A stretch of 64,000 bases of DNA, from the NCBI GenBank assembly GCA_023134715.1, contig JAGLUP010000003.1, positions 2,019 to 66,018 on the forward strand, written 5' to 3'. Each line of letters begins with the position of its first letter. Positions within the stretch are counted from its first letter, which is position 1. The notes beneath the pieces were generated by a model. The model worked only from the letters and a program-made list of their open reading frames with translations. It was not told the origin of the DNA and ran no database searches. The position numbers and the translations under genes were made by a program. Origin of the DNA: Candidatus Parcubacteria bacterium. Lineage in GTDB: Bacteria; Patescibacteriota; Minisyncoccia; Minisyncoccales; JAGLUP01. Shown piece after piece: positions 1-64,000 of the stretch.

Positions 1-260
1 ACCAACGCGCGAATGTCATGTTTTATCCGCCCTTCTTCATCATAAATATCTTCAGTTGTTACTTTTTCACAAGCCAATTCAACCTCTTTAATAACATCAG
101 CTCCGCATATGCCTCGCTTATGCAAGGTTTTTATTAGTGCAATTTCCACCAAAAGCTTATAGCGGGTAAAACCATTTTCAGAAAGATAATGGACAACCTC
201 CTTATCTGGATATCGATAATCTATCGGCGATATACTATCAAACACATCTTGTTTTTTCAT
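1..260 (-). CDS. purB: adenylosuccinate lyase, N-terminal part only (gene runs off window start)
   Basis: Not in ORF track (no stop in window). My translation from ATG at 260..258: MKKQDVFDSISPIDYRYPDKEVVHYLSENGFTRYKLLVEIALIKTLHKRG...GRIKHDIRAL. The SPxDxRY start and HD(I/V) motif match PurB N-termini as I remember them. GAGGTGA Shine-Dalgarno lies 8 nt upstream. Confidence 0.7.
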   Translation of the reverse strand, partial: MKKQDVFDSISPIDYRYPDKEVVHYLSENGFTRYKLLVEIALIKTLHKRGICGADVIKEVELACEKVTTEDIYDEEGRIKHDIRAL

Positions 261-299
261 TTTTTTTATTCACCTCAGTTTTGTTTTTTTTGAATATTC

Positions 300-350
300 A
301 GTTCGTAACGAACTATAGTTCTATCTTATTGAAAAAACAGCAAATGTCAA
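300..350 (-). promoter_or_regulatory. candidate purB promoter (TTGACA-N16-TAAGAT) followed by GTTCG-TAA-CGAAC hairpin
   Basis: Minus-strand TTGACA at 350..345 and TAAGAT at 328..323. Hairpin at 314..300 sits near the predicted 5' end of the mRNA. Confidence 0.4.
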
Positions 351-360
351 ATTTTTAAAT

Positions 361-385
361 AAAAAAAGAGGAAGCTTAGCTTCCT
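361..385 (-). terminator. intrinsic terminator of pyrF (GGAAGC-TTA-GCTTCC plus T-run on minus strand)
   Basis: Perfect 6-7 bp stem directly after the pyrF stop codon, followed on the minus strand by T7. Confidence 0.6.
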
Positions 386-1113
386 TAGTTTTCTTTTTCT
401 TCTATCGCTTGCTCAATTTCTTCATTGATTTTTTGAGCTTCTTCAGCTGGATTTTCTGCTTCTGTTATTGCTCTTCCTATTACCAACAAATCTGCCCCGT
501 TTTTTATTGCTTCTGAGGGCGTGTTTACTCTTTTCTGGTCGTCTTCTGACACTCCCTTTGGTCTAATTCCTGGCGTGATTTTTATTAAATCATCCAATTC
601 TGGAAATTGTTGTAGAAATAGAAGTTCTTGGGCAGAACAAACTATTGCCGGGCATCCAGCAAGAACAGCATTCCTTGCATATTGCAAAACCTTTGCCTTT
701 ACTGGTCCTCCAAGATTGATCTGGCACTCTTCTTCGCCCAACGAAGTAAGCACTGTAACGGCTGCAATTTTAGTCATTGGGAACTCTCTGCTTGAGCTTT
801 GCTGTTTTACTGCATCAACAGCAGATCTCATCATTTCTATGCCTCCGGGAGCCATTACGGTTATAATATCCACTTCCTTAATTTCATTTCTTAATTCTGC
901 GTCAATATAGATATTTACTCTATTCTTCACTGTATTTGGAATATCGTGAAGTTTTGGATCTGCCATTACGTGTCCATATTTTTGGAGCTCTTTAATGCAC
1001 CTAACTGGACCCATTATGTCAAGTAAAGCATTTGCTTTAAATCCCCAAACTTTTCCTTTTAAGCTCTTTGCTAATTTAAGAGCTTCTTCTTCGCTCATAT
1101 CATCCAATGCCAC
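385..1113 (-). CDS. pyrF: orotidine 5'-phosphate decarboxylase
   Basis: Motifs (II)VALD, DPKLHDIPNTV, ITPGIR, DDQKRVxTP, GADLLVIGRAI. The track start is a GTG. The SD-proximal ATG at 1139 is 1 nt out of frame across an A7 run (see findings). Confidence 0.85.
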   Translation of the reverse strand: MALDDMSEEEALKLAKSLKGKVWGFKANALLDIMGPVRCIKELQKYGHVMADPKLHDIPNTVKNRVNIYIDAELRNEIKEVDIITVMAPGGIEMMRSAVDAVKQQSSSREFPMTKIAAVTVLTSLGEEECQINLGGPVKAKVLQYARNAVLAGCPAIVCSAQELLFLQQFPELDDLIKITPGIRPKGVSEDDQKRVNTPSEAIKNGADLLVIGRAITEAENPAEEAQKINEEIEQAIEEKEN

Positions 1114-1281
1114 AATAATTCTACTTTCGTTTTTTTCATTTGCATCACCTCATTTTTAAGGAGCTATTTCGCTCTCCTTGGTTTTTATAATAAACAAATT
1201 AAAATTTATGTCAAATTTTAGACAATACAAAAACCCTTTTTCTGATTTTTATAATAAAAAATAAAAAAAGAAAAAAGGGTT

Positions 1282-1425
1282 TTAAATGATAGACATTTCG
1301 ATAACATTGTTGCCGTCGCCATCACGACAGCACTTTGGATTGTACACTTCTTCTTCTTCTTCTTCTTCGCATCCGTTTTCTCGTGGTTGGTTTTCGCTTC
1401 CTGCAGGTCTTCCTGTAATTTCCAT
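1282..1425 (-). CDS. hypothetical 47-aa acidic, Cys-containing peptide with poly-Glu tract
   Basis: My translation: MEITGRPAGSENQPRENGCEEEEEEEVYNPKCCRDGDGNNVIEMSII. Contains (TTC)7 = (GAA)7 at 1348..1368. No clear SD, and it is below the track length cutoff. Confidence 0.25.
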   Translation of the reverse strand: MEITGRPAGSENQPRENGCEEEEEEEVYNPKCCRDGDGNNVIEMSII

Positions 1426-1582
1426 TTTTGTGGTTGGTATATTTTATTTGCAAGGAACTATCTAAAAAAAGGAAATAATTCCTTCCTTACACTTATATAA
1501 TACTTGAAAATAAAAAAAAGTCAAGTATTCAAGTATTATTGATAAATTAGTCAATAAGAGTTAAAATAAAGACAAAAAATAT

Positions 1583-1676
1583 ATGTCAAAGAAATGCAAA
1601 TATTGCGAAATTATAAAAGGGAAAAGAAAAAGAATTAAAAGAAATAGCTGATGCTATAAGAAAAGAGATAAAATGA
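1583..1676 (+). pseudogene. remnant of a HIT-family gene (N-terminus fused to C-terminal tail by internal deletion/frameshift)
   Basis: ATG at 1583 gives MSKKCKYCEIIKGK... (compare MDCLFCKIVNKE of the intact HIT gene at 44613), then loses the frame. An adjacent frame reads GKEKELKEIADAIRKEIK-stop. Confidence 0.3.
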
Positions 1677-1706
1677 ACTCCCGGACAAGTCGGGGGTAGT
1701 TCTTTG

Positions 1707-1778
1707 TGCCCTCGAGAGGAGTCGAACCTCTATCACGAACTCCGCAAGTTCGCATTCTGTCCATTGAACTACGAGGGC
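1707..1778 (-). tRNA. tRNA-Arg, anticodon read as GCG
   Basis: Hand-folded 72-nt cloverleaf: acceptor GCCCTCG/CGAGGGC, anticodon stem CGAAC/GTTCG, loop TTGCGGA, T arm AGAGG-TTCGACT-CCTCT. Confidence 0.8.
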
Positions 1779-1820
1779 GATTACTTTAAATTAGCATAAA
1801 AAAAGGGTAAAATAAAGACA

Positions 1821-3590
1821 ATGGTGCGAAACGAGATTAAAAGTTTAATAGAGCAGGCGATAAAACAACTTCAAAAGCAAAAAAAACTTGCTAAATTTGA
1901 TATTCCTGAAATTTTAGTAGAGCATCCAGAAAATAGAGCGTATGGAGATTATAGTACAAATATTGCTTTACAGATTGCCAAGACGATTAAAAAAAATCCA
2001 AAAGAAATAGCAGAAGCTATCAAATCCAAAATCCAAAATCCAAATTATTCCAAATCAAATCCAAAATCCAAAATCCAAATTTTGGAAAAAATTGAAATAG
2101 CAGGTCCGGGATTTATCAATTTTTTTGTTTCAAAAGAATTTTTACAAAAACAAATCGCAGATGTTTTAAGGCAGGGCGATAAATTCGGTTCAAGTAAAAC
2201 AGGAAAAGGGAAAACCGTTGTTATAGATTATTCTTCTCCAAATATAGCCAAAGCGTTTGGAATAGGACATTTGCGTTCAACAATTATTGGTCAATCTCTT
2301 TATAATATCTATAAATTTTTGGGATGGAAAACTATTGGAGACAATCATCTTGGAGATTGGGGGACTCAATTCGGGAAGCTTATTTATCAAATTAAAGAAA
2401 AAAAAGTATTTCTTAAAGATTTAACAATTGAAAAATTAGAAAAATTATATATTGAATTCCACAGGGAAGCAGAAAAAAATCCAGAGATGGAAAAACAAGC
2501 AAGAGCTTGGTTTCAAAAATTAGAAGCGAGAGACAAGGAAGCTAAAAAAATTTGGCAGGATTGTAGGGCTATAAGCTTAAAAGAATTTCAGAAAATTTAC
2601 AATTTGCTTGGAATAAAAATTGATTATACGATTGGAGAAAGTTTTTATAAAGATATGGCTAAAGACATTATTGCTGAGGCAATCGAGAAAAAAGTTGCGA
2701 TTCAAAGTCAGGGAGCAATAATTATTAAATACAAAAAGGATAAGTTTCCTCCAGTTATAATTTTAAAGTCGGACAAAGCAACCACTTATTTAGCTAGAGA
2801 TTTAGCGGCTGTTAAATATAGGATATCTCGCTGGCATCCAAACCTTTTTATTTATGAAGTCGGAGCCGATCAATATCTTTTTTTAAGGCAATTATTTTTA
2901 GCTGTTGAATTTTTGGGATGGGAGAAGAAAGAAAAATTTATTCATGTTGTCCATGGATTAGTTCGCCGAAAACAAGGAAAATTTTCAACCAGAAAAGGGG
3001 AGACCATCCATTTAGAAGATGTTTTGAAAGAAGCAGTAAAAAGAGCAAGAGAGATTATTGAAAAATCAGAGACGAGCAAGGGATTTTCTAAAAAAGAAAA
3101 AGAAAAAATCGCAAAAATGGTCGGCATAGGAGCGATAAAATACAATGATCTGTCTCAACATTACAGTAAAGATATAATTTTTAATTGGGAAAAAGTTTTA
3201 AATCTTAAAGGAAATTCTGGACCTTACCTTCAATATACAATTACCCGTTGCCAAAGCGTAATAAAGAAGTCAAAAGTCCAACCTAGGAGTTTGCAAAAAG
3301 CTGATTTTGAATTATTTGATTTTAAAAAAGAAGAAGAAAATATTTTAAAAACTATTTATAAATTTCCTGAAATTGTTCAAGAGTCAGCTGATAAATTTTC
3401 GCCTAATTTGCTTTGTAATTTTGCCTTTGATTTGGCTCAAAAATATAATCATTTTTATAATATTTGTCCGATTATTCAAGCGGAAAGTATCAAGGAGAAA
3501 GAATTTAGATTGGCTTTAACTGCGGCTACGAGTCAGGTTTTAAAAAATTGCCTTAATCTTTTAGGTATTTCCGCGCCAGAAAAGATGTAA
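1821..3590 (+). CDS. argS: arginine--tRNA ligase
   Basis: 589 aa. AGPGFINFF, SSPNIAKAFGIGHLRST (HIGH-type), DNHLGDWGTQFG and a C-terminal anticodon-binding region. Confidence 0.95.
   Translation: MVRNEIKSLIEQAIKQLQKQKKLAKFDIPEILVEHPENRAYGDYSTNIALQIAKTIKKNPKEIAEAIKSKIQNPNYSKSNPKSKIQILEKIEIAGPGFINFFVSKEFLQKQIADVLRQGDKFGSSKTGKGKTVVIDYSSPNIAKAFGIGHLRSTIIGQSLYNIYKFLGWKTIGDNHLGDWGTQFGKLIYQIKEKKVFLKDLTIEKLEKLYIEFHREAEKNPEMEKQARAWFQKLEARDKEAKKIWQDCRAISLKEFQKIYNLLGIKIDYTIGESFYKDMAKDIIAEAIEKKVAIQSQGAIIIKYKKDKFPPVIILKSDKATTYLARDLAAVKYRISRWHPNLFIYEVGADQYLFLRQLFLAVEFLGWEKKEKFIHVVHGLVRRKQGKFSTRKGETIHLEDVLKEAVKRAREIIEKSETSKGFSKKEKEKIAKMVGIGAIKYNDLSQHYSKDIIFNWEKVLNLKGNSGPYLQYTITRCQSVIKKSKVQPRSLQKADFELFDFKKEEENILKTIYKFPEIVQESADKFSPNLLCNFAFDLAQKYNHFYNICPIIQAESIKEKEFRLALTAATSQVLKNCLNLLGISAPEKM
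2021..2085 (+). repeat. in-frame heptamer array (AAATCCA)x3 ... (AAATCCA)x3 inside argS
   Basis: Sequence caaatccaaaatccaaaatccaaattattccaaatcaaatccaaaatccaaaatccaaattttgg encodes KSKIQNPNYSKSNPKSKIQ. Confidence 0.85.
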
Positions 3591-3595
3591 AAAAT

Positions 3596-4327
3596 ATGAA
3601 GTTTAATATTAATACAATAAGTGATGAGAAAATTAAAGAAATAGAAAAGATAAAGAATAAACGTTCAATAATTTCGACAATTCAAAAAACAAAACAAAAA
3701 GGATTAAATCCTATTATTGCTGAAATTAAAAGAAAAAGTCCGAGCATTGGGATAATAAAAGATATTGACATTGTGGAAGCTGCGAAACAAATGGAAAAAG
3801 GAGGAGCAAGTGGAATATCAGTGCTTACAGATAAGCATTTTAGCGGGAGATTAGATGATTTAAAAAAAGCAAAACAAGCAGTAAAAATTCCAGTATTATG
3901 CAAAGATTTTTTTGTAGATGAATTTCAGATTTATCAAGCGTATGCTTGCGGCGCAGACATAGTGCTTTTAATTGCAAGGATATTAAAAGAAAAAACCAAA
4001 AGATTTGTAGAAAAAGTTCATGAATTAGGAATGGAGGCCTTGGTTGAAATACACAATGAAGAAGATTTGAAATTTGCTTTAAATTCTAACGCAAAATTAA
4101 TTGGAATAAATAACAGAGATTTGAAGACATTAAAAATAGATTTAGCTGTTACAGAAAGATTGGCGTCAAAAATTCCGCAAGACAGAATAAAAATAAGCGA
4201 AAGCGGAATCAGGAGCAGAACTGATTTAGATAGAATGTTTAATCTCGGCATTGACGCGGCTTTAATCGGAACAGAAATAATGCTGTCTGATAATATAGAA
4301 AAAAAGGTAAAAGAATTAGTTTATTAG
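3596..4327 (+). CDS. trpC: indole-3-glycerol phosphate synthase
   Basis: IIAEIKRKSPS, ISVLTD, CKDFF, EIHNEE, GINNRDL, ISESGI motifs. Confidence 0.85.
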   Translation: MKFNINTISDEKIKEIEKIKNKRSIISTIQKTKQKGLNPIIAEIKRKSPSIGIIKDIDIVEAAKQMEKGGASGISVLTDKHFSGRLDDLKKAKQAVKIPVLCKDFFVDEFQIYQAYACGADIVLLIARILKEKTKRFVEKVHELGMEALVEIHNEEDLKFALNSNAKLIGINNRDLKTLKIDLAVTERLASKIPQDRIKISESGIRSRTDLDRMFNLGIDAALIGTEIMLSDNIEKKVKELVY

Positions 4328-4338
4328 TATTTAATTTA

Positions 4339-4361
4339 AAGAGCGAAAAGCTCTTTTTTTT
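4339..4361 (+). terminator. intrinsic terminator after trpC
   Basis: AGAGC-GAAAA-GCTCT followed by T8. Confidence 0.6.
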
Positions 4362-4420
4362 GAAGAAAAATTTGTTAAAATAAAAAAACAGCTGAATGCA
4401 GCTGAGAATAAAAAAAATGT

Positions 4421-4633
4421 TTATTTAAATCTTTCTTTAGGAATTTTTGACTGTTTAATAATTGCCATTAAGGTACCAATTGGAATAGGTTTAGATTTTC
4501 CATGTAATGGAACAGGGACGATTATATTAGTTTTAAGATTTTTCCAAATCATATGACTTTCTTTTTGGCGGGAAAGCATAAATTCATTTTCTTTTAAGAT
4601 TTTTATTAATTTTTTGGCGCTGATTGGCCGCAT
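4421..4633 (-). CDS. hicA: HicA-family mRNA interferase toxin
   Basis: 70 aa. SAKKLIKILKENEF...SHMIW...PVPLHG...IPIGTLMAIIKQSKI pattern typical of HicA/YcfA. Minus-strand terminator CAGCTG-CATT-CAGCTG+T7 at 4404..4382. Confidence 0.8.
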   Translation of the reverse strand: MRPISAKKLIKILKENEFMLSRQKESHMIWKNLKTNIIVPVPLHGKSKPIPIGTLMAIIKQSKIPKERFK

Positions 4634-4647
4634 AAATATTTTTTGGA

Positions 4648-4908
4648 TTAAAATACTTTTTGAGGTAGAGCAATTTTTATTTCATCAACAATGGGTCTAT
4701 TAATTTTTAAAGGTATTTCTTGCTTTTGAGAGATTAATTCCTCAATCCATAATTCTAAAATTTCTTTTGCTTTTTCTTTAGCTTCTTCAAAAGTTCTTCC
4801 AAAGGTAATACAGCCCGGAAAATCAGGGAAAGAAACATTATAGCCACCTTCTTCAGCTGGGTCAAACACGGCAAAATATGATGAAATTTTTTGAATTTTC
4901 TTTAACAT
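4648..4908 (-). CDS. hicB: HicB-family antitoxin (UPF0150)
   Basis: 86 aa. FDPAEEGGYNVSFPDFPGCITFGRTFEEA motif, upstream partner of hicA. Promoter TTGACA-N17-TAATCT ends 9 nt before the ATG. Confidence 0.8.
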   Translation of the reverse strand: MLKKIQKISSYFAVFDPAEEGGYNVSFPDFPGCITFGRTFEEAKEKAKEILELWIEELISQKQEIPLKINRPIVDEIKIALPQKVF

Positions 4909-4953
4909 ATTGATTTTAGATTACCAATTTTAAAAAAGAATGTCAACAATAGA

Positions 4954-5012
4954 TTGACAAAGTTGGGATATTTGGTATGCTTTGCTGTAGAAGGAGCTAA
5001 GCTCCTTTTTTT
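4954..5012 (+). promoter_or_regulatory. candidate ileS promoter (TTGACA-N16-TATGCT) plus leader hairpin AAGGAGC-TAA-GCTCCTT followed by T7
   Basis: TTGACA at 4954..4959, hairpin 4991..5007, T-run to 5012. The -35 is back-to-back with the hicB -35 (TGTCAAcaatagaTTGACA). Confidence 0.45.
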
Positions 5013-5062
5013 ATTTTAGATTTATTTGAAAAAAAGTGGAAAAGATGATATTTTAGAAGTAT

Positions 5063-8000
5063 ATGGAATTTAGTTTGCCTAAGAATGAGGAAAAGATTTT
5101 AAAGTTTTGGAAAGAACACAAAATTTTTGAGAAATCAATTGAACAGCGCAAAGGAGCGCGGATTTTTAGTTTTTATGATGGTCCTCCTTTTGCCACTGGC
5201 CTGCCTCATTATGGCCATATTTTGGCAACTACTATTAAAGACGCTGTTTTGCGCTATTGGGCAATGCAGGGATATCAAGTTCCCCGCCGAGTTGGCTGGG
5301 ATTGCCATGGTTTGCCAGTCGAAAATTTAATTGAAAAAGAGCTGGGATTGAAAACTAAAAAAGATATTGAAAAATTAGGCATTGGAAAATTTAACGAGTC
5401 GTGCCATGGTTCTGTTTTTCGATGCGTTAAAGAGTTTCAAAAGACATTGGAACGAGTCGGCCGTTGGGCTGATTATTCTAACGCTTACGCCACAATGGAC
5501 AATAATTACATAGAGTCGGTTTGGTGGGTGCTTGCTCAATTACATAAAAAAGGATTGGTTTATAAAGATTTTCGTGTAACTCCTTATTGTCCTCGTTGCG
5601 GCACTGCTCTTTCTAATTTTGAATTAAACCAGCCAGGGGCTTATCAAGAGATAGAAGATGAATCAATATATATAAAATTTTCGCTAAAAAAGAAAAAAAA
5701 TACTTATTTGTTGGTTTGGACAACCACCCCGTGGACTTTGCCGGCAAATACAGCTATTGCTATAAATCCTAAATTTGATTATGTGAAAATAAAAATTAAA
5801 AATGAGTATTTTATTTTAGCCAAAGAAAGATTAAATGTGTTAAGTAGTGATTATAAAGTTATAGAAAAATTTAAAGGAAAAGAGTTGATTGGGTTAGAGT
5901 ATAAAGCGTTATATCAAAAAATAGCAGACAAAACACAAAAAACAGGAAATATCTACAAAGTTGTGGCAGCGGATTTCGTGAGTTTGGAGGATGGAACCGG
6001 AATGGTTCATATCGCGCCGGCTTTTGGGGTAGATGATATGGAATTGGGCAAAAAAGAGAATTTGCCTGTTTTAATAACAGTAGATTTAGAAGGAAAAATT
6101 GTTAAGGATTCAGATATTCCAGGAGAGGGAAGATTTGTTAAAACAGCCGATAAAGACATTAAAGAGGATTTAGAAAAAAGAGATTTACTATTTAAGCAAG
6201 AGAAAATAATTCATAAGTATCCCTTTTGCTGGCGGTGCGACACGCCATTGCTTTATTATCCTCTTGATAGCTGGTATGTGGCTGTAACAAAATTTAAAGA
6301 ACAATTAATTAAAAATAATAAAAAAATCAGATGGGTGCCTGCTCATCTTAAAGAGGGTCGGTTTGGCAAGTGGCTTGAAAAAGCAAGAGATTGGTCGTTT
6401 TCCCGCAACCGTTATTGGGGAGCGCCTCTTCCAATTTGGGAGTGTAAAGAATGCGGACATAATAAGGTTATTAGCTCAAAAGAAGACCTGAAAAAGCAAA
6501 AATTTTCAAATAATAAATATTTTACTCTTAGACACGGATTAGCTCAGCAAAATGTGAAAGGAATTATTAGCATAACCCCTAATAATAATTATCATTTAAC
6601 CAAAATTGGAGAAATTCAGATAAAGAAAGCGGCAAGAGAAATAAAAAAACTTCTCAAAACACAAAAACTTGATTTAATTTTTGCTTCTGATTTTTTAAGA
6701 ACCAAAGAAACAGCGGAGATTATTGCTAAAGAAACTATGGCTAAAATAAAGTTTGATAAACGGCTTTGGGATATTAATTTAGGAGTTTGGGACGGCAAGT
6801 CAGTTTTACGATTTAAAGCAGAATTTTTAAAATCAAATAAAAAGCTTTTTTATGAAGCGCCGGAAAAAGGAGAGACATGGGTTAATTGTCGGAAAAGAAT
6901 GATTGATTTTATCCAGGATGTTGAGAAAAAATATAAAAATAAAAATATTTTAATTGTTTCCCATGGAGACCCTTTATGGCTTTTAGGCGGCGCGATGCAA
7001 GGATTAGAAAACGAGGAAATGTTTGGTTTTCTGGACAGAAAAAAGGGAGGCGTTAAGCCAGGAGAGCTTCAAGAAATTGAATACAGAAAATTTCCTTACA
7101 ATGAACAAGGAAAATTAGATTTTCATCGTCCTTATATTGATGAGGTAAAATTTATTTGTTCTAAGTGCGGCAAAAAGATGGAAAGAGTAAAAGAGGTTTT
7201 TGATTGTTGGTTTGAAAGCGGTTCAATGCCATACGCGCAATGGCATTATCCTTTTGAAAATAAAGAATTTGTTGAAAAAACTTTTCCTGCGGATTTTATA
7301 GCAGAAGGCATAGATCAAACCAGGGGATGGTTTTATACTTTAAATGTTCTTTCAACCGCTCTTTTCAATGAACCGGCTTTTAAAAATGTTGTTGTTAACG
7401 GATTAGTATTAGGCGAGGACGGGAAAAAACTTTCAAAACGTTTGAAAAATTATACTGCCCCAGAAATTATTTTTGACAACCAAGGAGCTGACGCTTTGCG
7501 TTATTTTTTGCTTTCCAGTGCTCAAATTGGCGAAAATTATATTGTTTCTGAAAAAAGAATTGCCGAGGTTTTGCGTCGAACAATTTTAACATTTTGGAAC
7601 TCTTTTATTTTTTTTGATACTTATGCTGATAAAAAATTTAGGTCAAGCAAAATCAAAAAATCAAAAAATATTTTAGATAAATGGATTATTTCTAAATTAA
7701 ATAGTTTGGATTTAGAAGTAGTTGAGTTGATGAATAAGTATGAGTTAACTAAAGCCACTCGCTTATTTGATGATTTTATTAATGATCTTTCAAATTGGTA
7801 TATTCGTCGGTCTAGAAGACGACTTCAAAAACCAAAAACAAAACAAGAAAAAGAAGAAGCGTCCCAGATTTTATATTACTTGCTTTTAAGTTTAACTAAA
7901 TTATTAGCTCCATTTACTCCTTTTATCAGCGAGGAAGTTTATCAAAAATTAGGAGGCAGAAAAGAGTCGGTTCACTTAGAGGACTATCCAAAGCCGGATA

Positions 8001-8524
8001 AAAAATTGATTGATAATGATTTAGAAAAAAAAATGAAGCGAGTACGAGAGATTACAGCTTTAGCTTTGGCAGAGCGAGCAGAAATAGGAATAAAAGTCAG
8101 ACAACCACTTAAAAAGCTAAAAATTAAAACACAAAACACAAAAATTCCAGAGGAATTATTAGAGCTAATAAAAGAAGAGGTTAATGTTAAAGAGATAGTT
8201 TTTGATAAAAAAATTAAAAAAGAGATAGAACTTGATGTAAAGATTACTTCAGAGCTAAAAGAAGAGGGAATGCTCAGAGAGGTTATTCGTCAGATTCAGG
8301 TAATGCGGAAAAAAGCTGGGTATAAGCCAAGACACAGAGTTTTGGTCCGCTATTTTGGTTCTTCTTTCTTAAATAAAGTTTTAGCCAGAAATAAAGAGTT
8401 TATTCTAAAAGAAGTTGTGGCTGAAGATTTTCGAGCAGGAGATAGACCGAGAATGGTTTTTGATATTGAACGGGAGGTAAAAGTTAATCAAGAAAAACTC
8501 TGGCTGGGAATCAGAAAAATTTAA
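5063..8524 (+). CDS. ileS: isoleucine--tRNA ligase (type 2-like) with inserted histidine-phosphatase domain
   Basis: 1153 aa. PPFATGLPHYGH (HIGH), WDCHGLP, editing-domain motifs, KLSKRLKN (KMSKS), DCWFESGSMPYAQ. Extra RHG...SHG domain encoded at about 6515..7085. Confidence 0.95.
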   Translation: MEFSLPKNEEKILKFWKEHKIFEKSIEQRKGARIFSFYDGPPFATGLPHYGHILATTIKDAVLRYWAMQGYQVPRRVGWDCHGLPVENLIEKELGLKTKKDIEKLGIGKFNESCHGSVFRCVKEFQKTLERVGRWADYSNAYATMDNNYIESVWWVLAQLHKKGLVYKDFRVTPYCPRCGTALSNFELNQPGAYQEIEDESIYIKFSLKKKKNTYLLVWTTTPWTLPANTAIAINPKFDYVKIKIKNEYFILAKERLNVLSSDYKVIEKFKGKELIGLEYKALYQKIADKTQKTGNIYKVVAADFVSLEDGTGMVHIAPAFGVDDMELGKKENLPVLITVDLEGKIVKDSDIPGEGRFVKTADKDIKEDLEKRDLLFKQEKIIHKYPFCWRCDTPLLYYPLDSWYVAVTKFKEQLIKNNKKIRWVPAHLKEGRFGKWLEKARDWSFSRNRYWGAPLPIWECKECGHNKVISSKEDLKKQKFSNNKYFTLRHGLAQQNVKGIISITPNNNYHLTKIGEIQIKKAAREIKKLLKTQKLDLIFASDFLRTKETAEIIAKETMAKIKFDKRLWDINLGVWDGKSVLRFKAEFLKSNKKLFYEAPEKGETWVNCRKRMIDFIQDVEKKYKNKNILIVSHGDPLWLLGGAMQGLENEEMFGFLDRKKGGVKPGELQEIEYRKFPYNEQGKLDFHRPYIDEVKFICSKCGKKMERVKEVFDCWFESGSMPYAQWHYPFENKEFVEKTFPADFIAEGIDQTRGWFYTLNVLSTALFNEPAFKNVVVNGLVLGEDGKKLSKRLKNYTAPEIIFDNQGADALRYFLLSSAQIGENYIVSEKRIAEVLRRTILTFWNSFIFFDTYADKKFRSSKIKKSKNILDKWIISKLNSLDLEVVELMNKYELTKATRLFDDFINDLSNWYIRRSRRRLQKPKTKQEKEEASQILYYLLLSLTKLLAPFTPFISEEVYQKLGGRKESVHLEDYPKPDKKLIDNDLEKKMKRVREITALALAERAEIGIKVRQPLKKLKIKTQNTKIPEELLELIKEEVNVKEIVFDKKIKKEIELDVKITSELKEEGMLREVIRQIQVMRKKAGYKPRHRVLVRYFGSSFLNKVLARNKEFILKEVVAEDFRAGDRPRMVFDIEREVKVNQEKLWLGIRKI

Positions 8525-8530
8525 AATTTT

Positions 8531-9247
8531 ATGTTTACTCATTATCGAACGCAGGGCATTATTATAAAAAAAATTGATAAGGGAGAAGCTGCTCGGATTT
8601 TTACAATCTATACTCGCGATTTTGGGAAATTAAAAGTTTTAGCCAAAGCAGAAAGAAAAATTAAGTCAAAATTAAGAGCAGGGTTGGAACTTTTTTATTT
8701 ATCAGAAATTGAGTTTATTCAAGGCAAGAACTATAAAACCCTTACTGATGTTGTTTTAATTGACAGTTTTCAGAGTATAAGAGAAGATTTAGAACGATTA
8801 AAAATCGCCTATAAAATTTCCGAAATTTTGGATAATTTTATAAAGGAGGAACAGGCAGACAAAAAAATTTGGGGCTTATTAAGTGAAACTTTTGATAGAT
8901 TAAATAATTTAAAATTAGAAATTATATACTATTATTTCCTTTGGAATTTTTTTTCAATTTTAGGATATCAGCCAGAGCTTTATCTTTGTTCTATTTGTCA
9001 AAACAAGCTTGCCCCTGAAAAACTTTATTTTAGTTATAAAGATGGTGGGATAATTTGCAGCCGATGTTTTGAGAAAATAAAATCAGAAGAATTTGAAGCA
9101 ACAACTTCAGAAACAGTTAAGATTTTACGCCTTATTTTGAAAAGAAAATGGGAAGTTGTTAAACATCTTAAAATAGAGAACAAAAATATAGAAAATCTTA
9201 AGAATATTTCTAATTATTATATTTCTGAATTGCAAAATAATTTTTAA
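8531..9247 (+). CDS. recO: DNA repair protein RecO
   Basis: 238 aa. N-terminal OB-fold pattern (GIIIKKIDKGEAARIFTIYTRDFGKL) and CxxC...CxxC zinc motif. Confidence 0.8.
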   Translation: MFTHYRTQGIIIKKIDKGEAARIFTIYTRDFGKLKVLAKAERKIKSKLRAGLELFYLSEIEFIQGKNYKTLTDVVLIDSFQSIREDLERLKIAYKISEILDNFIKEEQADKKIWGLLSETFDRLNNLKLEIIYYYFLWNFFSILGYQPELYLCSICQNKLAPEKLYFSYKDGGIICSRCFEKIKSEEFEATTSETVKILRLILKRKWEVVKHLKIENKNIENLKNISNYYISELQNNF

Positions 9248-9262
9248 AAAGTTATTATAAAG

Positions 9263-10066
9263 ATGATGAATATAAAACAAAAAGGGTTTACTATCGTAGA
9301 GCTTTTAGTTGTTCTTGCTATATTTGGAATTTTATCTGGTCTTGTTGTAGTAACACTTAAAAGCATGAAAGACGAAGCTCGGCTGAAAAAAGCAATGGAA
9401 TTTGCTCATACCGTGAGAGTTAGCTTGGGTTCTGACTTAGTCGGCGAATGGACTTTTGACGATTCCAGCGATTTAGGAAGAGATACCAGCGGTTATGAAA
9501 ACCATGCAACTGTTCACGGAACTACTCCAGTTGATGGAATCGTTAGGGGAGCTTTGAGTTTTAATGGAACCAGTGACCATATTGACTGTGGAAACAATGA
9601 GAGTTTATGCTCTAATGATAATTCATGGACTATAGAAGCGTGGTTTAACTGGGGCGGCAAAAGTGGAGAGAATATAATTTATAATAAAGAAAATTTATAT
9701 GAGGCAAGAGTTAATAATGGTTATTTTCAATATGCATGGCAGCCTCATTGGCATTGGGATGGAGGAACAGATTTTTCTGTAGATTCAAATAAGTGGCATC
9801 ATGCAGTAGTTGTTTATGATAAGTCGAGCCAATATGTTTATAAAGATGGAGAGCTTGTTTATACAAGGCCTCAAGAAGGGAATATAGGAAATAATACTAA
9901 TAAATTATTAATAGGCGCTCGCGGTCATACATCTCCTCGCAATTATTTTGATGGCGCAATCGATGAAGTGCGGATTTATAATCGGGCATTGACAACAGCG
10001 GAGATTCAAAAGTATTATGCCGAAGGCGCTGCTAAATATGGAATATGTCTTTTAGAAAAAAAATAA
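9263..10066 (+). CDS. type IV pilin-like protein with LamG/concanavalin-type lectin head
   Basis: Prepilin motif KGFTIVELLVVLAIFGIL. C-terminal LamG_3-like pattern (GALSFNGTSDHID..., WHHAVVVYD, FDGAIDEVRIYNRAL). Confidence 0.8.
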   Translation: MMNIKQKGFTIVELLVVLAIFGILSGLVVVTLKSMKDEARLKKAMEFAHTVRVSLGSDLVGEWTFDDSSDLGRDTSGYENHATVHGTTPVDGIVRGALSFNGTSDHIDCGNNESLCSNDNSWTIEAWFNWGGKSGENIIYNKENLYEARVNNGYFQYAWQPHWHWDGGTDFSVDSNKWHHAVVVYDKSSQYVYKDGELVYTRPQEGNIGNNTNKLLIGARGHTSPRNYFDGAIDEVRIYNRALTTAEIQKYYAEGAAKYGICLLEKK

Positions 10067-11700
10067 CAATTTTAATTATAGTTTTAACCTTGGGATTAGG
10101 GATAGTCGGCTATTGGGAGCATCAGAAAAATCTTTATTCAAAAGATATTTTAAAATTGGAAATTTTAGGCCCGGAAACAGCAGAAACAGGAGAAGAGATT
10201 GAATATACGGTAAAATATAAGAATAACGGAAATGTTCGATTAGAAGACGCTAAGCTTATTTTTGAATATCCAGAATATTCTTTAATCAAGCAAGGCGATT
10301 CATTAAGGGTAGAACAGGAATTAGACGATATTTATCCTGGGGAGGAAAAAACCTTTCACTTTGAATGTCGGCTTTTAGGGAAAGAGAAAGAGATGAAAAC
10401 TGCCAAGGCCTTTATTTTTTATCGTCCTAAAGATTTAAAAGCTCGATATGAGTCAAAAACAAGTTTTAGCACAAAGATTGAATTTATCCCTTTGACTTTT
10501 GAATTTGACCTTTCTTCTAAAGTTGACAGTATGAAAGAAATTTCTTTTGCTCTAAATTATTTTTCCAACATAGATTATTCCTTAACTGATTTAAGAGTTA
10601 AAATTGAATATCCTTCTGGATTTGAATTTTTAGAGAGTCAGCCTCAATCTTTAGAAAAAATAGAATGGGAAATTGGCTCTTTAAATAAAGCTGAAGGAGG
10701 AAGGATAAAAATTAAAGGAAAACTGCAAGGAGAAATAGGAGATCAAAAAACTTTTCGAGCGATTTTGGGCATTTGGCAGGAAGGAGAGTTTATCCTTTTA
10801 AAAGAGGCGGTTAAAACAGTAGAAATTATTGAACCCTCTTTATACATAAATCAGGAAATTAATGGTTCTTCTCAATATACTGCTGCTCCTGGCGATTTTT
10901 TGCATTATGAGATTTTCTTTAAAAATATTGGAGAAGAGGCGTTTGAGAAATTATTTTTGGTAGTAAAACTTGAAGGCAAGCCATTTGATTTAGAATCTTT
11001 AAAAACGTCAGAAGGGGAATATAAATCTGGAGATAATTCAATTATTTGGGATTGGAGAAAAGTTTCAAAACTTCGATTTTTGGACGCTCAAGAAGAGGGG
11101 GTAGTTGAATTTTGGGTGAACTTAAAAGAGGAATGGCAAGTGTCTGGACCCCAAGATAAAAACTCTTTTATTAAAAATACAGTTATTCTTTCTCAAACCA
11201 AAGAAGAATTTAAAACAAAAATCAATTCAAAAATAGAATTGACTCAAAAAGGTTATTTTGAGCAGGAATTTTGGGAAAATTCAGGAACAATTCCTCCAAA
11301 AGTTGGAGAAACAACTGCTTATACAATTTTGTGGCAGGCTAAGAATTTTTATAACGACGCAGAGAATGTAAAAGTAAAAGCTATTTTGCCTCAAGAAGTT
11401 AAATTAACCGGCGAAATTTTTCCAAAAGAATCAAAGCTTAGTTTTGATTTTAAATCCAGGGAGCTTGTTTGGGACATAGGAGATCTTAAAGCAGGTGAAG
11501 AAAATCCCGTGCTTGCCTTTCAAGTTGTCTTAACTCCAAGTTCTCAACAAAAAGGTCAGACACCGTCTCTTATTGGAGAAGCAAGAATTATTTGCGAAGA
11601 CCAGTGGACAGAGCAGATTTTAGAAAGCAATGCCGAAACTGTCAACACCACTTTACCGGATGATGAAACAGTTAGCGAAGAACAGGGAATAGTTCAATAG
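10045..11700 (+). CDS. membrane-anchored surface protein with repeated Ig-like (DUF11/CARDB-like) segments; function unknown
   Basis: 551 aa. N-terminal TM helix, repeated segments of type GEEIEYTVKYKNNGNV. Overlaps the preceding pilin gene by 22 nt. Confidence 0.55.
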   Translation: MSFRKKITILIIVLTLGLGIVGYWEHQKNLYSKDILKLEILGPETAETGEEIEYTVKYKNNGNVRLEDAKLIFEYPEYSLIKQGDSLRVEQELDDIYPGEEKTFHFECRLLGKEKEMKTAKAFIFYRPKDLKARYESKTSFSTKIEFIPLTFEFDLSSKVDSMKEISFALNYFSNIDYSLTDLRVKIEYPSGFEFLESQPQSLEKIEWEIGSLNKAEGGRIKIKGKLQGEIGDQKTFRAILGIWQEGEFILLKEAVKTVEIIEPSLYINQEINGSSQYTAAPGDFLHYEIFFKNIGEEAFEKLFLVVKLEGKPFDLESLKTSEGEYKSGDNSIIWDWRKVSKLRFLDAQEEGVVEFWVNLKEEWQVSGPQDKNSFIKNTVILSQTKEEFKTKINSKIELTQKGYFEQEFWENSGTIPPKVGETTAYTILWQAKNFYNDAENVKVKAILPQEVKLTGEIFPKESKLSFDFKSRELVWDIGDLKAGEENPVLAFQVVLTPSSQQKGQTPSLIGEARIICEDQWTEQILESNAETVNTTLPDDETVSEEQGIVQ

Positions 11701-11714
11701 AATTACTAATTTTC

Positions 11715-12159
11715 AATTTCTAATTTCTATTAAATCTTCAATGACTAAATTTTCAAACAGCAAGAACAAAGAATATGATTTAGAGGAAAGAACAGCGAAA
11801 TTTAGCGAAGATATAATAGAATTTATAAAGAGCATTAAGCGAGATGATATTAACAGAAATATTATTACACAATTAGCAAGAGCAGCAACCTCTGTTGGAG
11901 CAAATTGCTGCGAAGCAAATGCCTCAAGCTCAAAACGAGATTTTAGAAATAAGATATACATCTGTAAAAAGGAAACTAATGAAACAAAATACTGGCTTAG
12001 AATATTGGCTAAATATTACCCTGAGTCAAAAGAAAAAATAAGAGTTTTCTGGAAAGAAGCTCATGAATTTCATCTAATTTTTCAAAAAATCACCAACACG
12101 CTGGACAAGAAAAAAGTTTAGAAATTAAAAAATTAGACATTTAATAGAAATTAGAAATT
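11715..12159. mobile_element. IVS-like cassette: four-helix-bundle ORF bounded by perfect 21-bp inverted repeats built from AATTTCT heptamers
   Basis: 11715..11735 AATTTCTAATTTCTATTAAAT is the exact reverse complement of 12139..12159. Extra AGAAATT units extend to about 12173. Confidence 0.6.
11741..12121 (+). CDS. four-helix-bundle protein (23S rRNA intervening-sequence protein family)
   Basis: 126 aa. QLARAATSVGANCCEA, RDFRNKIYICKKETNETKYWL motifs typical of the family. Confidence 0.8.
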   Translation: MTKFSNSKNKEYDLEERTAKFSEDIIEFIKSIKRDDINRNIITQLARAATSVGANCCEANASSSKRDFRNKIYICKKETNETKYWLRILAKYYPESKEKIRVFWKEAHEFHLIFQKITNTLDKKKV

Positions 12160-12181
12160 AGAAATTAGAAATTCTTAAATT

Positions 12182-13447
12182 ATGTATAAAAAAATTACAT
12201 TAAAAAACGGTTTGCGGATTATTACTGTTCCTATGAAAAACACTCAGACAGCGACTGTTTTAGTGTTGGTTGGAGCTGGTTCAAAATATGAGAATAAAGA
12301 AAATAACGGCATTTCTCATTTTTTAGAACATATGTTTTTTAAGGGAACAAAGAAGAGACCGAATACTTTAAAAATTGCCGAGACGCTGGATAAAGTTGGA
12401 GGAGTGTTTAACGCTTTCACTGGAAAAGAATATACCGGCTATTGGGCAAAAGTTGATTCTCAACATTTAGATTTAGCCATGGATTGGGTTTCAGATATGT
12501 TTTTAAATTCAAAAATAGAGGAAAAAGAAATAAAAAAAGAAAAAGGAGTGATAATTGAAGAATTAAATATGATTTTAGACACACCAATGAGTTATATTGG
12601 AGATCTTTGGGAAAAACTTCTTTACGGGAATCAGCCAGCTGGATGGTTTATAATTGGAGAAGAGAAGAATATCTTAAAATTTAAGAGAAAACATTTTTTA
12701 AATTACCAAAAAAATCATTATTCAGCTCATAATACTATAATTTGTGTCGCCGGGAATATAAATCCAAAAAATGTAGAGAAAAAAATTAAGAAATATTTTA
12801 AAAGCATAGGAGCAATTATCCCAAAGTCAAAATTGAAAACAATTGAAAAGCAAAATCAGCCGCAATTTTTAATTCATTTTAAGAAAACAGACCAAACCCA
12901 CCTTTGCTTGGGAGTAAGAGGTTGTGATTTATTTGCCTCGCAAAAATACGCGCAAGCGGTTTTAGCCGCGATTTTAGGCGGTTATATGAGTTCCCGGCTT
13001 CATATTTCTGTAAGAGAAAGACAGGGATTGGCTTATTATATCCATACTTATTCAGAAAACACCACTGATACTGGTTACTTAATGACGTTAGCCGGAATAA
13101 ACAATCAATCAGTAGAAAAAGCGATAAAATTGATTTTAAAAGAATATAAAGATTTGAAAAATAGAAAGATAAATCAAGAAGAACTGCAAAAAGCAAAGGA
13201 CTATTTGAAAGGAACTATGACGTTGTCCTTAGAGCCATCTGACGCTCAAGCGTCTTTCTATGCCAGTCAGGAATTATTATCTCAAAAAACCTTAACTTTA
13301 AAAGAAAAATGCGCTAAAATTGATAAAATAACCAGAGAAGATATTTTAAATACAGCTCAAGATATTTTTCAGCCGGAAAAACTGAATTTAGCCCTTATCG
13401 GACCGTTTAGAGATAAAAATAAATTTCAGAAATTATTAAAATTATGA
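12182..13447 (+). CDS. M16 (pitrilysin/insulinase) family zinc peptidase
   Basis: 421 aa. HFLEHMFFKGT (HxxEH) motif. Confidence 0.85.
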   Translation: MYKKITLKNGLRIITVPMKNTQTATVLVLVGAGSKYENKENNGISHFLEHMFFKGTKKRPNTLKIAETLDKVGGVFNAFTGKEYTGYWAKVDSQHLDLAMDWVSDMFLNSKIEEKEIKKEKGVIIEELNMILDTPMSYIGDLWEKLLYGNQPAGWFIIGEEKNILKFKRKHFLNYQKNHYSAHNTIICVAGNINPKNVEKKIKKYFKSIGAIIPKSKLKTIEKQNQPQFLIHFKKTDQTHLCLGVRGCDLFASQKYAQAVLAAILGGYMSSRLHISVRERQGLAYYIHTYSENTTDTGYLMTLAGINNQSVEKAIKLILKEYKDLKNRKINQEELQKAKDYLKGTMTLSLEPSDAQASFYASQELLSQKTLTLKEKCAKIDKITREDILNTAQDIFQPEKLNLALIGPFRDKNKFQKLLKL

Positions 13448-14484
13448 ATAATCAAAAAGTATTAGACATTTCATGGGGAACGATTTTTAAGCTTTTTATA
13501 GCTATTGTTTGTTTTTATATTCTTTTTTTAATAAAAGACATTATTGTCTGGTTTCTTTTTGCTTTGATTATTTCAATTCTTTTTAATCCGGCAATAGATT
13601 TTTTACAAAGGAGAAGAATTCCGCGAGTAGTGAGCGTTGTTTTTATCTATTTATGTATCTTCGGCATATTAAGCTATTTAATTTTTTCCTTTCTTCCTTT
13701 ATTTATTTCGGAAATTGAAAATTTTTCTAAACTTCTTCCTCAATATTTTGAAAAAGCGTTTCCCTTTTTTCAAGGACTTGGAATTCAGGCGTTTCAAGAC
13801 ACGGAGAGCTTTGTTGGAATTTTAGGAGATGATTTGCAGGGAGTAGCCGCAAATATGTTTAGCGCCTTTTTCGCGATTTTTGGAGGAATTTTTTCAACGA
13901 TGTTTGTTATTACCATGGCTATTTTTCTTTCTTTAGAAGAAAAAGTCGTAGAAAAAACCTTGATTCTTTTTTTTCCAAAAGAATATGAGGAATATGCTTT
14001 AAATCTTTGGCCGAGATGCCAAAAAAAGGTAGGCGGTTGGTTTTTGACTAGGGTTATCGCCTGCTTGTTTGTGGGAGCATTCTCTTACCTTGCTTTTGCG
14101 CTTCTTAATACGGAATATCCTTTTTCCTTGGGTCTTTTAGCCGGAGTTCTTAATTTTATTCCCATAGTGGGGCCGATTATTACTAGTCTTTTGATTTTCT
14201 TTATTGTTGCATTGGATTCTTTTACTAAAGCGATATTTGCTTTGGTTGCTTTTACTTTGATTCAGCAAATTGAAAATAATATTTTGACCCCGATACTTTC
14301 TCAGAGATTTGTCGGACTTTCTCCGGTTTTAACTTTAGTGGCTCTGGCAGTTGGAGGAACGCTTTGGGGTATTTTGGGAGCGATTTTAGTTATTCCCTTA
14401 GTCGGAATATTGTTTGAATTTACTAAAGATTTTTTACAGAAGAGAAAAAAAGAATTTGAGGAAGAGAAAGCGCCAATATTGTGA
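13444..14484 (+). CDS. AI-2E family transporter (PerM/UPF0118-like)
   Basis: 346 aa polytopic membrane protein. Family-typical IPIVGP and QQIENNILTP segments. Confidence 0.7.
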   Translation: MNNQKVLDISWGTIFKLFIAIVCFYILFLIKDIIVWFLFALIISILFNPAIDFLQRRRIPRVVSVVFIYLCIFGILSYLIFSFLPLFISEIENFSKLLPQYFEKAFPFFQGLGIQAFQDTESFVGILGDDLQGVAANMFSAFFAIFGGIFSTMFVITMAIFLSLEEKVVEKTLILFFPKEYEEYALNLWPRCQKKVGGWFLTRVIACLFVGAFSYLAFALLNTEYPFSLGLLAGVLNFIPIVGPIITSLLIFFIVALDSFTKAIFALVAFTLIQQIENNILTPILSQRFVGLSPVLTLVALAVGGTLWGILGAILVIPLVGILFEFTKDFLQKRKKEFEEEKAPIL

Positions 14485-14549
14485 ATAACTTTCTTGTTAA
14501 TAATTTTAAAAATGATATTATAAAATAATAATAAGTAATTATAAAAAAT

Positions 14550-15074
14550 ATGTTTAAAATTATTTTAGATTTTGTAAAAAAATATCTTCTTCCTCTCGTC
14601 ATTATTGTTTTAGTAATTTTTGTTTTGTTATTAATGAATCATATCTCTGTTTTAAACAAGGAAATAGCTTCTTTGTATCAAAAATCTTTACCCGAGACAA
14701 TTAAACCGCAGGAATCTGGAGCTGGAAATGTAGGAGAAATTATGGTTGAAGATGAAGAAACCGGCGAACAAGCTCCTTTAGTTTCTCCTATTATGCCTCC
14801 GGAAATTTTTAGCACTACTGGAATTATTATTGAAGTAAAAACAGACAGAGTAATTATCAAAGGCAAAGGCACTAATTTTGCCGATGGCAAAGCCAGGGTC
14901 TTAACAGTTGTTTTTACTAACGAGACAATAACTTTTGACAAAACCTCTACTTTTCGCCAAACAGGCGCCATAGGATTAAAGCAGCTTGAATCAGCAATGG
15001 AAGTTTTAATAGGAAGTTCAGAAAATATTCGGGGAAAAACTGAATTTAAAGCAAAAACACTTAAAATCCTTTAA
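14550..15074 (+). CDS. hypothetical membrane-anchored protein
   Basis: 174 aa with a single N-terminal TM helix. No recognised domain. Confidence 0.5.
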   Translation: MFKIILDFVKKYLLPLVIIVLVIFVLLLMNHISVLNKEIASLYQKSLPETIKPQESGAGNVGEIMVEDEETGEQAPLVSPIMPPEIFSTTGIIIEVKTDRVIIKGKGTNFADGKARVLTVVFTNETITFDKTSTFRQTGAIGLKQLESAMEVLIGSSENIRGKTEFKAKTLKIL

Positions 15075-15085
15075 TTATTAAATTC

Positions 15086-15146
15086 CAGTTTCTAAATTTT
15101 AAATTCTAAATATAATTTTGGATTTTGGATTTTGGATTTTGGATTT
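15086..15146 (+). repeat. heptamer arrays TTCTAAA/TTTTAAA/TTCTAAA then (TTTTGGA)x4
   Basis: (TTTTGGA)x4 at 15116..15143 is the reverse complement of the TCCAAAA array inside argS. The track ORF start at 15125 lies in this repeat and is probably spurious. Confidence 0.8.
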
Positions 15147-15154
15147 ATGTTATT

Positions 15155-16714
15155 ATGCTTAAATCAAAAAATCTTATTTCAATATTTACTGTTGTTTGCG
15201 CGACCTTGTTTGTCGCGGCAGTAATTTTCGCTTGGAACGAACCCTCGTCTGTTCCTCCTGGAGATAATGTTCCTACTCCTCTTAACACAGGAACCACTGC
15301 TCAAGTAAAAAACGCGAGATTATCCGCTACTGAGTTTTACGACGCTAATGACTCTAAATGCTACATTGATCCAGATGGAGAGAGCGTTCTCGGCAAACAT
15401 TCTAAATTGATTTTTCCTGGTAGTGAAAATTACTGTAAGCCCGATAGCAATTCTTCTTTTGGTGTCGTCATCAGGGTTCATGCCTTAGAAGATATCAGCA
15501 AATTTGACGCAGTAAGCGTAGAGTCTATGAATGCTGTTATTGCTTACAGAGCAGATGCTGATAATATAGATAGACGTCCGGCAATAGGAATAGCGACAGA
15601 AGATATTCCTTCCGGTACTTACGGCCGCGTTTTAATATCGGGTGAGGCGAGCAAGAATAACTGGTTTCCGTTGCCGACAAATCCATCGAGGCAGGTTTAT
15701 TTATCCACAACTCCTGGTCAGCTTACCGTTACTCCTCCCACATCTGCTGACGCTGTGATTCAAGTAATGGGTATTGCAATCGGTCGTCACGCTTTGTTTT
15801 TAAACCCATCGCTTCAATATGAAACAAGCGGCGGCGGAGGCGGAGATGGTAATAATTATGTTACGGGTATTTCATTCTCGGGCGACACTACTAAAACTCT
15901 TACTCTTAATAGAAGCGGTTTAAGCAATCTTACTGCCAATTTTACAGATCTTACTGGCGGAGCCGGCGGCGACGGCAACGATTATGTTGATAGTGTTAAT
16001 TTCAATACAGGCAATGGATTTTTTACTCTTGGTCGTACCGGAACATTATCTGACTTAAGCATAGATTTAGATGGAAGGTATTTGACAAGTTATTCCGAAA
16101 CTGATCCTCAGGTAGGAACTTTAACTAACGGTAAATGGTGTACCACTAACGGTTCCGTAGTGAATTGTACCTCAGATGCTCCTGGCGCCAGCAGTAGCGG
16201 CGATATTAGATTTCCTGACGGATACGAGGGAACCGCCAAAAATATAATTCTTGCTACAGGGAGTTATACCGTGCCTGCGGGAAAGACATTGTATATTACT
16301 ACAATGTTCAACCATCATGGTCTTGGAAACAGTCTTAAGATAGGAGGTGAATTTTATTACGTGATACCACACTATGTTTCTCTTTCTTCGCCTTTAATAG
16401 TCCCAGCAGGCAGTGTTCTAACTAGCAGTTGGGATTCATTAAACATTACGGGCATTGAAGTAAGCTCGGGAGTAACCGCCAAAAATGTAATTCTTGCTAC
16501 AGGAAGCTATACCGTGCCTGCGGGAAAGACATTGTATATTACTACAATGTTCAACCATAAGGATCTTCCGAACTATCTTAAGATAGGAGGTGAATTTTAT
16601 TACGGGATTCCAGCGTCAGACTGTGTTTCTCTTTCTTCGCCTTTAATAGTCCCAGCAGGCAGTGTTCTAACTAGCAGTTGGGATTCATTAAACATTACGG
16701 GCTATGAAAAGTAA
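15155..16714 (+). CDS. membrane-anchored, fibre-like surface protein with internal tandem repeats; function unknown
   Basis: Start moved to in-frame ATG MLKSKN. TM helix, then AWNEPSSVPPGDNVPTPLNTG. Gly-rich GDGNxYV repeats and two ~80-aa C-terminal repeats. Visibly GC-richer than its surroundings. Confidence 0.6.
   Translation: MLKSKNLISIFTVVCATLFVAAVIFAWNEPSSVPPGDNVPTPLNTGTTAQVKNARLSATEFYDANDSKCYIDPDGESVLGKHSKLIFPGSENYCKPDSNSSFGVVIRVHALEDISKFDAVSVESMNAVIAYRADADNIDRRPAIGIATEDIPSGTYGRVLISGEASKNNWFPLPTNPSRQVYLSTTPGQLTVTPPTSADAVIQVMGIAIGRHALFLNPSLQYETSGGGGGDGNNYVTGISFSGDTTKTLTLNRSGLSNLTANFTDLTGGAGGDGNDYVDSVNFNTGNGFFTLGRTGTLSDLSIDLDGRYLTSYSETDPQVGTLTNGKWCTTNGSVVNCTSDAPGASSSGDIRFPDGYEGTAKNIILATGSYTVPAGKTLYITTMFNHHGLGNSLKIGGEFYYVIPHYVSLSSPLIVPAGSVLTSSWDSLNITGIEVSSGVTAKNVILATGSYTVPAGKTLYITTMFNHKDLPNYLKIGGEFYYGIPASDCVSLSSPLIVPAGSVLTSSWDSLNITGYEK
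16232..16702 (+). repeat. tandem duplication (period 243 nt) inside the surface-protein gene with two short hypervariable patches
   Basis: 16232..16452 vs 16475..16702 are near-identical. They differ at HHGLGNS/HKDLPNY and VIPHY/GIPASDC. Confidence 0.85.
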
Positions 16715-16810
16715 GTAGAAAATAGCGTTAACTCTATTTTAAAATGGTTTGAAATGGCTTAAAATCAGAGGTTAAATCTAAAAGAAAAAATATGAAATTA
16801 GAATTTTATT

Positions 16811-18280
16811 ATGAAATGTTTTAAAAGAATAAATTATCTAATTATTTTTTTAATAGTTTTTGCGTTTTTTGCTGTGGGGATGGCAAATGCTGATGTTTCT
16901 GATAATGTTTCGGGTTGGGCTTGGTCAGAAAATATTGGCTGGATTAGCTTTAATTGCGTTAATGAGAACTGGTGCGCCACCTCAAGTTATGGTGTAGATA
17001 TTGATGAAACCACGGGCGTGTTTTTTGGTTATGCATGGGCTGGAGGTGGAGAAGATGCTGACGGCACGCCAAAACCAACTATTGGCTGGATAGCTTTTGC
17101 TGATTATGATGGAAGTGGCACAGAAGGTGATGCCGGAGATAATAATGCTGGTTTTCCTTGTTTTCCAAATTGCGAAGCTAAAATTGATACTATCACTAAT
17201 GAAGTTTCTGGATGGGCAAGAGCTTTGGCTCATGGCGACGGCTGGGACGGCTGGATAAAATTAAGAAAAGATCCTACTGATGCAGGCGCAGATTATGGAG
17301 TATCTTTAAATATAAGCTCAGGCGAATTAGAAGGGTTTGCCTGGGGAGGCGGAACGGTAGTAGATTCAATTAGTTTTAATCATCTTAATTGTGATCCAGA
17401 CAATGACGGATTTTCTAATGGAGTTGGAGCTTGTCCTATCGCTGGCACTCCTGTTTCAAATTATAAAGTAACAACTACTGCTTTTTTTGCGCTTCCTAAT
17501 TCACCGCCAACAATTACTGACATGAACGATCCTAATGGTTCTCAGATTTATTGTGATATTGGGTCCGGATTGAGTCATGTAAGCTTTGACTGGAAATATA
17601 ACGATGCTGACGGAGATGATGAGCTGAAATATGACCTTATAATTAATGATATAAATAATGTAAATGATACAAGTCCAGAAATTAATATCACTATAAACAG
17701 TCCCGCTTGTATTGACTTAGATCCTGGTTTAGCCATCTCTTGTATAAACACTTCAGGAGCTGTTATTGGGACTCAATTGGACTACAATAAAACTTATTAC
17801 TGGTGGGCAAAGGTTTATGATGACCAGGGCAATGATTCTGGCTGGGCGGCAGGATTATCTTTTGATACACCTGATCATCCTTGGCCTTGGCCTGATTTTA
17901 CTCACAGTCCTCAAAATCCAGGCGTTGGAGAAATAGTAATTTTTACCGATGAATCTCAATGTTGGACTACCGGCATCCCTGCCTCTGTTCCCTGTAAAAA
18001 TTTAGGCAGCACTTCTTATGGGTGGGATTTTGATTATAATTATAATCCAGGCATAGATTCTACAATAAAAGGAGATGCTACCACATCTTACCCAATTACT
18101 CAATCATATGATGTAAGATTGCATGTATCTGATGAATTAGGAGCTTGTATTGGCACAGGCGATAGTCCAGTTGGAGCGGAAATTCTTTTGCCTGAATGGA
18201 AGGAAACATCGCCTATTATTTTGATTAAAATTTTTTTAGCTGGAATTTTTAATTATTTCAATGAATTAATTTCTTTGTAG
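16811..18280 (+). CDS. secreted/anchored protein with GWAWSENIGWISFN-type repeats and a C-terminal PKD-like domain
   Basis: 489 aa. Signal/TM N-terminus, four copies of an aromatic GW-rich repeat, PKD-like segment (YGWDFD...YDVRLHVSD) and a hydrophobic C-terminus. Confidence 0.6.
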   Translation: MKCFKRINYLIIFLIVFAFFAVGMANADVSDNVSGWAWSENIGWISFNCVNENWCATSSYGVDIDETTGVFFGYAWAGGGEDADGTPKPTIGWIAFADYDGSGTEGDAGDNNAGFPCFPNCEAKIDTITNEVSGWARALAHGDGWDGWIKLRKDPTDAGADYGVSLNISSGELEGFAWGGGTVVDSISFNHLNCDPDNDGFSNGVGACPIAGTPVSNYKVTTTAFFALPNSPPTITDMNDPNGSQIYCDIGSGLSHVSFDWKYNDADGDDELKYDLIINDINNVNDTSPEINITINSPACIDLDPGLAISCINTSGAVIGTQLDYNKTYYWWAKVYDDQGNDSGWAAGLSFDTPDHPWPWPDFTHSPQNPGVGEIVIFTDESQCWTTGIPASVPCKNLGSTSYGWDFDYNYNPGIDSTIKGDATTSYPITQSYDVRLHVSDELGACIGTGDSPVGAEILLPEWKETSPIILIKIFLAGIFNYFNELISL

Positions 18281-18289
18281 AAAATTTTT

Positions 18290-18335
18290 AAGACCCGACC
18301 TTAAAGAATCCAAAAGGTCGGGTCTTTATTTTTTT
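18290..18335 (+). terminator. intrinsic terminator, member of the GACCCGACC palindrome family
   Basis: AAGACCCGACCTT-(11 nt)-AAGGTCGGGTCTT then a T-run. The rny promoter TTGACA(18334)-N17-TATGAT follows. Confidence 0.75.
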
Positions 18336-18398
18336 GACAAAACAGAAATTTTTTGTTATGATAATTTAATAATTAATATAACAATATGAATCAACAAT

Positions 18399-19928
18399 AT
18401 GAATCAAATTATTATTTTAGGGATAGGCGTGATATGCTTATCTATGGGAGCGGTTTTAGGATATTTGACCCGTCAGTCCATTGCCAGAAGAGACCATAGA
18501 ACAATTGAGGCAAAAATTCACAAAAAGATTTCTCAGGCGAAAGAAGAGGTGGAGACAATACTTTCTTCTGCTCGAAATAAGGCGGCTAAAATCGCCGAGC
18601 AAGCTCAAAAAGAGACAATTCAGGGAAGGAGAGAGCTTTCTAAAACAGAGCAACTTTTATTAAAAAGAGAACATGTCTTAGATAAAAGAATTTCTGGTTT
18701 AGACCAGCAAGAAAAGGATTTTCAGCAAAAAGTAGAGAAGCTTAAAGGAATTAAAGAAAGATTGGAAGAACTGAAGGAAGAAACCTTGAAAAAATTAGAA
18801 AAAGCAGGTAATCTTTCAGAAAAAGAAGCAAAAAAAGAGCTTTTAAAGAATGTAGAACAGAAACACCAACAGGAAATTTTAAGCAAGATAAGAGAATTGG
18901 AAAAACAGGGGATTGAAAAGTTTGAAAAAAAAGCCAAAGAGATTGTCGCTTTAGCAATTCAGAAATATGCGCCTTCGCAAGCGCAGGAAATAACAACAAC
19001 CACTATTAGCCTGCCTAATGAAGAAATTAAGGGAAGAATTATTGGAAAAGAAGGAAGAAACATTAGAGCATTTGAAAAATTGACAGGAGTAGAAGTGGTA
19101 ATTGACGAAACTCCGCAATTGGTCGTTCTTTCCGCCTTTAATCCAATTCGGCGACATATCGCTAAAATTGCTTTAGAAAAATTAATTCAGGATGGCCGAA
19201 TTCAGCCGACAAGAATTGAGGAAGAGATAGCCGCTGCTCAGGAGCAAATTACCAAAGAAGTAAAAGAAGCTGGAGAAGCCGCGGTTTATGACGTCGGAGT
19301 AATCGGGCTTGACCCAAAGCTTATTCAGCTTTTAGGTCGACTGAAGTTCAGGACCAGTTTCGGGCAGAGCGTTTTGCTTCACTCAATTGAAGTTGCTCAT
19401 TTAGCCGGAGCCTTGGCTCAAGAGCTTGGAGCTGATGTTAGAATAGCAAGAACAGCTGGCCTTTTGCATGATATAGGAAAATCAATTGACCGCCAGATAG
19501 AGGGCTCCCATGTTGACATTGGAATAAAAATTTTAGAAAAATTTAAAGTAGAAAAGGAGGTTATTGACGCGATGAAATCTCATCATGAAGAGTATCCTTA
19601 TGAAAGCTTAGAAGCGGTTTTGATTCAGACAGCAGACGCTATTTCCGGAGCCAGACCGGGCGCGAGAAAAGATACTTTAGAAAATTATCTTAAACGGTTA
19701 GGAGAGTTAGAAGATATCGCTACTTCTTTTTCTGGCGTGAATAAAGCGTACGCGATTCAAGCTGGAAGAGAAATTAGGGTTTTTGTCAATCCTCAAGAGG
19801 TTGACGACATTGGAGCTTATAATTTAGCTCGGGGTATTGCGAAACGAATTGAAGAAGAATTAAAATATCCAGGAGAAATAAAAGTTAATGTGATTAGAGA
19901 AAGCAGAGTAGTAGAATACGCTAAGTAA
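18399..19928 (+). CDS. rny: ribonuclease Y
   Basis: 509 aa. N-terminal TM, coiled coil, KH (GRIIGKEGRNIRAFE) and HD (GLLHDIGK) domains. Confidence 0.95.
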   Translation: MNQIIILGIGVICLSMGAVLGYLTRQSIARRDHRTIEAKIHKKISQAKEEVETILSSARNKAAKIAEQAQKETIQGRRELSKTEQLLLKREHVLDKRISGLDQQEKDFQQKVEKLKGIKERLEELKEETLKKLEKAGNLSEKEAKKELLKNVEQKHQQEILSKIRELEKQGIEKFEKKAKEIVALAIQKYAPSQAQEITTTTISLPNEEIKGRIIGKEGRNIRAFEKLTGVEVVIDETPQLVVLSAFNPIRRHIAKIALEKLIQDGRIQPTRIEEEIAAAQEQITKEVKEAGEAAVYDVGVIGLDPKLIQLLGRLKFRTSFGQSVLLHSIEVAHLAGALAQELGADVRIARTAGLLHDIGKSIDRQIEGSHVDIGIKILEKFKVEKEVIDAMKSHHEEYPYESLEAVLIQTADAISGARPGARKDTLENYLKRLGELEDIATSFSGVNKAYAIQAGREIRVFVNPQEVDDIGAYNLARGIAKRIEEELKYPGEIKVNVIRESRVVEYAK

Positions 19929-19934
19929 AAATCA

Positions 19935-19978
19935 AAGACCCGACCTTAAAGAATTCAAAAGGTCGGGTCTTTTTGTTT
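19935..19978 (+). terminator. intrinsic terminator, near-identical copy of the 18290 hairpin
   Basis: AAGACCCGACCTTAAAGAATTCAAAAGGTCGGGTCTTTTTG. Differs from the 18290 copy by one loop base. Confidence 0.75.
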
Positions 19979-19985
19979 TCAAATG

Positions 19986-20057
19986 AGCGGGTAACGGGAA
20001 TCGAACCCGTATTGCAACTTTGGAAAAGTCGCGTAATAACCTTTATACCATACCCGC
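19986..20057 (-). tRNA. tRNA-Gly (anticodon TCC)
   Basis: Hand-folded: acceptor GCGGGTA/TACCCGC, anticodon stem CGACT/AGTTG, loop TTTCCAA, T-loop TTCGATT. Confidence 0.8.
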
Positions 20058-20060
20058 GTG

Positions 20061-20131
20061 TGGACCCAGCGAGAGTCGAACTCGCGATTCCTCTATGCCA
20101 TAGAGGTGTTTTACCACTATACTATGGGCCC
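20061..20131 (-). tRNA. tRNA-Ala (anticodon GGC)
   Basis: Hand-folded: acceptor GGGCCCA/TGGGTCC with the G3:U70 Ala identity pair, anticodon stem CCTCT/AGAGG, loop ATGGCAT. Confidence 0.8.
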
Positions 20132-20139
20132 CTTTTTTG

Positions 20140-20211
20140 TACCCCTGACGGGAATCGAACCCATATCTAGAGTTTAGGAAACTCTTACTTTATCCGTTAA
20201 GCTACAGGGGC
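20140..20211 (-). tRNA. tRNA-Arg (anticodon CCT)
   Basis: Hand-folded: acceptor GCCCCTG/CAGGGGT (G1:U72), anticodon stem AGAGT/ACTCT, loop TTCCTAA, T-loop TTCGATT. Confidence 0.75.
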
Positions 20212-20279
20212 AGATTTTAATTTTAAATTAACATATTTTTTTGTTGTTGACAATAAAATCTTATGGTATTATAGATTTA

Positions 20280-21407
20280 ATGACTAAAGAATTATCAGTT
20301 GTAGATATAGTAAAAAAAGTTTGTCCGGCAGTAATAACTATTATTGTCTCCAAGAATCTTCCCAAGATAGAAGGTTTTTATATGTTTCCGTTCGGAGGGC
20401 AAAAGCTTGTTATGCCAAAAATTTCCCGCTCTGCGGGATCCGCCTCGGGCGGAAAAATTGAAAAAGAAATGATAAAAATAGGAGGCGGTTCTGGCTTTAT
20501 TGTTTCTTCGGACGGTTTTGTTATCACCAGCCAGCATGTAGTTGGAGACCCTAAAGCAGAATATACAGTTGTATTAAGTCCAAAAAAGAAATATCCTGCC
20601 AAGGTTTTGGCCAGAGACCCAATAAATGATATTGCGATTTTAAAAATTCAGGGAAAGAATTTTCCTTATTTAGAATTAGGAGATTTAGACAAGATTGAAT
20701 TAGGAGAGTCGGTAATTGCGGTGGGAAACGCTTTGGGAGAATTTGACGATACGGTGAGCACAGGAGTTGTTTCCGGCTTAAGCCGTTATATTACCGCTAC
20801 TGATCCGGTTGCTTTTCAGGCAGAACGTTTAAAGGGCTTAATTCAAACAGACGCGGCGATAAATCCGGGAAATTCAGGCGGTCCGTTAATAAATATGGAG
20901 GGAAGAGTTATAGGAGTTAATACTGCCACAGTAATGGGCGCTCAGAATATTGGATTTGCCATTCCTATAAATTACGTTAAAGAGGATTTAGAAGAAATTA
21001 AAAAATATGGCCGGCTAAGAACGCCGTTTTTGGGATTAAAATATGTTTTAATTTCTAAGGAAATGGCAGAAAAAAATAAATTATCAGTAGATTATGGCGC
21101 TTTAGTAATCCGAGAAAGCTTGGGCGAGTCGCCGATAGTTAAAGGAAGCACTGCTGATAAAGCGGGAATCAAGGAATTTGATATAATTTTAGAATGTGAA
21201 GGGAAAAAAATTACTTTGAAAAATCCTTTAAGAAATATTTTACAGGAATTTGAAATTAACAAGATAATTGCATTAAAAATTTTAAGACCTGCCCGCAATG
21301 CTTCGCCAGCCCGACAGCCTGACGGCAGTCATGGCGGCGGGCATAGCGATGCAGGCGGGGGTATGCAAGAAAAAATAATTAAAGTTAAACTTGAAGAAAA
21401 AAAATAG
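20280..21407 (+). CDS. htrA: HtrA/DegP-family serine protease (trypsin-like domain + PDZ) with GC-rich C-terminal insert
   Basis: GSGFIVSSDGFVITSQHVV, DIAILKI, GNSGGPLIN catalytic-triad contexts plus a PDZ region. I prefer the ATG at 20280 (MTKELSVV) to the track TTG at 20241. Confidence 0.85.
   Translation: MTKELSVVDIVKKVCPAVITIIVSKNLPKIEGFYMFPFGGQKLVMPKISRSAGSASGGKIEKEMIKIGGGSGFIVSSDGFVITSQHVVGDPKAEYTVVLSPKKKYPAKVLARDPINDIAILKIQGKNFPYLELGDLDKIELGESVIAVGNALGEFDDTVSTGVVSGLSRYITATDPVAFQAERLKGLIQTDAAINPGNSGGPLINMEGRVIGVNTATVMGAQNIGFAIPINYVKEDLEEIKKYGRLRTPFLGLKYVLISKEMAEKNKLSVDYGALVIRESLGESPIVKGSTADKAGIKEFDIILECEGKKITLKNPLRNILQEFEINKIIALKILRPARNASPARQPDGSHGGGHSDAGGGMQEKIIKVKLEEKK
21288..21362. 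repeat. GC-rich imperfect palindromic insert inside the htrA 3' region
   Basis: CCTGC-c-CGCAATGC ... GCATAGCG-at-GCAGG with an inner CGCCA/TGGCG pair. Encodes PARNASPARQPDGSHGGGHSDAGGG. Confidence 0.6.
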
Positions 21408-21417
21408 AACATTAAAA

Positions 21418-22152
21418 ATGGAAAATACAATAAAACAATGGATAGAGGCAAAAGGAAAATTACATTTTTCTTTGATAGACCCGGACAAGCAAACACCTGA
21501 CGAGGCGGGAGAAATGGCTGATTTTTGCGTGTCTTGCGGAACTGACGCTATAATGGTGGGCGGCTCTACTATTGATTTTCAAAAATCTCAAGAAACAACA
21601 ATAGCCATAAAAGATGCTGTGAATGTTCCTGTGGTTTTATTTCCCAGTTCCGCGGAAGCAATAAATGAGTTTGCTGATTACATATTCTTTATGAAGCTGA
21701 TGAATTCTAAAAAAAGGCAGTTTATTATGGAGGAACAATTAAGAGGAGCTCCGCTTGTTAAAAAATTTGGACTTATACCAATAAGTATGGGTTATGTCTT
21801 AATAGGCACAAGCGAGAGAAAAACAGCGGTAGAGCAGGTTAGCGGAAATTTAGATATAATAGAGAAAGATGATGTTGAAAAAGCTCTAAAATATGCCTTG
21901 ACTACTCAATATTTTGGCATGAGCTGTGTTTATTTGGAGGCAGGTTCGGGCGCGGAAAAACCGGTTTCTAATAAAATGATTAGAATGGTTAAAAAAGAGA
22001 TAGATATTCCTCTAATTGTAGGAGGAGGGATTAGGAATGCGGCAACAGCAAGAAAAAAGATAAAATCCGGCGCTGATATTATTGTCACAGGAACAGTCAT
22101 TGAGAAAGACAAGGAAAGATTAAAAGAGATTATAAGCGTAATAAAAAAATAA
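21418..22152 (+). CDS. geranylgeranylglyceryl phosphate synthase family (GGGPS/PcrB)
   Basis: LIDPDK, GTDAIMVGGS, YLEAGSGA, GGGIR, GADIIVTG motifs. Start moved to the ATG after the htrA stop (MENTIKQW). Confidence 0.8.
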   Translation: MENTIKQWIEAKGKLHFSLIDPDKQTPDEAGEMADFCVSCGTDAIMVGGSTIDFQKSQETTIAIKDAVNVPVVLFPSSAEAINEFADYIFFMKLMNSKKRQFIMEEQLRGAPLVKKFGLIPISMGYVLIGTSERKTAVEQVSGNLDIIEKDDVEKALKYALTTQYFGMSCVYLEAGSGAEKPVSNKMIRMVKKEIDIPLIVGGGIRNAATARKKIKSGADIIVTGTVIEKDKERLKEIISVIKK

Positions 22153-22186
22153 AAGCCCAAAATTAAATGGGCATTTTTTTATAGAA

Positions 22187-23017
22187 ATGAAAAAACAAAT
22201 ACAAACAATAAAAGTGTTTATTGAATTAATCAGGCCTTTAAATTGTTTAATGGTTTCAGCTGGGGTAATTATTGGCTCTATTGCTGGTATTGGTATGGAT
22301 TTTTCTTTTGCTTTGTTGATTTTTTTAGCTGTTTTATCTGCGGCAATAACTAACGCGGGAGGAAACGCTATGAATGATTATTTTGATAGGGAAACAGATA
22401 TTATGACTCATCCCAAAAGGCCTATTCCCTCTAAAAGATTGACTCCTAAATCTGTTTTAATGTTTGCTATTGCTTGTTTTATTTTAGCAATAATTTTTTC
22501 AGTGCGCATTAATTTAATTTGTTTTATTTTAGTAATAATCAATACGGCCATGCTCATTTTTTATGAAAGATATTTGAAAAATAAGGGATTAATAGGCAAC
22601 ATTGCTGTTGCTTATTTAACCGGCTCTATTTTTCTTTTTGGAGGAGCCGTTGTAGGAAGAATTACAACTTCTGCGATATTGGCTATTTTAGCTTTTTTTG
22701 CCACATTAGGTAGAGAAATAATAAAAGATGTTGAAGATATTAGCGGCGACAGAAAAGAAAGAGAGACCATGCCAATGAAAATAGGCGAAAAGAATTCAAT
22801 AATTATAGCTAATTTCTGTTTAATCACGGCTGTTCTTTTTTCTTTTCTGCCTTTAGTCGCGAATATTTTAGGAAAAGGATATTTAATAGTGGTTGCGGCT
22901 GACTCGGTCTTTATTTATTCAATGTTTATTGCTTTTAAAAACCCGCATTCTGCTCAAAAAGCAATTAAATTAGGAATGATTTTAGCTTTAATTTCTTTTT
23001 TCTTCGGAAGCATTTGA
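22187..23017 (+). CDS. UbiA-family prenyltransferase, DGGGP synthase-like
   Basis: 276 aa polytopic protein. GGNAMNDYFDRETD...HPKRPIPS first Asp-rich motif and a second motif region KDVEDISGD. Confidence 0.7.
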   Translation: MKKQIQTIKVFIELIRPLNCLMVSAGVIIGSIAGIGMDFSFALLIFLAVLSAAITNAGGNAMNDYFDRETDIMTHPKRPIPSKRLTPKSVLMFAIACFILAIIFSVRINLICFILVIINTAMLIFYERYLKNKGLIGNIAVAYLTGSIFLFGGAVVGRITTSAILAILAFFATLGREIIKDVEDISGDRKERETMPMKIGEKNSIIIANFCLITAVLFSFLPLVANILGKGYLIVVAADSVFIYSMFIAFKNPHSAQKAIKLGMILALISFFFGSI

Positions 23018-23073
23018 CTTTTTGTTTTATTTCATTAGAATTATAGCATAAGCAGTAAATTAAAAATTAGGAT

Positions 23074-24411
23074 GTGATTAAAATGAATGAAACTGATAAA
23101 AAAACGGGACAAGGAACGGAAGATATAAAAGATGATTGGAGGGGATTGGTTGCTGAACGTTGTGGAGGAGAGAATTTTGATGCTCCAGGAGAAGGATATT
23201 CTTTTAGCAAAATTTTAGCTGAAGAAAGGGAATTAGAAAAAGGAAATATTAAAGGAGATCCAAGCTCAGCTTTAATAAAGCTTAGCGTAGCTGATCCGGT
23301 TTGGAAAATGCAAAAAGAAGCTATGGAAGCGGCAATGCTTTTTTATAAGGAATCTCTTAACGCTACTCGATATACAGACTTAACTGGTATTTTTGATGGC
23401 AACCCTTTTCTTAACAAAACAAATGAAGAGATTTGTCGGTTAATAGTTGAGCGTAAGTATGCGGGAATTTCTGATAGTTTCAGCGTGGATTGGGTGCAGT
23501 ATTCGCCAGGTAGTATAAAGATGGCCTTGTCAACATATATTTCGACTGCTTTTTTTGACAAAGACACATTGATAATTTTTCCCACGCCAGGATATCCAGT
23601 GATTATATCGCCGATGAATCGGAATGGAGCAATGGTTGAAGAAGTGGCGATGAATCAAACTAAAAAAGGATGGGAAATTCCTTTTAATTATATTGGATCG
23701 CGTGAAAAAGTTTTTCTATATTTTAATGTACCGCATAATCCGACAGGAATGACTTATTCCAGGGAGGAGTTGAAGGAAATAGTGGATTGGGCCATTAAGC
23801 GTAATGTAAGGCTTGTCGTTGACGAAGCGTATGATGACATCAGATATGATGATTCAGTTAGTATTTTAGAGATACCAGGATGGGAACAATGTTGTATTGT
23901 TCTTAAAAGCGTGTCTAAGGGATACAATGCTACTGGGCTTCGGTTTGGTATTATTATAGCTAAACCAACAGCAATTAAAGCGTTGCGCAAGGCAATGGAT
24001 GTGAAGGATTCAGGACTTTTTGGACCGTCAATTGCGGCTGGACTAGAGTGTTCACGCCATCCTGAGTGGACGATAAAAACAAAGCGGGACTATAGAAAGC
24101 TTCATCAGTTATTAGCTAATGGCTTAAAGAAAGCTGGATTTGAGGATGCAGGAATACCTGGAGCTGGATTATGTCAGCTCACAAAAGCGCCTCGGGCTGT
24201 TGACGGGCATTGTTTTGAATCTTTAGTCGAGTGTGTCCAGTATTTCAGGGAAAATTTGCAGATTTCAGTAATGCATTATGAAGTGAACAGTGATTGGTTT
24301 TTCCGATGGGCAGTGACTTTTAGGCCAATGCCGGAATATGGACTTCCAACAGAGGAATCAGTGATAGAGGAGGCTGTTTCTCGGCTTCAGCAAGCAGAAT
24401 TAGTATTTTAA
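23074..24411 (+). CDS. class I/II PLP-dependent aminotransferase
   Basis: 445 aa. NVPHNPTG, VDEAYDD, SVSKGYNATGLRFG (PLP lysine context). GC-richer than its neighbours. Confidence 0.75.
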   Translation: MIKMNETDKKTGQGTEDIKDDWRGLVAERCGGENFDAPGEGYSFSKILAEERELEKGNIKGDPSSALIKLSVADPVWKMQKEAMEAAMLFYKESLNATRYTDLTGIFDGNPFLNKTNEEICRLIVERKYAGISDSFSVDWVQYSPGSIKMALSTYISTAFFDKDTLIIFPTPGYPVIISPMNRNGAMVEEVAMNQTKKGWEIPFNYIGSREKVFLYFNVPHNPTGMTYSREELKEIVDWAIKRNVRLVVDEAYDDIRYDDSVSILEIPGWEQCCIVLKSVSKGYNATGLRFGIIIAKPTAIKALRKAMDVKDSGLFGPSIAAGLECSRHPEWTIKTKRDYRKLHQLLANGLKKAGFEDAGIPGAGLCQLTKAPRAVDGHCFESLVECVQYFRENLQISVMHYEVNSDWFFRWAVTFRPMPEYGLPTEESVIEEAVSRLQQAELVF

Positions 24412-24563
24412 AGCTCATTCATTGAGCTTTCTTTTTTTACAAATTCAAAAATTATCCTATTTCATCAACGGCCGTGGACGATTTAGGATAATTTATAATA
24501 TGGTATGATTGGGTTTTTTATTTTATTTTTTGTTATATTTGCTATAATAAGAAATATAAAAAC

Positions 24564-26879
24564 ATGCAAGAATATAATCCACAAAAAATAGAGGAAAAAT
24601 GGCAGAAAAGATGGGCAAAGGATAAAATATTTAAAACAAAAGATGGCTCTAAAAATCCAAAATTTTATGTTTTAGATATGTTTCCCTATCCTTCGGGCGC
24701 AGGCCTTCATGTCGGACATCCTAAAGGATATATTGCCACAGACATTGTTTCCAGAATGAAAAGAATGCAGGGCTTTGAGGTTTTACATCCAATGGGCTGG
24801 GACGGTTTTGGCTTGCCGGCTGAAAATTACGCGCTTAAGAATAAAATTCATCCTAAAAGCGCGGTAAAAGAAAATATTAAAAAATTTAAAGCCCAGTTAA
24901 ATAAAATTGGTTTTGATTATGACTGGTCAAGAGAAATAAATACCACGGAGCCAAATTATTATAAATGGACGCAATGGATTTTTTTACAAATGTTTAAAAA
25001 AGGACTGGCTTATGAATCTTATGAGCCGATTAATTGGTGTCCGAGTTGTAAAACAGGTCTTGCAAACGAAGATTTAGAACATGGAAAATGCGAACGATGC
25101 GGAAGTGATATTGAACAAAAGCCAATGAGGCAGTGGGTTTTAAAAATAACAGATTATGCTGAGCGCTTGCTTGAAGATTTAAAACTGCTTGATTGGGAAG
25201 AGCAAATTTTAGAAATGCAGAAAAACTGGATTGGGAAAAGTTGCGGCGCAGATGTTGATTTTAAGATAGATAAGCGCGATGAAATAATAAAAGTTTTTAC
25301 TACTCGTCCTGATACTTTATTTGGCGCGACTTTTATGGTTCTTTCGCCAGAGCATTCATCAGTGGAAGAAATAACAACTAATGTCCAGAAATCTGAAGTA
25401 AAAAAATATCAGGAGCAAGCGCGAAAAAAAAGCGATTTAGAGAGAACTGATTTAGAAAAAGAAAAAACAGGAGTTTTTACCGGAGCGTACGCAATTAATC
25501 CAGTAAATAATGAAAAAATTCCTATTTGGATTGCTGATTATGTTTTAATGTCTTATGGCTATGGCGCGATTATGGCAGTTCCAGCGCACGATGAAAGAGA
25601 TTTTGAATTCGCGAAAAAATTTAAACTTCCTATAGTTCAAATTGATTTAGAAGATAAAGAAAAAATGATTAAATGGCTGGAGAAAAATAAAAATGGCAGG
25701 AGAGCGGTGAATTATAAGCTAAAGGACTGGGTTTTTTCAAGACAAAGATATTGGGGCGAGCCAATTCCAATTATTAAATGCGAAAAGTGCGGAAATGTGG
25801 CAGTACCAGAAAAAGAACTTCCCTTAAAGCTTCCTGAAGTAAAACATTATGAGCCAACTGGAACAGGCGAGTCCCCTCTGGCAAATATTAAAGAATGGGT
25901 TAATACAACCTGTCCAAAGTGCAAAAAACGAGCGAAAAGAGAAACTAACACAATGCCTCAGTGGGCTGGAAGTTGTTGGTATTATTTAAGGTATATTGAC
26001 CCTGAAAACAAGAAAGAATTAGTTGATAAAAATAAGGAAAAATACTGGATGAAACCTAAAGGGGTTGACCTTTATGTCGGAGGCGCGGAGCACGCTACCC
26101 GCCATCTTATTTACGCAAGGTTTTGGCATAAGTTTTTACAGGACATAGGCGTTGTTTCAACTTCAGAGCCGTTTCATAGATTGTTTCATGTTGGTTTGAT
26201 TGCGGCTGAAGATGGTCGGAAAATGAGCAAGCGATGGAATAATGTTATTAACCCTGATGATGTGATTCAAGAATATGGCGCAGATAGCTTGCGGCTTTAT
26301 GAAATGTTTATGGGTGGTTTTTCAGAGGGTACTGCTTGGAATACAAAAGGACTGGTTGGGACAACAAGGTTTTTAAAAAAAGTTTGGCAGATTCAATATA
26401 AGCCTAAAAAGCAAAGTTCTAAATCTGATAGACTGCTTCATCAAACTATAAAAAAGGTTACTGAAGACATTGAGAATTTTAAATTTAATACAGCGATTTC
26501 TCAAATGATGATTTTAACAAATGAAATGGAAAAACAAAAAGAAATTGACATTAATCATTATTTATTATTTCTTATTATTTTAGCGCCTTTTGCTCCGCAT
26601 ATTTCAGAAGAGCTTTGGGAAAGCTTAAAGAATAAAAAAAGTATTTTTTTGGAAAAATGGCCTGAATATAATCCTAAACTTATAAAAGAGGAAACCTTTA
26701 ATTTAATTATTCAAATAAATGGAAAGGTTCGAGATAAAATAGAAGTTGAGGCAGGTATTTCAGAAGAAAAAGCTGAAGAATTGGCCTTGTCTCAAGAAAA
26801 GATTAAAAAATGGCTGGAAAATAAAAAAATCAAAAAAATTATCTCTGTGGAAAACAAATTAGTAAATATTGTAGTATAA
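24564..26879 (+). CDS. leuS: leucine--tRNA ligase
   Basis: 771 aa. [12 protein letters not shown] (HIGH), [32 protein letters not shown] (KMSKS). Confidence 0.95.
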
Positions 26880-26889
26880 TATAAGTATT

Positions 26890-28326
26890 ATGCCTATAGC
26901 GCCAAAAAGATATTTAGTCAAAACCGGAATAGGGGTTTCTCAAAAAAACGATTTAGTTGAAGCGGCAAGAGAGGCAGCCCAGAAAGCAAAACAAGAAATG
27001 AAAGGAAAAAAGCCAGGACTTTTAATGTTTTATTGTGTTTACACCTATCAGGGTGATTATGAAAAAGCGTTGAAAGTAATAAGAGATGAGTTTGGAGATG
27101 AAACTATCCCCTTGGTTGGAGGACAAGTTTTAGGATTTTTCGCCAAAGATAAATATTATTTTGATATAGAGGCTTTGAGCAAAATAGCAGCGAAAATAAC
27201 CAAACCGTTGGGAAAAATAATAAAGCCCTTAAGATTTTCTGGTCTTTGTGTGATTGCTTTACAATCTCCATTTTTACAATTTGGCACAGGAATAGGATTT
27301 GAGACAAATAAAGAGCCAGTTAAAGCAGGAAAAAATTGTGTTGAAATGGCTTTAAAAAATCTTCCTTATTCAACAATGACCGCTTACATGGGTTTAATGA
27401 GAAAAGGACCTCAAGAAATAAGGAAAATAAGGCCTTTAAATGGAATAATTCTTACTCCAGGAGGATTTGGTTCAAGAGATGGGTTTTTTCGGGGATATTT
27501 GGATAATCAAATTCTTGAAGGAATAACATCGTATAGCAAGGAATGGGTGAAATTTACAGGAGGCGGCTTAGGAGGAAAGTTTGTTTTAGTAGAGAAAGGA
27601 GGGGTGATTGAAGATCCTTATATTTTTTTTAATAATAAAGTTTACCAAAATGCGGTAATATCTATTGTTTTTAGTTCTGATTTAGAGGTTGGTTATGGTA
27701 CTGATACTGGAGCAGAGTTTGTAACGTCAATAGGAGTTGTTACTAAAACTCAAGGATGGGAAATTGAAGAGATAAATCAAAAACCGGCCTTAGATGTTTT
27801 CGCAGAAATATTTGAAAAACATACAGGAGCAAAAAAAGAAGAGCTGCTTACTGATTTTATGAATGTTCTTTATAAAAGGGGATATTATTTAGGTCTTTCT
27901 GAGCCAAATACAGATTTTTTCTGGCCCCTTAGCATTTCTCAAATTTTAAATAAAAAATTACTAACCCTTGGTCCAGTTAAGGTGGGGACAGGTTTGAGTT
28001 TGGTAAAGATAAGCAAAGAATCGGCTCAGACAGCGGCAAGAGATGCTGCTAAAATGATGCAGGAAAGCGCAAAAGAAGAGTTTTTCCATTTTGTTATGTT
28101 TTTCTCCTGCGCAGCCAGGGGATGGGTTTTGGGGCCTAAATATATGAAAGAGATGCAAATAATTAAAAATATTCTTGGCCAAAAAGATATTCCTATTTTT
28201 GGAATTTGTTCATCCGGAGAAATTGCCTTTTTTAAAACAGGATTGGCTAGAGGTTCAAATGCTACTATTAATATGCTGGGAGTAAGCGACCGATTTTTAA
28301 TGGCAAGGTATCCAGAAGAGGAATAA
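26890..28326 (+). CDS. FIST-domain (FIST_N + FIST_C) sensor-like protein
   Basis: 478 aa. Overall pattern, with C-terminal FFSCAARG...PIFGICSSGEI resembling FIST_C. Confidence 0.5.
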   Translation: MPIAPKRYLVKTGIGVSQKNDLVEAAREAAQKAKQEMKGKKPGLLMFYCVYTYQGDYEKALKVIRDEFGDETIPLVGGQVLGFFAKDKYYFDIEALSKIAAKITKPLGKIIKPLRFSGLCVIALQSPFLQFGTGIGFETNKEPVKAGKNCVEMALKNLPYSTMTAYMGLMRKGPQEIRKIRPLNGIILTPGGFGSRDGFFRGYLDNQILEGITSYSKEWVKFTGGGLGGKFVLVEKGGVIEDPYIFFNNKVYQNAVISIVFSSDLEVGYGTDTGAEFVTSIGVVTKTQGWEIEEINQKPALDVFAEIFEKHTGAKKEELLTDFMNVLYKRGYYLGLSEPNTDFFWPLSISQILNKKLLTLGPVKVGTGLSLVKISKESAQTAARDAAKMMQESAKEEFFHFVMFFSCAARGWVLGPKYMKEMQIIKNILGQKDIPIFGICSSGEIAFFKTGLARGSNATINMLGVSDRFLMARYPEEE

Positions 28327-28407
28327 AAATTATAAATTCACAGAAAATAAAATGCGTCTCTTCTTGAGGCGCTTTGTAATTTTTAAAAATAGTGTTAAAT
28401 TAAAAAT

Positions 28408-30417
28408 ATGAAATTAGTAATAGTGGAGAGTCCTACTAAATCTAAAACAATATCAAAGTTTTTAGGACCTGATTATCAGGTTTTGTCTTCTTATGGGCAT
28501 ATCCGCGATTTGCCTAAAGGAGAGTTGGGAATTGATGTTGAGCAAGATTTTAAGCCAAAATATGTTATTCCAACTAAATCAAGAAAAGCAGTAGGACTTT
28601 TAAAAAAAGCTGCTAAAGACAAGGAATTGATTATTTTAGCTACAGATGAAGACAGGGAGGGCGAAGCAATCGCTTATCACCTAGCGAACATTTTAGATTT
28701 AAAAGAGGAAAAATCTTATCAAAGAATTGTATTCCACGAAATTACTAAATCAGCGATTGAGCAAGCATTAAAAAATCCTAGAAAAATTAATAAGAATTTA
28801 TTTGACGCTCAGCAAGCCCGACGGATATTAGATCGGCTTGTTGGCTATAAGCTTTCTCCGTTTTTATGGAAAAAAGTAATGAGAGGGCTTTCTGCCGGAA
28901 GAGTGCAGTCAGTGGCTGTGAGATTAGTTTGCGAAAGAGAAAAAGAAATTAAAGATTTTATAGCTCAAGAATACTGGAGTGTCGTTGCTTTGCTTTTCAA
29001 GAATAAAAAATTTGAAACATTGTTGGTTAAAAAAGATAATAAGGTTATTGCTAAATTAGGGATTGAGTCAAAAAAAGAAGCAGATGAAATTTTAAAGGAT
29101 TTAGATGGAGCTGAATACCAGATTATTAAGATAGAGAAGAAGCAAGTTAAAAGAAATCCTTTGCCGCCTTTTATAACAAGCACTTTGCAACGAGAAGCAT
29201 GGGCAAGGTTTCATTGGTCAGCTAAATTTACAATGCGAGTGGCGCAGAATTTATATGAGAAAGGATTTATAACTTATCACAGAACTGATTCTTTAAACCT
29301 TAGCGATTTATCTCTTTTTGCGGCTAAAAAGTTTGTAATAACAAATTATGGCAAGAATTATTGGTCTGGATTTTTAAGAAAATTTAAAACAAAAACAAAA
29401 GGCGCGCAGGAGGCCCATGAAGCCATAAGACCATCCTATCCAGAAAAAACTCCCGAGCTATTGAAAGCTAAATTAGATGATAATCAATTTCGTCTTTACG
29501 ATTTAATTTGGCGCAGATTTATTTCATCGCAAATGAGCCAGGCTATTTTTGATTCTACGAAAATTGATATAAAAGCCAAAAATTATGTTTTTAGAGCAAG
29601 CGGACAAACCTTAAAATTTGATGGATTTTTGAAGGTTTATCCTATTAAATATAAAGAAAATGAATTTCCTGTTTTAGATGAAAAAGAAATTTTAAAGCTT
29701 ATAAAATTAATCCCTGCGCAGCATTTTACTCAACCGCCTCCAAGATATACTGAAGCAAGTTTAATTAAAATTTTAGAAGAAAACGGAATTGGCCGTCCTT
29801 CCACTTACGCTCCTGTTATTTCTGTGATTCAAGCAAGAAATTATATTGAGAAAAATGAAGACAAAAGGTTTAAACCCACAGAGATTGGAATGAAAGTAAA
29901 TAATGTTTTAATAAAACATTTTTCCAAGATTGTAGATGTTAAATTTACAGCTCAAATGGAACAAGATTTAGATAAGATTGCCCAAGGAGAAGAAAAATGG
30001 AGCTCTACTGTAAAAGAATTTTATGAGCCGTTTGAAAAAATTTTAGAACAGAAATATAAAGAGGTTCCAGACAAAAAAACGATTCTTGAAGAAACAGACA
30101 AGAAATGTCCAAAATGTAAAGCCAATCTTGTTATTCGTTTAGGAAGATTTGGCAAGTTTTACGCTTGTTCTGATTTTCCAAAGTGTAAACATACCGAGCC
30201 ATTAGAGCAATCAACATTAGGGATTAAATGTCCGGAATGCCAAAAAGGCGAAATTAGAGAAAAAAGAACCAGAAAAGGAAAAATATTTTATAGCTGTTCA
30301 AGCTGGCCTAAGTGTGATTTTGCTTTATGGGACAAACCGACCGGCGAAATTTGCGCTAAGTGCGGTTCTTTAATAGTAGAAACAAAAAAAGGCGAGAAAT
30401 GCGTTAAGTGTAAATGA
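28408..30417 (+). CDS. topA: DNA topoisomerase I with C-terminal zinc ribbons
   Basis: 669 aa. Toprim start MKLVIVESPTK, DEDREGEAI, active-site region YHRTDS, three CxxC...CxxC fingers. Confidence 0.95.
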   Translation: MKLVIVESPTKSKTISKFLGPDYQVLSSYGHIRDLPKGELGIDVEQDFKPKYVIPTKSRKAVGLLKKAAKDKELIILATDEDREGEAIAYHLANILDLKEEKSYQRIVFHEITKSAIEQALKNPRKINKNLFDAQQARRILDRLVGYKLSPFLWKKVMRGLSAGRVQSVAVRLVCEREKEIKDFIAQEYWSVVALLFKNKKFETLLVKKDNKVIAKLGIESKKEADEILKDLDGAEYQIIKIEKKQVKRNPLPPFITSTLQREAWARFHWSAKFTMRVAQNLYEKGFITYHRTDSLNLSDLSLFAAKKFVITNYGKNYWSGFLRKFKTKTKGAQEAHEAIRPSYPEKTPELLKAKLDDNQFRLYDLIWRRFISSQMSQAIFDSTKIDIKAKNYVFRASGQTLKFDGFLKVYPIKYKENEFPVLDEKEILKLIKLIPAQHFTQPPPRYTEASLIKILEENGIGRPSTYAPVISVIQARNYIEKNEDKRFKPTEIGMKVNNVLIKHFSKIVDVKFTAQMEQDLDKIAQGEEKWSSTVKEFYEPFEKILEQKYKEVPDKKTILEETDKKCPKCKANLVIRLGRFGKFYACSDFPKCKHTEPLEQSTLGIKCPECQKGEIREKRTRKGKIFYSCSSWPKCDFALWDKPTGEICAKCGSLIVETKKGEKCVKCK

Positions 30418-32195
30418 TCATGACAATAGATACTCTTCTTAAAAAAATAAAAACTTATAATCCTGATGCAGATTTTGAATTGATAAAAAAAGCTTATGAC
30501 TTTGCAAAGAAAGCTCATCAAGGACAGAAAAGAGAATCAGGCGAAGATTATATCCAGCATCTTTTGCGTACTGCTTGTTGTTTAGCAGAGATGAAATTAA
30601 GCGCCAACACTATTGCCGCAGGATTGCTTCATGATACAGTAGAAGATACTGAAATTACCAATAAAGATATTCAAAAAGAATTTGGCAAAGAAATTGCTTT
30701 TTTAGTTGAGGGCATAAGTAAATTAGGAAAGATTAAATATCATGGAGTTCAGCGGCATGTAGAGAATTTAAGAAAAATATTTTTAGCTATGGCGAAAGAT
30801 ATCAGGGTGGTGCTGATAAAATTTTGCGACCGACTTCATAATTTAGAAACTTTGAATTATTTGCCGCCAGAAAAGCAAAAAAGAATTGCCATGGAAACAT
30901 TAGAGATTTATGCTCCTTTATGTTATAGATTAGGGATGGGAGGATTAAAGGGTCGGCTGGAAGATGTTTCTTTTCCTTATGTTTATCCAAAAGAATATCA
31001 AGAACTATTAAATCAAGTTAAAGAACAATATGAAGAACGAGAAAAATATTTAAAAAAAGTAAATTCGGTTGTTGAAAAAAAGTTGAGAAAAGCAGGTGTA
31101 AGGGTAATAGAAATTCATTCCCGGAGTAAACGTTATTATAGTTTATACAAAAAACTTCAACGTTATGACAATGATTTAAGTAAAATTTATGATTTAGTCG
31201 CTTTAAGGATAATTGTTAAAGATGTTAAGGATTGTTATCGGACATTAGGCATTATCCATAAGCTTTGGAAGCCGTTGCCCGGACGGATTAAGGATTATAT
31301 TGCTATGCCAAAGCTTAATACTTATCGCTCTCTGCATACTACTGTTTTTTGTTTAGGAGGTAAGATTATTGAATTTCAGATTAGGACTCCTAAAATGCAC
31401 AAAGAAGCTGAATTTGGAATTGCCGCTCATTGGTATTATTCAGAACAAAGAGGACTTGCGTCCCGCATTAAGAAATTAATTACTAAAGCTCCGGAAAAAA
31501 AGCTGCAATGGGTGAAACAGCTTCAAGAATGGCAGGAAGAAGCTAAAGATTTTTCTCCTGATGAGTACCTAAAATCATTGAAAATTGATTTTTTTAAGAA
31601 TAGAATTTTTGTTTTTACGCCAAGAGGCGATGTTATTGATTTGCCTGATGGCGCGACTGCGGTTGACTTTGCTTACGCCGTTCACACTGAAGTTGGGAAC
31701 CAATGTGCTGGCGCCAAAATAAACGAAAAAATGGTTTCCTTGTCTCAACCTTTAAAAAATGAGGATGTGGTAGAAATCATTATAGATAAAAAAAGAATCC
31801 CTTCTCAGGACTGGCTTAAATTTGTTAAGACAAATATGGCTCGTTCTCGGATTAAAAATTGGTTTAAAAGAGAATCTCAATCTAGTCGCTTAATTAAAGG
31901 AAAGCAGATATTGGGCAAGGCCATTCAAGATATTAAGATTAAAGAAAAAAAAGTTATTAAATCATTGAAAATTTCTTTGAAGCCCAAGAAAAAGCCAAAA
32001 GTTTTTATTGCTGGAAAAACAGGTTATTTAATAAATTTGGCTAAATGCTGCGACCCAAAACCTGGTGATAAAATTCAAGCGTATATTACAAAAGACCAGG
32101 GAGCTTCGGTTCATAAGATTGATTGCGCGAGATTAAAGCAAGCTCAAAAAAAATGGCCTCAAAAAATAATACAGGCGTCTTGGAAAAAACAATAA
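30414..32195 (+). CDS. rel: RelA/SpoT-family (p)ppGpp synthetase/hydrolase
   Basis: 593 aa. HD domain (HLLRTA...GLLHDTVEDT), synthetase region (YRSLHTTV, EFQIRT) and a TGS-like region. Confidence 0.9.
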   Translation: MIMTIDTLLKKIKTYNPDADFELIKKAYDFAKKAHQGQKRESGEDYIQHLLRTACCLAEMKLSANTIAAGLLHDTVEDTEITNKDIQKEFGKEIAFLVEGISKLGKIKYHGVQRHVENLRKIFLAMAKDIRVVLIKFCDRLHNLETLNYLPPEKQKRIAMETLEIYAPLCYRLGMGGLKGRLEDVSFPYVYPKEYQELLNQVKEQYEEREKYLKKVNSVVEKKLRKAGVRVIEIHSRSKRYYSLYKKLQRYDNDLSKIYDLVALRIIVKDVKDCYRTLGIIHKLWKPLPGRIKDYIAMPKLNTYRSLHTTVFCLGGKIIEFQIRTPKMHKEAEFGIAAHWYYSEQRGLASRIKKLITKAPEKKLQWVKQLQEWQEEAKDFSPDEYLKSLKIDFFKNRIFVFTPRGDVIDLPDGATAVDFAYAVHTEVGNQCAGAKINEKMVSLSQPLKNEDVVEIIIDKKRIPSQDWLKFVKTNMARSRIKNWFKRESQSSRLIKGKQILGKAIQDIKIKEKKVIKSLKISLKPKKKPKVFIAGKTGYLINLAKCCDPKPGDKIQAYITKDQGASVHKIDCARLKQAQKKWPQKIIQASWKKQ

Positions 32196-32217
32196 TTTTT
32201 GCTATATTGAACTGTAA

Positions 32218-32301
32218 GCCGAGGTGGTGAAATTGGTAAACACGATGGATTCAAAATCCATTGCTCGCAAGGGCTTGTGGGTTCAAGTCCCACCCTCGGC
32301 A
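32218..32301 (+). tRNA. tRNA-Leu (anticodon CAA)
   Basis: 84 nt. Acceptor GCCGAGG/CCTCGGC, anticodon stem ATGGA/TCCAT, loop TTCAAAA, long variable arm. Confidence 0.85.
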
Positions 32302-32310
32302 CAAATAAAA

Positions 32311-32337
32311 AATGGTCTAAGACGGGCTTAGACCATT
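32311..32337. terminator. bidirectional terminator hairpin between tRNA-Leu and the convergent kinase gene
   Basis: AATGGTCTAAG-ACGGG-CTTAGACCATT flanked by an A-run and a T-run. Confidence 0.7.
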
Positions 32338-33273
32338 TTATTGTTTTGGGATTTGTTCAATGGCTAATTTTACTGCTCCGGCGACTGGTTTATTTTTTGG
32401 ACGAATGAATTCTGCTTTTGGAGCAGTTTTTTTGACCTCTTTTTTTACCGTATCAAGAAGGATTTTTGATTTAAACATACTGCCGACTAAAACCAAAGGA
32501 AAAGATTGTTTTTGAAAGTTTAATTTTTTTATAACTGTATTTACCGCTAATGCCAATTCTTGCCCTGCTTGTTTTAAAATATTGCAGGCAATTTTATCTT
32601 TTTTTATAGCGGCTTCATCTGTAAAAATTGTGAGCAGGGGAATGCTTTTTGTTGGATTTGAATATATTTTTTTGACAAAGCTTTCTTTATTTTTAATTTT
32701 CAATTTTCGGAAGACCAATTTTGTAATTAGGGTTTTTGCTCCTCGTCCGCCCAGGTCTTTTAAGATCGCTTGATAAGTTTTTTGACCTGCCCAAAAAGCT
32801 GAACCTTCGTCGCCTAAATAACCCCAACCGCTTATTTTAGATTGTTTTTTGCCTCGCCATCCATGAGCAACACAACCGGTGCCGGCAATCAAAACAATGC
32901 CGTTTTTTTTATCAGTGCCTGACTTAAAAGCAATGATTTGGTCGCTTGCAACGCTTATTTTATTTTGAGAAATTTTTAAAATAGAGCCAAGTTTTGCTTT
33001 AATTTTTTTCTTTTTGAATTTATATTCTTCTTCAATCGCAGGCAGAGCAACAAAAATAGATATAATTTTATCTTTTTTAGTGTCTTTTATAACTTTTTTA
33101 ATTCCTTGAGCAAGATTAAGAACCGATTTTTCTACTCCTATGTTTCTGGGATTAGATGGACCTGTTTTTGCTTTTTTTAAAATTTTTCCTTGCAAATCAG
33201 CTAAAACAGCAAGGGTTTTTGTTCCTCCGCCATCAACGCCAATAATGTATTTTTTTGGGTTTTTATTTTTCAT
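32338..33273 (-). CDS. BadF/BadG/BcrA/BcrD-type ATPase, N-acetylglucosamine kinase-like
   Basis: 311 aa. IIGVDGGGTKT, LIAGTGCVAHG motifs. Confidence 0.7.
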   Translation of the reverse strand: MKNKNPKKYIIGVDGGGTKTLAVLADLQGKILKKAKTGPSNPRNIGVEKSVLNLAQGIKKVIKDTKKDKIISIFVALPAIEEEYKFKKKKIKAKLGSILKISQNKISVASDQIIAFKSGTDKKNGIVLIAGTGCVAHGWRGKKQSKISGWGYLGDEGSAFWAGQKTYQAILKDLGGRGAKTLITKLVFRKLKIKNKESFVKKIYSNPTKSIPLLTIFTDEAAIKKDKIACNILKQAGQELALAVNTVIKKLNFQKQSFPLVLVGSMFKSKILLDTVKKEVKKTAPKAEFIRPKNKPVAGAVKLAIEQIPKQ

Positions 33274-34688
33274 TTTATATTAGAAATTTTGAATTTCATA
33301 TTTTTTTTATTTCGTGTTTTAGTTGAATAATATTGAGTTAATTTTTTCGCCTTATTTAAGGAGCTTAGCTCCCGGAGCTTAGCTCCTTGGTAATTACGGA
33401 TTAAGGCTAGAGGACCGGGATAATCTTTCATTTCAATTAAAATATCGTGGGGTTTTGCGAGTTTTTTGATTTTTTTATTTTCTTCATTATTTCGCCCAAC
33501 GATAATTTTTACCCAAATTTTTTCGCGTAGTTTTGCGTTTCTGGTTTTGTGTCTGTTTTGCGGTTTTAACCAGAAATGCCGTCCTACTTTTAGTAATTCA
33601 ATATCATTACCCTGACATTGAGGATAAATTTTCAACAATTTTTTAAATCGTTTGCTAAATTCCGGGTCAGTCAAGAGACAGCCGCCAGAAGGAGATGGGT
33701 ATTGTTTGACTTTGAATTTTTTAGCCAAAGCAATTTGTTTTTTTCTTGAACGACCGGAGATATTAAAAGGTTTGGCAGAGAGCGGTCTTATCAGTAACCC
33801 TTCAAGAGATGATTTTTTTTCAGTGAATTCAAGAGATTTTTTGTTTTGCGTCATTGGCCTTTGCCCTAAAACTTCACCTGTGGCAATAAATCCATATTTT
33901 TCTTTTTCCATTATTTCCTTGGCTTTTTTTAACATTAGAATGCGGCAGTCAAGGCATGGGTTCATTTCTTTTCCATAACCATATTCTGGCGATTTCATTA
34001 CTTTTAAATGTTCTTTAGAAATATCAATTATTTTTAATTTAATTCCTAAATTTTTTGCCGATTTTTTCGCTTCTTTAGCGCCAAAAAAATAACTTTTAAA
34101 AGTTATCCCTGTTATTTTTATTCCCTGTTTTTGTAGAATTTTTGCGACTAAAATAGAATCCAGCCCTCCAGAGAACAAGACAAGAGCCGTAGAAGATTTT
34201 ATGAAATAAATTTTTCGCAAGATAGCTTCAAATTCTTTTAAATTTTTTACGCAATAATCAATTTTTTTATTGTTTGGTTTTTGGAAATATCTTCCTTCGC
34301 CTCGGTTCATTCTTATAGTTATTAAATTAGGAAAGAATTTTTTGGTTTCAAGCAGAGCTTGAGGATTGTCATCAATAAATATAGCTGTCTCTTGTTTCTT
34401 GAGAATTTTTTTCATTCCCTCCATCTTTGCAATATTTGGAGTGACAACTATTTTTTTAAAATAATGAGCTATTTTTGAATTTTGAATTTTCTTTTTTTGG
34501 AATTTTTCTTCTCCGAAAGATAAAATAAAAAGTTCAAAATTTTTCTTTACCTTTCTTAGAAGAGGAATAACATCAGGATATAAAAATTGGCAAGATTGAT
34601 TTAGCCCTTTTTCTAAATTTTTTTTTATAACTTTGCGGAATTTTTCTGTTTCAAATAGAGTATGGTCAAAATCAAAAATAATTTTCAT
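33270..34688 (-). CDS. fusion of HAD-like hydrolase domain and PP-loop ATPase (ThiI/MnmA-like tRNA thiolation family)
   Basis: 472 aa. DFDHTLF (HAD motif I), LFSGGLDS (PP-loop), NPCLDCR, TGEVLGQRPMTQ. Confidence 0.65.
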   Translation of the reverse strand: MKIIFDFDHTLFETEKFRKVIKKNLEKGLNQSCQFLYPDVIPLLRKVKKNFELFILSFGEEKFQKKKIQNSKIAHYFKKIVVTPNIAKMEGMKKILKKQETAIFIDDNPQALLETKKFFPNLITIRMNRGEGRYFQKPNNKKIDYCVKNLKEFEAILRKIYFIKSSTALVLFSGGLDSILVAKILQKQGIKITGITFKSYFFGAKEAKKSAKNLGIKLKIIDISKEHLKVMKSPEYGYGKEMNPCLDCRILMLKKAKEIMEKEKYGFIATGEVLGQRPMTQNKKSLEFTEKKSSLEGLLIRPLSAKPFNISGRSRKKQIALAKKFKVKQYPSPSGGCLLTDPEFSKRFKKLLKIYPQCQGNDIELLKVGRHFWLKPQNRHKTRNAKLREKIWVKIIVGRNNEENKKIKKLAKPHDILIEMKDYPGPLALIRNYQGAKLRELSSLNKAKKLTQYYSTKTRNKKNMKFKISNIK

Positions 34689-34721
34689 TTTTTAAATTTA
34701 TAGATAAAAAACGCAGAAAAT

Positions 34722-34792
34722 AAATTTTGAAATCGTAGGTGTGGGCGAGCGCCCGAGCGAAGCGAGGGTAGGGATAAACGATTTCAAAATTT
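34722..34792. other. 15-bp perfect AT-rich stem enclosing a 41-nt GC-rich loop (unknown element or small RNA)
   Basis: AAATTTTGAAATCGT (34722..34736) pairs with ACGATTTCAAAATTT (34778..34792). Loop is aggtgtgggcgagcgcccgagcgaagcgagggtagggataa. Confidence 0.5.
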
Positions 34793-34830
34793 CGTTTTCA
34801 AAGTTTTGGCGATTTAGAATCTACGCGCGT

Positions 34831-35787
34831 TTAATCCTCATCAAACAATATTTTCATTATGGTCTTGGCTAATTTTTCAGAGTCGTGACGGATAAATCCT
34901 CTGGTTCTTAAAAAATTTTCCTCAATCACTTGAAAATTTTTATTTTTTCCTATTTGTTTTGGATTATATTCTACAAAACAAGCTTTTTCTTTTTCATATT
35001 TTACTACTCGCGCATTAGAGGGTTTTTTATTATTAAAAATAACATAGTTTAAAACATCTTTTCCTAAGTATTTTTCAATAGTTTCTATGAAATCTTGACC
35101 GTTAAAGTTGTTTGTCTCTCCCAATTTTGTCATTAAGTTGCAGATATAAATTTTTTTGGCTTTATTTCCTTGAATTACTTGCGGAATTCGCTTGACTAAC
35201 AGATTGGGAATAATACTGGTATATAAATCACCAGGTCCAATAATAATAAGATTTGCCTTTGTGATTGCTTGCAGAGCTCGTTTGTTTATTTTACATTCTG
35301 GTTTAAGAAAAACATTTTCTATTTTTAGATTGCTGTTGTGTTTAGGAATATCAATATTGGTTTCTCCTTTAATAATTTTTCCATTTTCTAATTGAGCAAA
35401 GAGACAGGCGTTGTCTAATGTAGAAGGAATTACCGCTCCTTTAATATTAAGAAGTTTGCCTGCTTCGGCAATAGCTTTTTCAAAATCACCATACATTTCA
35501 GATAAAGCAGTAATTAAGAGATTGCCAAAATTATGATTTTTTAAATTTCCTTGAGAAAATCTATGGTTAAATAAATTAGCAATTTTTTGTTCAGAATTAG
35601 AAAGAGCGATTAAAGCAGGCCTAACGCTTCCTGGCGGTAAAATCCCGAATTCCTCCATTAAGATTTTAGTAGAGCCGCCGTCATCAGCCATAGAAACAAT
35701 AGCCGAGAGATTTACCGGATATTTTTTCAAGCCAGACAATACTGTAAAAATCCCTGTGCCGCCGCCAATAACAACAACATTTTTCAT
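34831..35787 (-). CDS. YvcK/CofD-family protein (gluconeogenesis factor-like, UPF0052)
   Basis: 318 aa. VVIGGGTG, MADDGGSTK, PPGSVRPAL motifs. Confidence 0.8.
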   Translation of the reverse strand: MKNVVVIGGGTGIFTVLSGLKKYPVNLSAIVSMADDGGSTKILMEEFGILPPGSVRPALIALSNSEQKIANLFNHRFSQGNLKNHNFGNLLITALSEMYGDFEKAIAEAGKLLNIKGAVIPSTLDNACLFAQLENGKIIKGETNIDIPKHNSNLKIENVFLKPECKINKRALQAITKANLIIIGPGDLYTSIIPNLLVKRIPQVIQGNKAKKIYICNLMTKLGETNNFNGQDFIETIEKYLGKDVLNYVIFNNKKPSNARVVKYEKEKACFVEYNPKQIGKNKNFQVIEENFLRTRGFIRHDSEKLAKTIMKILFDED

Positions 35788-36383
35788 AGATTTTTTGTTT
35801 TAGCTAAAAGCCAGGTTTTTTTGTTTAGTTCAAGATATTTTTCAGGAACTATTTTTTTGATTGCCTGTAAAATTGAGTCGGGGCTTAAGGGAATTAAATT
35901 TTTAAAGCAAGCCAAAGAGATTAAAAAAACTCCGGCTGTCACAGGGGTTCCAGTTTGTTTTTTACAAAGAGCTGAAGCTGGGATTAAAATTGTTTCCTGG
36001 GAAAATTTTTCCAAGTTTTTTAAAATAGCGCTTTTTCCCAATAATTTTTTACCGGGAATCGGGATAAAAAAATCATTCACTAAAAAAATTGTCTTTGCTT
36101 GTTTTGAAGCGTAATAACAGGCCTTTAATGTTTCCTGCATTTCTAAAGCAATTACTAAATCTGCGCTTCCTTGTTTCACTAAAGGAGAAAAAATTTCTTT
36201 GCCAAAACGCAAATGAACCTCAACCGAGCCGCCTCGTTGAGATAAACCGTGAAGCTCAGAGGTTTTAATATCTTTTCCTTCTATCAAAACTGCTTGGCTG
36301 ATGATTTTAAGAATTGTAATCAGCCCCTGGCCGCCAGTTCCAACAATTACGATATTAAATTGATTTTTTGTTATATGTTCCAT
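35784..36383 (-). CDS. iorB: indolepyruvate/2-oxoacid:ferredoxin oxidoreductase, beta (gamma-like) subunit
   Basis: 199 aa. IVGTGGQGLITILKII...HGLSQRGGSV. Confidence 0.75.
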   Translation of the reverse strand: MEHITKNQFNIVIVGTGGQGLITILKIISQAVLIEGKDIKTSELHGLSQRGGSVEVHLRFGKEIFSPLVKQGSADLVIALEMQETLKACYYASKQAKTIFLVNDFFIPIPGKKLLGKSAILKNLEKFSQETILIPASALCKKQTGTPVTAGVFLISLACFKNLIPLSPDSILQAIKKIVPEKYLELNKKTWLLAKTKNL

Positions 36384-36393
36384 GTTCTATGTT

Positions 36394-38061
36394 TTATGTT
36401 TTTAGTCGGACGCAGGGACGGCGGGCGATAATTACGGAAACCTCTTTTTTATTTAAAAATTCTTTAATAGTTTTTTCCATTTCTTTTGTATTTATCGGGT
36501 CAATAACTTTCAAGCTTTTAACTCCGCAGGCGCTAACAATATTTTCAATTTTTATTGTATCTGCGCCTCCTGGATGCGGCTGCTGTCCGGTCATTGCCGT
36601 GGTGCTGTTATTCATAATAATTATTAAAGGATTTGATTTGTTGAAAATAGTATTAATTAACGCGGGAATGCCTGAGTGGAAAAAAGATGAATCACCAATA
36701 AAAGTAATTAATTTTTGCTTGCTAATGCGTTTAATGCCGTGAGCAATTCCTATTGAGGAGCCCATACAGTAAAGATAATCTTGAATATTATGAGGAGGGA
36801 ATCCAGCTAACATATAGCAGCCGATTCCTCCGCCAAAAATTGTTCCTTTCGGAGCAGCTTTTTTAACTGCTGAAAATACAAACCAGTAGGGGCAGCCCGG
36901 ACAAAGGTTAGGATGGCGCTTGGCCAATTTTATTTTCTTGAATTTTTGAATATGCTTTTGAAAATTAAGATTTACTTTTTTGCCTGTGATTTCAGAAATA
37001 GCTGAAATTACATATTCTGGCTTGAGCTCTCCGACCTCCGGTAAAACATTTTTCCCAAAAATTTCTATAGATGAGTTTGCTTTTCTGGCTAAAATTTCAA
37101 TTTCTCTTTCAAGATAAGGGTCAAGTTCTTCAACTATTAAAACTTTTTTTAATCTGCCAATAAATTTTTGTATTTTTTTATTTGGCAAAGGGTGAAAAAA
37201 TCCTAATTTTAAAACAGGCAAAGAAATGTTTAGTTCTTTTAAGGCCTCCATTACATATAAATAAGAAGCTCCAGAAGCAATTATCCCAACCTTAGAAGCA
37301 AAGGAGACCCGACCTCCTTTATTCATGAAGGAGGTCGGGTCTCCTGTTTTAATTTTGTTGAGGGTGCTTTTTTCAGAAAATTCTCTTATTTTTTCAATTT
37401 TTTCCAAAAGTTCTTGATGCATTTCTAAAACCCTGGGCGGCATTGTTGAGAATTGGTGGACATTTTTGACAAATTTTGCTTTTATTTTTCCTTTTTTGAT
37501 TTTTTCTAAAACAACTGGCGCTGATTGGTGGGAAACTCTGGTTGTTTCTCTAATCATTATTGGAATTTTAAATTTTTCAGAAAGCTCAAAAGCAAATTTA
37601 GTAAAGTCTTTACACTCTTGAGGAAAAGAAGGTTCTAAAATTGGAATATGAGAGAGCGAAGCAAAACCACGGGTGTTTTCTTCTGATTGGGCCGAACTCC
37701 AACAACTGGGGTCGTCAGCTATTAAGATTACCATTCCTCCTTTAATGCCAGTATAAACCAATGGCAGCAAAAAGTCAGAAGCAACGTTTAAGCCAAAATT
37801 TTTCATTGCTACTAAAGTTCTTAAACCGCAAAAAGAAGCTCCGGCTGCCGCTTCCATTGCTGTTTTTTCATTTGTAGAGAATTCAAAAACTACTCCTGCT
37901 TTTTTAGCGATTTTATAAAAGGTGTTTCCAATTTCTGAAGCAGGAGTGCCAGGATAAGTTGAAACAAATTGAACTCCAGCTTCCAACGCTCCTCTTACAA
38001 TCGCCTCATTACCTAAAAGCATTATTTCCTTGCCTTGTTTGTTTTCTAAAATTTCTTCCAT
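36394..38061 (-). CDS. iorA: indolepyruvate ferredoxin oxidoreductase alpha-like subunit (TPP-binding)
   Basis: 555 aa. LLGNEAIVRGALEAGV...YPGTPASEI, CPGCPY, GDSSFFHSG. No ferredoxin-type Cys clusters seen at the C-terminus. Confidence 0.75.
   Translation of the reverse strand: MEEILENKQGKEIMLLGNEAIVRGALEAGVQFVSTYPGTPASEIGNTFYKIAKKAGVVFEFSTNEKTAMEAAAGASFCGLRTLVAMKNFGLNVASDFLLPLVYTGIKGGMVILIADDPSCWSSAQSEENTRGFASLSHIPILEPSFPQECKDFTKFAFELSEKFKIPIMIRETTRVSHQSAPVVLEKIKKGKIKAKFVKNVHQFSTMPPRVLEMHQELLEKIEKIREFSEKSTLNKIKTGDPTSFMNKGGRVSFASKVGIIASGASYLYVMEALKELNISLPVLKLGFFHPLPNKKIQKFIGRLKKVLIVEELDPYLEREIEILARKANSSIEIFGKNVLPEVGELKPEYVISAISEITGKKVNLNFQKHIQKFKKIKLAKRHPNLCPGCPYWFVFSAVKKAAPKGTIFGGGIGCYMLAGFPPHNIQDYLYCMGSSIGIAHGIKRISKQKLITFIGDSSFFHSGIPALINTIFNKSNPLIIIMNNSTTAMTGQQPHPGGADTIKIENIVSACGVKSLKVIDPINTKEMEKTIKEFLNKKEVSVIIARRPCVRLKT
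37302..37345. repeat. 18-bp perfect palindrome of the GACCCGACC family inside the iorA coding sequence
   Basis: AGGAGACCCGACCTCCTT-tattcatg-AAGGAGGTCGGGTCTCCT. Read in frame on the minus strand as TGDPTSFMNKGGRVSF. Confidence 0.85.
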
Positions 38062-38071
38062 ATAATTTATT

Positions 38072-39880
38072 TTATTCCACGGTTACGCTTTTTGCTAAAT
38101 TTCTTGGCTTGTCTATGTCTAAGCCAAGCTCAAGACCTAAATAAGCGGCGAATAAATGCAAAGGAATGGCCGCTAAAATAGGGGTTAGCATTTCTAATGT
38201 TTTTGGGATATAGATAACATCATCGGCTAAGTTTTTAATTTCTTGATTTTTTTCAGTAGTAATAGCAATTACTAATCCTTTTCTGGCTTTAATTTCTTCT
38301 ATTGCATTTTTCATTTTATCATAAACTGAATCATAAGGACAGAGGCAAACTGTAGGAAAATTTTCATCAATTAAAGCGAGCTGACCGTGTTTTATTTCGC
38401 CGGCAGGCATTCCTTCGGCATGAATTTTCCATGCAATTTCTTTTAATTTTAATGCTCCTTCTAAAGCAATAGGATAATTATATTTTCTTCCTAAAAAGAA
38501 AAAGTTTTTATATTCAGAATATTTTTCAGCCAATTCTTTTATTTTATCAGCTTGTTCTAATGTTTTTTTAGCTAGCTCAGGTAATTTTTGCAATTCGTTT
38601 AGAATTTTTTTGCCGGTTACTAAGTCCATTTCTCTTTGTCTGCCCAAGGCAACCGTAATAAGAACTAAAATACATAGTTGAGAGATAAAGGATTTAGTGG
38701 CAGCCACGCCGATTTCAGGCCCAATTCGATTATAGACCCCAGCGTCAGTTTCTCGAGCGATTGAAGACCCAACTGCATTAACTATTCCTAAAGTTAAGCA
38801 TTTTTTTCTTTTTGCTTCTTTTATTGCTTCTAATGTGTCAGCTGTTTCTCCAGATTGAGAAATGGCTAAAACAGCTGTTTTTTCATCTAAAATTGGTTTT
38901 TTATAGCGAAATTCTGAAGATATTTCTGTTTTTATTGGCAGGCCAATATATTCTTCAAACATATACTCTCCAACTTGAGCCGCGTGTTGGGCCGTGCCGC
39001 AGCCAATAAGAGTTATTTTTTCTATTTTTTTTAATCTATCTAAAACCTCTTCTAGCCCTCCTAATTTAACCAACCCTTTATCTGGAATTATTCTTCCAGC
39101 TATGCTTTTTTCAATTGATTCAGGTATTTCAAAAATTTCTTTCAGCATAAAATGGGAAAATTCTTTTTTCTCTGCTTCCTCAATTTTCCATTCAATTTTT
39201 TCTATAGGTTTTTCTTTTAAAATAAAAAAATCATTAGGCGAGATTACGGCTATTTCATTGTCGTCTAAAGTAATTACCTGCCGAGTATGAGAAACTATAG
39301 CAGATGGATCTGACGCCACTAAAAATTCGTTATGGTTAATTCCTAATAACAACGGAGAACCAAGTTTTGCCGCTACTAATTTTTCAGGGTCTTTTTTAGA
39401 AATTACAGCAATTCCATAAGTTCCTCTAAGTTTTTTTAATGTTTTTCTTACTGCTTCTTCTAAGTTGTTTTGAAAGTGTTTTTCAATTAAATGAGCAATA
39501 ACTTCAGAGTCAGTTTCTGAAGAAAATTTATGTCCTTCAGAAATTAATTTTTCCTTTAGCTTTTTATAATTCTCAATAATTCCGTTATGAACAACAAAAA
39601 TATTTTTTTGACAGTCAAAATGCGGATGCGCGTTAGCGTCAGTAACAGCGCCGGTAGTCGCCCAACGAGTATGACCAATGCCTAAATTTCCTTTAATATT
39701 TTTCTGTGATTTATTTTTATATTCAGAAATTTTTCCTGTTTTTTTCAACAAAAAGTCATTATTTTTTCCTAAAATAAAAAAGCCAAAAGAGTCATACCCT
39801 CTGTACTCTAATTTTTTTAATCCTGAAAGCAAAATCGGAAAAGCATTTTTTTTACCAATGTAGCCAATAATCCCACACAT
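38072..39880 (-). CDS. glmS: glutamine--fructose-6-phosphate aminotransferase
   Basis: 602 aa. MCGIIGY start, two SIS domains, C-terminal KSVTVE. Confidence 0.95.
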   Translation of the reverse strand: MCGIIGYIGKKNAFPILLSGLKKLEYRGYDSFGFFILGKNNDFLLKKTGKISEYKNKSQKNIKGNLGIGHTRWATTGAVTDANAHPHFDCQKNIFVVHNGIIENYKKLKEKLISEGHKFSSETDSEVIAHLIEKHFQNNLEEAVRKTLKKLRGTYGIAVISKKDPEKLVAAKLGSPLLLGINHNEFLVASDPSAIVSHTRQVITLDDNEIAVISPNDFFILKEKPIEKIEWKIEEAEKKEFSHFMLKEIFEIPESIEKSIAGRIIPDKGLVKLGGLEEVLDRLKKIEKITLIGCGTAQHAAQVGEYMFEEYIGLPIKTEISSEFRYKKPILDEKTAVLAISQSGETADTLEAIKEAKRKKCLTLGIVNAVGSSIARETDAGVYNRIGPEIGVAATKSFISQLCILVLITVALGRQREMDLVTGKKILNELQKLPELAKKTLEQADKIKELAEKYSEYKNFFFLGRKYNYPIALEGALKLKEIAWKIHAEGMPAGEIKHGQLALIDENFPTVCLCPYDSVYDKMKNAIEEIKARKGLVIAITTEKNQEIKNLADDVIYIPKTLEMLTPILAAIPLHLFAAYLGLELGLDIDKPRNLAKSVTVE

Positions 39881-39919
39881 TATTTAATTCTACCCTAACC
39901 AGTCAAAGAAATCAAAACA

Positions 39920-40009
39920 TTGACAAATCCATTAAAACAGGTAAGTTAAAACTACGAGAGAGTTCGCTCTTTCAAAATTTAATTTAAACAAAAACGAGGT
40001 GAATGAAAA
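39920..40009 (+). promoter_or_regulatory. leader cassette copy 1: TTGACA-N16-TAAGTT promoter, GAGAGAG-UUCG-CUCUUUC hairpin, GAGGTGA RBS
   Basis: About 80% identical to the copies at 41046 and 41526. Hairpin at 39956..39973. Confidence 0.6.
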
Positions 40010-41020
40010 ATGGAAGAATTTATACAAAAATTAACAGATGGCAAAAATCTAACTACAAAGGAGTCCGAAAAAGTAATGGAGATTATTATGTCTGGAAAGG
40101 CAACATGCGCGCAGATTAAATCTTTTTTAAGATTGTTAGATGAGAAAGGCGAAACATCTAAAGAGATTGCGGGTTTTGCAAAAATTATGCGAAAATTTGC
40201 AGAAACAATAAAGCCAGAGGTTGATAGAATGCTGGTTGATATGTGCGGGACAGGCGGTGATGCGCTTAAGACATTTAATATATCAACAACCTCAATGTTT
40301 ATCGTCGCGGCTTGCGGGATTCCTGTTGCAAAGCACGGGAACAGGGCGATAACATCCAAATGCGGAAGCGCCGACGTGCTTGAGGAATTAGGGATTAATC
40401 TAAATTTAAGTTTTGGAAAAATCAAAGAGGGAATTGAAAAAGTAGGAATAGGATTTATGTTTGCGCCCGCTCACCACTTAGCGATGAAGCATGTCATGCC
40501 TGCGCGACAAGAACTTAATATGAGAACGGTTTTTAATATACTTGGGCCGCTTACCAATCCGGCGAATGCAAACGCTCAAGTGATGGGAGTTTTCAATTCC
40601 AATCTTACGGAAACGCTTGCCGAGGTTTTTAGGATATTAGGGATTGAAAGGGCAATGGTCGTTCACGGTGAGCCGGGTCTTGATGAGATATCAACTATGG
40701 GAGAGACGAAAATTTCAGAATTATATAAAGGGAGGATTGAAACTTACCATATAATGCCTGAGGATTTTGGTTTACGCAGAGCAAAAGAAAAAGATTTAGT
40801 TGGTCGTAGTACAACAAAGAATGCGAGAATTTTAAAGAGTATTCTCAGAGGAGAGGATGCGGGCCCAAGAACAGATATTGTTCTTTTGAATTCTGCAGCC
40901 GGAATTGTGCTTGGAGGAAGAGCAAAGAATTTAAACCATGGTTTGAATATAGCGAGGGATGTGTTGGATAGAGGCGAGGCCTATGAGAAACTTCGGGAAT
41001 TTATTGAATTTGCAAGATAA
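40010..41020 (+). CDS. trpD: anthranilate phosphoribosyltransferase
   Basis: 336 aa. CGTGGDALKTFNIST, AKHGNRAITSKCGSADVLEELG motifs. Terminator ACATGGG-GCAA-CCTATGT+T8 at 41020..41044. Confidence 0.8.
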   Translation: MEEFIQKLTDGKNLTTKESEKVMEIIMSGKATCAQIKSFLRLLDEKGETSKEIAGFAKIMRKFAETIKPEVDRMLVDMCGTGGDALKTFNISTTSMFIVAACGIPVAKHGNRAITSKCGSADVLEELGINLNLSFGKIKEGIEKVGIGFMFAPAHHLAMKHVMPARQELNMRTVFNILGPLTNPANANAQVMGVFNSNLTETLAEVFRILGIERAMVVHGEPGLDEISTMGETKISELYKGRIETYHIMPEDFGLRRAKEKDLVGRSTTKNARILKSILRGEDAGPRTDIVLLNSAAGIVLGGRAKNLNHGLNIARDVLDRGEAYEKLREFIEFAR

Positions 41021-41045
41021 CATGGGGCAACCTATGTTTTTTTTA

Positions 41046-41136
41046 TTGACAAATTTAGAAAAACAGGTAAGTTAAAACTACGAGAGGGCGTTGCTCTTTC
41101 CAAACTTAATTTGAATGAAATGAGGTGAATGAAAAA
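41046..41136 (+). promoter_or_regulatory. leader cassette copy 2
   Basis: TTGACAAATTTAGAAAAACAGGTAAGTTAAAACTACGAGAGGGCGTTGCTCTTTCC...GAGGTGAATGAAAAAATG. Hairpin at 41082..41100. Confidence 0.6.
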
Positions 41137-41493
41137 ATGGGAATAGCTAAATTCATATCAGACGCAAGAAAGGAAGATAATAAAAGATTGGAAGAGCAAA
41201 TAGCAAGAAATTTATTGATAAACTGGCATCGCGCGCTGGAAGAAAGCAACGAAACCGATGTAAAATGGTATATCCAAGAAGAATCGGTTGAAGTGTTAAA
41301 AAGAATAGCTGGAATGGACGTGGAGTCGCCAGTAAAAAAGTTGGTAGAGAAAGAGCTTTTGCGCAGGAGAAAGGAGCAATTGGATAATAAGCAGGAGCAA
41401 AGGATGAGAAAAAGAGAATTAAAAGTGAAGAGAGCAAGAGAAACAGGAGGAAAGACGGTGATAGGCGGTAAATGTTGCGCTAACGTAAAATAA
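41137..41493 (+). CDS. hypothetical 118-aa K/E/R-rich protein
   Basis: Start set to the ATG 7 nt after GAGGTGA (MGIAKFISD...); the track uses an upstream GTG. No recognised domain. Own terminator at 41493..41525. Confidence 0.55.
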   Translation: MGIAKFISDARKEDNKRLEEQIARNLLINWHRALEESNETDVKWYIQEESVEVLKRIAGMDVESPVKKLVEKELLRRRKEQLDNKQEQRMRKRELKVKRARETGGKTVIGGKCCANVK

Positions 41494-41525
41494 CCTGGGA
41501 ATTAATCTCAGGTCTTTTATTTTTG

Positions 41526-41622
41526 TTGACAAATTTGGGAAAGCGAGTAAAGTAAAATCACTGAGAGAGCATTGCTCTTTCCAAATTTAATTGATGAAAA
41601 ACAAAAATAGGTGAATGAAAAA
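41526..41622 (+). promoter_or_regulatory. leader cassette copy 3
   Basis: TTGACAAATTTGGGAAAGCGAGTAAAGTAAAATCACTGAGAGAGCATTGCTCTTTCC...AGGTGAATGAAAAAATG. Hairpin at 41563..41581. Confidence 0.6.
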
Positions 41623-42057
41623 ATGGACACAATAGTTCAAACTGGACTTAAGAAAGGAGAAGAGGATAGAAAAAGAAAAAAAGAAGAAAAGAAAAAACCG
41701 GAAGAAAAAAAAAGGTTTTTGAAAGAAGACGCAAAAAAATTAATCAGAACGGAAAAGGAAGTGAGGAAAGCGATAAAGATAATAAGAGCGAGGGAGCAAG
41801 AACTACTTACAGAGGAAGAATTCAAAACAGCGATGGGCAAAATTTCAGAAGATGCTCTTAGAAAATTGGCTAAGGGTGAAGAGTTTATGGCTGGTCCTGC
41901 GTTAGAGTCTCTTTGCGCAAAGGGAAAAATGGACCCTGAAGTACTTTTAACAAATCCGAATCTAAGTATTAGAAAGATAGGCGCGAAGATACTTAGGCAG
42001 GTTTTTGAAACTGTGAGCAAAAAGGCTGAATTTAAAAATCGCCTTGGGGCGATTTAA
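41623..42057 (+). CDS. hypothetical 144-aa protein, very K/E-rich N-terminus with a helical-repeat-like C-terminus
   Basis: Start set to the ATG after the RBS (MDTIVQTGL...). No recognised domain. Terminator GACCTAA-TTCAAC-TTAGGTC at 42076..42106. Confidence 0.55.
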   Translation: MDTIVQTGLKKGEEDRKRKKEEKKKPEEKKRFLKEDAKKLIRTEKEVRKAIKIIRAREQELLTEEEFKTAMGKISEDALRKLAKGEEFMAGPALESLCAKGKMDPEVLLTNPNLSIRKIGAKILRQVFETVSKKAEFKNRLGAI

Positions 42058-42097
42058 GAGACATATTTGTTTAATGACCTAATTCAACTTAGGTCTT

Positions 42098-42682
42098 TTA
42101 TTTTTGTTTCATTACTGCTTCAATCGCTTCAACTGTTTGTTTCATAATTTGTTTAACAATTTTTTCTTCGTCTTTTGTGAATTTTTCCAGAACAAAATTT
42201 TCAGCACCAGGGAACGGTCTATATGACTGCTCGGGTTTTATTCCGAGGCGGAAGCGGGTAAAGTTTTTTGTTTTAATTTCGTCAATTATTGATTGGACTC
42301 CTTTATGGCCGGCAGAGCGACTATCTTGAGAAATTTTTATTTTTCCTAAAGGCAAATCTAAATCGTCATGTATTACTATAATATCTGAGCTTTTAATTTT
42401 ATAAAAAGCAATTAGAGATTTGACCGCTTGTCCAGAATTATTCATAAATGTCTGAGGTTTTGCCAAGATAATTTTTTCTCCACTCAAAACAGCCTTAGAA
42501 ATCAAAGCATTATTTTTTTTTGCTTGTCCGCCGAAGCCTCGGCGAAGGCGGAATAATTCAAAAACAGGAAAATCATTTTTCTTTCTAAATTCGTCAATAA
42601 CTTGAAAACCAAAATTATGCCGGGTTTTTTGATATTTTTCCTCAGGATTCCCTAATCCTATGATTAAAATTGATTGCTTCAT
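42098..42682 (-). CDS. pth: peptidyl-tRNA hydrolase
   Basis: 194 aa. GLGNPEEKYQKTRHNFGF, IVIHDDLDLPLGKIK, GHKGVQSI motifs. Confidence 0.9.
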   Translation of the reverse strand: MKQSILIIGLGNPEEKYQKTRHNFGFQVIDEFRKKNDFPVFELFRLRRGFGGQAKKNNALISKAVLSGEKIILAKPQTFMNNSGQAVKSLIAFYKIKSSDIIVIHDDLDLPLGKIKISQDSRSAGHKGVQSIIDEIKTKNFTRFRLGIKPEQSYRPFPGAENFVLEKFTKDEEKIVKQIMKQTVEAIEAVMKQK

Positions 42683-42734
42683 TATTTTATTATAACCTAT
42701 TTGTAAAATAAAAAAAACTTGCTATAATATAAGA

Positions 42735-43307
42735 ATGAAAATAATAAAAGAAACATTAGGTTTTACATGGGAAGTTGTTAAAATAGCGGTTATTGCCGCG
42801 GTAATAGTTATTCCCATTCGTTATTTTATATTCCAGCCCTTTGTTGTAAAAGGCGCTTCTATGCAGCCGAATTTTTTTGATAAAGATTATTTAATTGTAG
42901 ATGAAATTTCTTATCGTTTCCGTCCGCCAGAGAGAGGTGAAGTAATAATTTTTAATTATCCCCAAAATCCTTCTCAACGTTTTATAAAAAGAATTATTGG
43001 ATTACCCGGAGAAACTGTAGAGATAAGCAATGGCAAGATAGTAATTTTTAAAGATGATTATTATTGGATTTTAGACGAAACAAATTATATTCCTGAATCT
43101 TTACTCAAAGATACTGAAATATTTTTAAACGAAGGTGAATATTTTGTTTTAGGAGATAACAGGGAGCATTCTTTTGATTCAGAAGATTGGGGCGCTTTGC
43201 CTAAAGATTATATTATTGGGCGGGTTATTTTAAGAGCCCTGCCTTTTGATTCGTTGACAAAAATTGAAATTCCTAATTATTTATTAATAAAATTTGTAAA
43301 TCCTTAA
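42735..43307 (+). CDS. lepB: signal peptidase I
   Basis: 190 aa. GASMQPNF, RGEVIIF, FIKRIIGLPGE, GDNREHSFDS. Confidence 0.9.
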   Translation: MKIIKETLGFTWEVVKIAVIAAVIVIPIRYFIFQPFVVKGASMQPNFFDKDYLIVDEISYRFRPPERGEVIIFNYPQNPSQRFIKRIIGLPGETVEISNGKIVIFKDDYYWILDETNYIPESLLKDTEIFLNEGEYFVLGDNREHSFDSEDWGALPKDYIIGRVILRALPFDSLTKIEIPNYLLIKFVNP

Positions 43308-43318
43308 GCTATTTTTAT

Positions 43319-44608
43319 ATGTCAAAAAAGCCAAAATTTCAAACTCTTACAGGAATGCATGATATTTTAGGAGAAGAACAAAAATATTTTCAAAAAATAT
43401 ACAGTGTTGTTGAAAACATTGCTCAGTTTTATGGATTTCAGAAAATAGAGACGCCAATTTTAGAAGAAACAGAGCTTTTTTCAAAAGGCACTGGTTCAAG
43501 CACTGATGTTGTTCAAAAGGAAATGTATAGCTTTAGAACCAAGGGGGGCGATTATGTGAGTTTAAGGCCGGAGGGCACCCCTTCTATTGTTCGGGCATAT
43601 ATTGAACATGGTATGATTAGTCGTCCTCAGCCAGTAAAGCTTTATCATAATGTCGCACCCTTTTTTCGTTATGAGCGGCCTCAAGCAGGACGTTATCGCG
43701 AGTTTCATCAGTTTGACTTTGAGGTTTTAGGAGAAAAGAATTCAGTGATTGATGTTCAACTTATTCAAATTGGCTATAACATTTTAAAAGAACTTGGCCT
43801 TAAAGATTTGATTATAGAAATAAACAGCATCGGCGATGCCCAATGCCGCCCTTATTACAAAAAATCTTTAGTAAACTATCTTAGAAAACACCAAGTCGTT
43901 TTATGCGCTGACTGCAAGAGACGGTTAAAAGAGAATCCGTTAAGGATCTTAGATTGTAAAAAAGAGAAATGCCAAGAACTTGTAAATACTGCTCCTCAAA
44001 TAATTGACTATCTTTGCGAAGAATGCCATAATTATTTTAAAGAGGTTTTAGAATTTTTAGACGAGCTGGATTTGCCTTATCGTTTGAATCCTTTTTTAGC
44101 TCGTGGATTAGATTATTATACAAAAACAGTTTTTGAAATTTTTGAAGAAACTGAAGAAGGGAAAAAACAAGGAATTTTAATAGCAGGAGGAAGATACGAT
44201 GGTTTGATTAAGCTTTTAGGAGGCAAAGACGCGCCAGCATGCGGAATGGCAGGGGGCGTTGAGCGGATTATGAATATAATGAAGAATGCGGAGGTAAAAA
44301 TTACTCAAAGTTCTCCACCTAAAATATTTTTGGCGCAGTTAGGAGAATTGGCTAAAAAAAGGTCATTAAAGCTTTTAGAAGAATTCAGGAAAGCTAAAAT
44401 TCCTGTTGCCGAATCTTTAAGCAGAGATAGTTTAAAAATACAGTTAGGTATAGCTGATAAATTGGGAACAGAATATACTTTGATTTTAGGACAAAAAGAG
44501 GCACTTGAGCAATCAGTGATTGTACGAGAAATGACAACAGGAAGACAAAAAACAGTGAAGTTAGATAATGTAATAGCAGAAATGAGAAAGAGATTAAAGA
44601 AGTCTTAA
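43319..44608 (+). CDS. hisS: histidine--tRNA ligase
   Basis: 429 aa. GMHDIL, LRPEGTPS, FRYERPQAGRYREFHQ, GGRYDGL. Confidence 0.95.
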   Translation: MSKKPKFQTLTGMHDILGEEQKYFQKIYSVVENIAQFYGFQKIETPILEETELFSKGTGSSTDVVQKEMYSFRTKGGDYVSLRPEGTPSIVRAYIEHGMISRPQPVKLYHNVAPFFRYERPQAGRYREFHQFDFEVLGEKNSVIDVQLIQIGYNILKELGLKDLIIEINSIGDAQCRPYYKKSLVNYLRKHQVVLCADCKRRLKENPLRILDCKKEKCQELVNTAPQIIDYLCEECHNYFKEVLEFLDELDLPYRLNPFLARGLDYYTKTVFEIFEETEEGKKQGILIAGGRYDGLIKLLGGKDAPACGMAGGVERIMNIMKNAEVKITQSSPPKIFLAQLGELAKKRSLKLLEEFRKAKIPVAESLSRDSLKIQLGIADKLGTEYTLILGQKEALEQSVIVREMTTGRQKTVKLDNVIAEMRKRLKKS

Positions 44609-44612
44609 TTTT

Positions 44613-44942
44613 ATGGATTGTCTTTTTTGTAAAATTGTTAATAAAGAGATTTCTTCAGAAATTATTTACGAAGATGAAGAAATTTTAGTGCTTAAAGATA
44701 CAAATCCTAAAGCGGCAATTCATTTTTTAATTGTTCCCAAAAAGCATATTGAATCAATCAATCATTTACAAGAATCTGACAGAGAGATTATTAGTAATTT
44801 AATTTTTACGGCTAAGAAAATAGCAAAAGAGAAAAGTATTGAAGGTTATAAATTAGTTTTCAATGTTGGCAGAAAAGGAGGCCAAATAATTGACCACATT
44901 CACCTTCATTTTTTAGCCGGAGAATTAGCGCAAACACCATAA
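44613..44942 (+). CDS. HIT-family (histidine triad) protein
   Basis: 109 aa. CLFCKIV start, HIHLHFL triad. Confidence 0.85.
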   Translation: MDCLFCKIVNKEISSEIIYEDEEILVLKDTNPKAAIHFLIVPKKHIESINHLQESDREIISNLIFTAKKIAKEKSIEGYKLVFNVGRKGGQIIDHIHLHFLAGELAQTP

Positions 44943-45110
44943 AAAACTAAAAACTAAAAACGAAAAATGAAAAACGACAAAGAAAAATTAAAAATTTTTT
45001 AAAAATAATAAATAATAAATAATAAATAATAAATAATAAATAATAAATAATAAATTAAAAATTTTAGATTTTAGATTGTGATTTTACATTTTTCATTTTC
45101 TATTTTTAAT
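44942..45110. repeat. composite heptamer-repeat element: (AAAAACT-like)x5, (ATAATAA)x7 core, inverted (ATTTTAG-like)x7
   Basis: Left array 44942..44976, perfect (ATAATAA)7 at 45005..45053, right array 45061..45110. The arms are approximately reverse-complementary (for example CGAAAAATGAAAAACG vs CATTTTTCATTTTCT). Confidence 0.8.
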
Positions 45111-45124
45111 TTAGCGAAGCGTTT

Positions 45125-45361
45125 ATGCCTTTAGAAATCAAAAAAAAGGAAAGAGAGACATCTCAAAGTTTAATTCACCGTTTTTCACAAAGAATGCGAA
45201 GAAGCGGGATTTTGCGTCGGGCAAGAGAAATAAGGTTTAGGGAGCGCTCTTTGAGTCGTCAATTGAGAAAAAAAGCCGCTCTTAGAAGAGAAGAGCTTAA
45301 AAAAGAATACGAGAAACTGGAAAAACTTGGTAAGCCAAAAATTGGCAAATCAAGAAAGTAA
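45125..45361 (+). CDS. rpsU: ribosomal protein bS21
   Basis: 78 aa, very basic. SLIHRFSQRMRRSGILRRAREIRFRERS pattern typical of S21. Confidence 0.75.
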   Translation: MPLEIKKKERETSQSLIHRFSQRMRRSGILRRAREIRFRERSLSRQLRKKAALRREELKKEYEKLEKLGKPKIGKSRK

Positions 45362-45373
45362 TAAATTTATTAA

Positions 45374-46150
45374 ATGAGGAAAAATAACAAACTTCAAAAA
45401 GGTTTTACCCTCATTGAGTTATTGGTGGCCATTGCAATTATTGGCATTTTAGCGAATTTAATTTTAATTAATTTTAAAGATAGCAAAAAGAAAGCAGAGA
45501 TTGCTAAAGTTTTACAATGGAGCAATAGTAGTATTTATCATATGCTTGGAGCTAATTCTATGGGAGTTTGGAAATTTAATGGAAACCTCAACGATGCTTC
45601 TGGAAATAGAAATAGCTGCAGTATTACTGGGGACGCCGGTTATGTTTCCGGAGTAGCAGGACAGGGATTAGAATTTGACGGAACAGGAGATTATGTTAGT
45701 TGTCCAGATGATGATAGTTTAGATCCTATTAATGAGGCCACTATTGAAGCATGGATTTATTTGAGAAATTCTGGAGCTGGCAGCCAAATAATAGTTTCTA
45801 AAAGTGATTCCAATTACAGCGTTAAATATAATTCCGCGACCGGGAAAATAGATTTTGTTCTTTTTTGCAATACGATTTCCTCTGATTCAGCTATATCTTC
45901 AAATAGCTGGACTCATATTGCAGCTATAAAAGGGGCAAGCGATGAAATGAGATTATATATAAATGGAGAAAAGCAATTAGCTGTAAATAGCTGTTCGCAC
46001 CCTCTTCAATCTGCCACCCCTCTTTATATAGGAGGAGACGGAACTAATGACTTTGAGGGCATTATTGATGAAGTGAGAATTTATAGTGAGGGATTTTCAG
46101 AAAATATAGCTCGCGAACATTATTTAAAAGGCGAATTAACTCATAGATAA
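45374..46150 (+). CDS. type IV pilin-like protein with LamG-type lectin head (second copy of this architecture)
   Basis: KGFTLIELLVAIAIIGIL prepilin motif. GQGLEFDGTGDYV, WTHIAAIKG, FEGIIDEVRIYS. Confidence 0.8.
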   Translation: MRKNNKLQKGFTLIELLVAIAIIGILANLILINFKDSKKKAEIAKVLQWSNSSIYHMLGANSMGVWKFNGNLNDASGNRNSCSITGDAGYVSGVAGQGLEFDGTGDYVSCPDDDSLDPINEATIEAWIYLRNSGAGSQIIVSKSDSNYSVKYNSATGKIDFVLFCNTISSDSAISSNSWTHIAAIKGASDEMRLYINGEKQLAVNSCSHPLQSATPLYIGGDGTNDFEGIIDEVRIYSEGFSENIAREHYLKGELTHR

Positions 46151-46153
46151 ATT

Positions 46154-47377
46154 ATGCCGCAATCTCATATAATTACTGCCGTAGATATAGGAACTGACAG
46201 CATTAAAACTTTAGTAGTTAAGAAAAATAATGGAGATTCAGATCTTGAGGTTTTAGATATTATTTTTACTTCTTCTTTAGGTATGAGAAAAGGAGTTGTC
46301 GTTAACCCGGATAAGGTTTCTAAAAATCTTCAAAACTCAATAGCTGAAATCAGGGAACCACTTAGACAAAGCTTTAACGGTATTTATACAAATATTGGAG
46401 GCAACCATCTTTTTGTCACCTCAAGTCACGGATTAGTTTCTGTGTCCAGAGCTGACCAAAAGATTTCTCGAGAAGATATTAATCGAGTAATCCAAGCTGC
46501 TGAAGTGGTAAACTTGCCTCTTAATAATGAAATTTTAGAAACTTTTCCCAAGGAGTTTATTATAGACGGTCAGAAAGGAATAAAAGAACCATTAGGCATG
46601 AGAGGATTAAGATTAGAGGTTGAAATTTTAGCTCTTTGTGTTTTTTCTCCTTATTTAAAAAATTTAACTCAGGCGATTTTAGATTCTAATCTTCAAATAA
46701 ACGATGTAATTTTTTCTCCTTTAGCCGCGGCTCAAGCCGTGCTTACTCCTCAACAAAAAGAAGTTGGGGTGGCCTTAATAGATATCGGAGCGGGGGCTAC
46801 GAGCTTGGCAGTATTTGAGGAGGGAAATTTAATTCATACAGCTGTTTTTCCTTTAGGTTCTATTAATATTACTAATGATATTGCCATTGGCTTGCGGACT
46901 GAAATTGATATTGCCGAGAGAATAAAGAAAGAGTTTGGCTCTTGTTTGCTTCAAAAAAATAATAAAAAAGAAAAGATTAAAATTCCCCAATTAAAAGAGC
47001 CGTTGGTATTTTCCAAGAAAATGTTAGCTGAGATTATTGAAGCCAGGATTGAAGAAATTCTTGATTTAGTAAATAAAGATTTAAAAAAGATTTCTCGCCA
47101 GGGATTATTGCCGGCAGGAATAGTTTTAACCGGAGGAGGGGCGAAATTGCCTAAAATTGTTGAATTAACAAAAAAAGAATTAAAACTTCCTGTTAGGATC
47201 GGGATTCCCAAAGGAATTTCCGGCATAGAAGAAGATCCTACCTTAGCCACAGTTTGCGGGCTTGCTTTGAGAGGAGCTGAGTCAGACGATGACGGGCATT
47301 TTTCTGATATTGGGAAGGGAGCTGTTAAGGAGGTTATTGGTAGAATAAAAAAAATACTCAAAACCTTTATTCCTTAA
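46154..47377 (+). CDS. ftsA: cell division protein FtsA
   Basis: 407 aa. ITAVDIGTDSIK, IDIGAGATSLAVF, actin-like fold pattern, VLTGGGAKLP. Confidence 0.9.
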   Translation: MPQSHIITAVDIGTDSIKTLVVKKNNGDSDLEVLDIIFTSSLGMRKGVVVNPDKVSKNLQNSIAEIREPLRQSFNGIYTNIGGNHLFVTSSHGLVSVSRADQKISREDINRVIQAAEVVNLPLNNEILETFPKEFIIDGQKGIKEPLGMRGLRLEVEILALCVFSPYLKNLTQAILDSNLQINDVIFSPLAAAQAVLTPQQKEVGVALIDIGAGATSLAVFEEGNLIHTAVFPLGSINITNDIAIGLRTEIDIAERIKKEFGSCLLQKNNKKEKIKIPQLKEPLVFSKKMLAEIIEARIEEILDLVNKDLKKISRQGLLPAGIVLTGGGAKLPKIVELTKKELKLPVRIGIPKGISGIEEDPTLATVCGLALRGAESDDDGHFSDIGKGAVKEVIGRIKKILKTFIP

Positions 47378-47422
47378 GATAAAGGTCGTGTCATTTTGTA
47401 ATTAAAAGATATAAAATTTTAT

Positions 47423-47962
47423 ATGATTTGTCCAAATTGTAAAAAAGAGACCTTAAAAAAAATTACTTTTCATAAAAATAAAGTAGATATATGCAAAGAA
47501 TGCCATGGGATTTGGTTTGATAAAGATGAGTTAAGGAAAGCAAAGGACGAGAAAGACCAATACTTAAAGTGGTTAGATGTTGACCTTTGGAAAGAAAAAA
47601 AAGAATTTCAAGCTTCTTCTTCTCAAAAAGTATGTCCCCTATGTAAAAAGAATCTTTATGAGATAAAATACGGAAAATCTAATATCAAAATAGATATTTG
47701 TAATTCATGCAAGGGGGTTTGGCTTGATAAAGGAGAATTTAAAAAAATTATAATTTATTTGGAAAATATAGTAAATACTGAAACTTTATCTCAATATTTT
47801 AAAGATATGCTTGAAGAAGCAAAAGAGATTTTTACGGGACCGGAAGAGTTGTCTTCAGAAATCAAAGATTTTTTTATAGTCACGAAACTGCTTCAATATA
47901 GATTTTGCGTTCAATATCCAATAATTAATGATATAATTCTTAATCTCCCGTTTACTAAATAA
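47423..47962 (+). CDS. protein with two zf-TFIIB-type zinc ribbons
   Basis: 179 aa. CPNC...CKECHGIWFDKDEL and CPLC...CNSCKGVWLDKGEF. Confidence 0.6.
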   Translation: MICPNCKKETLKKITFHKNKVDICKECHGIWFDKDELRKAKDEKDQYLKWLDVDLWKEKKEFQASSSQKVCPLCKKNLYEIKYGKSNIKIDICNSCKGVWLDKGEFKKIIIYLENIVNTETLSQYFKDMLEEAKEIFTGPEELSSEIKDFFIVTKLLQYRFCVQYPIINDIILNLPFTK

Positions 47963-47984
47963 ATTATAATAAATTAAAAAAGTA

Positions 47985-48173
47985 ATGACAAATAATTTAG
48001 CGATAACAATATGTGATGCAGGATGGGCAAGCGGGTGTGGTCGAATGCATCCATGGTATAATAAAATAATATGTGCCATAGAATGTTTTCCTGAATATTT
48101 TTTATTAATTCCCATAATTATTGCAATAATCATAGTAGTTTTATATGTCGTCAGAAAGAAAAAGAATACTTAA
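47985..48173 (+). CDS. hypothetical 62-aa protein with C-terminal TM helix
   Basis: Track ORF only, no recognised motif. Its status as a real gene is uncertain. Confidence 0.25.
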   Translation: MTNNLAITICDAGWASGCGRMHPWYNKIICAIECFPEYFLLIPIIIAIIIVVLYVVRKKKNT

Positions 48174-48232
48174 AATTTTTATTCCTTAAGAAATTTGATT
48201 TTTATAGAAAAATTTGTTAAAATTAAAATAAT

Positions 48233-48478
48233 ATGAAGAAAATATTTCGGTACAATGTTATTTTCCGACCAGAACCAGAAGGCGGTTTTACAGTAATTGT
48301 TCCCAGCTTGCCTGGCTGTATTAGTTATGGAAAGGATTTGAAACAGGCAAAGGAAATGGCTATAGACGCGATTAAAGGATATATAGTTAGTTTAAAAAAA
48401 CATAAAGAGCCAGTTCCTACTGACGAGGAAGATTTTTTTACTTCAGTAGAAATTAAAAGAACTCCCGCTTATGCCTAA
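48233..48478 (+). CDS. hicB: HicB-family antitoxin (UPF0150)
   Basis: 81 aa. PEPEGGFTVIVPSLPGCISYGKDLKQAKEMA. Promoter TTGATT(48195)-N17-TAAAAT ends 9 nt before the ATG. Confidence 0.8.
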   Translation: MKKIFRYNVIFRPEPEGGFTVIVPSLPGCISYGKDLKQAKEMAIDAIKGYIVSLKKHKEPVPTDEEDFFTSVEIKRTPAYA

Positions 48479-48703
48479 ACTTCCCAATATTACTCCTAAA
48501 AATTAGTAAAAGTTTTAAAAGATTTTGGTTTCCAGATAGATCATACTACTGGAAGCCATTTTATTTTCTATAATTTTGAAAATAAAAAGAGAGCGGTAAT
48601 TCCCTATCACACTAAAGACCTGCCAAAAGGAACATTAATGAGCATTTTAAGAGAAGCAGGCATTAGCAAAAAAGAATTTGAAAAAGCAATAAAAAACAAG
48701 TAA
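48471..48703 (+). pseudogene. hicA: HicA-family toxin gene interrupted by a 1-nt frameshift in an A5 run
   Basis: Frame 1: MPKLPNITPKN-stop. Adding one A restores ...PKKLVKVLKDFGFQIDHTTGSHFIFYNFENKKRAVIPYHTKDLPKGTLMSILREAGISKKEF, a full HicA. Confidence 0.75.
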
Positions 48704-48704
48704 A

Positions 48705-48878
48705 ATGAAGTTAATAAAAAGAAATCCGAATGTGAATAACCAAACTCAATCTAAATTATTTTCATTTTTTAATAAACCAGTTTCTACTCACGCGGGAATC
48801 GCAATCATTATGGTTGCGTTTTCCGTTTTTGGAGTAAAGGATTTGATTTTTAGGGAAAAATTTGTTAAAGTAAAATAA
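48705..48878 (+). CDS. 57-aa ORF: duplicated 5' fragment of the 49362 membrane-protein gene reading through into the next cassette promoter
   Basis: MKLIKRNPNVNNQTQSKLFSFFNKPVSTHAGIAIIMVAFSVFGVKDLIFREKFVKVK. 48791..48823 is identical to 49421..49453. Confidence 0.6.
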   Translation: MKLIKRNPNVNNQTQSKLFSFFNKPVSTHAGIAIIMVAFSVFGVKDLIFREKFVKVK

Positions 48879-48882
48879 AAAT

Positions 48883-49116
48883 ATGATAATATTTACTCAG
48901 CATGCTTTATTGAAATTAGAGCAGAGAAATATTCCCAAATTACTGGTTGTGAAAACATTAGAATTCCCTGATTATGAATTTGATAGTTATGGTGAAAGAG
49001 GAATTGTTTATAAAAAATTTAGCAAATTATATCTGAAAGTGATTTATATGAAAGAAGGGGGGAATATTATCGTTATTACCCAATATTGGGAAGAAAAACC
49101 AAGATTAATAAAATAA
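48883..49116 (+). CDS. DUF4258-family putative toxin
   Basis: 77 aa. MIIFTQHALLKLEQRNI...IIVITQYW pattern. Promoter TTGATT(48843)-N17-TAAAGT. Confidence 0.65.
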   Translation: MIIFTQHALLKLEQRNIPKLLVVKTLEFPDYEFDSYGERGIVYKKFSKLYLKVIYMKEGGNIIVITQYWEEKPRLIK

Positions 49117-49136
49117 TTTAAAGGAATATAAAAAAT

Positions 49137-49346
49137 ATGGAAATTACTTATGACTCAAAAGCTGACGCAATGAATATTACTTTTAAGAGAGGCAAAGTTG
49201 ATAAAACTTTGGAAGTCGCTCCAGAGATAATTTTTGATTTAGACAAAAATGGCGAACCTTTATATTTAGAAATTCTTGGAGCCAGCAAGAAAATAGGCAA
49301 GCAAAAAGTAAATGAAATTTTAATGAGAAATCTTGTGTCCGCTTAA
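49137..49346 (+). CDS. DUF2283-family putative antitoxin
   Basis: 69 aa. ITYDSKADAMNITF...DLDKNGEPLYLEILGASK. Confidence 0.65.
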   Translation: MEITYDSKADAMNITFKRGKVDKTLEVAPEIIFDLDKNGEPLYLEILGASKKIGKQKVNEILMRNLVSA

Positions 49347-49361
49347 ATTAGTTTTAAAGAT

Positions 49362-50582
49362 ATGAACATCCGAAATCAATCTAATTTACTTTCATTTTTC
49401 AATAAACGACTCTCTGCTCGCGCGGGAATCGCAATCATTATGGTTGCGTTTTCTATTTGCGCGGGAATTCTGGTTTGGCAAGCGGAATTATTGAAACAGG
49501 AAATGAGGGCATTAGAAATGGTTCCAGAATCAAAAGAAAAAACCAAGATATACTTAACCATAGACGCTCTTGAAAATGCTAAATATTATGTTGTTGCGTA
49601 TGGTGAAACAGTTTTGCTTAAAGATGGTTATTATCGAGAGGAACATCCTGGAATGGCATCTGGATTGGAAGTTGCTATTTATAAAAATAAGATAGTTTTT
49701 GGCGATTTGAATAATGACGGAAAAAAGGATGCCGCTGTGATTTTACGTAGCAGTGGAGGAGGAAGCGGTGATTTTCGCGAGCTGGCTATTATGATAAATG
49801 AAGACGGAAAACCCAATTATTTTATTTCAAAAGAATTAGGGGATAGAGTAATAATAGATTCTATAACCATACAATCAGGAATAATTGTTCTTGATATGAT
49901 TGTTCACGGTCCTAGCGATGGTTTGTGTTGCCCTACATTAAAAAAGATAGGTAGATACAAATTATCTAAAGATCAATTATTAGAGATGACAGAAGACGAA
50001 ACTATGAATTGGAAAACTTATATAAATGAAGAATATGAGTTTGAGATAAAATATCCGTCCAAGTATGAGATTTCTAAAATGACCGCAACAGATGTTGCTC
50101 CTGCAATTAAAGCAGATTCGTATGCTCAAATAATCTTTAGAGATTTAACAGGATTTTTTACAAAAGAAGAAATAGACCAGAAAAAAATCAATTCAGAAAA
50201 AATAATAGTAGGGGGGATAGAAGCATTTCGTTCTTCTTTAGGAGGAAATATGGATAGCGGAATAGAATTTTTTGTTTCATTTTACGATTATCCGAAAAAA
50301 GGAATGATTTTTAATATCCTTTTTTCTACTCATCAGCCCGAAAGAGAAGAAGAAATAAATACTTTTAATCAAATGCTTTCTACTTTTAAGTTTATTGAAA
50401 AAATTCCTGAAATATTGAAATCTCCACTAATTGGTGCTCCTGAAGAAATCGAAAAGGCTAAATTAGAATTTTGTCGAGAGGTTTGTAAGGCCTGGCTAGG
50501 AAAAATGGTGGAAGATTCAAAATGTGAATTGCAAACGGGTGAAGTTTATTCTTGCGAAGAGCTGATTGAAAAATTACGTTAA
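49362..50582 (+). CDS. membrane-anchored extracytoplasmic protein of unknown function (full-length copy of the duplicated 5' end)
   Basis: 406 aa. N-terminal signal anchor AGIAIIMVAFSICAGILVW, a GDLNNDGKKDAAVIL (FG-GAP/VCBS-like) segment and WKTYINEEYEFEIKYP. Confidence 0.6.
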   Translation: MNIRNQSNLLSFFNKRLSARAGIAIIMVAFSICAGILVWQAELLKQEMRALEMVPESKEKTKIYLTIDALENAKYYVVAYGETVLLKDGYYREEHPGMASGLEVAIYKNKIVFGDLNNDGKKDAAVILRSSGGGSGDFRELAIMINEDGKPNYFISKELGDRVIIDSITIQSGIIVLDMIVHGPSDGLCCPTLKKIGRYKLSKDQLLEMTEDETMNWKTYINEEYEFEIKYPSKYEISKMTATDVAPAIKADSYAQIIFRDLTGFFTKEEIDQKKINSEKIIVGGIEAFRSSLGGNMDSGIEFFVSFYDYPKKGMIFNILFSTHQPEREEEINTFNQMLSTFKFIEKIPEILKSPLIGAPEEIEKAKLEFCREVCKAWLGKMVEDSKCELQTGEVYSCEELIEKLR

Positions 50583-50712
50583 TAAGAACCTCCTTTTAAA
50601 ACTTTACTTTTTTGGCTACTTTTCAGTTTTTGGAATGAAGAAAATTTGACAAAGTTTTTGGAAAGGGTTAAAATTAAAGTAAGGAATGAAAAATAAGTAA
50701 GATTTAAATTTT

Positions 50713-50952
50713 ATGACTTACTCAACAACAATTACTAAAAAAGGACAAATTACTATCCCTAAAGAAATTAGGGAAATTTTGAGGTTGAAAGAAGGAGAAA
50801 GGATTTTTTTGGAAGTTGAAAAGAAGAAAAAGGAAATAAGAATTAAGTCAGAGCCAAGCATTTTTGAATTAGCAGGCAAGTTTAAGCCCAAAAAAGTAGA
50901 AAACGCTGTGAAGCTTCGGGAAAAAATGGCAAAAATGTATAAGCCCCGATAA
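50713..50952 (+). CDS. vapB: AbrB/SpoVT-fold antitoxin (VapB-like)
   Basis: 79 aa. ITKKGQITIPKEIREILRLKEGERIFLEV. Promoter TTGACA(50646)-N17-TAAAAT. Confidence 0.8.
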   Translation: MTYSTTITKKGQITIPKEIREILRLKEGERIFLEVEKKKKEIRIKSEPSIFELAGKFKPKKVENAVKLREKMAKMYKPR

Positions 50953-50957
50953 TTTTT

Positions 50958-51386
50958 ATGGAATATTTTATTGATACTAATATTTTTTTGAGGATTTTAG
51001 CCAAAGAAGATGAAAAGAGCTTTAGAGAGTGTTATTCTTTTTTAAAATTAGTGGAAATAAAACAAATCAAGGCAGTTACTTCTCCCTTAGTTTTAGCAGA
51101 AATAGATTGGGTTTTAGAGAATTTTTATAAATATAAGAAAGCAGAAGCAGTTAAGGCATTAAAAAGTATTTCAAAGCTGAGAGGACTAAAGATAATTAGT
51201 GATGTAAATATTTTTTTAGCAGTAGAGATTTATAAAAATCATTCTATCAAATTTATTGACGCTCTTATCGCTTCTAATTCTAAAATTATAAAAAAAGAGA
51301 TAATGATTGTTTCTTATGACAAGGATTTTGATAAAATAAAAGTAATCAGAAAAGAGCCCAGAGAACTAATTAAAAAGATAAAATAA
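50958..51386 (+). CDS. vapC: PIN-domain toxin (VapC-like)
   Basis: 142 aa. YFIDTNIFLRIL start, later acidic residues (AEIDW, FIDAL, YDKDFD). Confidence 0.8.
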   Translation: MEYFIDTNIFLRILAKEDEKSFRECYSFLKLVEIKQIKAVTSPLVLAEIDWVLENFYKYKKAEAVKALKSISKLRGLKIISDVNIFLAVEIYKNHSIKFIDALIASNSKIIKKEIMIVSYDKDFDKIKVIRKEPRELIKKIK

Positions 51387-51388
51387 TT

Positions 51389-51565
51389 ATGGATAGTCAA
51401 ACCCAATCTAATTTATCTTTATTTTTTAACAAACGAATTTCTACTCTTTTAGGATTCGCAATCATTATGATTGCGATTTTAATTTGTGTAGGAATTTTGT
51501 CTAAGCAATATTTACAAATGGCGAGAGCAGAAATCAAAATGCTTGAAATAAAGGTGTCGGAATAA
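51389..51565 (+). CDS. 58-aa ORF: truncated paralogue of the 49362 gene 5' end
   Basis: MDSQTQSNLSLFFNKRISTLLGFAIIMIAILICVGILSKQYLQMARAEIKMLEIKVSE aligns with residues 1-55 of the 49362 product, then stops. Confidence 0.55.
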   Translation: MDSQTQSNLSLFFNKRISTLLGFAIIMIAILICVGILSKQYLQMARAEIKMLEIKVSE

Positions 51566-51675
51566 GCAATGCCAGAAACAAAATTTAATGATTTTTTAGA
51601 TTTAATTTAAAGAGAGCCGGGAAAAGCTCTTTTTTGTTGATTTAAGGTTTTTAATTTGGTAGAATTAGATAAAGT

Positions 51676-51891
51676 ATGAAAAATTATAAAATTATAAAAA
51701 AGAATAAATTGCAAAGACGCAGAGAACTCACGCGAGCTTTTCTTTTGTATAATTTTTTGAAACTTTCTCGTCGTGAAAAAGAAAAATATTTCAATAAACA
51801 GGTCCCGGAAGTAATATTGCGGACAATGAAGCTTGAGGGCGAGAAAATAAGTCGTCAAGATATTAAAAAATTATTAAAGTCCAGTTTTTGA
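51676..51891 (+). CDS. VbhA-like Fic antitoxin carrying the (S/T)xxxE(G/N) inhibitory motif
   Basis: 71 aa. TMKLEG matches the inhibitory-helix motif. Sits immediately upstream of fic. Promoter TTGATT(51637)-N17-TAGAAT ends 10 nt before the ATG. Confidence 0.6.
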   Translation: MKNYKIIKKNKLQRRRELTRAFLLYNFLKLSRREKEKYFNKQVPEVILRTMKLEGEKISRQDIKKLLKSSF

Positions 51892-51892
51892 A

Positions 51893-52537
51893 ATGTCAAA
51901 AAAGAAAGATTCTACAAAACCAAAAGGCGCTACGAGTTTTAAAGAAACTAAATTTGGAATTATTCCTCGTTCTAAATTAGTGAAATTAGAAGCTGATGGA
52001 GTAGGAAGAGGTTTAAAGTTTATAAAAGTTCAGGCAAAACAAGATTTTTTAATTTCTCCTGAATTGATTTTACTTATTCATAAAAAATCTTTTGCATGGA
52101 TTTTTCCCAAATGGTCTGGAAAATTTAGAAAAATTGAGGTAGAAGTTTCTGGCTATCAGCCGCCAGATTTTTACAAAGTGCCAGTTTTAATAAAACAATT
52201 TTGTGATGATTTAAACAAACGTTTAAAACATATTCCTCCCAAAACAACAGTAGATAAATATCTTGAAGAAGTTGTAAGTTTGACCGCTTGGGCACAGCAT
52301 CGTTTTGTCTGGATTCATCCTTTTAACGATTATAACGGCAGAGCAGCTCGGCTTTTAACCAATCTTATTTTTCTAAAATTGGGACTTCCGCTTTTAGAAA
52401 TTAAGGTTGAAACCAGAAAAGACAGAAACCAGTATATTAAAGCAATGCAGCTTGCTGATAAACATGACTATTTATTATTAGAGGAGATTATATCATCAGC
52501 GTTGCAAGAAGCGCTAAAGAAAGGTCTTTTGGAGTAA
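51893..52537 (+). CDS. fic: Fic-domain protein (putative AMPylating toxin)
   Basis: 214 aa. HPFNDYNGRAAR, near-canonical HxFx(D/E)GNGRxxR with Tyr in place of the first Gly. Confidence 0.8.
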   Translation: MSKKKDSTKPKGATSFKETKFGIIPRSKLVKLEADGVGRGLKFIKVQAKQDFLISPELILLIHKKSFAWIFPKWSGKFRKIEVEVSGYQPPDFYKVPVLIKQFCDDLNKRLKHIPPKTTVDKYLEEVVSLTAWAQHRFVWIHPFNDYNGRAARLLTNLIFLKLGLPLLEIKVETRKDRNQYIKAMQLADKHDYLLLEEIISSALQEALKKGLLE

Positions 52538-52556
52538 AATAAATTAAATAGATATT

Positions 52557-53492
52557 ATGAAGAAAAATGTAAAAATTAAAGTAATAGGAGTGGGCGGTTC
52601 TGGCTGTAACGCCATAACCCGGATGATGAAATGCCATATTCAAGGCGTTGATTTAATTGCCTTAAATACTGACGCTCAAGACCTTAAAAATACCAATGCT
52701 CATCAAAAGCTTCAAATCGGAAAAGAATCAACAAAGGGATTGGGAGCGGGAATGAATCCAGAAATCGGCAAACAAGCTGCTGAAGAGCAAAAACAAGAAA
52801 TTCAAGACATATTAAAAGATTCAGATATGGTGTTTATTGCCTATGGAGCAGGCGGGGGCACTGGCACGGGAGCAGGGCCGGTTGTGGCTGATATTGCTAA
52901 AAAATTGGGAATTTTGACCATTGCCGTGGTTACCAAACCGTTTTCCTTTGAGGGCGCTTATCGAATGAAAGCCGCTGAGAAAGGAATAGATGATTTGAAA
53001 AGCAAGGTTGACACTTTATTGGTCATTCCAAATAATAAGTTGCTTAAGTTAATTAATGAAGAAACATCTCTTTTGCAGAGTTTTTGGATTTGTGATGAGG
53101 TCTTAAGGCAGGCGGTTCAAGGAATTTCTGACTTGATTGTTTTGCCGGGCATTATTAATGTTGATTTTGCTGACCTTAAGGCGATTATGAGAAATTCTGG
53201 ACAGGCATTATTCGGAATGGGTAAGTCAAAAGGCGAGAAAAGAGCTGTAGAAGCAGCTGTAAAAGCAATCAGCTCTCCGTTGGTTGATTTTTCTATTGAA
53301 GGAGCAAAAGGAGTTCTATTTAATGTAAGCGGCGGAGCAGATCTTTCTTTGACAGAAGTAGATGAAATAGCAAAATTGATTACTCAACGCATTCATTCAA
53401 AAGCCAAAGTAATTTTTGGAGCGGTTCAAGACAGAAGATTAGGAAAAGGAGAGATAAGAGTAACAGTCATCGCGACAGGGTTCGTCCAGTAG
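52557..53492 (+). CDS. ftsZ: cell division protein FtsZ (short, without long C-terminal tail)
   Basis: 311 aa. [22 protein letters not shown] tubulin signature, NTDAQ. Confidence 0.95.
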
Positions 53493-53584
53493 TGGAAATT
53501 TTTAATTATCCACAGTTTTGTTAAATTTGACCGCGCTTGACCAAAGAGGTAAACTATAATTACCTCTTTAATTTTTATTTCATT

Positions 53585-55696
53585 ATGATAAATAAAATTA
53601 CAAACAAAATTACAAAAGTAATAAAAAGAGACGGTTTAATAGCTGATTTTAAACAGGAAAAAATTGCAGATGCGATTTTAAAAGCGCTCACCGCTTCTAA
53701 GCAAGGCAACGGGAAAACATCAAAAGATCTTGCTGCAAAGGTAGTTGAAATTTTAAATAGAAGATTCAGAAAAAAAGAAATTCCAGATGTTGAGCAAATT
53801 CAAGACATTATTGAAGAAGTTTTAATTTTAGAGAATTTAGTAGAAACATCCAAGGCGTATATTTTATATAGAGAGCAAAGAAGGAAAATCAGGGAAACGA
53901 CAGGAACTTTAGATGAAACAGTTGAAATGGTGGACAAATATATTGGCGAACTTGACTGGGAGGTTAAAGAAAATGCCAATATGGCTTATTCTTTGCAGGG
54001 CTTGAATCATTACTGCACTTCAGCTATTACTAAAAAATATTGGTTAAATAAAGTTTATCCAAAAGAAATAAGAGAAGCGGTTGAAGACGGTGATTTTCAT
54101 TTGCATAATTTAGACAGCTTAAGCACTTACTGTTGCGGATGGGATTTATACGACCTTTTATTAAAAGGATTTGGAGGCGTTAAAGGAAAAGTAGAGTCAA
54201 AACCAGCAAAGCATTTTGGAACAGCTTTAGGCCAATTAGTTAATTTTTTCTATACGCTTCAGGGCGAGTCCGCTGGCGCTCAAGCTGTTTCCTCTTTTGA
54301 CACTTTGCTTGCTCCTTTTATAAGATACGATAATTTAAATTATCATCAGGTAAAGCAAGCAATTCAGGAATTTTTATTTAATTGCGCTATACCTACCAGA
54401 GTAGGATTTCAAAATCCTTTTACAAATCTTACATTAGATATCACGCCATCTCCCTCTCTTGCCAAACAGCCGATTATTATTGGCGGTATGCCGCAAAAAG
54501 AAATTTACGGGGAATTTCAAGATGAAATGAATATGCTTAACAAGGCGTTTTATGAGTGTATGATGGAGGGCGATGCTAAGGGCAGGCCTTTTACTTTTCC
54601 AATTCCAACCATTAATATTACTGAAGATTTCGCTTGGGACGAACCGACATTAGAACCAATGTGGGAAGCAACAGCGAAATACGGTGTTAATTATTTTGCT
54701 AATTTTATTCATTCGGATATGAAGCCAGAAGATGTAAGGTCAATGTGCTGTCGGCTTCGCTTGGATAATAAAGAACTTTATAAGAGAGGAGGAGGATTAT
54801 TTGGAAGCAATCCCTTGACTGGCAGCATCGGCGTAGTAACGATTGATATGCCTCGTATTGCTTATTTGTCCAAAACCAAAAAAGAATTTTTCCAGCGATT
54901 AGTAAAAATTATGGATTTAGCAAAAGAGAGTTTAGAAATAAAAAGGAAAGCGTTGGAAAACTTTATGGAAAAAGGGCTTTATCCTTACTCTAAATATTAT
55001 TTATCAGGGATTAAAAAAATGAGAGGAGATTATTGGGGCAACCATTTTTCAACTATTGGGCTTGTTGGGCTGAATGAGTGTTTGCTTAATTTCATCGGAG
55101 AAGACATTGGCTCTAAAAAAGGAAGAAAGTTTGGGCTTGAAATTTTAGATTTTATGCGCGATGTATTGGCAAAATATCAAAAAGAAACTGACAATCTTTA
55201 TAATTTAGAAGCAACGCCGGCTGAGGCGACCGCTTATCGTTTGGCGAAAAAAGATAGAGAAAAATATCCAGATATTATTACCGCTGGCACAAAAAAAGAG
55301 CCATATTATACAAATTCAAGCCAGCTTCCGGTTAATTATACTGAAGATCTTTTTGAGGCATTAGAACTCCAAGACGAAATTCAGTGTAAATATACTGGCG
55401 GTACCACTTTGCATCTCTTTTTAGGAGAAAAGATTTCTGATGTTCGGACTGTTAAAAATTTAATAAAGAAAATTTTTGAAAAGTTTCATTTGCCTTATAT
55501 TACGCTTACTCCTACTTTTTCAATTTGCCCTGTCCACGGTTATATTTCAGGAGAACATTTTAATTGTCCAAGATGCGCCATAAAACAGCCATGCGAGGTT
55601 TATTCTCGGGTAGTGGGATATCTTAGGCCTGTTAATCAGTGGAATGAAGGTAAGCAAGTTGAATATCACGAAAGAAAAACATTTAAAGTCAAATGA
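53585..55696 (+). CDS. nrdD: anaerobic ribonucleoside-triphosphate reductase with ATP-cone
   Basis: Start moved to ATG MINKITNK. ATP-cone (VIKRDGLIADF), CCRLRLD, C-terminal CPVHG...CPRC and RVVGYLRP glycyl-radical context. Confidence 0.9.
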   Translation: MINKITNKITKVIKRDGLIADFKQEKIADAILKALTASKQGNGKTSKDLAAKVVEILNRRFRKKEIPDVEQIQDIIEEVLILENLVETSKAYILYREQRRKIRETTGTLDETVEMVDKYIGELDWEVKENANMAYSLQGLNHYCTSAITKKYWLNKVYPKEIREAVEDGDFHLHNLDSLSTYCCGWDLYDLLLKGFGGVKGKVESKPAKHFGTALGQLVNFFYTLQGESAGAQAVSSFDTLLAPFIRYDNLNYHQVKQAIQEFLFNCAIPTRVGFQNPFTNLTLDITPSPSLAKQPIIIGGMPQKEIYGEFQDEMNMLNKAFYECMMEGDAKGRPFTFPIPTINITEDFAWDEPTLEPMWEATAKYGVNYFANFIHSDMKPEDVRSMCCRLRLDNKELYKRGGGLFGSNPLTGSIGVVTIDMPRIAYLSKTKKEFFQRLVKIMDLAKESLEIKRKALENFMEKGLYPYSKYYLSGIKKMRGDYWGNHFSTIGLVGLNECLLNFIGEDIGSKKGRKFGLEILDFMRDVLAKYQKETDNLYNLEATPAEATAYRLAKKDREKYPDIITAGTKKEPYYTNSSQLPVNYTEDLFEALELQDEIQCKYTGGTTLHLFLGEKISDVRTVKNLIKKIFEKFHLPYITLTPTFSICPVHGYISGEHFNCPRCAIKQPCEVYSRVVGYLRPVNQWNEGKQVEYHERKTFKVK

Positions 55697-56394
55697 TTTT
55701 AGGCGGTTTTCAAAAAACTACTCTAATTGATTATCCGGGCAAAATAGCTTGCACGGTTTTTTTAACTGGCTGCAATTTTCGCTGTCCTTTTTGTTATTCA
55801 ATTGAGCTTGTTTTGCCGGAGAAAATAAAAGACCAGCCAAAAATTGCAGAAGATATTTTTTTTGATTTTTTAAAACAGCGAAAAGAATTATTAGATGGTG
55901 TGGTTTTATGCGGAGGAGAGCCGACAATTCATAAAGATTTGCCGCAATTTTGTAAAAAAATTAAAAAATTAGGATATTTAATAAAACTTGATACTAACGG
56001 CTCTAATCCAGAAATGCTATCAGAATTAATTGATAAAAAATTAATTAACTATGTAGCGATGGATATAAAAGCTCCGCTTAAAAATAAATATGAAAAGATG
56101 GCTGGAGTAAAAGTTAATATGGAAGATATAAATAAAAGCGTTGATATTTTACGGCAGGGGAAAATTGATTTTGAATTTAGAACAACAGTTGCCCCTGGTC
56201 TTGAAAAACAAGATATTTTAGAAATTGCCGATTGGATAGGGGGGGAAAAGGTAAAATATTTTCTTCAAGAATTTAATACTCAAAAACAAGTTTTAAATCC
56301 AGAAATTTTAAAACTTCCAATTCTAAAAAAAGAAGAGATTGAAAAAATAATTGCCGAAATAAAACCCAAATTCCAAACCTGCCAGCTAAGATAA
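55693..56394 (+). CDS. nrdG: anaerobic RNR activating protein (radical SAM)
   Basis: 233 aa. GCNFRCPFCY radical-SAM cluster motif. Overlaps the nrdD stop. Confidence 0.85.
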   Translation: MILGGFQKTTLIDYPGKIACTVFLTGCNFRCPFCYSIELVLPEKIKDQPKIAEDIFFDFLKQRKELLDGVVLCGGEPTIHKDLPQFCKKIKKLGYLIKLDTNGSNPEMLSELIDKKLINYVAMDIKAPLKNKYEKMAGVKVNMEDINKSVDILRQGKIDFEFRTTVAPGLEKQDILEIADWIGGEKVKYFLQEFNTQKQVLNPEILKLPILKKEEIEKIIAEIKPKFQTCQLR

Positions 56395-56461
56395 ATGTTT
56401 AATCCACGGGATTAAACATTTTTTTGTTTTATAAATTTTAGAGATTGGTTATAATAGAATA

Positions 56462-57940
56462 ATGACAGTTTCTAAAATTTTTTTGTATTTTTGTTTGTCT
56501 TTTATTTTAGGAATTTTTGTAAATTCCTTTTTTAATATCTCTTTAATCTTAACGCTCATTGTTTTAATTTTGGGAATTTTATTGATTTCAGTTTTTTGGC
56601 GTCGTAAAGATATAGTAGTTATTGGTTTTTGTTTAATTTTTCTAGTTCTGGGAATTTCGCGGCACCAAATGGTTGAACCATCAGTAGTAGATTATCAAGA
56701 ACAAAAAGTTATTTTAACAGGAGTAGTTATAAAAGAGCCAGACATTAGAGAGGATAATATTAAATTAACAATAAGCAGTAAACAAATAGACGGGAAGGTT
56801 TTGGTGACCGTGGAGCGGTATCCAGAATATCAATATGGAGATGAGCTAAAAATTACCGGGAGATTAAAACCGCCAGCAGAGTTTCCAGATTTTAATTATA
56901 AAGATTATTTGGCTAAAGATGGAATTTATTCAGTAATGTATAAGCCAAAAATTGAGTTGATAAATAGAAAAAATTACCGAGGACAGGCCTCGGTAATTTA
57001 TGGGAAGATTTTGGGTTTTAAGGATAAGTTAAGAAAAAATATTGAACAAAATTTTTCTCCGCCGCAATCTTCAATTTTAGGAGCTATAATTTTAGGAGAT
57101 AAACGCCAAATTTCTCAGCAATGGCAGGAAAAGCTTAATATCGCGGGCGTAAGGCATATTACTTGCGTATCTGGAATGCACATTGTTATTCTTTCCGGGA
57201 TTTTAATGTGGCTGGGAATTAGATTAGGTTTATACCGAGGGCAGGCGTTTTATTTTGCTCTAATTTTAATTTTTCTTTTTATCATTATGATAGGCGCTCC
57301 AGCTTCAGCGATTAGAGCCGGCATTATGGGCGGGCTTTTTCTTTTAGGCCAGAAATTAGGGCGGCTTTCAACCTCTTCCAGGGCTATAGTTTTTGCTGGC
57401 GCTATAATGCTATTTCATAACCCTTTGCTTTTAAAATCAGATGTTGGGTTTCAACTTTCTTTTTTAGCGGTTTTGGGGATAATTTATTTAATGCCTGTTT
57501 TCCAAAAGTTGCTTGCCCGCCTAAATTTTTCTTCAGAAAATTTTGGCGGGTTAAGAGATATTATTTCTATGACAATAGCCGCGCAGATTTTTACCCTGCC
57601 TCTTCTGATTTTTAACTTTGGATATATATCTTTAGTTTCATTGATTGCTAATGTTTTAATTGTTCCGATTGTTTCTTTTATTATGATTTCTGGGTTTATT
57701 TTTGTTATTTCAGGAATAATTTATCAGCCCCTTGCCTGGATTTTAGCTTTGCCTTGCTGGATGTTATTAACTTATCTAATAAAAATAGTAGATTTTCTTT
57801 CGCAGATTCCTTTTGCTACTTTGAGCTTAGAAGTTTCTTGGATTTGGCTAATAATTTTTTATTTAATTTTGGCTTATACAACACGGCAATTAACTAAAAA
57901 AGATAAATATGATATTATGGGTCAATGGCAAGAATATTAA
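56462..57940 (+). CDS. comEC: ComEC/Rec2-family DNA uptake channel (no metallo-beta-lactamase domain)
   Basis: 492 aa polytopic protein. DUF4131-like OB region followed by a competence-domain pattern (AGVRHITCVSGMHI). Confidence 0.8.
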   Translation: MTVSKIFLYFCLSFILGIFVNSFFNISLILTLIVLILGILLISVFWRRKDIVVIGFCLIFLVLGISRHQMVEPSVVDYQEQKVILTGVVIKEPDIREDNIKLTISSKQIDGKVLVTVERYPEYQYGDELKITGRLKPPAEFPDFNYKDYLAKDGIYSVMYKPKIELINRKNYRGQASVIYGKILGFKDKLRKNIEQNFSPPQSSILGAIILGDKRQISQQWQEKLNIAGVRHITCVSGMHIVILSGILMWLGIRLGLYRGQAFYFALILIFLFIIMIGAPASAIRAGIMGGLFLLGQKLGRLSTSSRAIVFAGAIMLFHNPLLLKSDVGFQLSFLAVLGIIYLMPVFQKLLARLNFSSENFGGLRDIISMTIAAQIFTLPLLIFNFGYISLVSLIANVLIVPIVSFIMISGFIFVISGIIYQPLAWILALPCWMLLTYLIKIVDFLSQIPFATLSLEVSWIWLIIFYLILAYTTRQLTKKDKYDIMGQWQEY

Positions 57941-59112
57941 AATTTCCAAACGGTTTTTTATGGGGAAGCGCTACCTCCAGTCATCAGGTTGAAGGAAATA
58001 ATATTCACAATGATTGGTGGGAGGCCGAACAAACTGGAAAATTAAAATATAAATCCGGTAAGACCTGCGAGCATTATAATCGCTATGAGCAGGATTTTGA
58101 CTTAATAAAAAAGCTAAATCAAAATGCTCACCGTTTTTCTATTGAATGGTCGAGGATTGAACCAAAAGAGGGAGAGTTTAATCAGAAAGAAATTGAACAT
58201 TATAGAAAAGTGCTTTTAGCTTTGAAGAAAAGAGATATTAAAATAATGCTTACTTTGCATCATTTTGCTACTCCTTTATGGCTGGCAAAAAAAGGCGGCT
58301 GGGCAAACCCAAAAGTTATTTTTTATTTTTCCCGATTCGCTGAAAAAGTTTTTAAAGAATATCAGGATTTAGTTGATTTCTGGGTTACTATTAATGAGCC
58401 ATTTTTAGTTTATGCTATTTATAGTTATTTATTAGGCATTTTCCCGCCTCAAAAGAGAAATCCTATTTTATTTTTAAAAGTGGCTAAAAATCAAATAGCT
58501 GTTCATAAAAAAATTTATAATGTTTTTCACAAATTAAATTCAGACGTAAAGGTTGGAATAGCTAAACATAATAGTTGCGTTGAACCGTATTTTTCTAAAT
58601 TTCCATTAGATAAATTAAGCGCAAAATTGGCTCGGTATTTTGGGAATGAATATTTTTTGAATAGAATTAAAAATCATCAGGATTTTATTGGTCTAAATTA
58701 TTATTTTCATAATAAAATTTTATTTCCATTTTTCACAAAAAACGAAAATAAAATAGTCAGCAATCTTAATTGGGAGATTTATCCAAAAGGAATTTATTAT
58801 GTTTTAAAAGAGCTTAAGAAATATAAAAAACCGATTTATATTACTGAAAATGGTTTGGCTGATTCCAAAGATAGATTAAGAGAGGATTTCATAAAAGACC
58901 ATCTTTTTTGGCTTCATAAGGCAATTGAACAAGGAGTAGACGTGCGGGGTTATTTTCACTGGTCTTTAATGGATAATTTTGAATGGGCAGAGGGCTTTAG
59001 TCCGAGATTTGGCTTAATTGAAGTTGATTATAAAAGCATGAAAAGAACAATAAGACCAAGCGCATTGGAATATGCTAAGATTTGTAAAGAAAATCAATTA
59101 TGTTGTGGATAA
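57925..59112 (+). CDS. glycoside hydrolase family 1 (beta-glucosidase-like)
   Basis: 395 aa. FPNGFLWGSATSSHQVEG, TINEPF, YITENG, FHWSLMDNFEW. Confidence 0.85.
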   Translation: MARILKFPNGFLWGSATSSHQVEGNNIHNDWWEAEQTGKLKYKSGKTCEHYNRYEQDFDLIKKLNQNAHRFSIEWSRIEPKEGEFNQKEIEHYRKVLLALKKRDIKIMLTLHHFATPLWLAKKGGWANPKVIFYFSRFAEKVFKEYQDLVDFWVTINEPFLVYAIYSYLLGIFPPQKRNPILFLKVAKNQIAVHKKIYNVFHKLNSDVKVGIAKHNSCVEPYFSKFPLDKLSAKLARYFGNEYFLNRIKNHQDFIGLNYYFHNKILFPFFTKNENKIVSNLNWEIYPKGIYYVLKELKKYKKPIYITENGLADSKDRLREDFIKDHLFWLHKAIEQGVDVRGYFHWSLMDNFEWAEGFSPRFGLIEVDYKSMKRTIRPSALEYAKICKENQLCCG

Positions 59113-60005
59113 TAATTGCAATCATTTCTTATCTTCTTTTCGCAGTTGTTGCTTTAGTTGATAAATATCTTTTAAGAGGACCTATTCCCGGTCCCCATAT
59201 TTATTCATTTTATGTGGGCATATTTGGAATTTTTACTTTGGCTCTTATCCCTTTCGGATTTTTATCAGTTCCTGGGTTTGAACAAATAGTTTTAGCTCTT
59301 TTTGCCGGAGCTGTTTCTATTTTTGCGCTTTTTGTTTTTTACAGCGCTTTACAGCGCTTTGAAGTTTCGCGGGTGGTTCCGGCTATTGGCGGGATTTTAC
59401 CTTTATTTACTTTAGTTTTAGTTTTTATCTTTTCTCGCGGTAAAGAGGCTTTGGGGTTTTTTGAAATTTTAGCTTTTATTTTTTTAATTTCAGGAACTGT
59501 TTTAATCACTTTAAAAAAAGAAAAATCAATTACTTTAAAAAGCATTCAACTTTCGGTTTTAGCGGCTTTTTTGTTTTCTTTAACATTTGTTTTGTCTAAG
59601 TTTGTTTATATTTCTCAGCCATTTTGGTCTGGTTTTATTTGGATGAGAATAGGCGGTCTTCTGGCTGGTGTTTGTTTTCTTTTTACAAAACAAGTGAGAA
59701 TAGAGCTCTTTACAAAAAAGACCAGTTTTAAACAAAAAACAGCTAAGATTTTTTTAGGTAATCAGGTTTTAGGAGGAAGCGCTTTTATTTTGCAAAATTG
59801 GGCGATTGCATTAGTGCCTTTAGGTTTTTTAGCTTTTGTTAATGCTTTAGAAGGAATTAAATATGTATTTTTATTAATTTTTATCATTTTTCTATCTTCT
59901 ATGTTTCCTCAAGTTTTAAAAGAAGAAATTTCCAGAAAAATTATTTTTCAAAAACTTTTGGCTATTTTATTAATTATAATAGGACTTATTCTTTTAGCTT
60001 TTTAA
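59100..60005 (+). CDS. polytopic membrane protein, EamA/DMT-like
   Basis: 301 aa, about 10 predicted TM helices in two halves. Family call is tentative. Confidence 0.45.
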   Translation: MLWIIIAIISYLLFAVVALVDKYLLRGPIPGPHIYSFYVGIFGIFTLALIPFGFLSVPGFEQIVLALFAGAVSIFALFVFYSALQRFEVSRVVPAIGGILPLFTLVLVFIFSRGKEALGFFEILAFIFLISGTVLITLKKEKSITLKSIQLSVLAAFLFSLTFVLSKFVYISQPFWSGFIWMRIGGLLAGVCFLFTKQVRIELFTKKTSFKQKTAKIFLGNQVLGGSAFILQNWAIALVPLGFLAFVNALEGIKYVFLLIFIIFLSSMFPQVLKEEISRKIIFQKLLAILLIIIGLILLAF

Positions 60006-60051
60006 AAACTTTTCCACATGTAAATTTTTGAAAAAGTGTTAAACTAACCTA

Positions 60052-61173
60052 ATGTTTATGAAATCAAAAAAAGTTTACCCTGTAGGGAGCCAAAGGTTAT
60101 CCTTCAGGGGATTTACGTTAATAGAGCTATTAGTGGCTATTGCTATTTTAGGGCTTTTAGCTTCTATAGTTTTTGTTCATTTGAAAGGAGCTAAGGCCTC
60201 AGCCAGAGACGCTGAAAGAAAAGGAGAAGTGGATTCTATCCGTAAAGCATTAGCTTTTTACTACACAGAACATAATAAATATCCTGAATCTGAGGAATGG
60301 ATCAGCGTTGAAGAAGATGCTGATTTTTCTCAAGCATTAAGTGAGTGGCTTCCTGAAATGCCCGAAGATCCTTTCTATCCCAACCTTAAAGACGGAGATG
60401 AGAATAAACCATTTTCCTACCAATACTCTACAGGAAACACCGGAGGACATGGATACAGAATTCATGTTGAAATGGAAGGCGAGGCCTATTCTTCACATGA
60501 AGTTTCTTCTGTCGGAGGCGGAGGGATAGTTTATGGAGGAGGAGAATGGACTTGCGGAGATGTGATTAGTTATGCTGGGCAGGATTATACTACTGCTCTA
60601 ATTGGAACACAATGCTGGCTTGCTGAAAACCTGAATATCGCCACTGCCCAAGCTGACAAGGGCGATTGTTCGGGTTATGGTTCCAAATATTGCCACAGCG
60701 ACATTAGCTCTAATTGCGACACTTACGGCGGCTTATACCAATGGACAACTATGATGTGCGGGGAAGCAAGCAGTGGTTCTGAACCGAGTGGAGTCCAAGG
60801 TATTTGTCCGACCGGCTGGCATATACCAAGCGACGATGAATGGAAAACTCTGGAAATGAATCAAGGAATGTCGCAAGCAACGACTGATTCCATCTTTTGG
60901 CGAGGCGATGACGAAGGCTCTAAATTAGCAGGCAATGCCGCGTTGTGGACTGACGGAGCGTTAGATGCCCACGCGAATTTTGGAACTTCCGGCTTTACAG
61001 CATTACCCGCTGGCTATCGCAGTACTGTCGGCAGTTACTACCATCTGGGTTACTACACGAATTTCTGGTCTTCTAGTACATGGGTTCGGAGCTTGAGTTA
61101 CGGACATACGGATGTCTACCGGTATGCTTACGATAAGTTATCTGGTTGTTCTGTCCGCTGCATCAAGGATTGA
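60052..61173 (+). CDS. type IV pilin-like protein fused to a Fibrobacter-type major paralogous (FISUMP) domain
   Basis: RGFTLIELLVAIAILGLL prepilin motif. C-terminal IGTQCWLAENLN, YGGLYQW, CPTGWHIPSDDEW, GFTALPAGYR, FWSSS. Confidence 0.75.
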   Translation: MFMKSKKVYPVGSQRLSFRGFTLIELLVAIAILGLLASIVFVHLKGAKASARDAERKGEVDSIRKALAFYYTEHNKYPESEEWISVEEDADFSQALSEWLPEMPEDPFYPNLKDGDENKPFSYQYSTGNTGGHGYRIHVEMEGEAYSSHEVSSVGGGGIVYGGGEWTCGDVISYAGQDYTTALIGTQCWLAENLNIATAQADKGDCSGYGSKYCHSDISSNCDTYGGLYQWTTMMCGEASSGSEPSGVQGICPTGWHIPSDDEWKTLEMNQGMSQATTDSIFWRGDDEGSKLAGNAALWTDGALDAHANFGTSGFTALPAGYRSTVGSYYHLGYYTNFWSSSTWVRSLSYGHTDVYRYAYDKLSGCSVRCIKD

Positions 61174-61243
61174 TTCATCTTTTTTTAATTTTATCCCCGT
61201 TCTAATTTTAGGGCGGGGGTTTGTTTTATGATACAATAGAAAA

Positions 61244-62284
61244 ATGAGGAAAGCTTTCAAATATATTTTATTCGGCTTTTTGGGATTATTTTTGATTTTT
61301 GTTATTTTTATCGGGTATTTTTTTCTTGGTACTCCTCCTGAAGCGGAAAAGATTATATGGGGGGTTAATTTTTCCCAAAAACATGCTAAAGATATGGGGC
61401 TTGATTGGCAGGAGTGTTATTTATCTTTATTAGATGATTTAGGCGTAAAAAATATAAAAATACTTACGCATTGGGATTTAATTGAGCCAAAGCAAGGGGA
61501 ATACAATTTTAAGGATTTAGATTGGCAGATAAAAACAGCAGAAGAAAAAGGAGCTGACATTTTTTTAGTGCTTGGAAGAAAAACAGGCCGTTGGCCTGAA
61601 TGCCATATTCCTGAATGGGCTAAAAATTTAAGACCCGAAGAGCAGGAACAGGAAGTTTTAAAATTACTAAAAAAAATAGTTTTAAGATATAAAGATAGCG
61701 AATTTATTTCTAGATGGCAGGTGGAAAATGAACCATTTTTTGTTTTTGGCGAGTGTCCAGAAATTAAAGAAAAATTTGTAAAAAAAGAAATTAATTTAGT
61801 GAAATCGCTTGATTCTTCTCGGCAAATAATAATTTCTGACAGCGGAGAATTTTCACTTTGGATTAGGGCGGCTCGTTTAGGAGATATGGTCGGCACTACT
61901 ATGTATCTAAAAACCTGGTTCACCCCCGCTTTTTTAAATAAATGGCAGAGATTTAAACATGTTGGCAGATATTCTTCCAGTCCTTTGCCTCCTGCTTTTT
62001 ATTGGAGGAAAGCCCAAATTATCAAAAAATTATTTAATAAAAAAATAATTTGCGTTGAATTGCAGGCAGAGCCATGGGGACCTGTTTTACTTTATGATTC
62101 GCCATTAGAAGAGCAAGAAAAATCAATGGATTTAGAGCAATTTAGAAAAAATATTGATTTTGCCAAAAAAACAGGGCTTGATGAATTTTATTTATGGGGG
62201 AGTGAATGGTGGTATTGGTTAAAAATTGAGAAAAACCAGCCAGAAATTTGGCAAGAAGCAAAATTATTATTTATAAATCAGTAG
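61244..62284 (+). CDS. membrane-anchored TIM-barrel glycoside hydrolase-like protein (GH5/GH42-like)
   Basis: 346 aa. N-terminal TM, WDLIEPKQGEYNF, WQVENEPF. Family assignment is tentative. Confidence 0.45.
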   Translation: MRKAFKYILFGFLGLFLIFVIFIGYFFLGTPPEAEKIIWGVNFSQKHAKDMGLDWQECYLSLLDDLGVKNIKILTHWDLIEPKQGEYNFKDLDWQIKTAEEKGADIFLVLGRKTGRWPECHIPEWAKNLRPEEQEQEVLKLLKKIVLRYKDSEFISRWQVENEPFFVFGECPEIKEKFVKKEINLVKSLDSSRQIIISDSGEFSLWIRAARLGDMVGTTMYLKTWFTPAFLNKWQRFKHVGRYSSSPLPPAFYWRKAQIIKKLFNKKIICVELQAEPWGPVLLYDSPLEEQEKSMDLEQFRKNIDFAKKTGLDEFYLWGSEWWYWLKIEKNQPEIWQEAKLLFINQ

Positions 62285-62302
62285 CGTGTTTAATAAAAGT
62301 TT

Positions 62303-63037
62303 ATGGAAAAAGTTTTTAGCAAGGCAGATCTTCATTGCCATTCAAAATATAGCCCAGATGGTTATTCTTCAATTGAAACAATTTTAGAAAAAGCTAAACA
62401 AGAAAATTTAGTTTTTATCGCTATTACTGACCACAATACTATTGAAGGAGCAGTAAAAGCCCAGAAAATAGCTTCAGATTTCGGGGTAGAAGTAATAATA
62501 GGAGAAGAAATTGACACCAAAGTTGGCCACTTAATAGGATTGTTTCTGAGCAGACATATTTCTCCTTGGAGAACGCTTAGCGAAACAATTAAAGAAATTC
62601 ACGAGCAAGGAGGGTTGGCGATTGCGCCTCATCCTGGCAGTTTTCCCAGCGGAATACCATTGTCAATAATTGCTAAAGTTTTTAACCATTTGGACGGAAT
62701 TGAAACCTTTAATGGAGGATGGAATTCTGTGATTTGGATAGGCAAAAAAAAGCAAAAACAAGTAGAGCGTTTAAATCGAGAGATTTTTCACCTTGCCTCA
62801 ACTGGAGGAAGCGACGCCCATATATCTTCTCAAGTCGGTTCAGGTTATACTGTTTTTCAAGGAAAAACCAGCTCTGAACTTTATAAAGCCATTAAAGAAA
62901 AGAAAACTTTTACCGGAGGACAAGGATGGAATTTTTCAGATTATATTAATTTACAGTTCAGAGGGCTTACTCGACTTCCCTTATTTATTAAGAATTTTAA
63001 ACAAATTTTCAATAGAGTTCGCAACCAAAGAAAATGA
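62303..63037 (+). CDS. PHP-domain metal-dependent phosphoesterase
   Basis: 244 aa. DLHCHSKYSPDG, IAITDHNT, GGSDAH. Confidence 0.8.
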   Translation: MEKVFSKADLHCHSKYSPDGYSSIETILEKAKQENLVFIAITDHNTIEGAVKAQKIASDFGVEVIIGEEIDTKVGHLIGLFLSRHISPWRTLSETIKEIHEQGGLAIAPHPGSFPSGIPLSIIAKVFNHLDGIETFNGGWNSVIWIGKKKQKQVERLNREIFHLASTGGSDAHISSQVGSGYTVFQGKTSSELYKAIKEKKTFTGGQGWNFSDYINLQFRGLTRLPLFIKNFKQIFNRVRNQRK

Positions 63038-64000
63038 GAATTGGATTTTTTACAGATTCATATAATTTAAAATGTCTTACAGGAGTAGATGTTTCAGTAG
63101 AAAGCTTTAGAAAAGAGTTGGAGGATTTAGATAATCAAGTTTTTTTGTATGCTCCCAAGGTTCCGGATTGGGAAGATAAAAATCCTCGCGTGTTCAGATT
63201 TAGAGGGATAAAAGTATTTAAAAAACCGCCTATGCGACTGGCTTTGCCTTTTCTTTTAACAAATCCTAAAAAAGAAAAGGCCAAGATTGATAATAAGCTG
63301 GATATTGTTCATACTCATTCTTTTTTTTCAATGGGGCTTTTAGGGAAATATATTGCTTATAATCAAAAAATTCCTTTGATATATACTCATCATACTTTTT
63401 ATACTGAATATGCTAAAATTTATCTTAAAGAAAAGATAATTTCTCCTCATATAACAAAATTATGGACCAAATGGTATGCGGCTCAAGCTGACGCGATAAT
63501 TGCTCCTTCTTTTAAAATAAAAAAACATTTAGAGAATTATGGAGCGAAAAAACCGATTTTTGTTCTGCCCACAGGGGTTAATCTTAAACTTTTTAAAAAA
63601 TCAAAAAAAACAAAGCGCTTTTTAAGGAAAAAACTTGGACTTCCGCTTGAGAAAAAATTATTACTTTTCGTTGGAAGAATCGGCAAGGAAAAAAATCCTG
63701 ATTTTTTAGTAAAAATGATAAAACAATTATCCAGAAAAAGAAAAGATACAATTCTTATAATGGTGGGGGATGGTTTTTATTTAAAAAAACTTAAAACTTT
63801 GGTTAAAAATTTAGGAATTGATGAATTTGTAAAATTTATTGGCCGGGTTGCTCATCAAAAAATTTCAGAATATTATCAATCTTCCGATGTTTTTGTTTTT
63901 TCTTCATCAACCGAAACTCAGGGTTTAGTAATTTTAGAAGCAATGGCTTGCGAATTACCAATAGTTGTTTTAGAAGACCAGGCCTTTGAGGGTATAGTTA
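63034..64000 (+). CDS. GT4-family glycosyltransferase (runs off window end)
   Basis: Not in track (no stop). ATG overlaps the preceding stop (ATGA). My translation: MRIGFFTDSYNLKCLTGVDVSVESF...DIVHTHSFF...LLFVGRIGKEKN...ETQGLVILEAMACELPIV. Confidence 0.8.
   Translation, partial: MRIGFFTDSYNLKCLTGVDVSVESFRKELEDLDNQVFLYAPKVPDWEDKNPRVFRFRGIKVFKKPPMRLALPFLLTNPKKEKAKIDNKLDIVHTHSFFSMGLLGKYIAYNQKIPLIYTHHTFYTEYAKIYLKEKIISPHITKLWTKWYAAQADAIIAPSFKIKKHLENYGAKKPIFVLPTGVNLKLFKKSKKTKRFLRKKLGLPLEKKLLLFVGRIGKEKNPDFLVKMIKQLSRKRKDTILIMVGDGFYLKKLKTLVKNLGIDEFVKFIGRVAHQKISEYYQSSDVFVFSSSTETQGLVILEAMACELPIVVLEDQAFEGIV

What the first reader, a model, noticed from the sequence alone, without database searches (positions are those of the whole stretch)
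6500..7120. Histidine-phosphatase (PGAM-like) domain inserted into isoleucyl-tRNA synthetase
Seen: about 190 residues sit between the zinc-knuckle region (WECKECGH...) and the conserved DFHRPYIDEV...CSKCG...DCWFESGSMPY block. They carry branch-1 histidine-phosphatase signatures in order: FTLRHGLAQQN (RHG), LTKIGEIQIKKAA, DLIFASDFLRTKETAEII, LWDINLGVWDG, PEKGETW, ILIVSHGDP (second catalytic His). Established: as I recall, type 2 IleRS has only a short linker here. Inference: an apparently intact phosphatase or mutase module is grafted near the KMSKS / tRNA-acceptor side of an essential synthetase. It might dephosphorylate a nucleotide or tRNA-linked substrate, or act in regulation. I am not aware of this architecture being described.
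Basis: partly seen in the sequence, partly recalled or inferred. Interest (0 to 1): 0.65.

Follow-up and report, generated by a model that had tools for sequence, protein, structure and literature searches.

The report
Phosphatase domain built into isoleucyl-tRNA synthetase
The isoleucine-charging enzyme of this tiny uncultured (Patescibacteria/CPR) bacterium carries a complete, apparently active phosphatase inside its catalytic body; hundreds of related bacteria have the same phosphatase either inserted there or as the gene just upstream, and I found no paper describing it or its purpose.

Summary
ORF 5063-8524 (+) is one 1153-aa type 2 isoleucyl-tRNA synthetase (IleRS). About 205 residues (aa 480-684) replace a roughly 8-residue loop inside the zinc-binding CP3 subdomain. 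They form a branch-1 histidine-phosphatase domain (Pfam E = 2e-29) with the catalytic residues in place.

It is not an assembly chimera, and it is not rare. The identical protein is recovered in an independent assembly. At least 150 protein clusters at 50% identity, and 65 of 80 species-level genome loci, carry the same in-frame insertion.

In 14 other loci the same phosphatase is a free-standing gene of about 190 aa directly upstream of ileS. The two layouts never co-occur, and they switched at least about 4 times. Some close relatives lack the module at this locus, so it is accessory.

The catalytic residues are almost invariant across 156 domain copies. The nearest characterised relatives are short small-molecule phosphatases (PspA, PhoE, CobC), not mutases. 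The substrate is unknown.

My best reading is an active phosphomonoesterase that works physically coupled to IleRS on something bound at or near the synthetase. No searchable paper describes it, and databases name it only as a tRNA ligase. I rate it a new variant of a known kind, with moderately high interest.

The parts
5063..8524 (+). ileS: 1153-aa type 2 isoleucyl-tRNA synthetase with a nested phosphatase domain (stop codon included)
   Evidence: Single ORF. TIGR00392 934.9 bits against cut-off 621.4. AF2 model has pLDDT 89.8 and pTM 0.84. It superposes on PmIleRS2 8C8V (TM 0.84, normalised to target) and TtIleRS 1ILE (TM 0.93).
5207..5218 (+). HIGH signature (HYGH, aa 49-52)
5720..5737 (+). 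Editing-domain TTTPWT motif (aa 220-225)
   Evidence: these residues are invariant in alignment A3
6443..6454 (+). First CxxC of the CP3 zinc knuckle (C461, C464)
   Evidence: C461 is invariant and C464 at least 90% conserved in A3. Equivalent to the zinc motif of TtIleRS CP3 (PMC7191050).
6500..7114 (+). Inserted segment, aa 480-684 (about 205 aa in place of about 8 aa in solved type 2 IleRS)
   Evidence: Alignment to 1ILE and 8C8U. Insert-less relatives have 51-56 aa across the whole knuckle.
6512..7084 (+). Histidine-phosphatase (branch 1) domain, aa 484-674
   Evidence: Pfam PF00300 covers aa 489-655, E = 2.2e-29. The family HMM covers aa 484-674, 237.6 bits. The AF2 domain model has pLDDT 85.4. 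Foldseek to PDB phosphatases gives TM 0.62-0.70.
6530..6538 (+). RHG motif: R490, nucleophile H491, G492
   Evidence: Across 156 domain copies R is present in 142/142 and H in 141/142 where aligned.
6698..6700 (+). Second phosphate-pocket arginine, R546
   Evidence: 154/155
6770..6772 (+). Acidic proton-donor position, D570 (Glu in most inserted homologues)
   Evidence: Glu 142 + Asp 11 of 155
6962..6964 (+). Second catalytic histidine, H634 (in ILIVSHGDP)
   Evidence: 155/156
7085..7114 (+). C-terminal linker (aa 675-684, RKFPYNEQGK) leading back into IleRS 'LDFHRPY'
   Evidence: Modelled at pLDDT about 90-94.
7157..7168 (+). Second CxxC of the CP3 zinc knuckle (C699, C702)
   Evidence: invariant in A3
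7427..7441 (+). KMSKS signature (KLSKR, aa 789-793)
1821..3590 (+). argS (arginyl-tRNA synthetase), the conserved upstream neighbour of the module
   Evidence: Pfam. ArgRS lies upstream on the same strand within 3 kb in 42/51 inserted loci and 15/16 upstream-gene loci.
4421..4908 (-). hicA/hicB toxin-antitoxin pair in the argS-ileS interval, the slot where relatives carry the free-standing phosphatase gene
   Evidence: hicB Pfam. hicA is called in the identical locus L089, with coordinates transferred by an offset of +2062.
8531..9247 (+). recO, the conserved downstream neighbour
   Evidence: Pfam; synteny

Best explanation
The segment is a catalytically competent branch-1 histidine phosphatase (a phosphomonoesterase that works through a phospho-histidine intermediate on H491). 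It is nested in the zinc-stapled CP3 subdomain of a type 2 IleRS. The two CxxC pairs hold the entry and exit points of the insert together, so the synthetase fold is preserved. In this group of Patescibacteria the phosphatase is a dedicated but dispensable partner of IleRS. It is made either as a separate protein from a gene immediately upstream of ileS, or, as here, as an internal domain. Shown: domain identity, intact and strongly conserved catalytic residues, the insertion site, the exclusive genetic linkage to ileS in two interchangeable layouts, and the fact that close relatives can lack it. Inferred: the two proteins act as one physical unit, and the phosphatase hydrolyses a phosphomonoester on something bound at or released from IleRS, rather than on a free metabolite. 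My favoured specific guess, which is speculative, is removal of a blocking phosphate. The target could be the 3' end of tRNA-Ile (3'-phosphate, or the product of 3'-pyrophosphorylation by toxSAS-type toxins), a 3'-phosphorylated adenine nucleotide, or a phosphorylated residue of the synthetase itself (HipA-type kinases hit the KMSKS serine of other class I synthetases). That would make it a built-in repair or immunity function.
For: Domain and catalytic residues. Fold: AF2 full length pLDDT 89.8, pTM 0.84, with both linkers modelled confidently; domain-only model; Foldseek. Site; CP3 assignment from PMC7191050 and PMC10485003. Linkage: all 79 scorable GTDB species loci have the phosphatase either in frame inside ileS (65) or directly upstream (14). 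All six free-standing homologues whose context I saw also lie upstream of ileS: five looked up by their own sequence, including two divergent ones, and one found beside an IleRS-seeded hit. Gaps are 1 nt in four, about 24 nt in one, and in one a Fic gene intervenes. No locus has both layouts. There were at least 4 layout switches on the IleRS tree, against about 13 expected for random labels. Recurrent recruitment: tandem double or triple copies, and a second, different His_Phos copy at another IleRS loop in P0185. One IleRS carries a Nudix domain as well as the phosphatase. tRNA-specific 3'-end pyrophosphorylating toxins exist (PMC11559606).
Against: No substrate evidence of any kind. The nearest characterised relatives act on small metabolites (phosphoserine, glucosyl-3-phosphoglycerate, alpha-ribazole phosphate, a riboflavin intermediate). 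Three of four insert-less IleRS relatives chosen without reference to the phosphatase have no phosphatase gene at the locus, so IleRS works without it. The linkage survey covered the 80 genomic loci most similar to the window's insert, out of 387; more distant family members could lie elsewhere. The geometry of the phosphatase active site relative to the IleRS synthetic site, editing site or tRNA path could not be computed. A second copy at a different IleRS loop suggests that precise orientation may not matter, which also fits a passenger enzyme. The family was not found on viral contigs, so there is no direct sign of an arms race.
Confidence: 0.5

Rival explanations
1. Passenger metabolic enzyme. 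The phosphatase has an ordinary, IleRS-independent metabolic role (for example a phosphoserine-, sugar-phosphate- or PhoE-type phosphatase). It is merely co-expressed with ileS, and the insertion is a tolerated gene fusion with no functional coupling.
For: The nearest sequence and structure relatives are small-molecule phosphatases. The module is dispensable at the locus in close relatives. It can sit at more than one IleRS loop. CP3 is a structurally variable subdomain among IleRSs (PMC7191050), so it may simply tolerate insertions.
Against: Linkage to ileS was kept in every case examined despite at least 4 rearrangements between layouts and possible exchange of the free-standing gene between IleRS lineages. 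An independent metabolic gene would be expected to drift elsewhere in the genome at least sometimes. Internal insertion into an essential enzyme was retained in at least 150 clusters at 50% identity. The free-standing form lies immediately upstream of ileS, with a 1-nt gap in four of the six contexts seen, which suggests coupled, roughly equimolar expression.
Confidence: 0.25
2. Ligand-sensing or structural domain. The domain no longer matters as an enzyme. Instead it binds a phosphorylated metabolite or tRNA and tunes IleRS activity or stability.
For: Phosphatase folds can be re-used as binding modules. The confident, rigid-looking linkers in the AF2 model would suit allosteric coupling.
Against: The nucleophile His, both Arg, the acid and the second His are conserved in 141/142 to 155/156 copies across very divergent lineages, and in the free-standing forms too. 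That is the pattern expected for catalysis, although a phosphate-binding sensor would also keep part of the pocket.
Confidence: 0.1
3. Cofactor-dependent phosphoglycerate mutase (glycolytic dPGM) fused to IleRS.
For: The best NCBIfam phosphatase-type hit is the archaeal dPGM model NF038349 (94 bits for the insert alone).
Against: That score is far below the model's cut-off of 225. pgm_1 (TIGR01258) scores 23 against 81.7. In Foldseek the true mutases align with much larger rmsd (5-11 A) than the short phosphatases (3.5-4 A). The domain is about 190 aa, the size of the phosphatase-type members.
Confidence: 0.03
4. Assembly chimera or annotation artefact.
For: Read coverage was not available for inspection.
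Against: Identical protein in two assemblies made by different pipelines. The same in-frame junctions occur in 65 species-level genomes as single ORFs (the one apparent split, L037, is a scaffold N-gap). Composition is continuous across the insert.
Confidence: 0.01

Closest known systems
Type 2 (eukaryote-like) bacterial IleRS, e.g. T. thermophilus IleRS (1ILE) and P. megaterium IleRS2 (8C8U/8C8V)
   Same: Same enzyme body: HIGH, KMSKS, CP1 editing domain, zinc-binding CP3 and type 2 C-terminal domains. TM-scores normalised to the target are 0.84-0.93.
   Different: Those enzymes have about 8 residues where this one has a 205-residue phosphatase domain.
Free-standing ~190-aa His_Phos_1 proteins of Patescibacteria encoded directly upstream of ileS (e.g. 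P0005 in L004, P0076 in L006, P0113 in L096)
   Same: Same subfamily: 41-51% identical to the insert (alignment A2), with shared motifs NxYF[IL]LRHG and ILIVSHGDPLWLL and the same argS-...-ileS-recO neighbourhood.
   Different: They are separate polypeptides that end right after the last strand (GELRKL). Their IleRS keeps the short CP3 loop.
Short branch-1 histidine phosphatases of known function: H. thermophilus phosphoserine phosphatase PspA (4IJ5), Geobacillus PhoE (1H2E), CobC (6NRU/6E4B), M. tuberculosis GpgP Rv2419c (4QIH), riboflavin-pathway HFP (9MMH)
   Same: Same fold and catalytic set. Profile E-values run from 3e-23 to 8e-13, and Foldseek TM from 0.62 to 0.70.
   Different: Only 20-25% identical. 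None of their NCBIfam equivalog models reaches its cut-off. None is associated with a tRNA synthetase.
IleRS with an extra N-acetyltransferase domain (NCBIfam NF040702, ileS_w_GNAT)
   Same: A precedent for a bacterial IleRS that carries a second enzyme domain.
   Different: Different added domain. The window protein scores 331 against a cut-off of 1999. I did not examine where the GNAT domain sits.
Bifunctional RNase H / acid phosphatase (NF005567, Rv2228c type)
   Same: A branch-1 histidine phosphatase fused to a nucleic-acid enzyme. The insert matches its phosphatase half (E = 2.9e-20).
   Different: That is an end-to-end fusion, not a nested insertion. The partner enzyme differs, and the score is below cut-off (72.9 against 326).
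CP1 editing domain of class Ia synthetases
   Same: A hydrolytic domain nested in a connective peptide of the Rossmann fold and acting on a synthetase-bound substrate. This is a functional analogy only.
   Different: Unrelated fold and chemistry: ester hydrolysis of mischarged tRNA, as opposed to phosphomonoester hydrolysis.

Membership tests
Histidine phosphatase superfamily, branch 1 (Pfam PF00300) | Profile match above the curated gathering score | tested here: met
   103 bits against 21.7, E = 2.2e-29, aa 489-655
Histidine phosphatase superfamily, branch 1 (Pfam PF00300) | N-terminal RHG motif with the nucleophilic histidine | tested here: met
   R490-H491-G492; conserved in 141-142 of 142 homologous copies
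Histidine phosphatase superfamily, branch 1 (Pfam PF00300) | Second Arg and second His completing the phosphate pocket, plus an acidic proton donor | tested here: met
   R546, H634 and D570 (Asp in place of the more usual Glu)
Histidine phosphatase superfamily, branch 1 (Pfam PF00300) | Alpha/beta phosphoglycerate-mutase-like fold | tested here: met
   AF2 pLDDT 85-95. Foldseek probability 1.00 and TM 0.62-0.70 to solved members.
Histidine phosphatase superfamily, branch 1 (Pfam PF00300) | Phosphomonoesterase or mutase activity through a phospho-histidine intermediate | not testable with these tools
   Needs enzymology
Cofactor-dependent phosphoglycerate mutase (dPGM) | Equivalog-level profile score | tested here: not met
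   NF038349 94 against 225; TIGR01258 23 against 81.7; NF002339 24 against 316
Named small phosphatases (PspA, phosphoserine phosphatase 1, CobC, GpmB, SixA) | Equivalog-level profile score | tested here: not met
   58 against 350; 64 against 277; 72 against 163; 54 against 261; 29 against 74.5
Isoleucyl-tRNA synthetase (TIGR00392), type 2 | Equivalog score, HIGH and KMSKS motifs, CP1 editing motif, type 2 C-terminal domains | tested here: met
   934.9 against 621.4. HYGH, KLSKR and TTTPWT present. DUF5915 C-terminal domain. Best structural matches are type 2 IleRS.
Isoleucyl-tRNA synthetase (TIGR00392), type 2 | Isoleucine activation and tRNA-Ile charging | not testable with these tools
   Inferred from conservation. 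No second ileS is seen in the 64-kb window, but the rest of the genome was not examined.
Mupirocin-resistance IleRS MupA/MupB | Exception-model score | tested here: not met
   794 and 793 against 1900
ileS_w_GNAT (NF040702) | Exception-model score and a GNAT domain | tested here: not met
   331 against 1999; no GNAT Pfam hit
Intein or mobile-element insertion in a housekeeping gene | Hint or homing-endonuclease domain, splice-junction residues, flanking repeats | tested here: not met
   The only Pfam family in the insert is His_Phos_1. The insert is conserved as part of the mature ORF in divergent lineages.

The most novel reading that the evidence does not exclude
The IleRS-coupled phosphatase is a built-in repair or immunity activity. 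It strips an inactivating phosphate (or, together with a Nudix-type step, a pyrophosphate) from the 3' end of tRNA-Ile or from the synthetase's own catalytic loop. This would make Ile-tRNA synthesis resistant to tRNA- or synthetase-phosphorylating toxins. If so, it would be a second kind of 'proofreading' domain in an aminoacyl-tRNA synthetase, one that acts on phosphate blocks rather than on wrong amino acids.
Probability: 0.2. Interest if true: 0.85.

Novelty: new variant of a known kind. Interest (0 to 1): 0.62.

Why it matters
Aminoacyl-tRNA synthetases are known to pick up extra domains. A second, non-editing hydrolase nested in the catalytic body of a bacterial synthetase would still be unusual. 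Here it is kept catalytically intact across hundreds of lineages, and it alternates with an operon-partner form. The two layouts form a 'Rosetta stone' pair, which gives a strong and directly testable prediction that the phosphatase and IleRS work together. Finding the substrate could expose an unknown step in tRNA or synthetase maintenance or regulation in Patescibacteria, a huge and poorly understood part of bacterial diversity. There is also a practical point: annotation pipelines label these proteins only as 'class I tRNA ligase family protein' or 'isoleucyl-tRNA synthetase', so the extra enzyme is invisible to users.

Tried and rejected
1. Chimeric assembly. Rejected: the identical protein appears in two assemblies and the junctions recur widely.

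2. Split ileS in L037 as an evolutionary intermediate. Rejected: it is a scaffold N-gap with duplicated flanks.

3. Origin by copying the upstream gene together with the first codons of ileS (the linker 'FPYNEQGKL' against the N-terminus 'FSLPKNEEKIL'). A profile comparison put the N-terminal window only about 2 SD above the mean, and several unrelated windows scored higher. Not supported.

4. Recurrence of the Nudix insertion seen in P0265. The word-indexed search found no relatives, so I treat it as a singleton.

5. The first word-indexed search with the insert suggested that fused forms are very rare (2 of 120). The exhaustive HMMER search showed this was a sensitivity artefact.

6. Universal association of IleRS with the phosphatase in this clade. 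Rejected: 3 of 4 IleRS-seeded loci lack it.

7. Phage origin or carriage. No relatives on IMG/VR contigs.

8. An RNA leader (for example a T-box) upstream of ileS. None at Rfam gathering thresholds in 1-12000.

9. Direction of evolution (upstream gene to insert, or the reverse). The NJ trees of IleRS and of the phosphatase disagree in detail, so this is unresolved.

10. Literature. Four searches plus targeted reading found no description.
Full report
**1. The observation**

The region lies inside one uninterrupted ORF, window 5063-8524 on the + strand, 1153 aa. The protein is an isoleucyl-tRNA synthetase (IleRS). It matches TIGR00392 at 934.9 bits against a cut-off of 621.4. It also matches Pfam tRNA-synt_1, Anticodon_1 and the type 2 C-terminal DUF5915. 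HYGH, TTTPWT and KLSKR are all in place.

Pfam His_Phos_1 (PF00300) matches aa 489-655 with E = 2.2e-29. Against T. thermophilus IleRS (1ILE), residues 4-479 align to 9-479 and residues 685-1010 align to 488-821. Against P. megaterium IleRS2 the picture is the same. So about 205 residues (aa 480-684, window 6500-7114) replace a loop of about 8 residues.

**2. Where the domain sits**

The insert lies between C461-x2-C464 (WECKECGH) and C699-x2-C702 (CSKCG). These four cysteines are invariant or nearly so in 76 homologues.

In the Candida albicans IleRS paper, CP3 (residues 473-534) is the subdomain that joins CP2 to the second half of the Rossmann fold. Its T. thermophilus equivalent contains a zinc-binding motif, and its topology differs between IleRSs (PMC7191050). 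Query residue 477 aligns to Candida residue 496, so the host site is CP3. In the P. megaterium nomenclature the catalytic core resumes at residue 513, which places the site at the end of the connective-peptide region (PMC10485003).

A zinc knuckle that staples the two flanks together is a natural place for a nested domain. This last point is inference.

An AlphaFold2 model built on 76 homologues is confident: mean pLDDT 89.8, pTM 0.84, the insert mostly 90-95, and both linkers about 90. The body of the model superposes on type 2 IleRS structures, with TM normalised to target of 0.84 for 8C8V and 0.93 for 1ILE. I could not extract coordinates. The position of the phosphatase pocket relative to the synthetic site, the editing site or the tRNA path is therefore not known. 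In sequence, KLSKR lies about 105 residues downstream of the insert.

**3. Not an artefact and not a rarity**

The identical protein, in the identical gene context, occurs on a 391-kb ENA scaffold and on an independently assembled Logan contig from run SRR13892601. Two fragmentary contigs from other samples show the same junctions at 57% and 42% identity.

An exhaustive HMMER search with a junction-spanning profile, against 1.84 billion representatives clustered at 50% identity, gave 367 proteins at E <= 1e-30. Of the best 150, 115 span both junctions in a single stretch at about residues 450-760 of proteins of about 1100-1275 aa. Most of the rest are truncated fragments.

A scan of GTDB species-representative genomes found 387 matching stretches. 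The best 80 loci are all Patescibacteria: Nealsonbacteria, Paceibacter, and Jorgensen-, Azam-, Specht-, Lipton-, Harrison- and Uhrbacteria, among others. In 65 of them the phosphatase lies in frame between the N- and C-parts of ileS, as a single ORF. The one apparent exception, L037, is a scaffold gap.

The window's own protein is in NCBI nr as 'class I tRNA ligase family protein [Candidatus Parcubacteria bacterium]'. Other sources call its homologues 'isoleucyl-tRNA synthetase'. No source name mentions the phosphatase.

**4. The key new fact: an operon-partner form**

The closest relatives of the insert found in the first search are free-standing proteins of about 190 aa (41-51% identical in alignment A2). 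I saw the genomic context of six of them. Five were looked up by their own sequence, including two of the most divergent. One turned up beside an IleRS-seeded hit (L093). All six lie upstream of ileS. The gap is 1 nt in four of them (for example '...FRQL* c ATG' in L004) and about 24 nt in L093. In L095 a Fic gene intervenes.

Of the 80 genome loci, 14 have this layout, and one (L077) is too truncated to score. Their IleRS keeps the ordinary short CP3 loop. No locus has both layouts. The argS-(phosphatase)-ileS-recO neighbourhood is conserved: ArgRS lies upstream within 3 kb in 42/51 inserted loci and in 15/16 upstream-gene loci. The window has the same synteny. Its argS-ileS interval instead holds an IGPS gene and a hicAB pair. 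The 64-kb window holds no second copy of the phosphatase, and the LeuRS gene at 24564-26879 has no insert.

**5. Evolutionary dynamics**

An NJ tree of the IleRS body (754 columns, 67 sequences) needs at least 4 switches between layouts. The bootstrap distribution is 4 switches in 70 replicates and 5 in 30. Label permutation gives a mean of 12.9 and a minimum of 10. There is one deep clade of the upstream-gene form, and three small upstream groups nested among inserted forms.

The phosphatase tree is shorter and noisier. It groups 11 of 14 free-standing copies together regardless of their IleRS lineage. For example, L088 and L050 have phosphatases 75% identical, yet their IleRS bodies sit in different clades. 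The direction of change and the role of gene exchange are unresolved. What is robust is that the link to ileS survives every rearrangement.

The link is not obligatory for IleRS, however. I took four insert-less IleRS relatives chosen only by IleRS similarity. In three of them argS is directly followed by ileS with no phosphatase gene, and one has the upstream gene. The module is therefore accessory.

Further variants exist:
- two or three tandem phosphatase domains in the same site (P0253, P0254, P0263, P0267)
- an intact canonical copy plus a second, more PhoE-like copy in a loop at the start of the anticodon-binding domain (P0185)
- one IleRS with a canonical Nudix domain inserted just before the editing-site WTTTPWTL motif, in addition to the phosphatase (P0265). 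No relatives were found.

**6. Is it an enzyme, and of what kind?**

Across 156 domain copies from 150 inserted-form representatives that are at most 50% identical to each other, conservation at the catalytic positions is as follows (counts are over copies where the position is aligned):

| Position | Conserved |
|---|---|
| First Arg | 142/142 |
| Nucleophile His | 141/142 |
| Second Arg | 154/155 |
| Acid (142 Glu + 11 Asp) | 153/155 |
| Second His | 155/156 |

The same residues are invariant or nearly so in the free-standing forms. The window has R490, H491, R546, D570 and H634. This is the signature of selection for catalysis.

The closest solved relatives, by profile and by fold, are short phosphomonoesterases: H. 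thermophilus phosphoserine phosphatase, PhoE, CobC, Rv2419c, a riboflavin-pathway phosphatase and E. histolytica PSP. Profile E-values run from 3e-23 to about 1e-12. TM is 0.62-0.70 and rmsd 3.5-4.4 A. True mutases align much worse. All dPGM and named-phosphatase equivalog models are far below their cut-offs. So it is a phosphatase-type member of branch 1, of a distinct subfamily (motifs NxYF[IL]LRHG and ILIVSHGDPLWLL), with no transferable substrate assignment.

**7. How it most likely works**

Shown: an intact phosphatase module that is genetically tied to ileS in two interchangeable layouts, and that is dispensable.

Inferred: the close upstream placement and the domain fusion are the classic signs of proteins that act as one unit. 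Tethering only helps if the substrate is bound at or released from IleRS, which means tRNA-Ile, an adenine nucleotide, or the synthetase itself. Several features fit an accessory protective or regulatory role better than core metabolism: the patchy distribution, the repeated rearrangement, the tandem amplification, the independent second acquisition, and an occasional Nudix companion.

Concrete candidates follow. All are speculative, and they draw on my own knowledge apart from the toxSAS papers listed:
- removal of a 3'-phosphate or pyrophosphate block from tRNA-Ile. toxSAS toxins pyrophosphorylate the CCA end of specific tRNAs (PMC11559606).
- hydrolysis of 3'-phosphorylated adenine nucleotides.
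- reversal of phosphorylation of the KMSKS-loop serine. HipA-family kinases do this to GltX and TrpS.

I put about 0.5 on the general 'IleRS-coupled active phosphatase acting on an IleRS-proximal substrate', and about 0.2 on the repair/immunity version. The main rival, at about 0.25, is a functionally independent metabolic phosphatase that merely travels with ileS. A non-catalytic sensor or structural role gets about 0.1. A true mutase gets about 0.03, and an assembly artefact about 0.01.

**8. Comparison with what is known, and novelty**

The body is an ordinary type 2 IleRS. The insert is a bona fide member of the histidine phosphatase superfamily. The membership features I could test were met; enzymatic activity is not testable here. 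It is not a member of any named equivalog family.

Precedents for extra enzyme domains on related proteins exist: NCBIfam's ileS_w_GNAT, and the RNase H/acid phosphatase fusion. The CP1 editing domain is a functional analogy for a hydrolase nested in a connective peptide.

I found no paper describing an IleRS-histidine-phosphatase combination. A 2026 preprint that annotated domain architectures in about 96,000 IleRS sequences does not mention it in its main text.

I rate it a new variant of a known kind, namely synthetase domain accretion. It is present but unremarked in public databases. Interest is 0.62: the architecture and the two-layout relationship would surprise a synthetase specialist and give a cleanly testable hypothesis, but the function is unknown.

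Noticed in passing
window 4421-4908 (-): A hicA/hicB toxin-antitoxin pair sits immediately upstream of ileS. This is the argS-ileS interval, where related genomes carry the free-standing phosphatase gene.
   Followed up: partly
window 3596-4327 (+): An indole-3-glycerol-phosphate synthase gene (IGPS, E = 8e-73) lies directly after argS. A lone tryptophan-pathway gene is unexpected in a reduced Patescibacteria genome. The rest of the pathway was not looked for.
   Followed up: no
L058 6549-7532: Between the free-standing phosphatase gene and ileS lies a 327-aa ORF. It starts with a duplicated IleRS N-terminus (MSIDFPKIEKKILKFWQENKI) fused to unrelated sequence. This looks like an insertion that duplicated the 5' end of ileS.
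   Followed up: partly
L095 4307-5434: A Fic_N+Fic domain gene (AMPylase/kinase-type toxin family) is wedged between the free-standing phosphatase gene and ileS.
   Followed up: no
P0265 (1382 aa), residues 226-343: An IleRS with a canonical Nudix domain (GGKVDGDETFEQAAHREAEEELG) inserted just before the editing-site WTTTPWTL motif, in addition to the His_Phos domain in CP3. No relatives were found by the word-indexed search.
   Followed up: partly
P0185 (1419 aa), residues 871-1061; also P0253, P0254, P0263, P0267: P0185 is an IleRS with a second, PhoE-like His_Phos domain in a loop at the start of the anticodon-binding domain. The other four proteins have two or three tandem His_Phos domains in the CP3 site. 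P0185 also lacks the CP3 zinc cysteines.
   Followed up: partly
window 5063-8524; names: NCBI labels inserted-form proteins 'class I tRNA ligase family protein', while insert-less relatives get 'isoleucine--tRNA ligase'. The insert seems to stop the annotation pipeline from giving the specific name, even though TIGR00392 still scores above its cut-off here.
   Followed up: no
window 24564-26879 (+): A short (771 aa) leucyl-tRNA synthetase with no insertion at the equivalent connective-peptide position.
   Followed up: partly
window 9263-11700 (+): Downstream of recO lies a type IV pilin-like protein (N_methyl motif) with a Laminin_G_3/ConA-like lectin domain. It is followed by a 551-aa protein with faint DUF7619/CLIPPER hits. 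This pair is conserved next to recO in related loci.
   Followed up: no
window 1707-1778 (-): A tRNA gene (Rfam RF00005, 64.8 bits) just upstream of argS, on the opposite strand. Its anticodon was not determined.
   Followed up: no

Follow-up and report, generated by a model that had tools for sequence, protein, structure and literature searches.

The window, meaning here the whole 64-kb stretch of DNA that was analysed, contains a gene for a small four-helix-bundle protein between a gene of the DUF11/DUF7619 surface-protein type and an M16 peptidase gene (Table 1). Positions 11699-12175 are one discrete cassette of ~477 bp, in which this gene, the sole ORF, is placed inside inverted AATTTCT-type heptamer arms. 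Both flanking genes are on the same strand, and the cassette is flush with them and in sense; the TAG stop of the upstream gene (11698-11700) abuts the left arm with a 2-nt overlap. Thus, an ORF-in-a-stem between protein-coding genes, as the first-pass annotation had described it, is upheld. No rRNA was found in the 64-kb window, where Rfam finds five tRNAs only.

Table 1 Features of the cassette and its host genes in the 64-kb window
Feature	Position	Strand	Remarks
Upstream host gene, DUF11/DUF7619 surface-protein type	10045..11700	+	551 aa; orthologue in locus L083
Left arm	11699..11758	+	60 nt, 80% complementary to 12116-12175; layout recurs in 85 related loci
Left-arm content			AATTACT, AATTTTC, AATTTCT, AATTTCT, then ATTAAAT, CTTCAAT, start codon, first 6 codons
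Left core, perfect 21 nt	11715..11735	+	exact 21-mer also in at least 120 metagenome contigs
Four-helix-bundle gene (PF05635 23S_rRNA_IVP, TIGR02436)	11741..12121	+	126 aa, ATG start, intact
Right arm	12116..12175	+	60 nt: last codons and TAG stop, then ATTTAAT, then AGAAATT units
Right core, perfect 21 nt	12139..12159	+
Four exact tandem AGAAATT units	12146..12173	+	last two outside the perfect core
Downstream host gene, M16 peptidase	12182..13447	+	421 aa; ATG 6 nt past the right arm

Arms of the cassette

The perfect 21-bp repeat that was noted at first pass is correct, as its two halves, AATTTCTAATTTCTATTAAAT at 11715-11735 and the stretch 12139-12159, are exact reverse complements of each other. 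So is the placement of the ORF, which starts 5 nt past the left core and ends 17 nt short of the right core, and so are the extra AGAAATT units, which form an exact tandem at 12146, 12153, 12160 and 12167. Because this tandem runs to 12173, two of its units lie outside the 21-nt core. The full repeat exceeds the 21 bp: its 60-nt arms include the start codon and the first six codons on the left, and the last codons and the stop on the right. TRF detected a period of 7 at 11701-11729 and 12118-12173, i.e. tandem 7-nt units in intergenic DNA.

With up to three mismatches, only these two sites match the 21-nt core in the 64-kb window, and dinucleotide-preserving shuffles gave 0.09 core sites on average and two sites in 0 of 100. 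The search for other copies of the arms found none in the window beyond this single cassette, and a second copy of the four-helix-bundle gene was not found there, either. When folded, the sense strand closes a stem around the ORF with z = -4.8, which was matched by no shuffle, and the minus strand folds about as well with z = -4.1. A consensus scan of the arms for promoters and terminators found neither. A weak TATTAA, 7 nt upstream of the ATG, was considered as an own leaderless promoter, but this idea was dropped because the TATTAA is not conserved across the family.

The encoded protein

Membership of the 126-aa protein in the family known from 23S rRNA intervening sequences (IVSs) had been claimed before, and both profile and fold matches bear it out. 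The protein scores 58.8 bits against PF05635 (cut-off 33.8) and 74.4 bits against TIGR02436 (cut-off 24). Its AF2 monomer model (pLDDT 89.3) has predicted helices at residues 5-30, 39-61, 65-92 and 94-123. The best Foldseek matches are 2RLD (TM 0.72-0.86) and 2GSC, both of which are crystal structures of the PF05635/TIGR02436 family with five chains in each entry, and phmmer against 2RLD gives E = 6.7e-12. They are followed by Avd (8UB8 and 4DWL, TM ~0.57-0.66), an accessory protein of the diversity-generating retroelement (DGR). Protein homologues amount to 1326 at E < 1e-5, and many of them are 75-90% identical and labelled Patescibacteria. No relatives were found in viral contigs, and PADLOC and PHROGs gave no match. 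The window is part of a 391-kb scaffold, and the encoded protein is listed at NCBI under a Candidatus Parcubacteria bacterium.

A family of cassettes in Patescibacteria

For comparison, 80 related genomic loci were fetched, in which ORFs were called mechanically, and the closest nine were aligned. In the nine-locus alignment, similarity extends through the ORF and has sharp limits at the first and the last heptamer, ~40 nt upstream of the ATG and ~55 nt past the stop codon, respectively, with unrelated flanks beyond. The layout is near-universal, with three to four AAT-N4 heptamers, an ATTAAAT/AATCAAT unit and TTTNNAATG with the start codon, followed past the stop codon by the mirror image. 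The usual termini of the element are AATTT...AAATT. Unit types vary by subfamily (AATTTCT, AATTTTC, AATTTTA, AATTACC, AAAAAGT and others), and both sides of a gene are alike.

The inverted-repeat score of the flanks has a median of 46 with 85 cassette genes versus 18 with 296 other ORFs from the same loci (p = 1.8e-35). Left and right arms of the same cassette score 46, compared with 34.5 for pairs taken across different loci, and a mirrored order of repeat-unit variants was counted in 28 of 60 loci against an expectation of ~3. Relatives with inverted heptamer flanks, to which the first-pass annotation had pointed as informative, were thus found as 85 other members in Patescibacteria, as well as in three other phyla as described below.

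The cassettes are strongly oriented. Among the 76 loci with close neighbours on both sides, both neighbours are co-oriented with the cassette gene in 61 and one is opposed in 15, while both are opposed in none; the probability of 61:0 would be ~2^-61 under random orientation into co-oriented gene pairs. In related loci, the preceding stop codon lies ~40 nt before the cassette ATG, and the cassette stop codon lies ~50-65 nt before the following start codon. Because these spacer distances equal the arm lengths, the arms occupy all the intergenic space. Recurrent hosts are the PrgI/VirB4 type IV secretion operon, type IV pilus genes, glycosyltransferases and giant surface proteins, and in one operon (L012) each of three consecutive junctions has a different cassette. 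No rRNA was found near 13 atypical loci with unusually long spacers. No target-site duplication was found, as no direct repeat exists beside the arms in ~65 loci, and no transposase-like gene was found in or beside the window's cassette.

Orthologous loci can be compared. The closest loci with an M16 orthologue (83, 81, 72 and 72% identity; L083-L088) are without the cassette, and in L083 the orthologue of the DUF11 gene has its last codon at the corresponding position and is not followed by a cassette. As the genes of the closest relatives are arranged otherwise, namely as DUF11 / aminoacyl-tRNA synthetase / M16, the exact empty site is not readable from them. The proposal of an element that comes with its own inverted flanks stands, with the design being family-wide and with the closest orthologous loci lacking the gene.

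Gene-less hairpins

In a Moraniibacteriota locus (L045), hairpins of ~115 nt, in which two arms are joined directly, lie at the atpE/atpF, atpF/atpH and atpH/atpA junctions, and fold with z = -3.8 to -6.1. Two of these hairpins share an internal junction, and therefore the short form itself was multiplied.

Among the matches listed for the exact 21-mer core, 28 occurrences have a strong partner arm. Of these, 15 are ORF-less hairpins of 87-151 nt, and three are full gene-bearing cassettes of 464-477 nt, one being counted from both arms. Also among the matches listed, one arm pair 460 nt apart encloses a small ribosomal protein L32-like gene, and several arm pairs bracket other host genes at 830-1450 nt apart. 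With a lower threshold, 27 gene-less forms of 73-198 nt (minis) were found among the matches listed, and most of them are within about 20 nt from co-oriented ORFs on both sides. Minis keep the entire 60-nt arm with the codons from both ends of the ORF. A mini is usually similar to the cassette found at its own locus (median rank 8 of ~85 for 13 minis), although this does not apply at every locus.

Related genomes and metagenomes therefore contain dispersed copies, among them ORF-less derivatives that share the ends of the cassette, whereas the window is single-copy. Judging from sequence comparison, the element family consists of a gene-bearing form of ~460-480 bp and gene-less hairpins of ~75-200 nt, both at intercistronic junctions of Patescibacteria operons.

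Relatives on plasmids and in rRNA

Six plasmid-borne family members from cultured organisms were examined. All six lie between co-oriented genes, several of them within defence operons, and five of the six have inverted heptamer arms of other sequence (Cyanobacteria, Chloroflexota and Spirochaetota). The Dolichospermum copy has TAATTCG four times in a perfect 33-bp repeat, and the Nostoc flagelliforme copy has AATTCAA four times in a perfect 31-bp repeat. Heptamers are AATCCCC/AATCGTA in Planktothrix, GGAAAGN in Treponema and GATGAAN in Chlorohelix, while the Bernardetia copy is only a weak match to inverted heptamer arms. Thus, the period of seven is conserved among several phyla, but the unit sequence is not.

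The 23S rRNA IVSs of Coxiella burnetii and Leptospira encode the same protein family (S23p/PF05635). The Coxiella IVS has a 28-bp terminal inverted-repeat stem and, before the ORF, three tandem GACAGAT heptamers that are variable in copy number; the first repeat is the RNase III cut site, and the ORF is reported to be decaying and probably untranslated (PMC4990558). In CPR bacteria, 23S_rRNA_IVP ORFs have been reported in insertions of both 16S and 23S rRNA (PMC11270868). The cassette resembles the 23S IVSs in having its ORF inside terminal inverted repeats with a stem of ~20-30 bp, in having tandem heptamers directly before the start codon, in size (428 nt in Coxiella and ~477 nt here), in sporadic distribution, and in the occurrence of both ORF-bearing and ORF-less forms. 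On the other hand, it lies between protein-coding genes rather than in an rRNA helix, its heptamer sequence differs from that of Coxiella, and its ORF is intact and under strong purifying selection. RNase III excision has been shown for rRNA IVSs, and would extend to the cassette by analogy.

Selection and mobility

Among 13 close cassettes, the median pS is 0.72, which is near saturation, and the median pN is 0.17, while two cassette copies within one genome have a pS of 0.23 and a pN of 0.01. The arms differ only by ~0.14-0.26 in well-anchored pairs, and their AAT-N4 units and ATTAAAT anchor are ~75-85% conserved despite the saturated synonymous sites. Purifying selection on the protein as well as on the primary sequence of the arms follows from the low pN and the low arm divergence.

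It had been guessed that the cassette might be a small mobile element. This guess is supported over evolutionary time by the sharp boundaries, unrelated flanks and gene-less minis, but not as to recent movement, none of which is seen in the window. Likewise, a related cassette of another species, at a dprA/topA junction, was compared between ten samples for variation in arm copy number and is 100% identical in all of them. The element is not hyperactive, and its fixed single copies show no recent movement. The wrapped-gene design, which recurs in many bacteria, seems to be a class of small mobile element that has been overlooked.

Discussion

We read the cassette as an IVS-type palindromic element residing in operons, probably co-transcribed, with its arms pairing into a probable RNase III substrate, and we hold this reading with somewhat more confidence than doubt. 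Because no promoter or terminator of its own is detectable, the cassette is probably transcribed within the host operon. Pairing of the arms in the transcript would give a long stem, rich in A+U, whose ~50 pairs include 21 perfect ones, and such a stem would be the kind of substrate that RNase III cuts in the homologous rRNA IVSs. Once cut, the ORF RNA would come free as a panhandle, and the upstream cistron would be parted from the downstream one. A role at the RNA level is consistent with the closing stem, the lack of an own promoter and terminator, the sense orientation and the precedent of rRNA IVSs. The 64-kb window was searched for an RNase III signature motif, and none was found; full-length canonical RNase III genes are present on contigs L149, L157 and L180, all of which carry the same 21-mer. 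Co-transcription, cleavage, effects on neighbouring genes and the means of spread are what we infer from such features.

Pairing leaves one expectation unsupported. G:U-type arm mismatches on the sense strand show no excess over those on the antisense strand (110 vs 119, or 50 vs 48 when isolated mismatches are counted), so selection for RNA pairing as such is unsupported. Moreover, the AAT-N4 units are conserved far beyond pairing needs, which points to sequence-specific recognition. The arms could then act as DNA or protein-binding sites, either element ends or operators, with RNA pairing as a by-product of the mirror symmetry, and the reader could be a pentamer of the encoded four-helix-bundle protein or a recombinase acting in trans. 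Besides the arm conservation at saturated synonymous sites, the absence of a wobble bias and the equal folding of both strands, this is favoured by the minis, which are widespread, are usually similar to the cassette at their own locus and, where they share one internal junction, were multiplied within one operon. Contiguous arrays of 7-bp heptads are known as protein operators, e.g. those of the omega repressor of pSM19035, which serve as a precedent. However, neither a target-site duplication nor a transposase-like gene in or beside the cassette was found, and a DNA transposon would not usually show the orientation seen here, with no gene-bearing copy antisense to both of its neighbours. To our knowledge, Avd is the only four-helix-bundle family member with known activity, and it functions as part of an RNA-protein complex; processing of the homologous rRNA elements likewise takes place on RNA. 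We regard recognition as DNA or by protein as the main rival, to be taken seriously but less probable than the RNA-stem reading; the two are not mutually exclusive.

The arms could also be generic simple-sequence repeats of intergenic DNA, such as leader elements, around an ordinary small gene, their complementarity arising by independent slippage. Among the window's tandem arrays with at least four copies, nine of 12 have a period of 7, two of the nine being the cassette's own arms. The others include arrays at 15079-15146, 36364-36402 and 44939-45112, and an array of eight AAATCCA units that lies inside the reading frame of arginyl-tRNA synthetase (argS). The tract at 44936-45125 was tried as a mini hairpin and rejected, its fold not being significant (z = -1.3). 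The genome is almost without Shine-Dalgarno sites, which would suit leader elements, and one paper, which does not mention the four-helix-bundle family, describes heptamer repeats without a known role in intergenic DNA of Beggiatoaceae, Cyanobacteria and Bacteroidetes (PMC4679880). However, none of the other heptamer arrays in the window forms an inverted pair. In the arms, mirroring and conservation extend to what is not repetitive, namely the ATTAAAT anchor and the first and last codons of the ORF, and the gene and arms, with sharp boundaries, move together into unrelated contexts. This explanation is largely refuted by the alignment boundaries, the mirrored unit order and the inverted-repeat scores, and we consider it improbable. 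More improbable still is that the gene is an Avd accessory gene of a DGR or that the cassette is a degenerate rRNA IVS left by rearrangement. The predicted fold does resemble Avd, and the family overlaps Avd (PMC10053308). Yet no reverse transcriptase domain was found among the genes called within 6 kb, no template/variable repeat pair or other long direct repeat was found, and DivGenRetAVD gives no match; as for an rRNA remnant, rRNA is missing from both the window and the 13 atypical related loci. The intact ORF under purifying selection also argues against both.

The IVS-type element that we prefer shares traits with several known repeats. As in REP/BIME with REPtrons (a RAYT gene with inverted REPs), ERIC and transcribed intergenic palindromes, a small gene lies between inverted repeat copies, the repeat also occurs as many gene-less hairpins inside operons (the atp operon of L045), and the position is intercistronic with no target-site duplication. 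Unlike in a REPtron, the enclosed protein is a PF05635 four-helix bundle, not a Y1 (IS200/IS605-like) transposase, and its arms are A+T-rich heptamer arrays in place of the G+C-rich hairpins of REP. RAYT/REP-like units occur separately in similar genomes (L018 and L059). With MITEs and autonomous DNA transposons, the element shares terminal inverted repeats and the presence of long ORF forms and short ORF-less forms with common ends, but it differs in having no target-site duplication, no recognisable transposase and a long form that is strictly in sense. A related four-helix-bundle fold, as modelled, is what links it to DGR Avd. Avd works bound to RNA and reverse transcriptase, whereas the cassette is without reverse transcriptase, template repeat and variable repeat, and the Avd model is unmatched.

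Tandem 7-nt units in intergenic DNA are also found as cyanobacterial STRR and Beggiatoaceae TAACTGA repeats (PMC4679880). The likeness extends to their frequent position directly before start codons without a Shine-Dalgarno site and to the broad taxa shared, Cyanobacteria also having four-helix-bundle genes here. Those repeats are described as direct repeats with no linked gene, while the cassette consists of two arrays mirrored around a specific gene.

The ingredients, i.e. the protein family, rRNA IVSs with terminal repeats and intergenic heptamers, are already known. In the literature searched, which scarcely covers subscription journals, no prior description of heptamer-flanked four-helix-bundle cassettes or of CPR palindromic elements was found. 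The combination of mirrored heptamer arms with four-helix-bundle genes outside rRNA in four phyla, along with minis in Patescibacteria, is apparently new, although priority is not certain. ORF-bearing rRNA IVSs, the very large family of 'four helix bundle protein' and intergenic heptamer repeats have been unexplained for decades. The ~90 loci suggest, at the level of sequence, that the IVSs and the protein family are manifestations of a single kind of element, to which the intergenic heptamers may be related. This element would be a heptamer-array palindrome with or without a gene, and its habitat would be mRNA operons as well as rRNA.

A bolder idea, which we put forward as doubtful, is that the four-helix-bundle protein, as an Avd-like pentamer, binds the heptamer arms as RNA or DNA and is needed to propagate or maintain cassettes and hairpins. 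If the protein does read heptamers, cassettes and hairpins would be an autonomous/non-autonomous pair like RAYT/REP, possibly spreading via an RNA intermediate. One mechanism would then account for rRNA IVSs, for the orphan genes named 'four helix bundle protein', thousands of which lie inside operons and defence loci, and for the intergenic heptamers of Cyanobacteria, Bacteroidetes, Beggiatoaceae and CPR.

The same architecture is available in cultured hosts, namely Nostoc, Dolichospermum, Planktothrix and Treponema. Cassettes are located in type IV secretion, pilus and ATP synthase operons, and in defence loci in cultured cyanobacteria; if RNase III cuts their arms, they would be built-in processing sites that reshape operon expression in genome-reduced bacteria.

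Multiple cassettes within single operons

In the ATP synthase operon of a Moraniibacteriota metagenome-assembled genome (L045), three gene-less mini-cassettes, in which the two arms are joined as hairpins of ~115 nt, lie between the genes, and two of the three have a common internal junction. In a PrgI/VirB4-type secretion operon (L012), three different four-helix-bundle cassettes were found at three consecutive junctions, each with its own type of heptamer unit. Four-helix-bundle genes were also found inside defence operons on plasmids of Planktothrix, Dolichospermum and Chlorohelix, where the gene orders are DISARM drmD, four-helix-bundle gene, MmeI-type enzyme, and helicase, four-helix-bundle gene, DNA methylase.

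L083 is the closest relative that lacks the cassette. There, the 20 nt preceding the start of the M16 peptidase gene (3975-3997, TTTAGAAATCTTTAGATT ATG) are similar to their counterpart in the window, the outer end of the right arm with the M16 start (12160-12184, TTAGAAATTCTTAAATT ATG). The similarity could mark a remnant or a preferred target, or it may be coincidental.

On three metagenome contigs, arms of the window's sequence type have a full-length RNase III gene ~0.5-1.3 kb away. On one of these contigs (L180), a small gene with similarity to ribosomal protein L32, adjoining rnc, is bracketed by two arms.

Coordinates of cassettes, heptamer arrays and other genes
Locus	Position (strand)	Feature	Context
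L045	6882-6990	Mini-cassette	atpE/atpF
L045	7487-7600	Mini-cassette	atpF/atpH
L045	8006-8120	Mini-cassette	atpH/atpA
L012	1468-1836	Four-helix-bundle cassette	45% identity to window's protein
L012	2687-3058	Four-helix-bundle cassette	60% identity
L012	5001-5390	Four-helix-bundle cassette	74% identity
L149	~3942	RNase III gene	
L157	~1461 (-)	RNase III gene	
L180	~2846	RNase III gene	
Window	2022-2079	Tandem AAATCCA x8	Arginyl-tRNA synthetase frame (gene 1821-3590)
Window	15079-15146	TAAATTC x4.7, then ATTTTGG x4.6	Intergenic
Window	36364-36402	TTTTATG x5.6	Intergenic
Window	44939-45112	170-nt tract, several heptamers	Intergenic, 5′ of small S21-like ORF (start 45126)
L018	5998-6666 (-)	PNHFHLV-motif gene	Flanking G+C-rich REP-like hairpins
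L059	3175-3879	PNHFHLV-motif gene	Flanking G+C-rich REP-like hairpins
L057	734-1102 (-)	TIGR02436 gene, second, more classical subfamily	Inverted heptamer arms
L006	6135-6491	TIGR02436 gene, same subfamily	Inverted heptamer arms

Heptamer arrays and gene starts in the window

Period 7 is found in nine of the 12 tandem arrays with at least four copies in the 64-kb window. The array in the arginyl-tRNA synthetase gene is translated, yielding IKSKIQNPNYSKSNPKSKIQI, and the tract at 44936-45125 has no significant folding (z = -1.3). The isoleucyl-tRNA synthetase (5063-8524, 1153 aa) has its catalytic domain split by an inserted histidine-phosphatase domain (PF00300, His_Phos_1).

Shine-Dalgarno sites are nearly absent upstream of ~47 window genes. 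Because TATAAT ends 6 nt before ATG in several genes, for example 42098-42682 (-), 42735, 56462 and 61244, leaderless mRNAs are suggested for them.

Other genes flanked by inverted repeats or hairpins

By their PNHFHLV motif, typical of RAYT-like (IS200/IS605-type) transposases, the two genes are putative members of this group, and they belong to genomes of the same kinds as those with heptamer cassettes.

In the second TIGR02436 subfamily, the arms consist of CATGAAA and AAAATCA heptamers, and similarity to the Avd model is weak. On L051 (1736-2134), a 23-nt inverted repeat surrounds a gene for a protein of the GxxExxY family (TIGR04256, 105 bits); the arms are not evidently heptameric, and the upstream stop and downstream start are both flush with the cassette. 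GxxExxY is a second small-gene family with the cassette style of four-helix-bundle genes.

Follow-up and report, generated by a model that had tools for sequence, protein, structure and literature searches.

A gene pair for archaeal-type GGGPS and DGGGPS-type UbiA proteins in a Candidatus Parcubacteria bacterium, with a geranylgeranyl reductase gene on the same scaffold

Two adjacent genes on a scaffold of a Candidatus Parcubacteria bacterium probably specify functional enzymes of archaeal type that form the two ether bonds of archaeal membrane lipids, and they were probably gained in an old transfer from archaea and then inherited vertically under purifying selection. The identity of the genes, their intactness, conservation, genomic linkage and phylogenetic affinity are directly supported by the data. 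The divide between bacterial and archaeal lipids is a central problem of early cell evolution; few natural organisms are known to cross it, and these have not been cultured. Bacteria of the CPR are generally unable to make fatty-acid lipids. The locus adds one more case, acquired independently, to the known but rare breaches of the lipid divide.

Results and Discussion

The pair lies in a window of 64 kb, which is the whole stretch of DNA analysed, and both reading frames were found there on the + strand at the positions quoted in an earlier note made from the sequence. The first gene (21418-22152, + strand, 244 amino acid residues) was assigned to geranylgeranylglyceryl phosphate synthase (GGGPS, EC 2.5.1.41) of group II (archaeal IIa-like) from profiles, structures and motifs. 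Its frame extends over 21391-22152 if it is read from a TTG codon; the homologues and the public gene call place the start at ATG 21418 (MENTIKQW...). The second gene (22187-23017, + strand, 276 residues) encodes a predicted polytopic membrane protein, a UbiA prenyltransferase of the digeranylgeranylglyceryl phosphate synthase type (DGGGPS, EC 2.5.1.42) by its profiles, its motifs and its similarity to structure 6m31, and it begins 34 nt past the end of the GGGPS gene. The motifs listed in the earlier note are all present, namely LIDPDK, GTDAIMVGGS, YLEAGSGA, GGGIR and GADIIVTG in the first protein and NDYFDRETD...RPIPS in the UbiA protein.

The locus lies between bacterial genes on a Ca. Parcubacteria scaffold of 391 kb. 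The bacterial markers in the window include RecO, RNase Y, FtsA, FtsZ, RelA/SpoT, Pth, LepB, ComEC and pilin-like proteins, and NCBI labels both the GGGPS and the UbiA protein as Candidatus Parcubacteria bacterium, in agreement with the bacterial context originally proposed. The arrangement HtrA-GGGPS-UbiA-...-LeuRS was found again in eight contig records from different samples, and the pair occurs in at least seven context-verified Parcubacteria lineages or places, in two arrangements. The adjacency of GGGPS and UbiA is also kept in DG_74_2, in the P0003 lineage, in the L009-type operons described below and in many archaea. The downstream aminotransferase gene (23083-24411) was considered as a member of the module and dropped; in the L003 lineage a 140-residue unknown protein is encoded there. 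A single-protein search of genome contigs matched no relative, which indicates that the source genome is not among the GTDB species representatives. Parcubacteria were absent from the 600 matches listed in the alignment-based contig search, a result that is uninformative on frequency in the CPR.

The GC and GC3 values of the pair are host-like. The dN/dS of GGGPS against its L003 orthologue is about 0.18, and that of UbiA is about 0.27; these values resemble those of neighbouring housekeeping genes, for example LeuRS, and of a FIST protein. The genes are conserved among lineages to about 50% identity. In the lineage that is closest by housekeeping genes (L007; HtrA 90%, LeuRS 84%) there is no adjacent UbiA gene, and the GGGPS is the most diverged (65%; dN 0.243). 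The syntenic recurrence in independent assemblies, the host-like composition and the purifying selection indicate that the locus is neither contamination nor a relic.

The first protein scored 170.6 bits against Pfam PF01884 (PcrB; cutoff 23.9), 218.5 against the GGGP equivalog model TIGR01769 of NCBIfam (cutoff 161.55) and 278.9 against NF003198 (cutoff 247). Against the HepGP synthase model NF003197 it scored 66.1 bits, far under the cutoff of 260, and thus it is not a PcrB. The comparison with solved structures gave 179.5 bits for 6nke of Thermoplasma (45% identity) and 172.6 bits for 4mm1 of M. thermautotrophicus (41% identity), which are archaeal enzymes of group IIa, and 130.3 bits for the FCB-type Flavobacterium enzyme 4jej. 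The PcrB structures gave 52.5 (3vzx), 52.2 (1viz), 32.7 (3w01) and about 29 bits (4nae/4naf), and AfGGGPS gave 48 bits, so that the protein is nearer to the group II than to the group I structures. The earlier reading of this protein as archaeal-type rather than PcrB, which set YLEAGSGA against the form YLEYSG given for Bacillus PcrB, is therefore borne out, with 172-180 bits versus 29-52 bits and the TIGR01769 cutoff passed. It should be noted that the NCBIfam subfamily models cannot separate the window-type, L009-type, Altiarchaeales and L074 enzymes. On this sequence evidence the first gene is confirmed as a group II GGGPS, which would join GGPP and sn-glycerol-1-phosphate to give GGGP.

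The phosphate-binding loops of GGGPS are present as A175-G-S-G178 (βα6), G202-G-G-I-R206 (βα7) and V223-T-G-T226 (βα8), the last with the Thr of group II. Residue Y126 and the motif Y172-L-E174 are kept; alignment A1 shows no variation in the Tyr and Gly/Ser columns, and Asp replaces E174 in two sequences. The loop and Tyr criteria for group II were taken from PMC9385802. The residues were matched to Y124, Y165 and E167 of AfGGGPS indirectly, by motif position. The numbers given in the review for MtGGGPS (Y134/Y178/E180) disagree with the 4mm1 chain (Y130/Y172/E174), and the equivalence of the motifs was used. Residue I82, a small aliphatic residue, aligns with the limiter position of Mt V86 and Fj I90. 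The chain-length limiter of group II is ill-defined (PMC9385802), and the C20 specificity of the protein is therefore insecure. Mt W141 aligns with Q140 in a gappy region, and Trp, Tyr, Phe and His are absent from residues 130-146. An aromatic or His anchor on helix α5' leads to the hexamer and is usual in most group II enzymes, though not defining, and dimers are formed by the Thermoplasmatales and bacterial enzymes (PMC9385802). The absence of the anchor residue at or near the Mt W141 position suggests that the protein would be a dimer and not a hexamer.

The second protein scored 132.2 bits against PF01040 (cutoff 34.2). Its best NCBIfam model is that of DGGGPS, NF009521, where the score of 265.7 is under the cutoff of 296, so that the protein is not an exact functional equivalent by the NCBI criteria. 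This cutoff is strict, and an archaeal-context UbiA located beside GGGPS (L013) also fails it with 282.1. The scores were 182.3 for NF009522 (cutoff 353) and 60 for NF009512 (cutoff 278). The alignment with the DGGGPS of M. jannaschii (MjDGGGPS, 6m31) spans residues 6-275 against 6-280, with 155.6 bits and 38% identity. The next match in the structure search was chlorophyll synthase with 46 bits; further UbiA structures did not match, and no quinone-type UbiA was found at E ≤ 0.001. Overall, the full-length matches to solved structures had E values of 1e-44 to 1e-69. The models of the other clades gave 33 for MenA (cutoff 264-277), 41 for UbiA (275), 45 for CyoE (210), 85 for ChlG (313) and 62 for BchG (212). 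A quinone or other non-lipid UbiA clade, considered in the earlier note, is thus not where the protein falls, with only 33-85 bits for MenA, UbiA, CyoE and ChlG.

The residues N63, D67, D71, Y126, K131, D181, D184 and D188 of the UbiA protein correspond to Mj N62, D66, D70, Y125, K130, D180, D183 and D187. The motifs N-x3-D-x3-D, Y-x5-K and D-x2-D-x3-D were shown to be catalytic in MjDGGGPS. A crude hydropathy scan gave about 8 hydrophobic segments, compared with the about 9 transmembrane segments expected. By its profiles and motifs the second gene is confirmed as a DGGGPS-type UbiA.

A third gene of the pathway, for a predicted archaeal-type geranylgeranyl reductase (GGR), is located outside the window on the same scaffold, 44 kb downstream (L095:14619-15797). 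The protein scored 225.9 against TIGR02032 (cutoff 158.8) and 89.3 bits against PF22578, and it matched the Thermoplasma digeranylgeranylglycerophospholipid reductase (TaGGR, 3oz2) at full length (residues 7-389) with 237.7 bits. The motifs VVGAGPAGS (FAD-binding GxGxxG), GGYAWVFPKG (Y-x-W-x-F detent) and GDAAG are kept. The score is well under the equivalog cutoffs (255 vs 780), so that GGR is not an exact functional equivalent by the NCBI criteria, and BchP/ChlP (129) and MenJ (67) are lower still. The closest enzymes are those of Methanocellales/Methanosarcinales. Ferredoxin is required by GGRs of the Methanosarcina type; a ferredoxin partner or an RNA gene was sought in the 328-bp gap after GGR and not found.

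In the search for partner genes proposed in the earlier note, G1P dehydrogenase (EgsA/AraM), GGPP or polyprenyl synthase and CDP-archaeol synthase (CarS) were not found in the 64-kb window and its 18-kb flanks. CdsA and head-group enzymes or transferases were likewise not found in these 82 kb, which make up about 21% of the 391-kb scaffold. The cautious proposal that the organism may make ether-linked isoprenoid lipids is supported by the family scores, and the presence of GGR on the same scaffold strengthens this predicted genetic potential.

The evolutionary position of the pair was examined in neighbour-joining trees with bootstrap (numpy implementation), from which true FCB and TACK references were left out and in which deep nodes are poorly supported. 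In 98-100% of bootstraps the GGGPS of the window type and every Altiarchaeota sequence fell together, apart from the L009-type and the other named archaeal groups chosen as the exclusion set. This GGGPS is nested in an archaeal clade dominated by Altiarchaeota, and the phylogenetic placement asked for earlier is thus archaeal in these trees. Monophyly of all CPR GGGPS was obtained in 0% of bootstraps, and that of the CPR UbiA in 63-90%. Among the matches listed, the nearest named relatives outside the clade are archaeal for both proteins. The two genes appear to have separate histories, with UbiA forming one Parcubacteria clade and GGGPS being of the Altiarchaeota type, unlike that of the sister lineages. 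GGGPS appears to have been replaced or partly re-acquired within the Parcubacteria clade. We infer that the genes were derived from archaea by horizontal transfer and in this direction. The sequence L074 ('Bacteroidaceae') was dropped as an FCB reference; it is archaeal-IIa-like, with 212 bits to 6nke versus 140 to 4jej. The sister of the window-type clade, P0004, is found on a 3.3-kb contig that may be bacterial or archaeal.

It is important to compare the pair with the known bacterial systems. Cloacimonetes/FCB bacteria with GGGPS-DGGGPS and GGR were described by Villanueva et al. (2020, ISME J; PMC7852524), and E. coli with the Cloacimonetes enzymes made ether lipids. The same work lists 'one genome of Ca. 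Parcubacteria' with both genes, which agrees with the remark in the earlier note that the concept is not new. Co-localisation among bacteria was said there to seem restricted to Cloacimonetes. The window locus, DG_74_2 (consecutive locus tags AMJ49_06075 and AMJ49_06070) and the L009-type operons indicate that it is not confined to that group. The apparently new features are the GGR on the scaffold, the nesting of GGGPS with the Altiarchaeota type, the two GGGPS arrangements and a conserved hairpin. The Parcubacteria and Cloacimonetes/FCB systems are alike in having adjacent GGGPS and DGGGPS, a euryarchaeal-like GGR, and CarS and G1PDH not detected (here in 82 kb). However, the GGGPS described here is IIa-like, with 180 bits to the Thermoplasma enzyme versus 130 to that of Flavobacterium, and it nests with Altiarchaeota, unlike the FCB/TACK-affiliated bacterial clade of PMC7852524. 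The order also differs from that in Cloacimonetes, being GGGPS and then UbiA with the hairpin between them, and the genes reside in a CPR bacterium. Biochemical tests were made on the FCB enzymes, while the Parcubacteria enzymes are known here from sequence. The pair appears to have an origin independent of the FCB-group pair.

With the archaeal enzymes (4mm1, 6nke/6jo3, 6m31, 3oz2) the similarity extends over the full length, and the catalytic and substrate-binding motifs are conserved. In Thermoplasmata, Methanomassiliicoccales and DHVE2, UbiA and GGGPS are often adjacent. In contrast to the archaeal systems, the host is bacterial, the α5' anchor is absent, and G1PDH, GGPPS and CarS were not seen in 82 kb. 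Bacillus PcrB (group Ib) shares with the first protein the PcrB/GGGPS TIM-barrel superfamily, the predicted G1P-prenyl ether chemistry and a bacterial host. However, the window enzyme belongs to group II and not group I (66 vs the cutoff of 260), and PcrB has no partner DGGGPS, its product being a monoether C35 lipid (PMC9385802).

The second arrangement in Parcubacteria is the L009-type operon (L009/L010, L011/L012 and L098; also the archaeon L013, GCA_041890195.1), in which UbiA precedes GGGPS with a 4-bp overlap. Its UbiA belongs to the same Parcubacteria clade as that of the window, with 48-53% identity, and Topo I, Pth, LepB, HisRS, CofD and a ThiI-like gene are common neighbours. Its GGGPS, 46% identical to that of the window, comes from a different lineage (the two were never monophyletic) and has Asn in the βα8 loop where the window type has Thr. 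PAP2 and archaetidylinositol-phosphate-synthase-like genes are located near this operon; neither was found in the window.

In the proposed mechanism, the soluble GGGPS would link glycerol phosphate to a geranylgeranyl chain (C20). Homology points to G1P as the acceptor, and a promiscuous enzyme could also use G3P. DGGGPS, in the membrane, would add the second chain to give DGGGP, and the GGR encoded 44 kb downstream could saturate the chains. Genes elsewhere in the genome, or else a host, may supply G1P, GGPP and head-group activation. The archaeal genes would have been transferred horizontally long ago, so that their composition is host-like by now, and would afterwards have been inherited vertically under purifying selection in one Parcubacteria clade. 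The catalytic activity, the substrates, the direction of transfer and the membrane role of the product are all predicted.

Several other explanations of the pair were considered. The one with some real, though minor, chance is that the enzymes are active and that their product is not a bulk membrane lipid, being instead a minor specialised isoprenoid glycerol ether, such as a glycan or envelope anchor, a carrier, a by-product of recycling (archaeal host or necromass) or a lipid-breakdown step run in reverse. The genes for activation and head groups (CarS/CdsA) and for precursors are absent from the 82 kb, the product of B. subtilis PcrB is a minor lipid (PMC9179154), a catabolic role for bacterial GGGPS/DGGGPS was raised by Coleman et al., and Parcubacteria in general reportedly have no lipid synthesis of their own and rely on partners. 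The sister-lineage operon also lies amid sugar-nucleotide (archaeal-type GlmU), HAD and undecaprenyl-diphosphatase-like PAP2 genes. However, this neighbourhood may reflect genome-wide synteny and not a common function, and it includes the archaetidylinositol-phosphate-synthase-like gene. A structural lipid also fits better with the retention of all three core enzymes, including the saturating reductase, and the renewed adjacency of the genes after replacement of GGGPS suggests selection on a two-step pathway.

It is very unlikely that the pair is left over from an old transfer and now decaying or without function. The lineage L007, with its diverged GGGPS and no adjacent UbiA, is a hint of possible loss or relaxation of the module, but the reading frames are of full length, all catalytic residues are kept, dN/dS is 0.18-0.27 and conservation extends to about 50% identity. 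Hardly credible is a PcrB-type HepGP synthase next to a quinone-, haem- or chlorophyll-type UbiA, unrelated to archaeal lipids; the Pfam superfamilies PF01884 and PF01040 are common to both readings and the automatic NCBI name is ambiguous ('geranylgeranylglyceryl/heptaprenylglyceryl phosphate synthase'), yet the scores with NF003197 (66 vs 260) and with MenA/UbiA/CyoE/ChlG (33-85 vs 265.7 for DGGGPS) effectively refute it. The chance that an archaeal pair entered by mis-assembly or mis-binning is practically negligible. The nearest relatives outside the clade, among the matches listed, are archaeal, and the bacterial-labelled contigs L063 and L074 carry archaeal-like GGGPS and may be mis-binned. 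Against this, the pair lies on the same strand within a bacterial gene run of a 391-kb scaffold, ENA, JGI, Logan and NCBI data for several samples yielded the same junctions independently, GC and GC3 match the host, and the pair co-diverges with its flanking genes.

The preferred reading, of working enzymes long retained, can be taken further. It is conceivable, but rather doubtful, that the membrane of this Parcubacteria clade consists, in part or wholly, of saturated diethers of archaeal type, made with isoprenoid and glycerol-phosphate precursors from archaeal hosts. The three enzymes for such a membrane would have been captured piecemeal from different archaea, as a GGGPS of the Altiarchaeota type, a DGGGPS specific to the CPR and a GGR of the methanogen type. 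If this were true, archaeal or hybrid membranes would occur in bacteria in nature, and the gene set could serve in genomes as a sign of symbiosis between CPR bacteria and archaea. The core module for archaeal ether lipids also occurs outside the FCB superphylum, and it has long been kept in a clade of ultra-small CPR bacteria, which are presumed to rely on partners for lipids. With active enzymes, the locus would offer a second test of whether mixed membranes are viable, phylogenetically independent of the first. Archaeal partners would then be indicated for some Parcubacteria, and the archaeol-type biomarkers of anoxic sediments need not be all archaeal.

The spacer of 34 nt between the two genes contains a terminator-like or attenuator hairpin (22155-22182, + strand), which was found in the terminator scan and consists of GCCCA-N8-UGGGC followed by a U-run. 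Its folding energy is -8.8 kcal/mol (z = -2.0), and it might act as a terminator or attenuator. The loop is unchanged in the orthologous spacer of the relative with 71% identity (L003), where the stem is longer and shows a compensatory change from G-C to A-U; the z value is -3.8, and 0 of 200 shuffled sequences fold equally well.

The gene pair and its context

The ORF listing gives two ORFs in the same direction on the + strand. The first, encoding geranylgeranylglyceryl phosphate synthase (GGGPS), spans 21391-22152 when read from a TTG codon; aligned homologues and the gene call on public record both put the start at ATG 21418, for a protein of 244 aa. The second (22187-23017, +) encodes a UbiA-family protein of DGGGPS type with 276 aa. 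Every motif quoted in the earlier note was found in these two ORFs. HtrA (20241-21407) precedes the pair, and a class I/II aminotransferase (23083-24411) follows it, with LeuRS (24564-26879) beyond. Nearly all window ORFs of at least 110 aa were surveyed with Pfam, and the resulting gene set is unmistakably bacterial, including RecO, RNase Y, FtsA, FtsZ, RelA/SpoT, Pth, signal peptidase I, ComEC, type-IV-pilin-like proteins and NrdD. The listing and the survey thus confirm the adjacency of the pair in a bacterial context, and the interpretation of the pair proposed earlier from the sequence is supported. Public records of identical proteins name Candidatus Parcubacteria bacterium, and the window is the segment 209361-273360 of a scaffold of 391,237 bp (ENA ERZ23498525, BioSample SAMN18200499).

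The pair is neither an artefact nor a relic. Four independent assemblies (JGI, ENA) show the gene order HtrA-GGGPS-UbiA-(one variable gene)-LeuRS-...-FIST-Topo I-RelA again, around an orthologue of 71% identity, and the locus of the window itself is also present in an independent Logan assembly. GC and GC3 of GGGPS, UbiA and the geranylgeranyl reductase (GGR) described below are within the range of host housekeeping genes. The dN/dS values (Nei-Gojobori) against the orthologues of the 71%-identity relative, L003, are about 0.18 for GGGPS and about 0.27 for UbiA, compared with 0.13 for LeuRS and 0.20 for the FIST protein. In the relative closest by housekeeping genes (L007/L008; HtrA 90%, LeuRS 84%), GGGPS sits between HtrA and LeuRS (L007:10001-10738), and no UbiA gene was found within 10 kb of it. 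Within the window-type clade no other GGGPS has diverged as far as this one (65%, dN 0.243), possibly because constraint relaxed once the partner gene was lost or had moved.

Identity of the two enzymes

The first protein matches Pfam PcrB (170.6 bits) and passes both the NCBIfam GGGP equivalog TIGR01769 (218.5, cutoff 161.55) and NF003198 (278.9, cutoff 247), while the heptaprenylglyceryl phosphate synthase model gives it no more than 66 bits (cutoff 260). The reading as an archaeal-type GGGPS rather than PcrB holds: the scores are 179.5 bits to 6nke and 172.6 bits to 4mm1, archaeal group IIa structures of 45% and 41% identity, respectively, against 29-52 bits to PcrB structures. The Flavobacterium IIb enzyme 4jej gives 130.3 bits and the group I AfGGGPS 48 bits. 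By the residue criteria of a 2022 review (PMC9385802), the phosphate-binding loops AGSG, GGGIR and VTGT are all present, with the group II Thr226, and the Y172-x-E174 motif and Y126 are retained. Across the relatives the aligned Tyr and Gly/Ser positions do not vary, and two sequences carry Asp at E174. Residue I82 occupies the proposed group II chain-length limiter position (Mt V86, Fj I90). The aromatic hexamer anchor Mt W141 aligns with Q140, with no aromatic residue or His nearby, and the enzyme is therefore predicted to be dimeric, like those of Thermoplasmatales and of bacteria.

The second protein passes Pfam UbiA (132.2 bits). Its top three NCBIfam models, NF009521 (265.7 bits), NF009523 (210.5) and NF009522 (182.3), are all of DGGGPS type, with each score under the strict equivalog cutoff; the ChlG, BchG, CyoE, UbiA and MenA models give 33-85 bits. 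The UbiA of L013, adjoining GGGPS in a plainly archaeal context, also falls under the NF009521 cutoff (282 < 296), so the shortfall on this model is uninformative. Only one solved structure is a strong match, M. jannaschii DGGGPS 6m31, with 38% identity and 155.6 bits over residues 6-275 (6-280 in the structure); chlorophyll synthase comes second with 46 bits. All eight MjDGGGPS residues with a shown or proposed role in catalysis or substrate positioning are kept: N62, D66, D70, Y125, K130, D180, D183 and D187.

Relatives and evolutionary history

The nearest GGGPS is that of Parcubacteria DG_74_2 (80% identity), followed by proteins of 71% (P0003) and 65% (P0005), both in syntenic bacterial contexts. 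Archaeal relatives come from Altiarchaeales (58-61%) and some Thermoplasmata (55-56%), and 78 of the 80 nearest loci (best 80, species-representative genome collection) carry archaeal titles. The GGGPS genes of L063 (titled Syntrophomonadaceae) and L074 (Bacteroidaceae) look archaeal IIa-like, the latter with 212 bits to the Thermoplasma enzyme against 140 to the Flavobacterium enzyme. Mis-binning of archaeal contigs or additional transfers could account for both. P0004 (62% identity), sister to the window-type clade, lies on a 3.3-kb contig (L097:258-2292); some 640 bp 3' of P0004 is a gene for an IS200-like Y1 transposase, which hints at a mobile context.

The closest UbiA relatives have 87%, 74% (DG_74_2) and 65% identity, and the next tier 48-54%. 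Three context-checked members of that tier (L009/L010, L011/L012, L098) are Parcubacteria, sharing with the window the neighbours Topo I, Pth, LepB, HisRS, CofD, GlmS and a ThiI-like gene. Their pair has the reverse order, UbiA then GGGPS, with a 4-bp overlap. This order is common in Thermoplasmata, Methanomassiliicoccales and DHVE2, and it is also found for a 47% relative on an archaeal contig (ribosomal protein S8e, SRP19). Three notable genes lie around the UbiA-GGGPS operon of these sister Parcubacteria (L009:6060-7325, 11274-11780, 14285-14965; also L011, L098): an archaeal-type bifunctional GlmU (TIGR03992, 299 > 292), an undecaprenyl-diphosphatase-like PAP2 and a CDP-alcohol phosphatidyltransferase whose best model is archaetidylinositol phosphate synthase (116.5 bits, cutoff 180; bacterial PIP synthase model 60). 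No homologues of the latter two were found in the window or its flanks.

In the window lineage, unlike these overlapping genes, the spacer contains a terminator-like hairpin with a U-run (22155-22182). Its counterpart in the relative of 71% protein identity (L003:4566-4595) has an identical loop, and its stem shows a compensatory exchange of G-C for A-U (z = -3.8). The hairpin may hold expression of the membrane enzyme below that of the soluble GGGPS.

Neighbour-joining trees (200 bootstrap replicates, nine combinations of trimming and distance correction) were built without true FCB and TACK references. Bootstrap support was 84-94% for the window-type Parcubacteria GGGPS clade, 80-92% for the L009-type clade and 0% for a single clade of all Parcubacteria GGGPS. 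The split of window-type GGGPS plus all Altiarchaeota from L009-type GGGPS plus the other named archaeal groups (exclusion set) received 98-100%. A single clade of all Parcubacteria UbiA received 63-86% (70-90% for context-verified members only). The deep nodes of these trees are not resolved. In the simplest reading, an ancestor would have taken up a UbiA-then-GGGPS operon from an archaeon; in the window lineage an Altiarchaeota-type GGGPS, newly sited between HtrA and LeuRS, would later have taken the place of the original one. UbiA is now directly 3' of the Altiarchaeota-type GGGPS, and the old site, the interval between CofD and the ThiI-like gene (34688-34831), is empty. Both the replacement and the direction of transfer are what we infer; that the two genes became adjacent once more after such a replacement speaks for the two-step pathway being under selection.

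The rest of the pathway

A search for further pathway genes covered 82 kb, about 21% of the scaffold: the window with about 8 kb on its left side and 10 kb on its right. An archaeal-type GGR of 392 aa, which adds a third gene for archaeal core lipids to the pair, was found on the same scaffold (right flank L095:14619-15797, window-equivalent 66921-68099), 2.9 kb beyond the right end of the window and 43.9 kb from the pair. It matches PF22578 (89.3 bits), passes TIGR02032 (225.9, cutoff 158.8) and aligns over its full length with structure 3oz2 (237.7 bits). Its top equivalog, under cutoff, is the Thermoplasmatales digeranylgeranylglycerophospholipid reductase model, and its FAD motif is intact, as is the Y-x-W-x-F detent motif. 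An orthologue occurs in DG_74_2 (63% identity); the other relatives, of 50-52%, are all enzymes of Methanocellales, Methanosarcinales or Syntropharchaeia, and one further 52% match lies in archaeal context. No ferredoxin gene follows GGR. G1P dehydrogenase, polyprenyl synthase, CarS, CdsA, PAP2, CDP-alcohol phosphatidyltransferase, Pls and Fab genes were not found within the 82 kb.

The proposed pathway would begin with the soluble, Mg-dependent and probably dimeric GGGPS joining a C20 prenyl diphosphate to glycerol phosphate through the first ether bond; DGGGPS would form the second in the membrane, and GGR would reduce the double bonds. Cloacimonetes, likewise without G1PDH and CarS, offer a precedent: their enzymes yielded archaeal-type phospholipids in E. 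coli despite these absences, bacterial CdsA and PgsA are thought to step in, and GGGPS has some activity with G3P (PMC7852524).

GGGPS/DGGGPS pairs are established in FCB-group bacteria (Villanueva et al. 2020, PMC7852524; Coleman et al. 2019). Villanueva et al. also mention both genes in "one genome of Ca. Parcubacteria", without further analysis, so that the finding, as the earlier note recognized, is not new in kind. However, bacterial co-localisation seemed in that study to be limited to Cloacimonetes, and here the Parcubacteria genes are adjacent too. The pair is a conserved trait of several Parcubacteria lineages, under purifying selection, and is accompanied by GGR; similarity and the neighbour-joining trees suggest that it is independent of the FCB clade and of mosaic origin. 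A full-text literature search found no paper treating an adjacent, conserved Parcubacteria pair with GGR. Ultra-small bacteria actually using archaeal lipids would, if true, be of high interest.

Other features of the scaffold

An isoleucyl-tRNA synthetase-like protein of 1153 aa (5063-8524, +) carries a complete His_Phos_1 (histidine-phosphatase) domain inserted at residues 489-655, splitting the catalytic domain into two halves. For three successive proteins of 174, 529 and 489 aa encoded just 5' of RNase Y (14550-18280, +), Pfam gives no match at E <= 1e-5. Three tRNA genes, Gly-TCC, Ala-GGC and Arg-CCT (19985-20211, -), located between RNase Y and HtrA, lie on the strand opposite to the surrounding, otherwise co-directional genes. 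Aromatic amino-acid genes are present in this supposedly reduced CPR genome (3596-4327 and 40010-41020; left flank L094:459-5163): IGPS, a TrpD-like phosphoribosyltransferase, chorismate mutase, prephenate dehydrogenase/dehydratase and EPSP synthase. IGPS and TrpD are not adjacent, and no further trp genes are in view. Several pilin-like paralogues (9263-10066, 45374-46150, 60052-61173; right flank L095:12513-13316) combine an N-terminal methylation motif with concanavalin/LamG or Fib_succ_major domains, and could be adhesins attaching to a partner cell.
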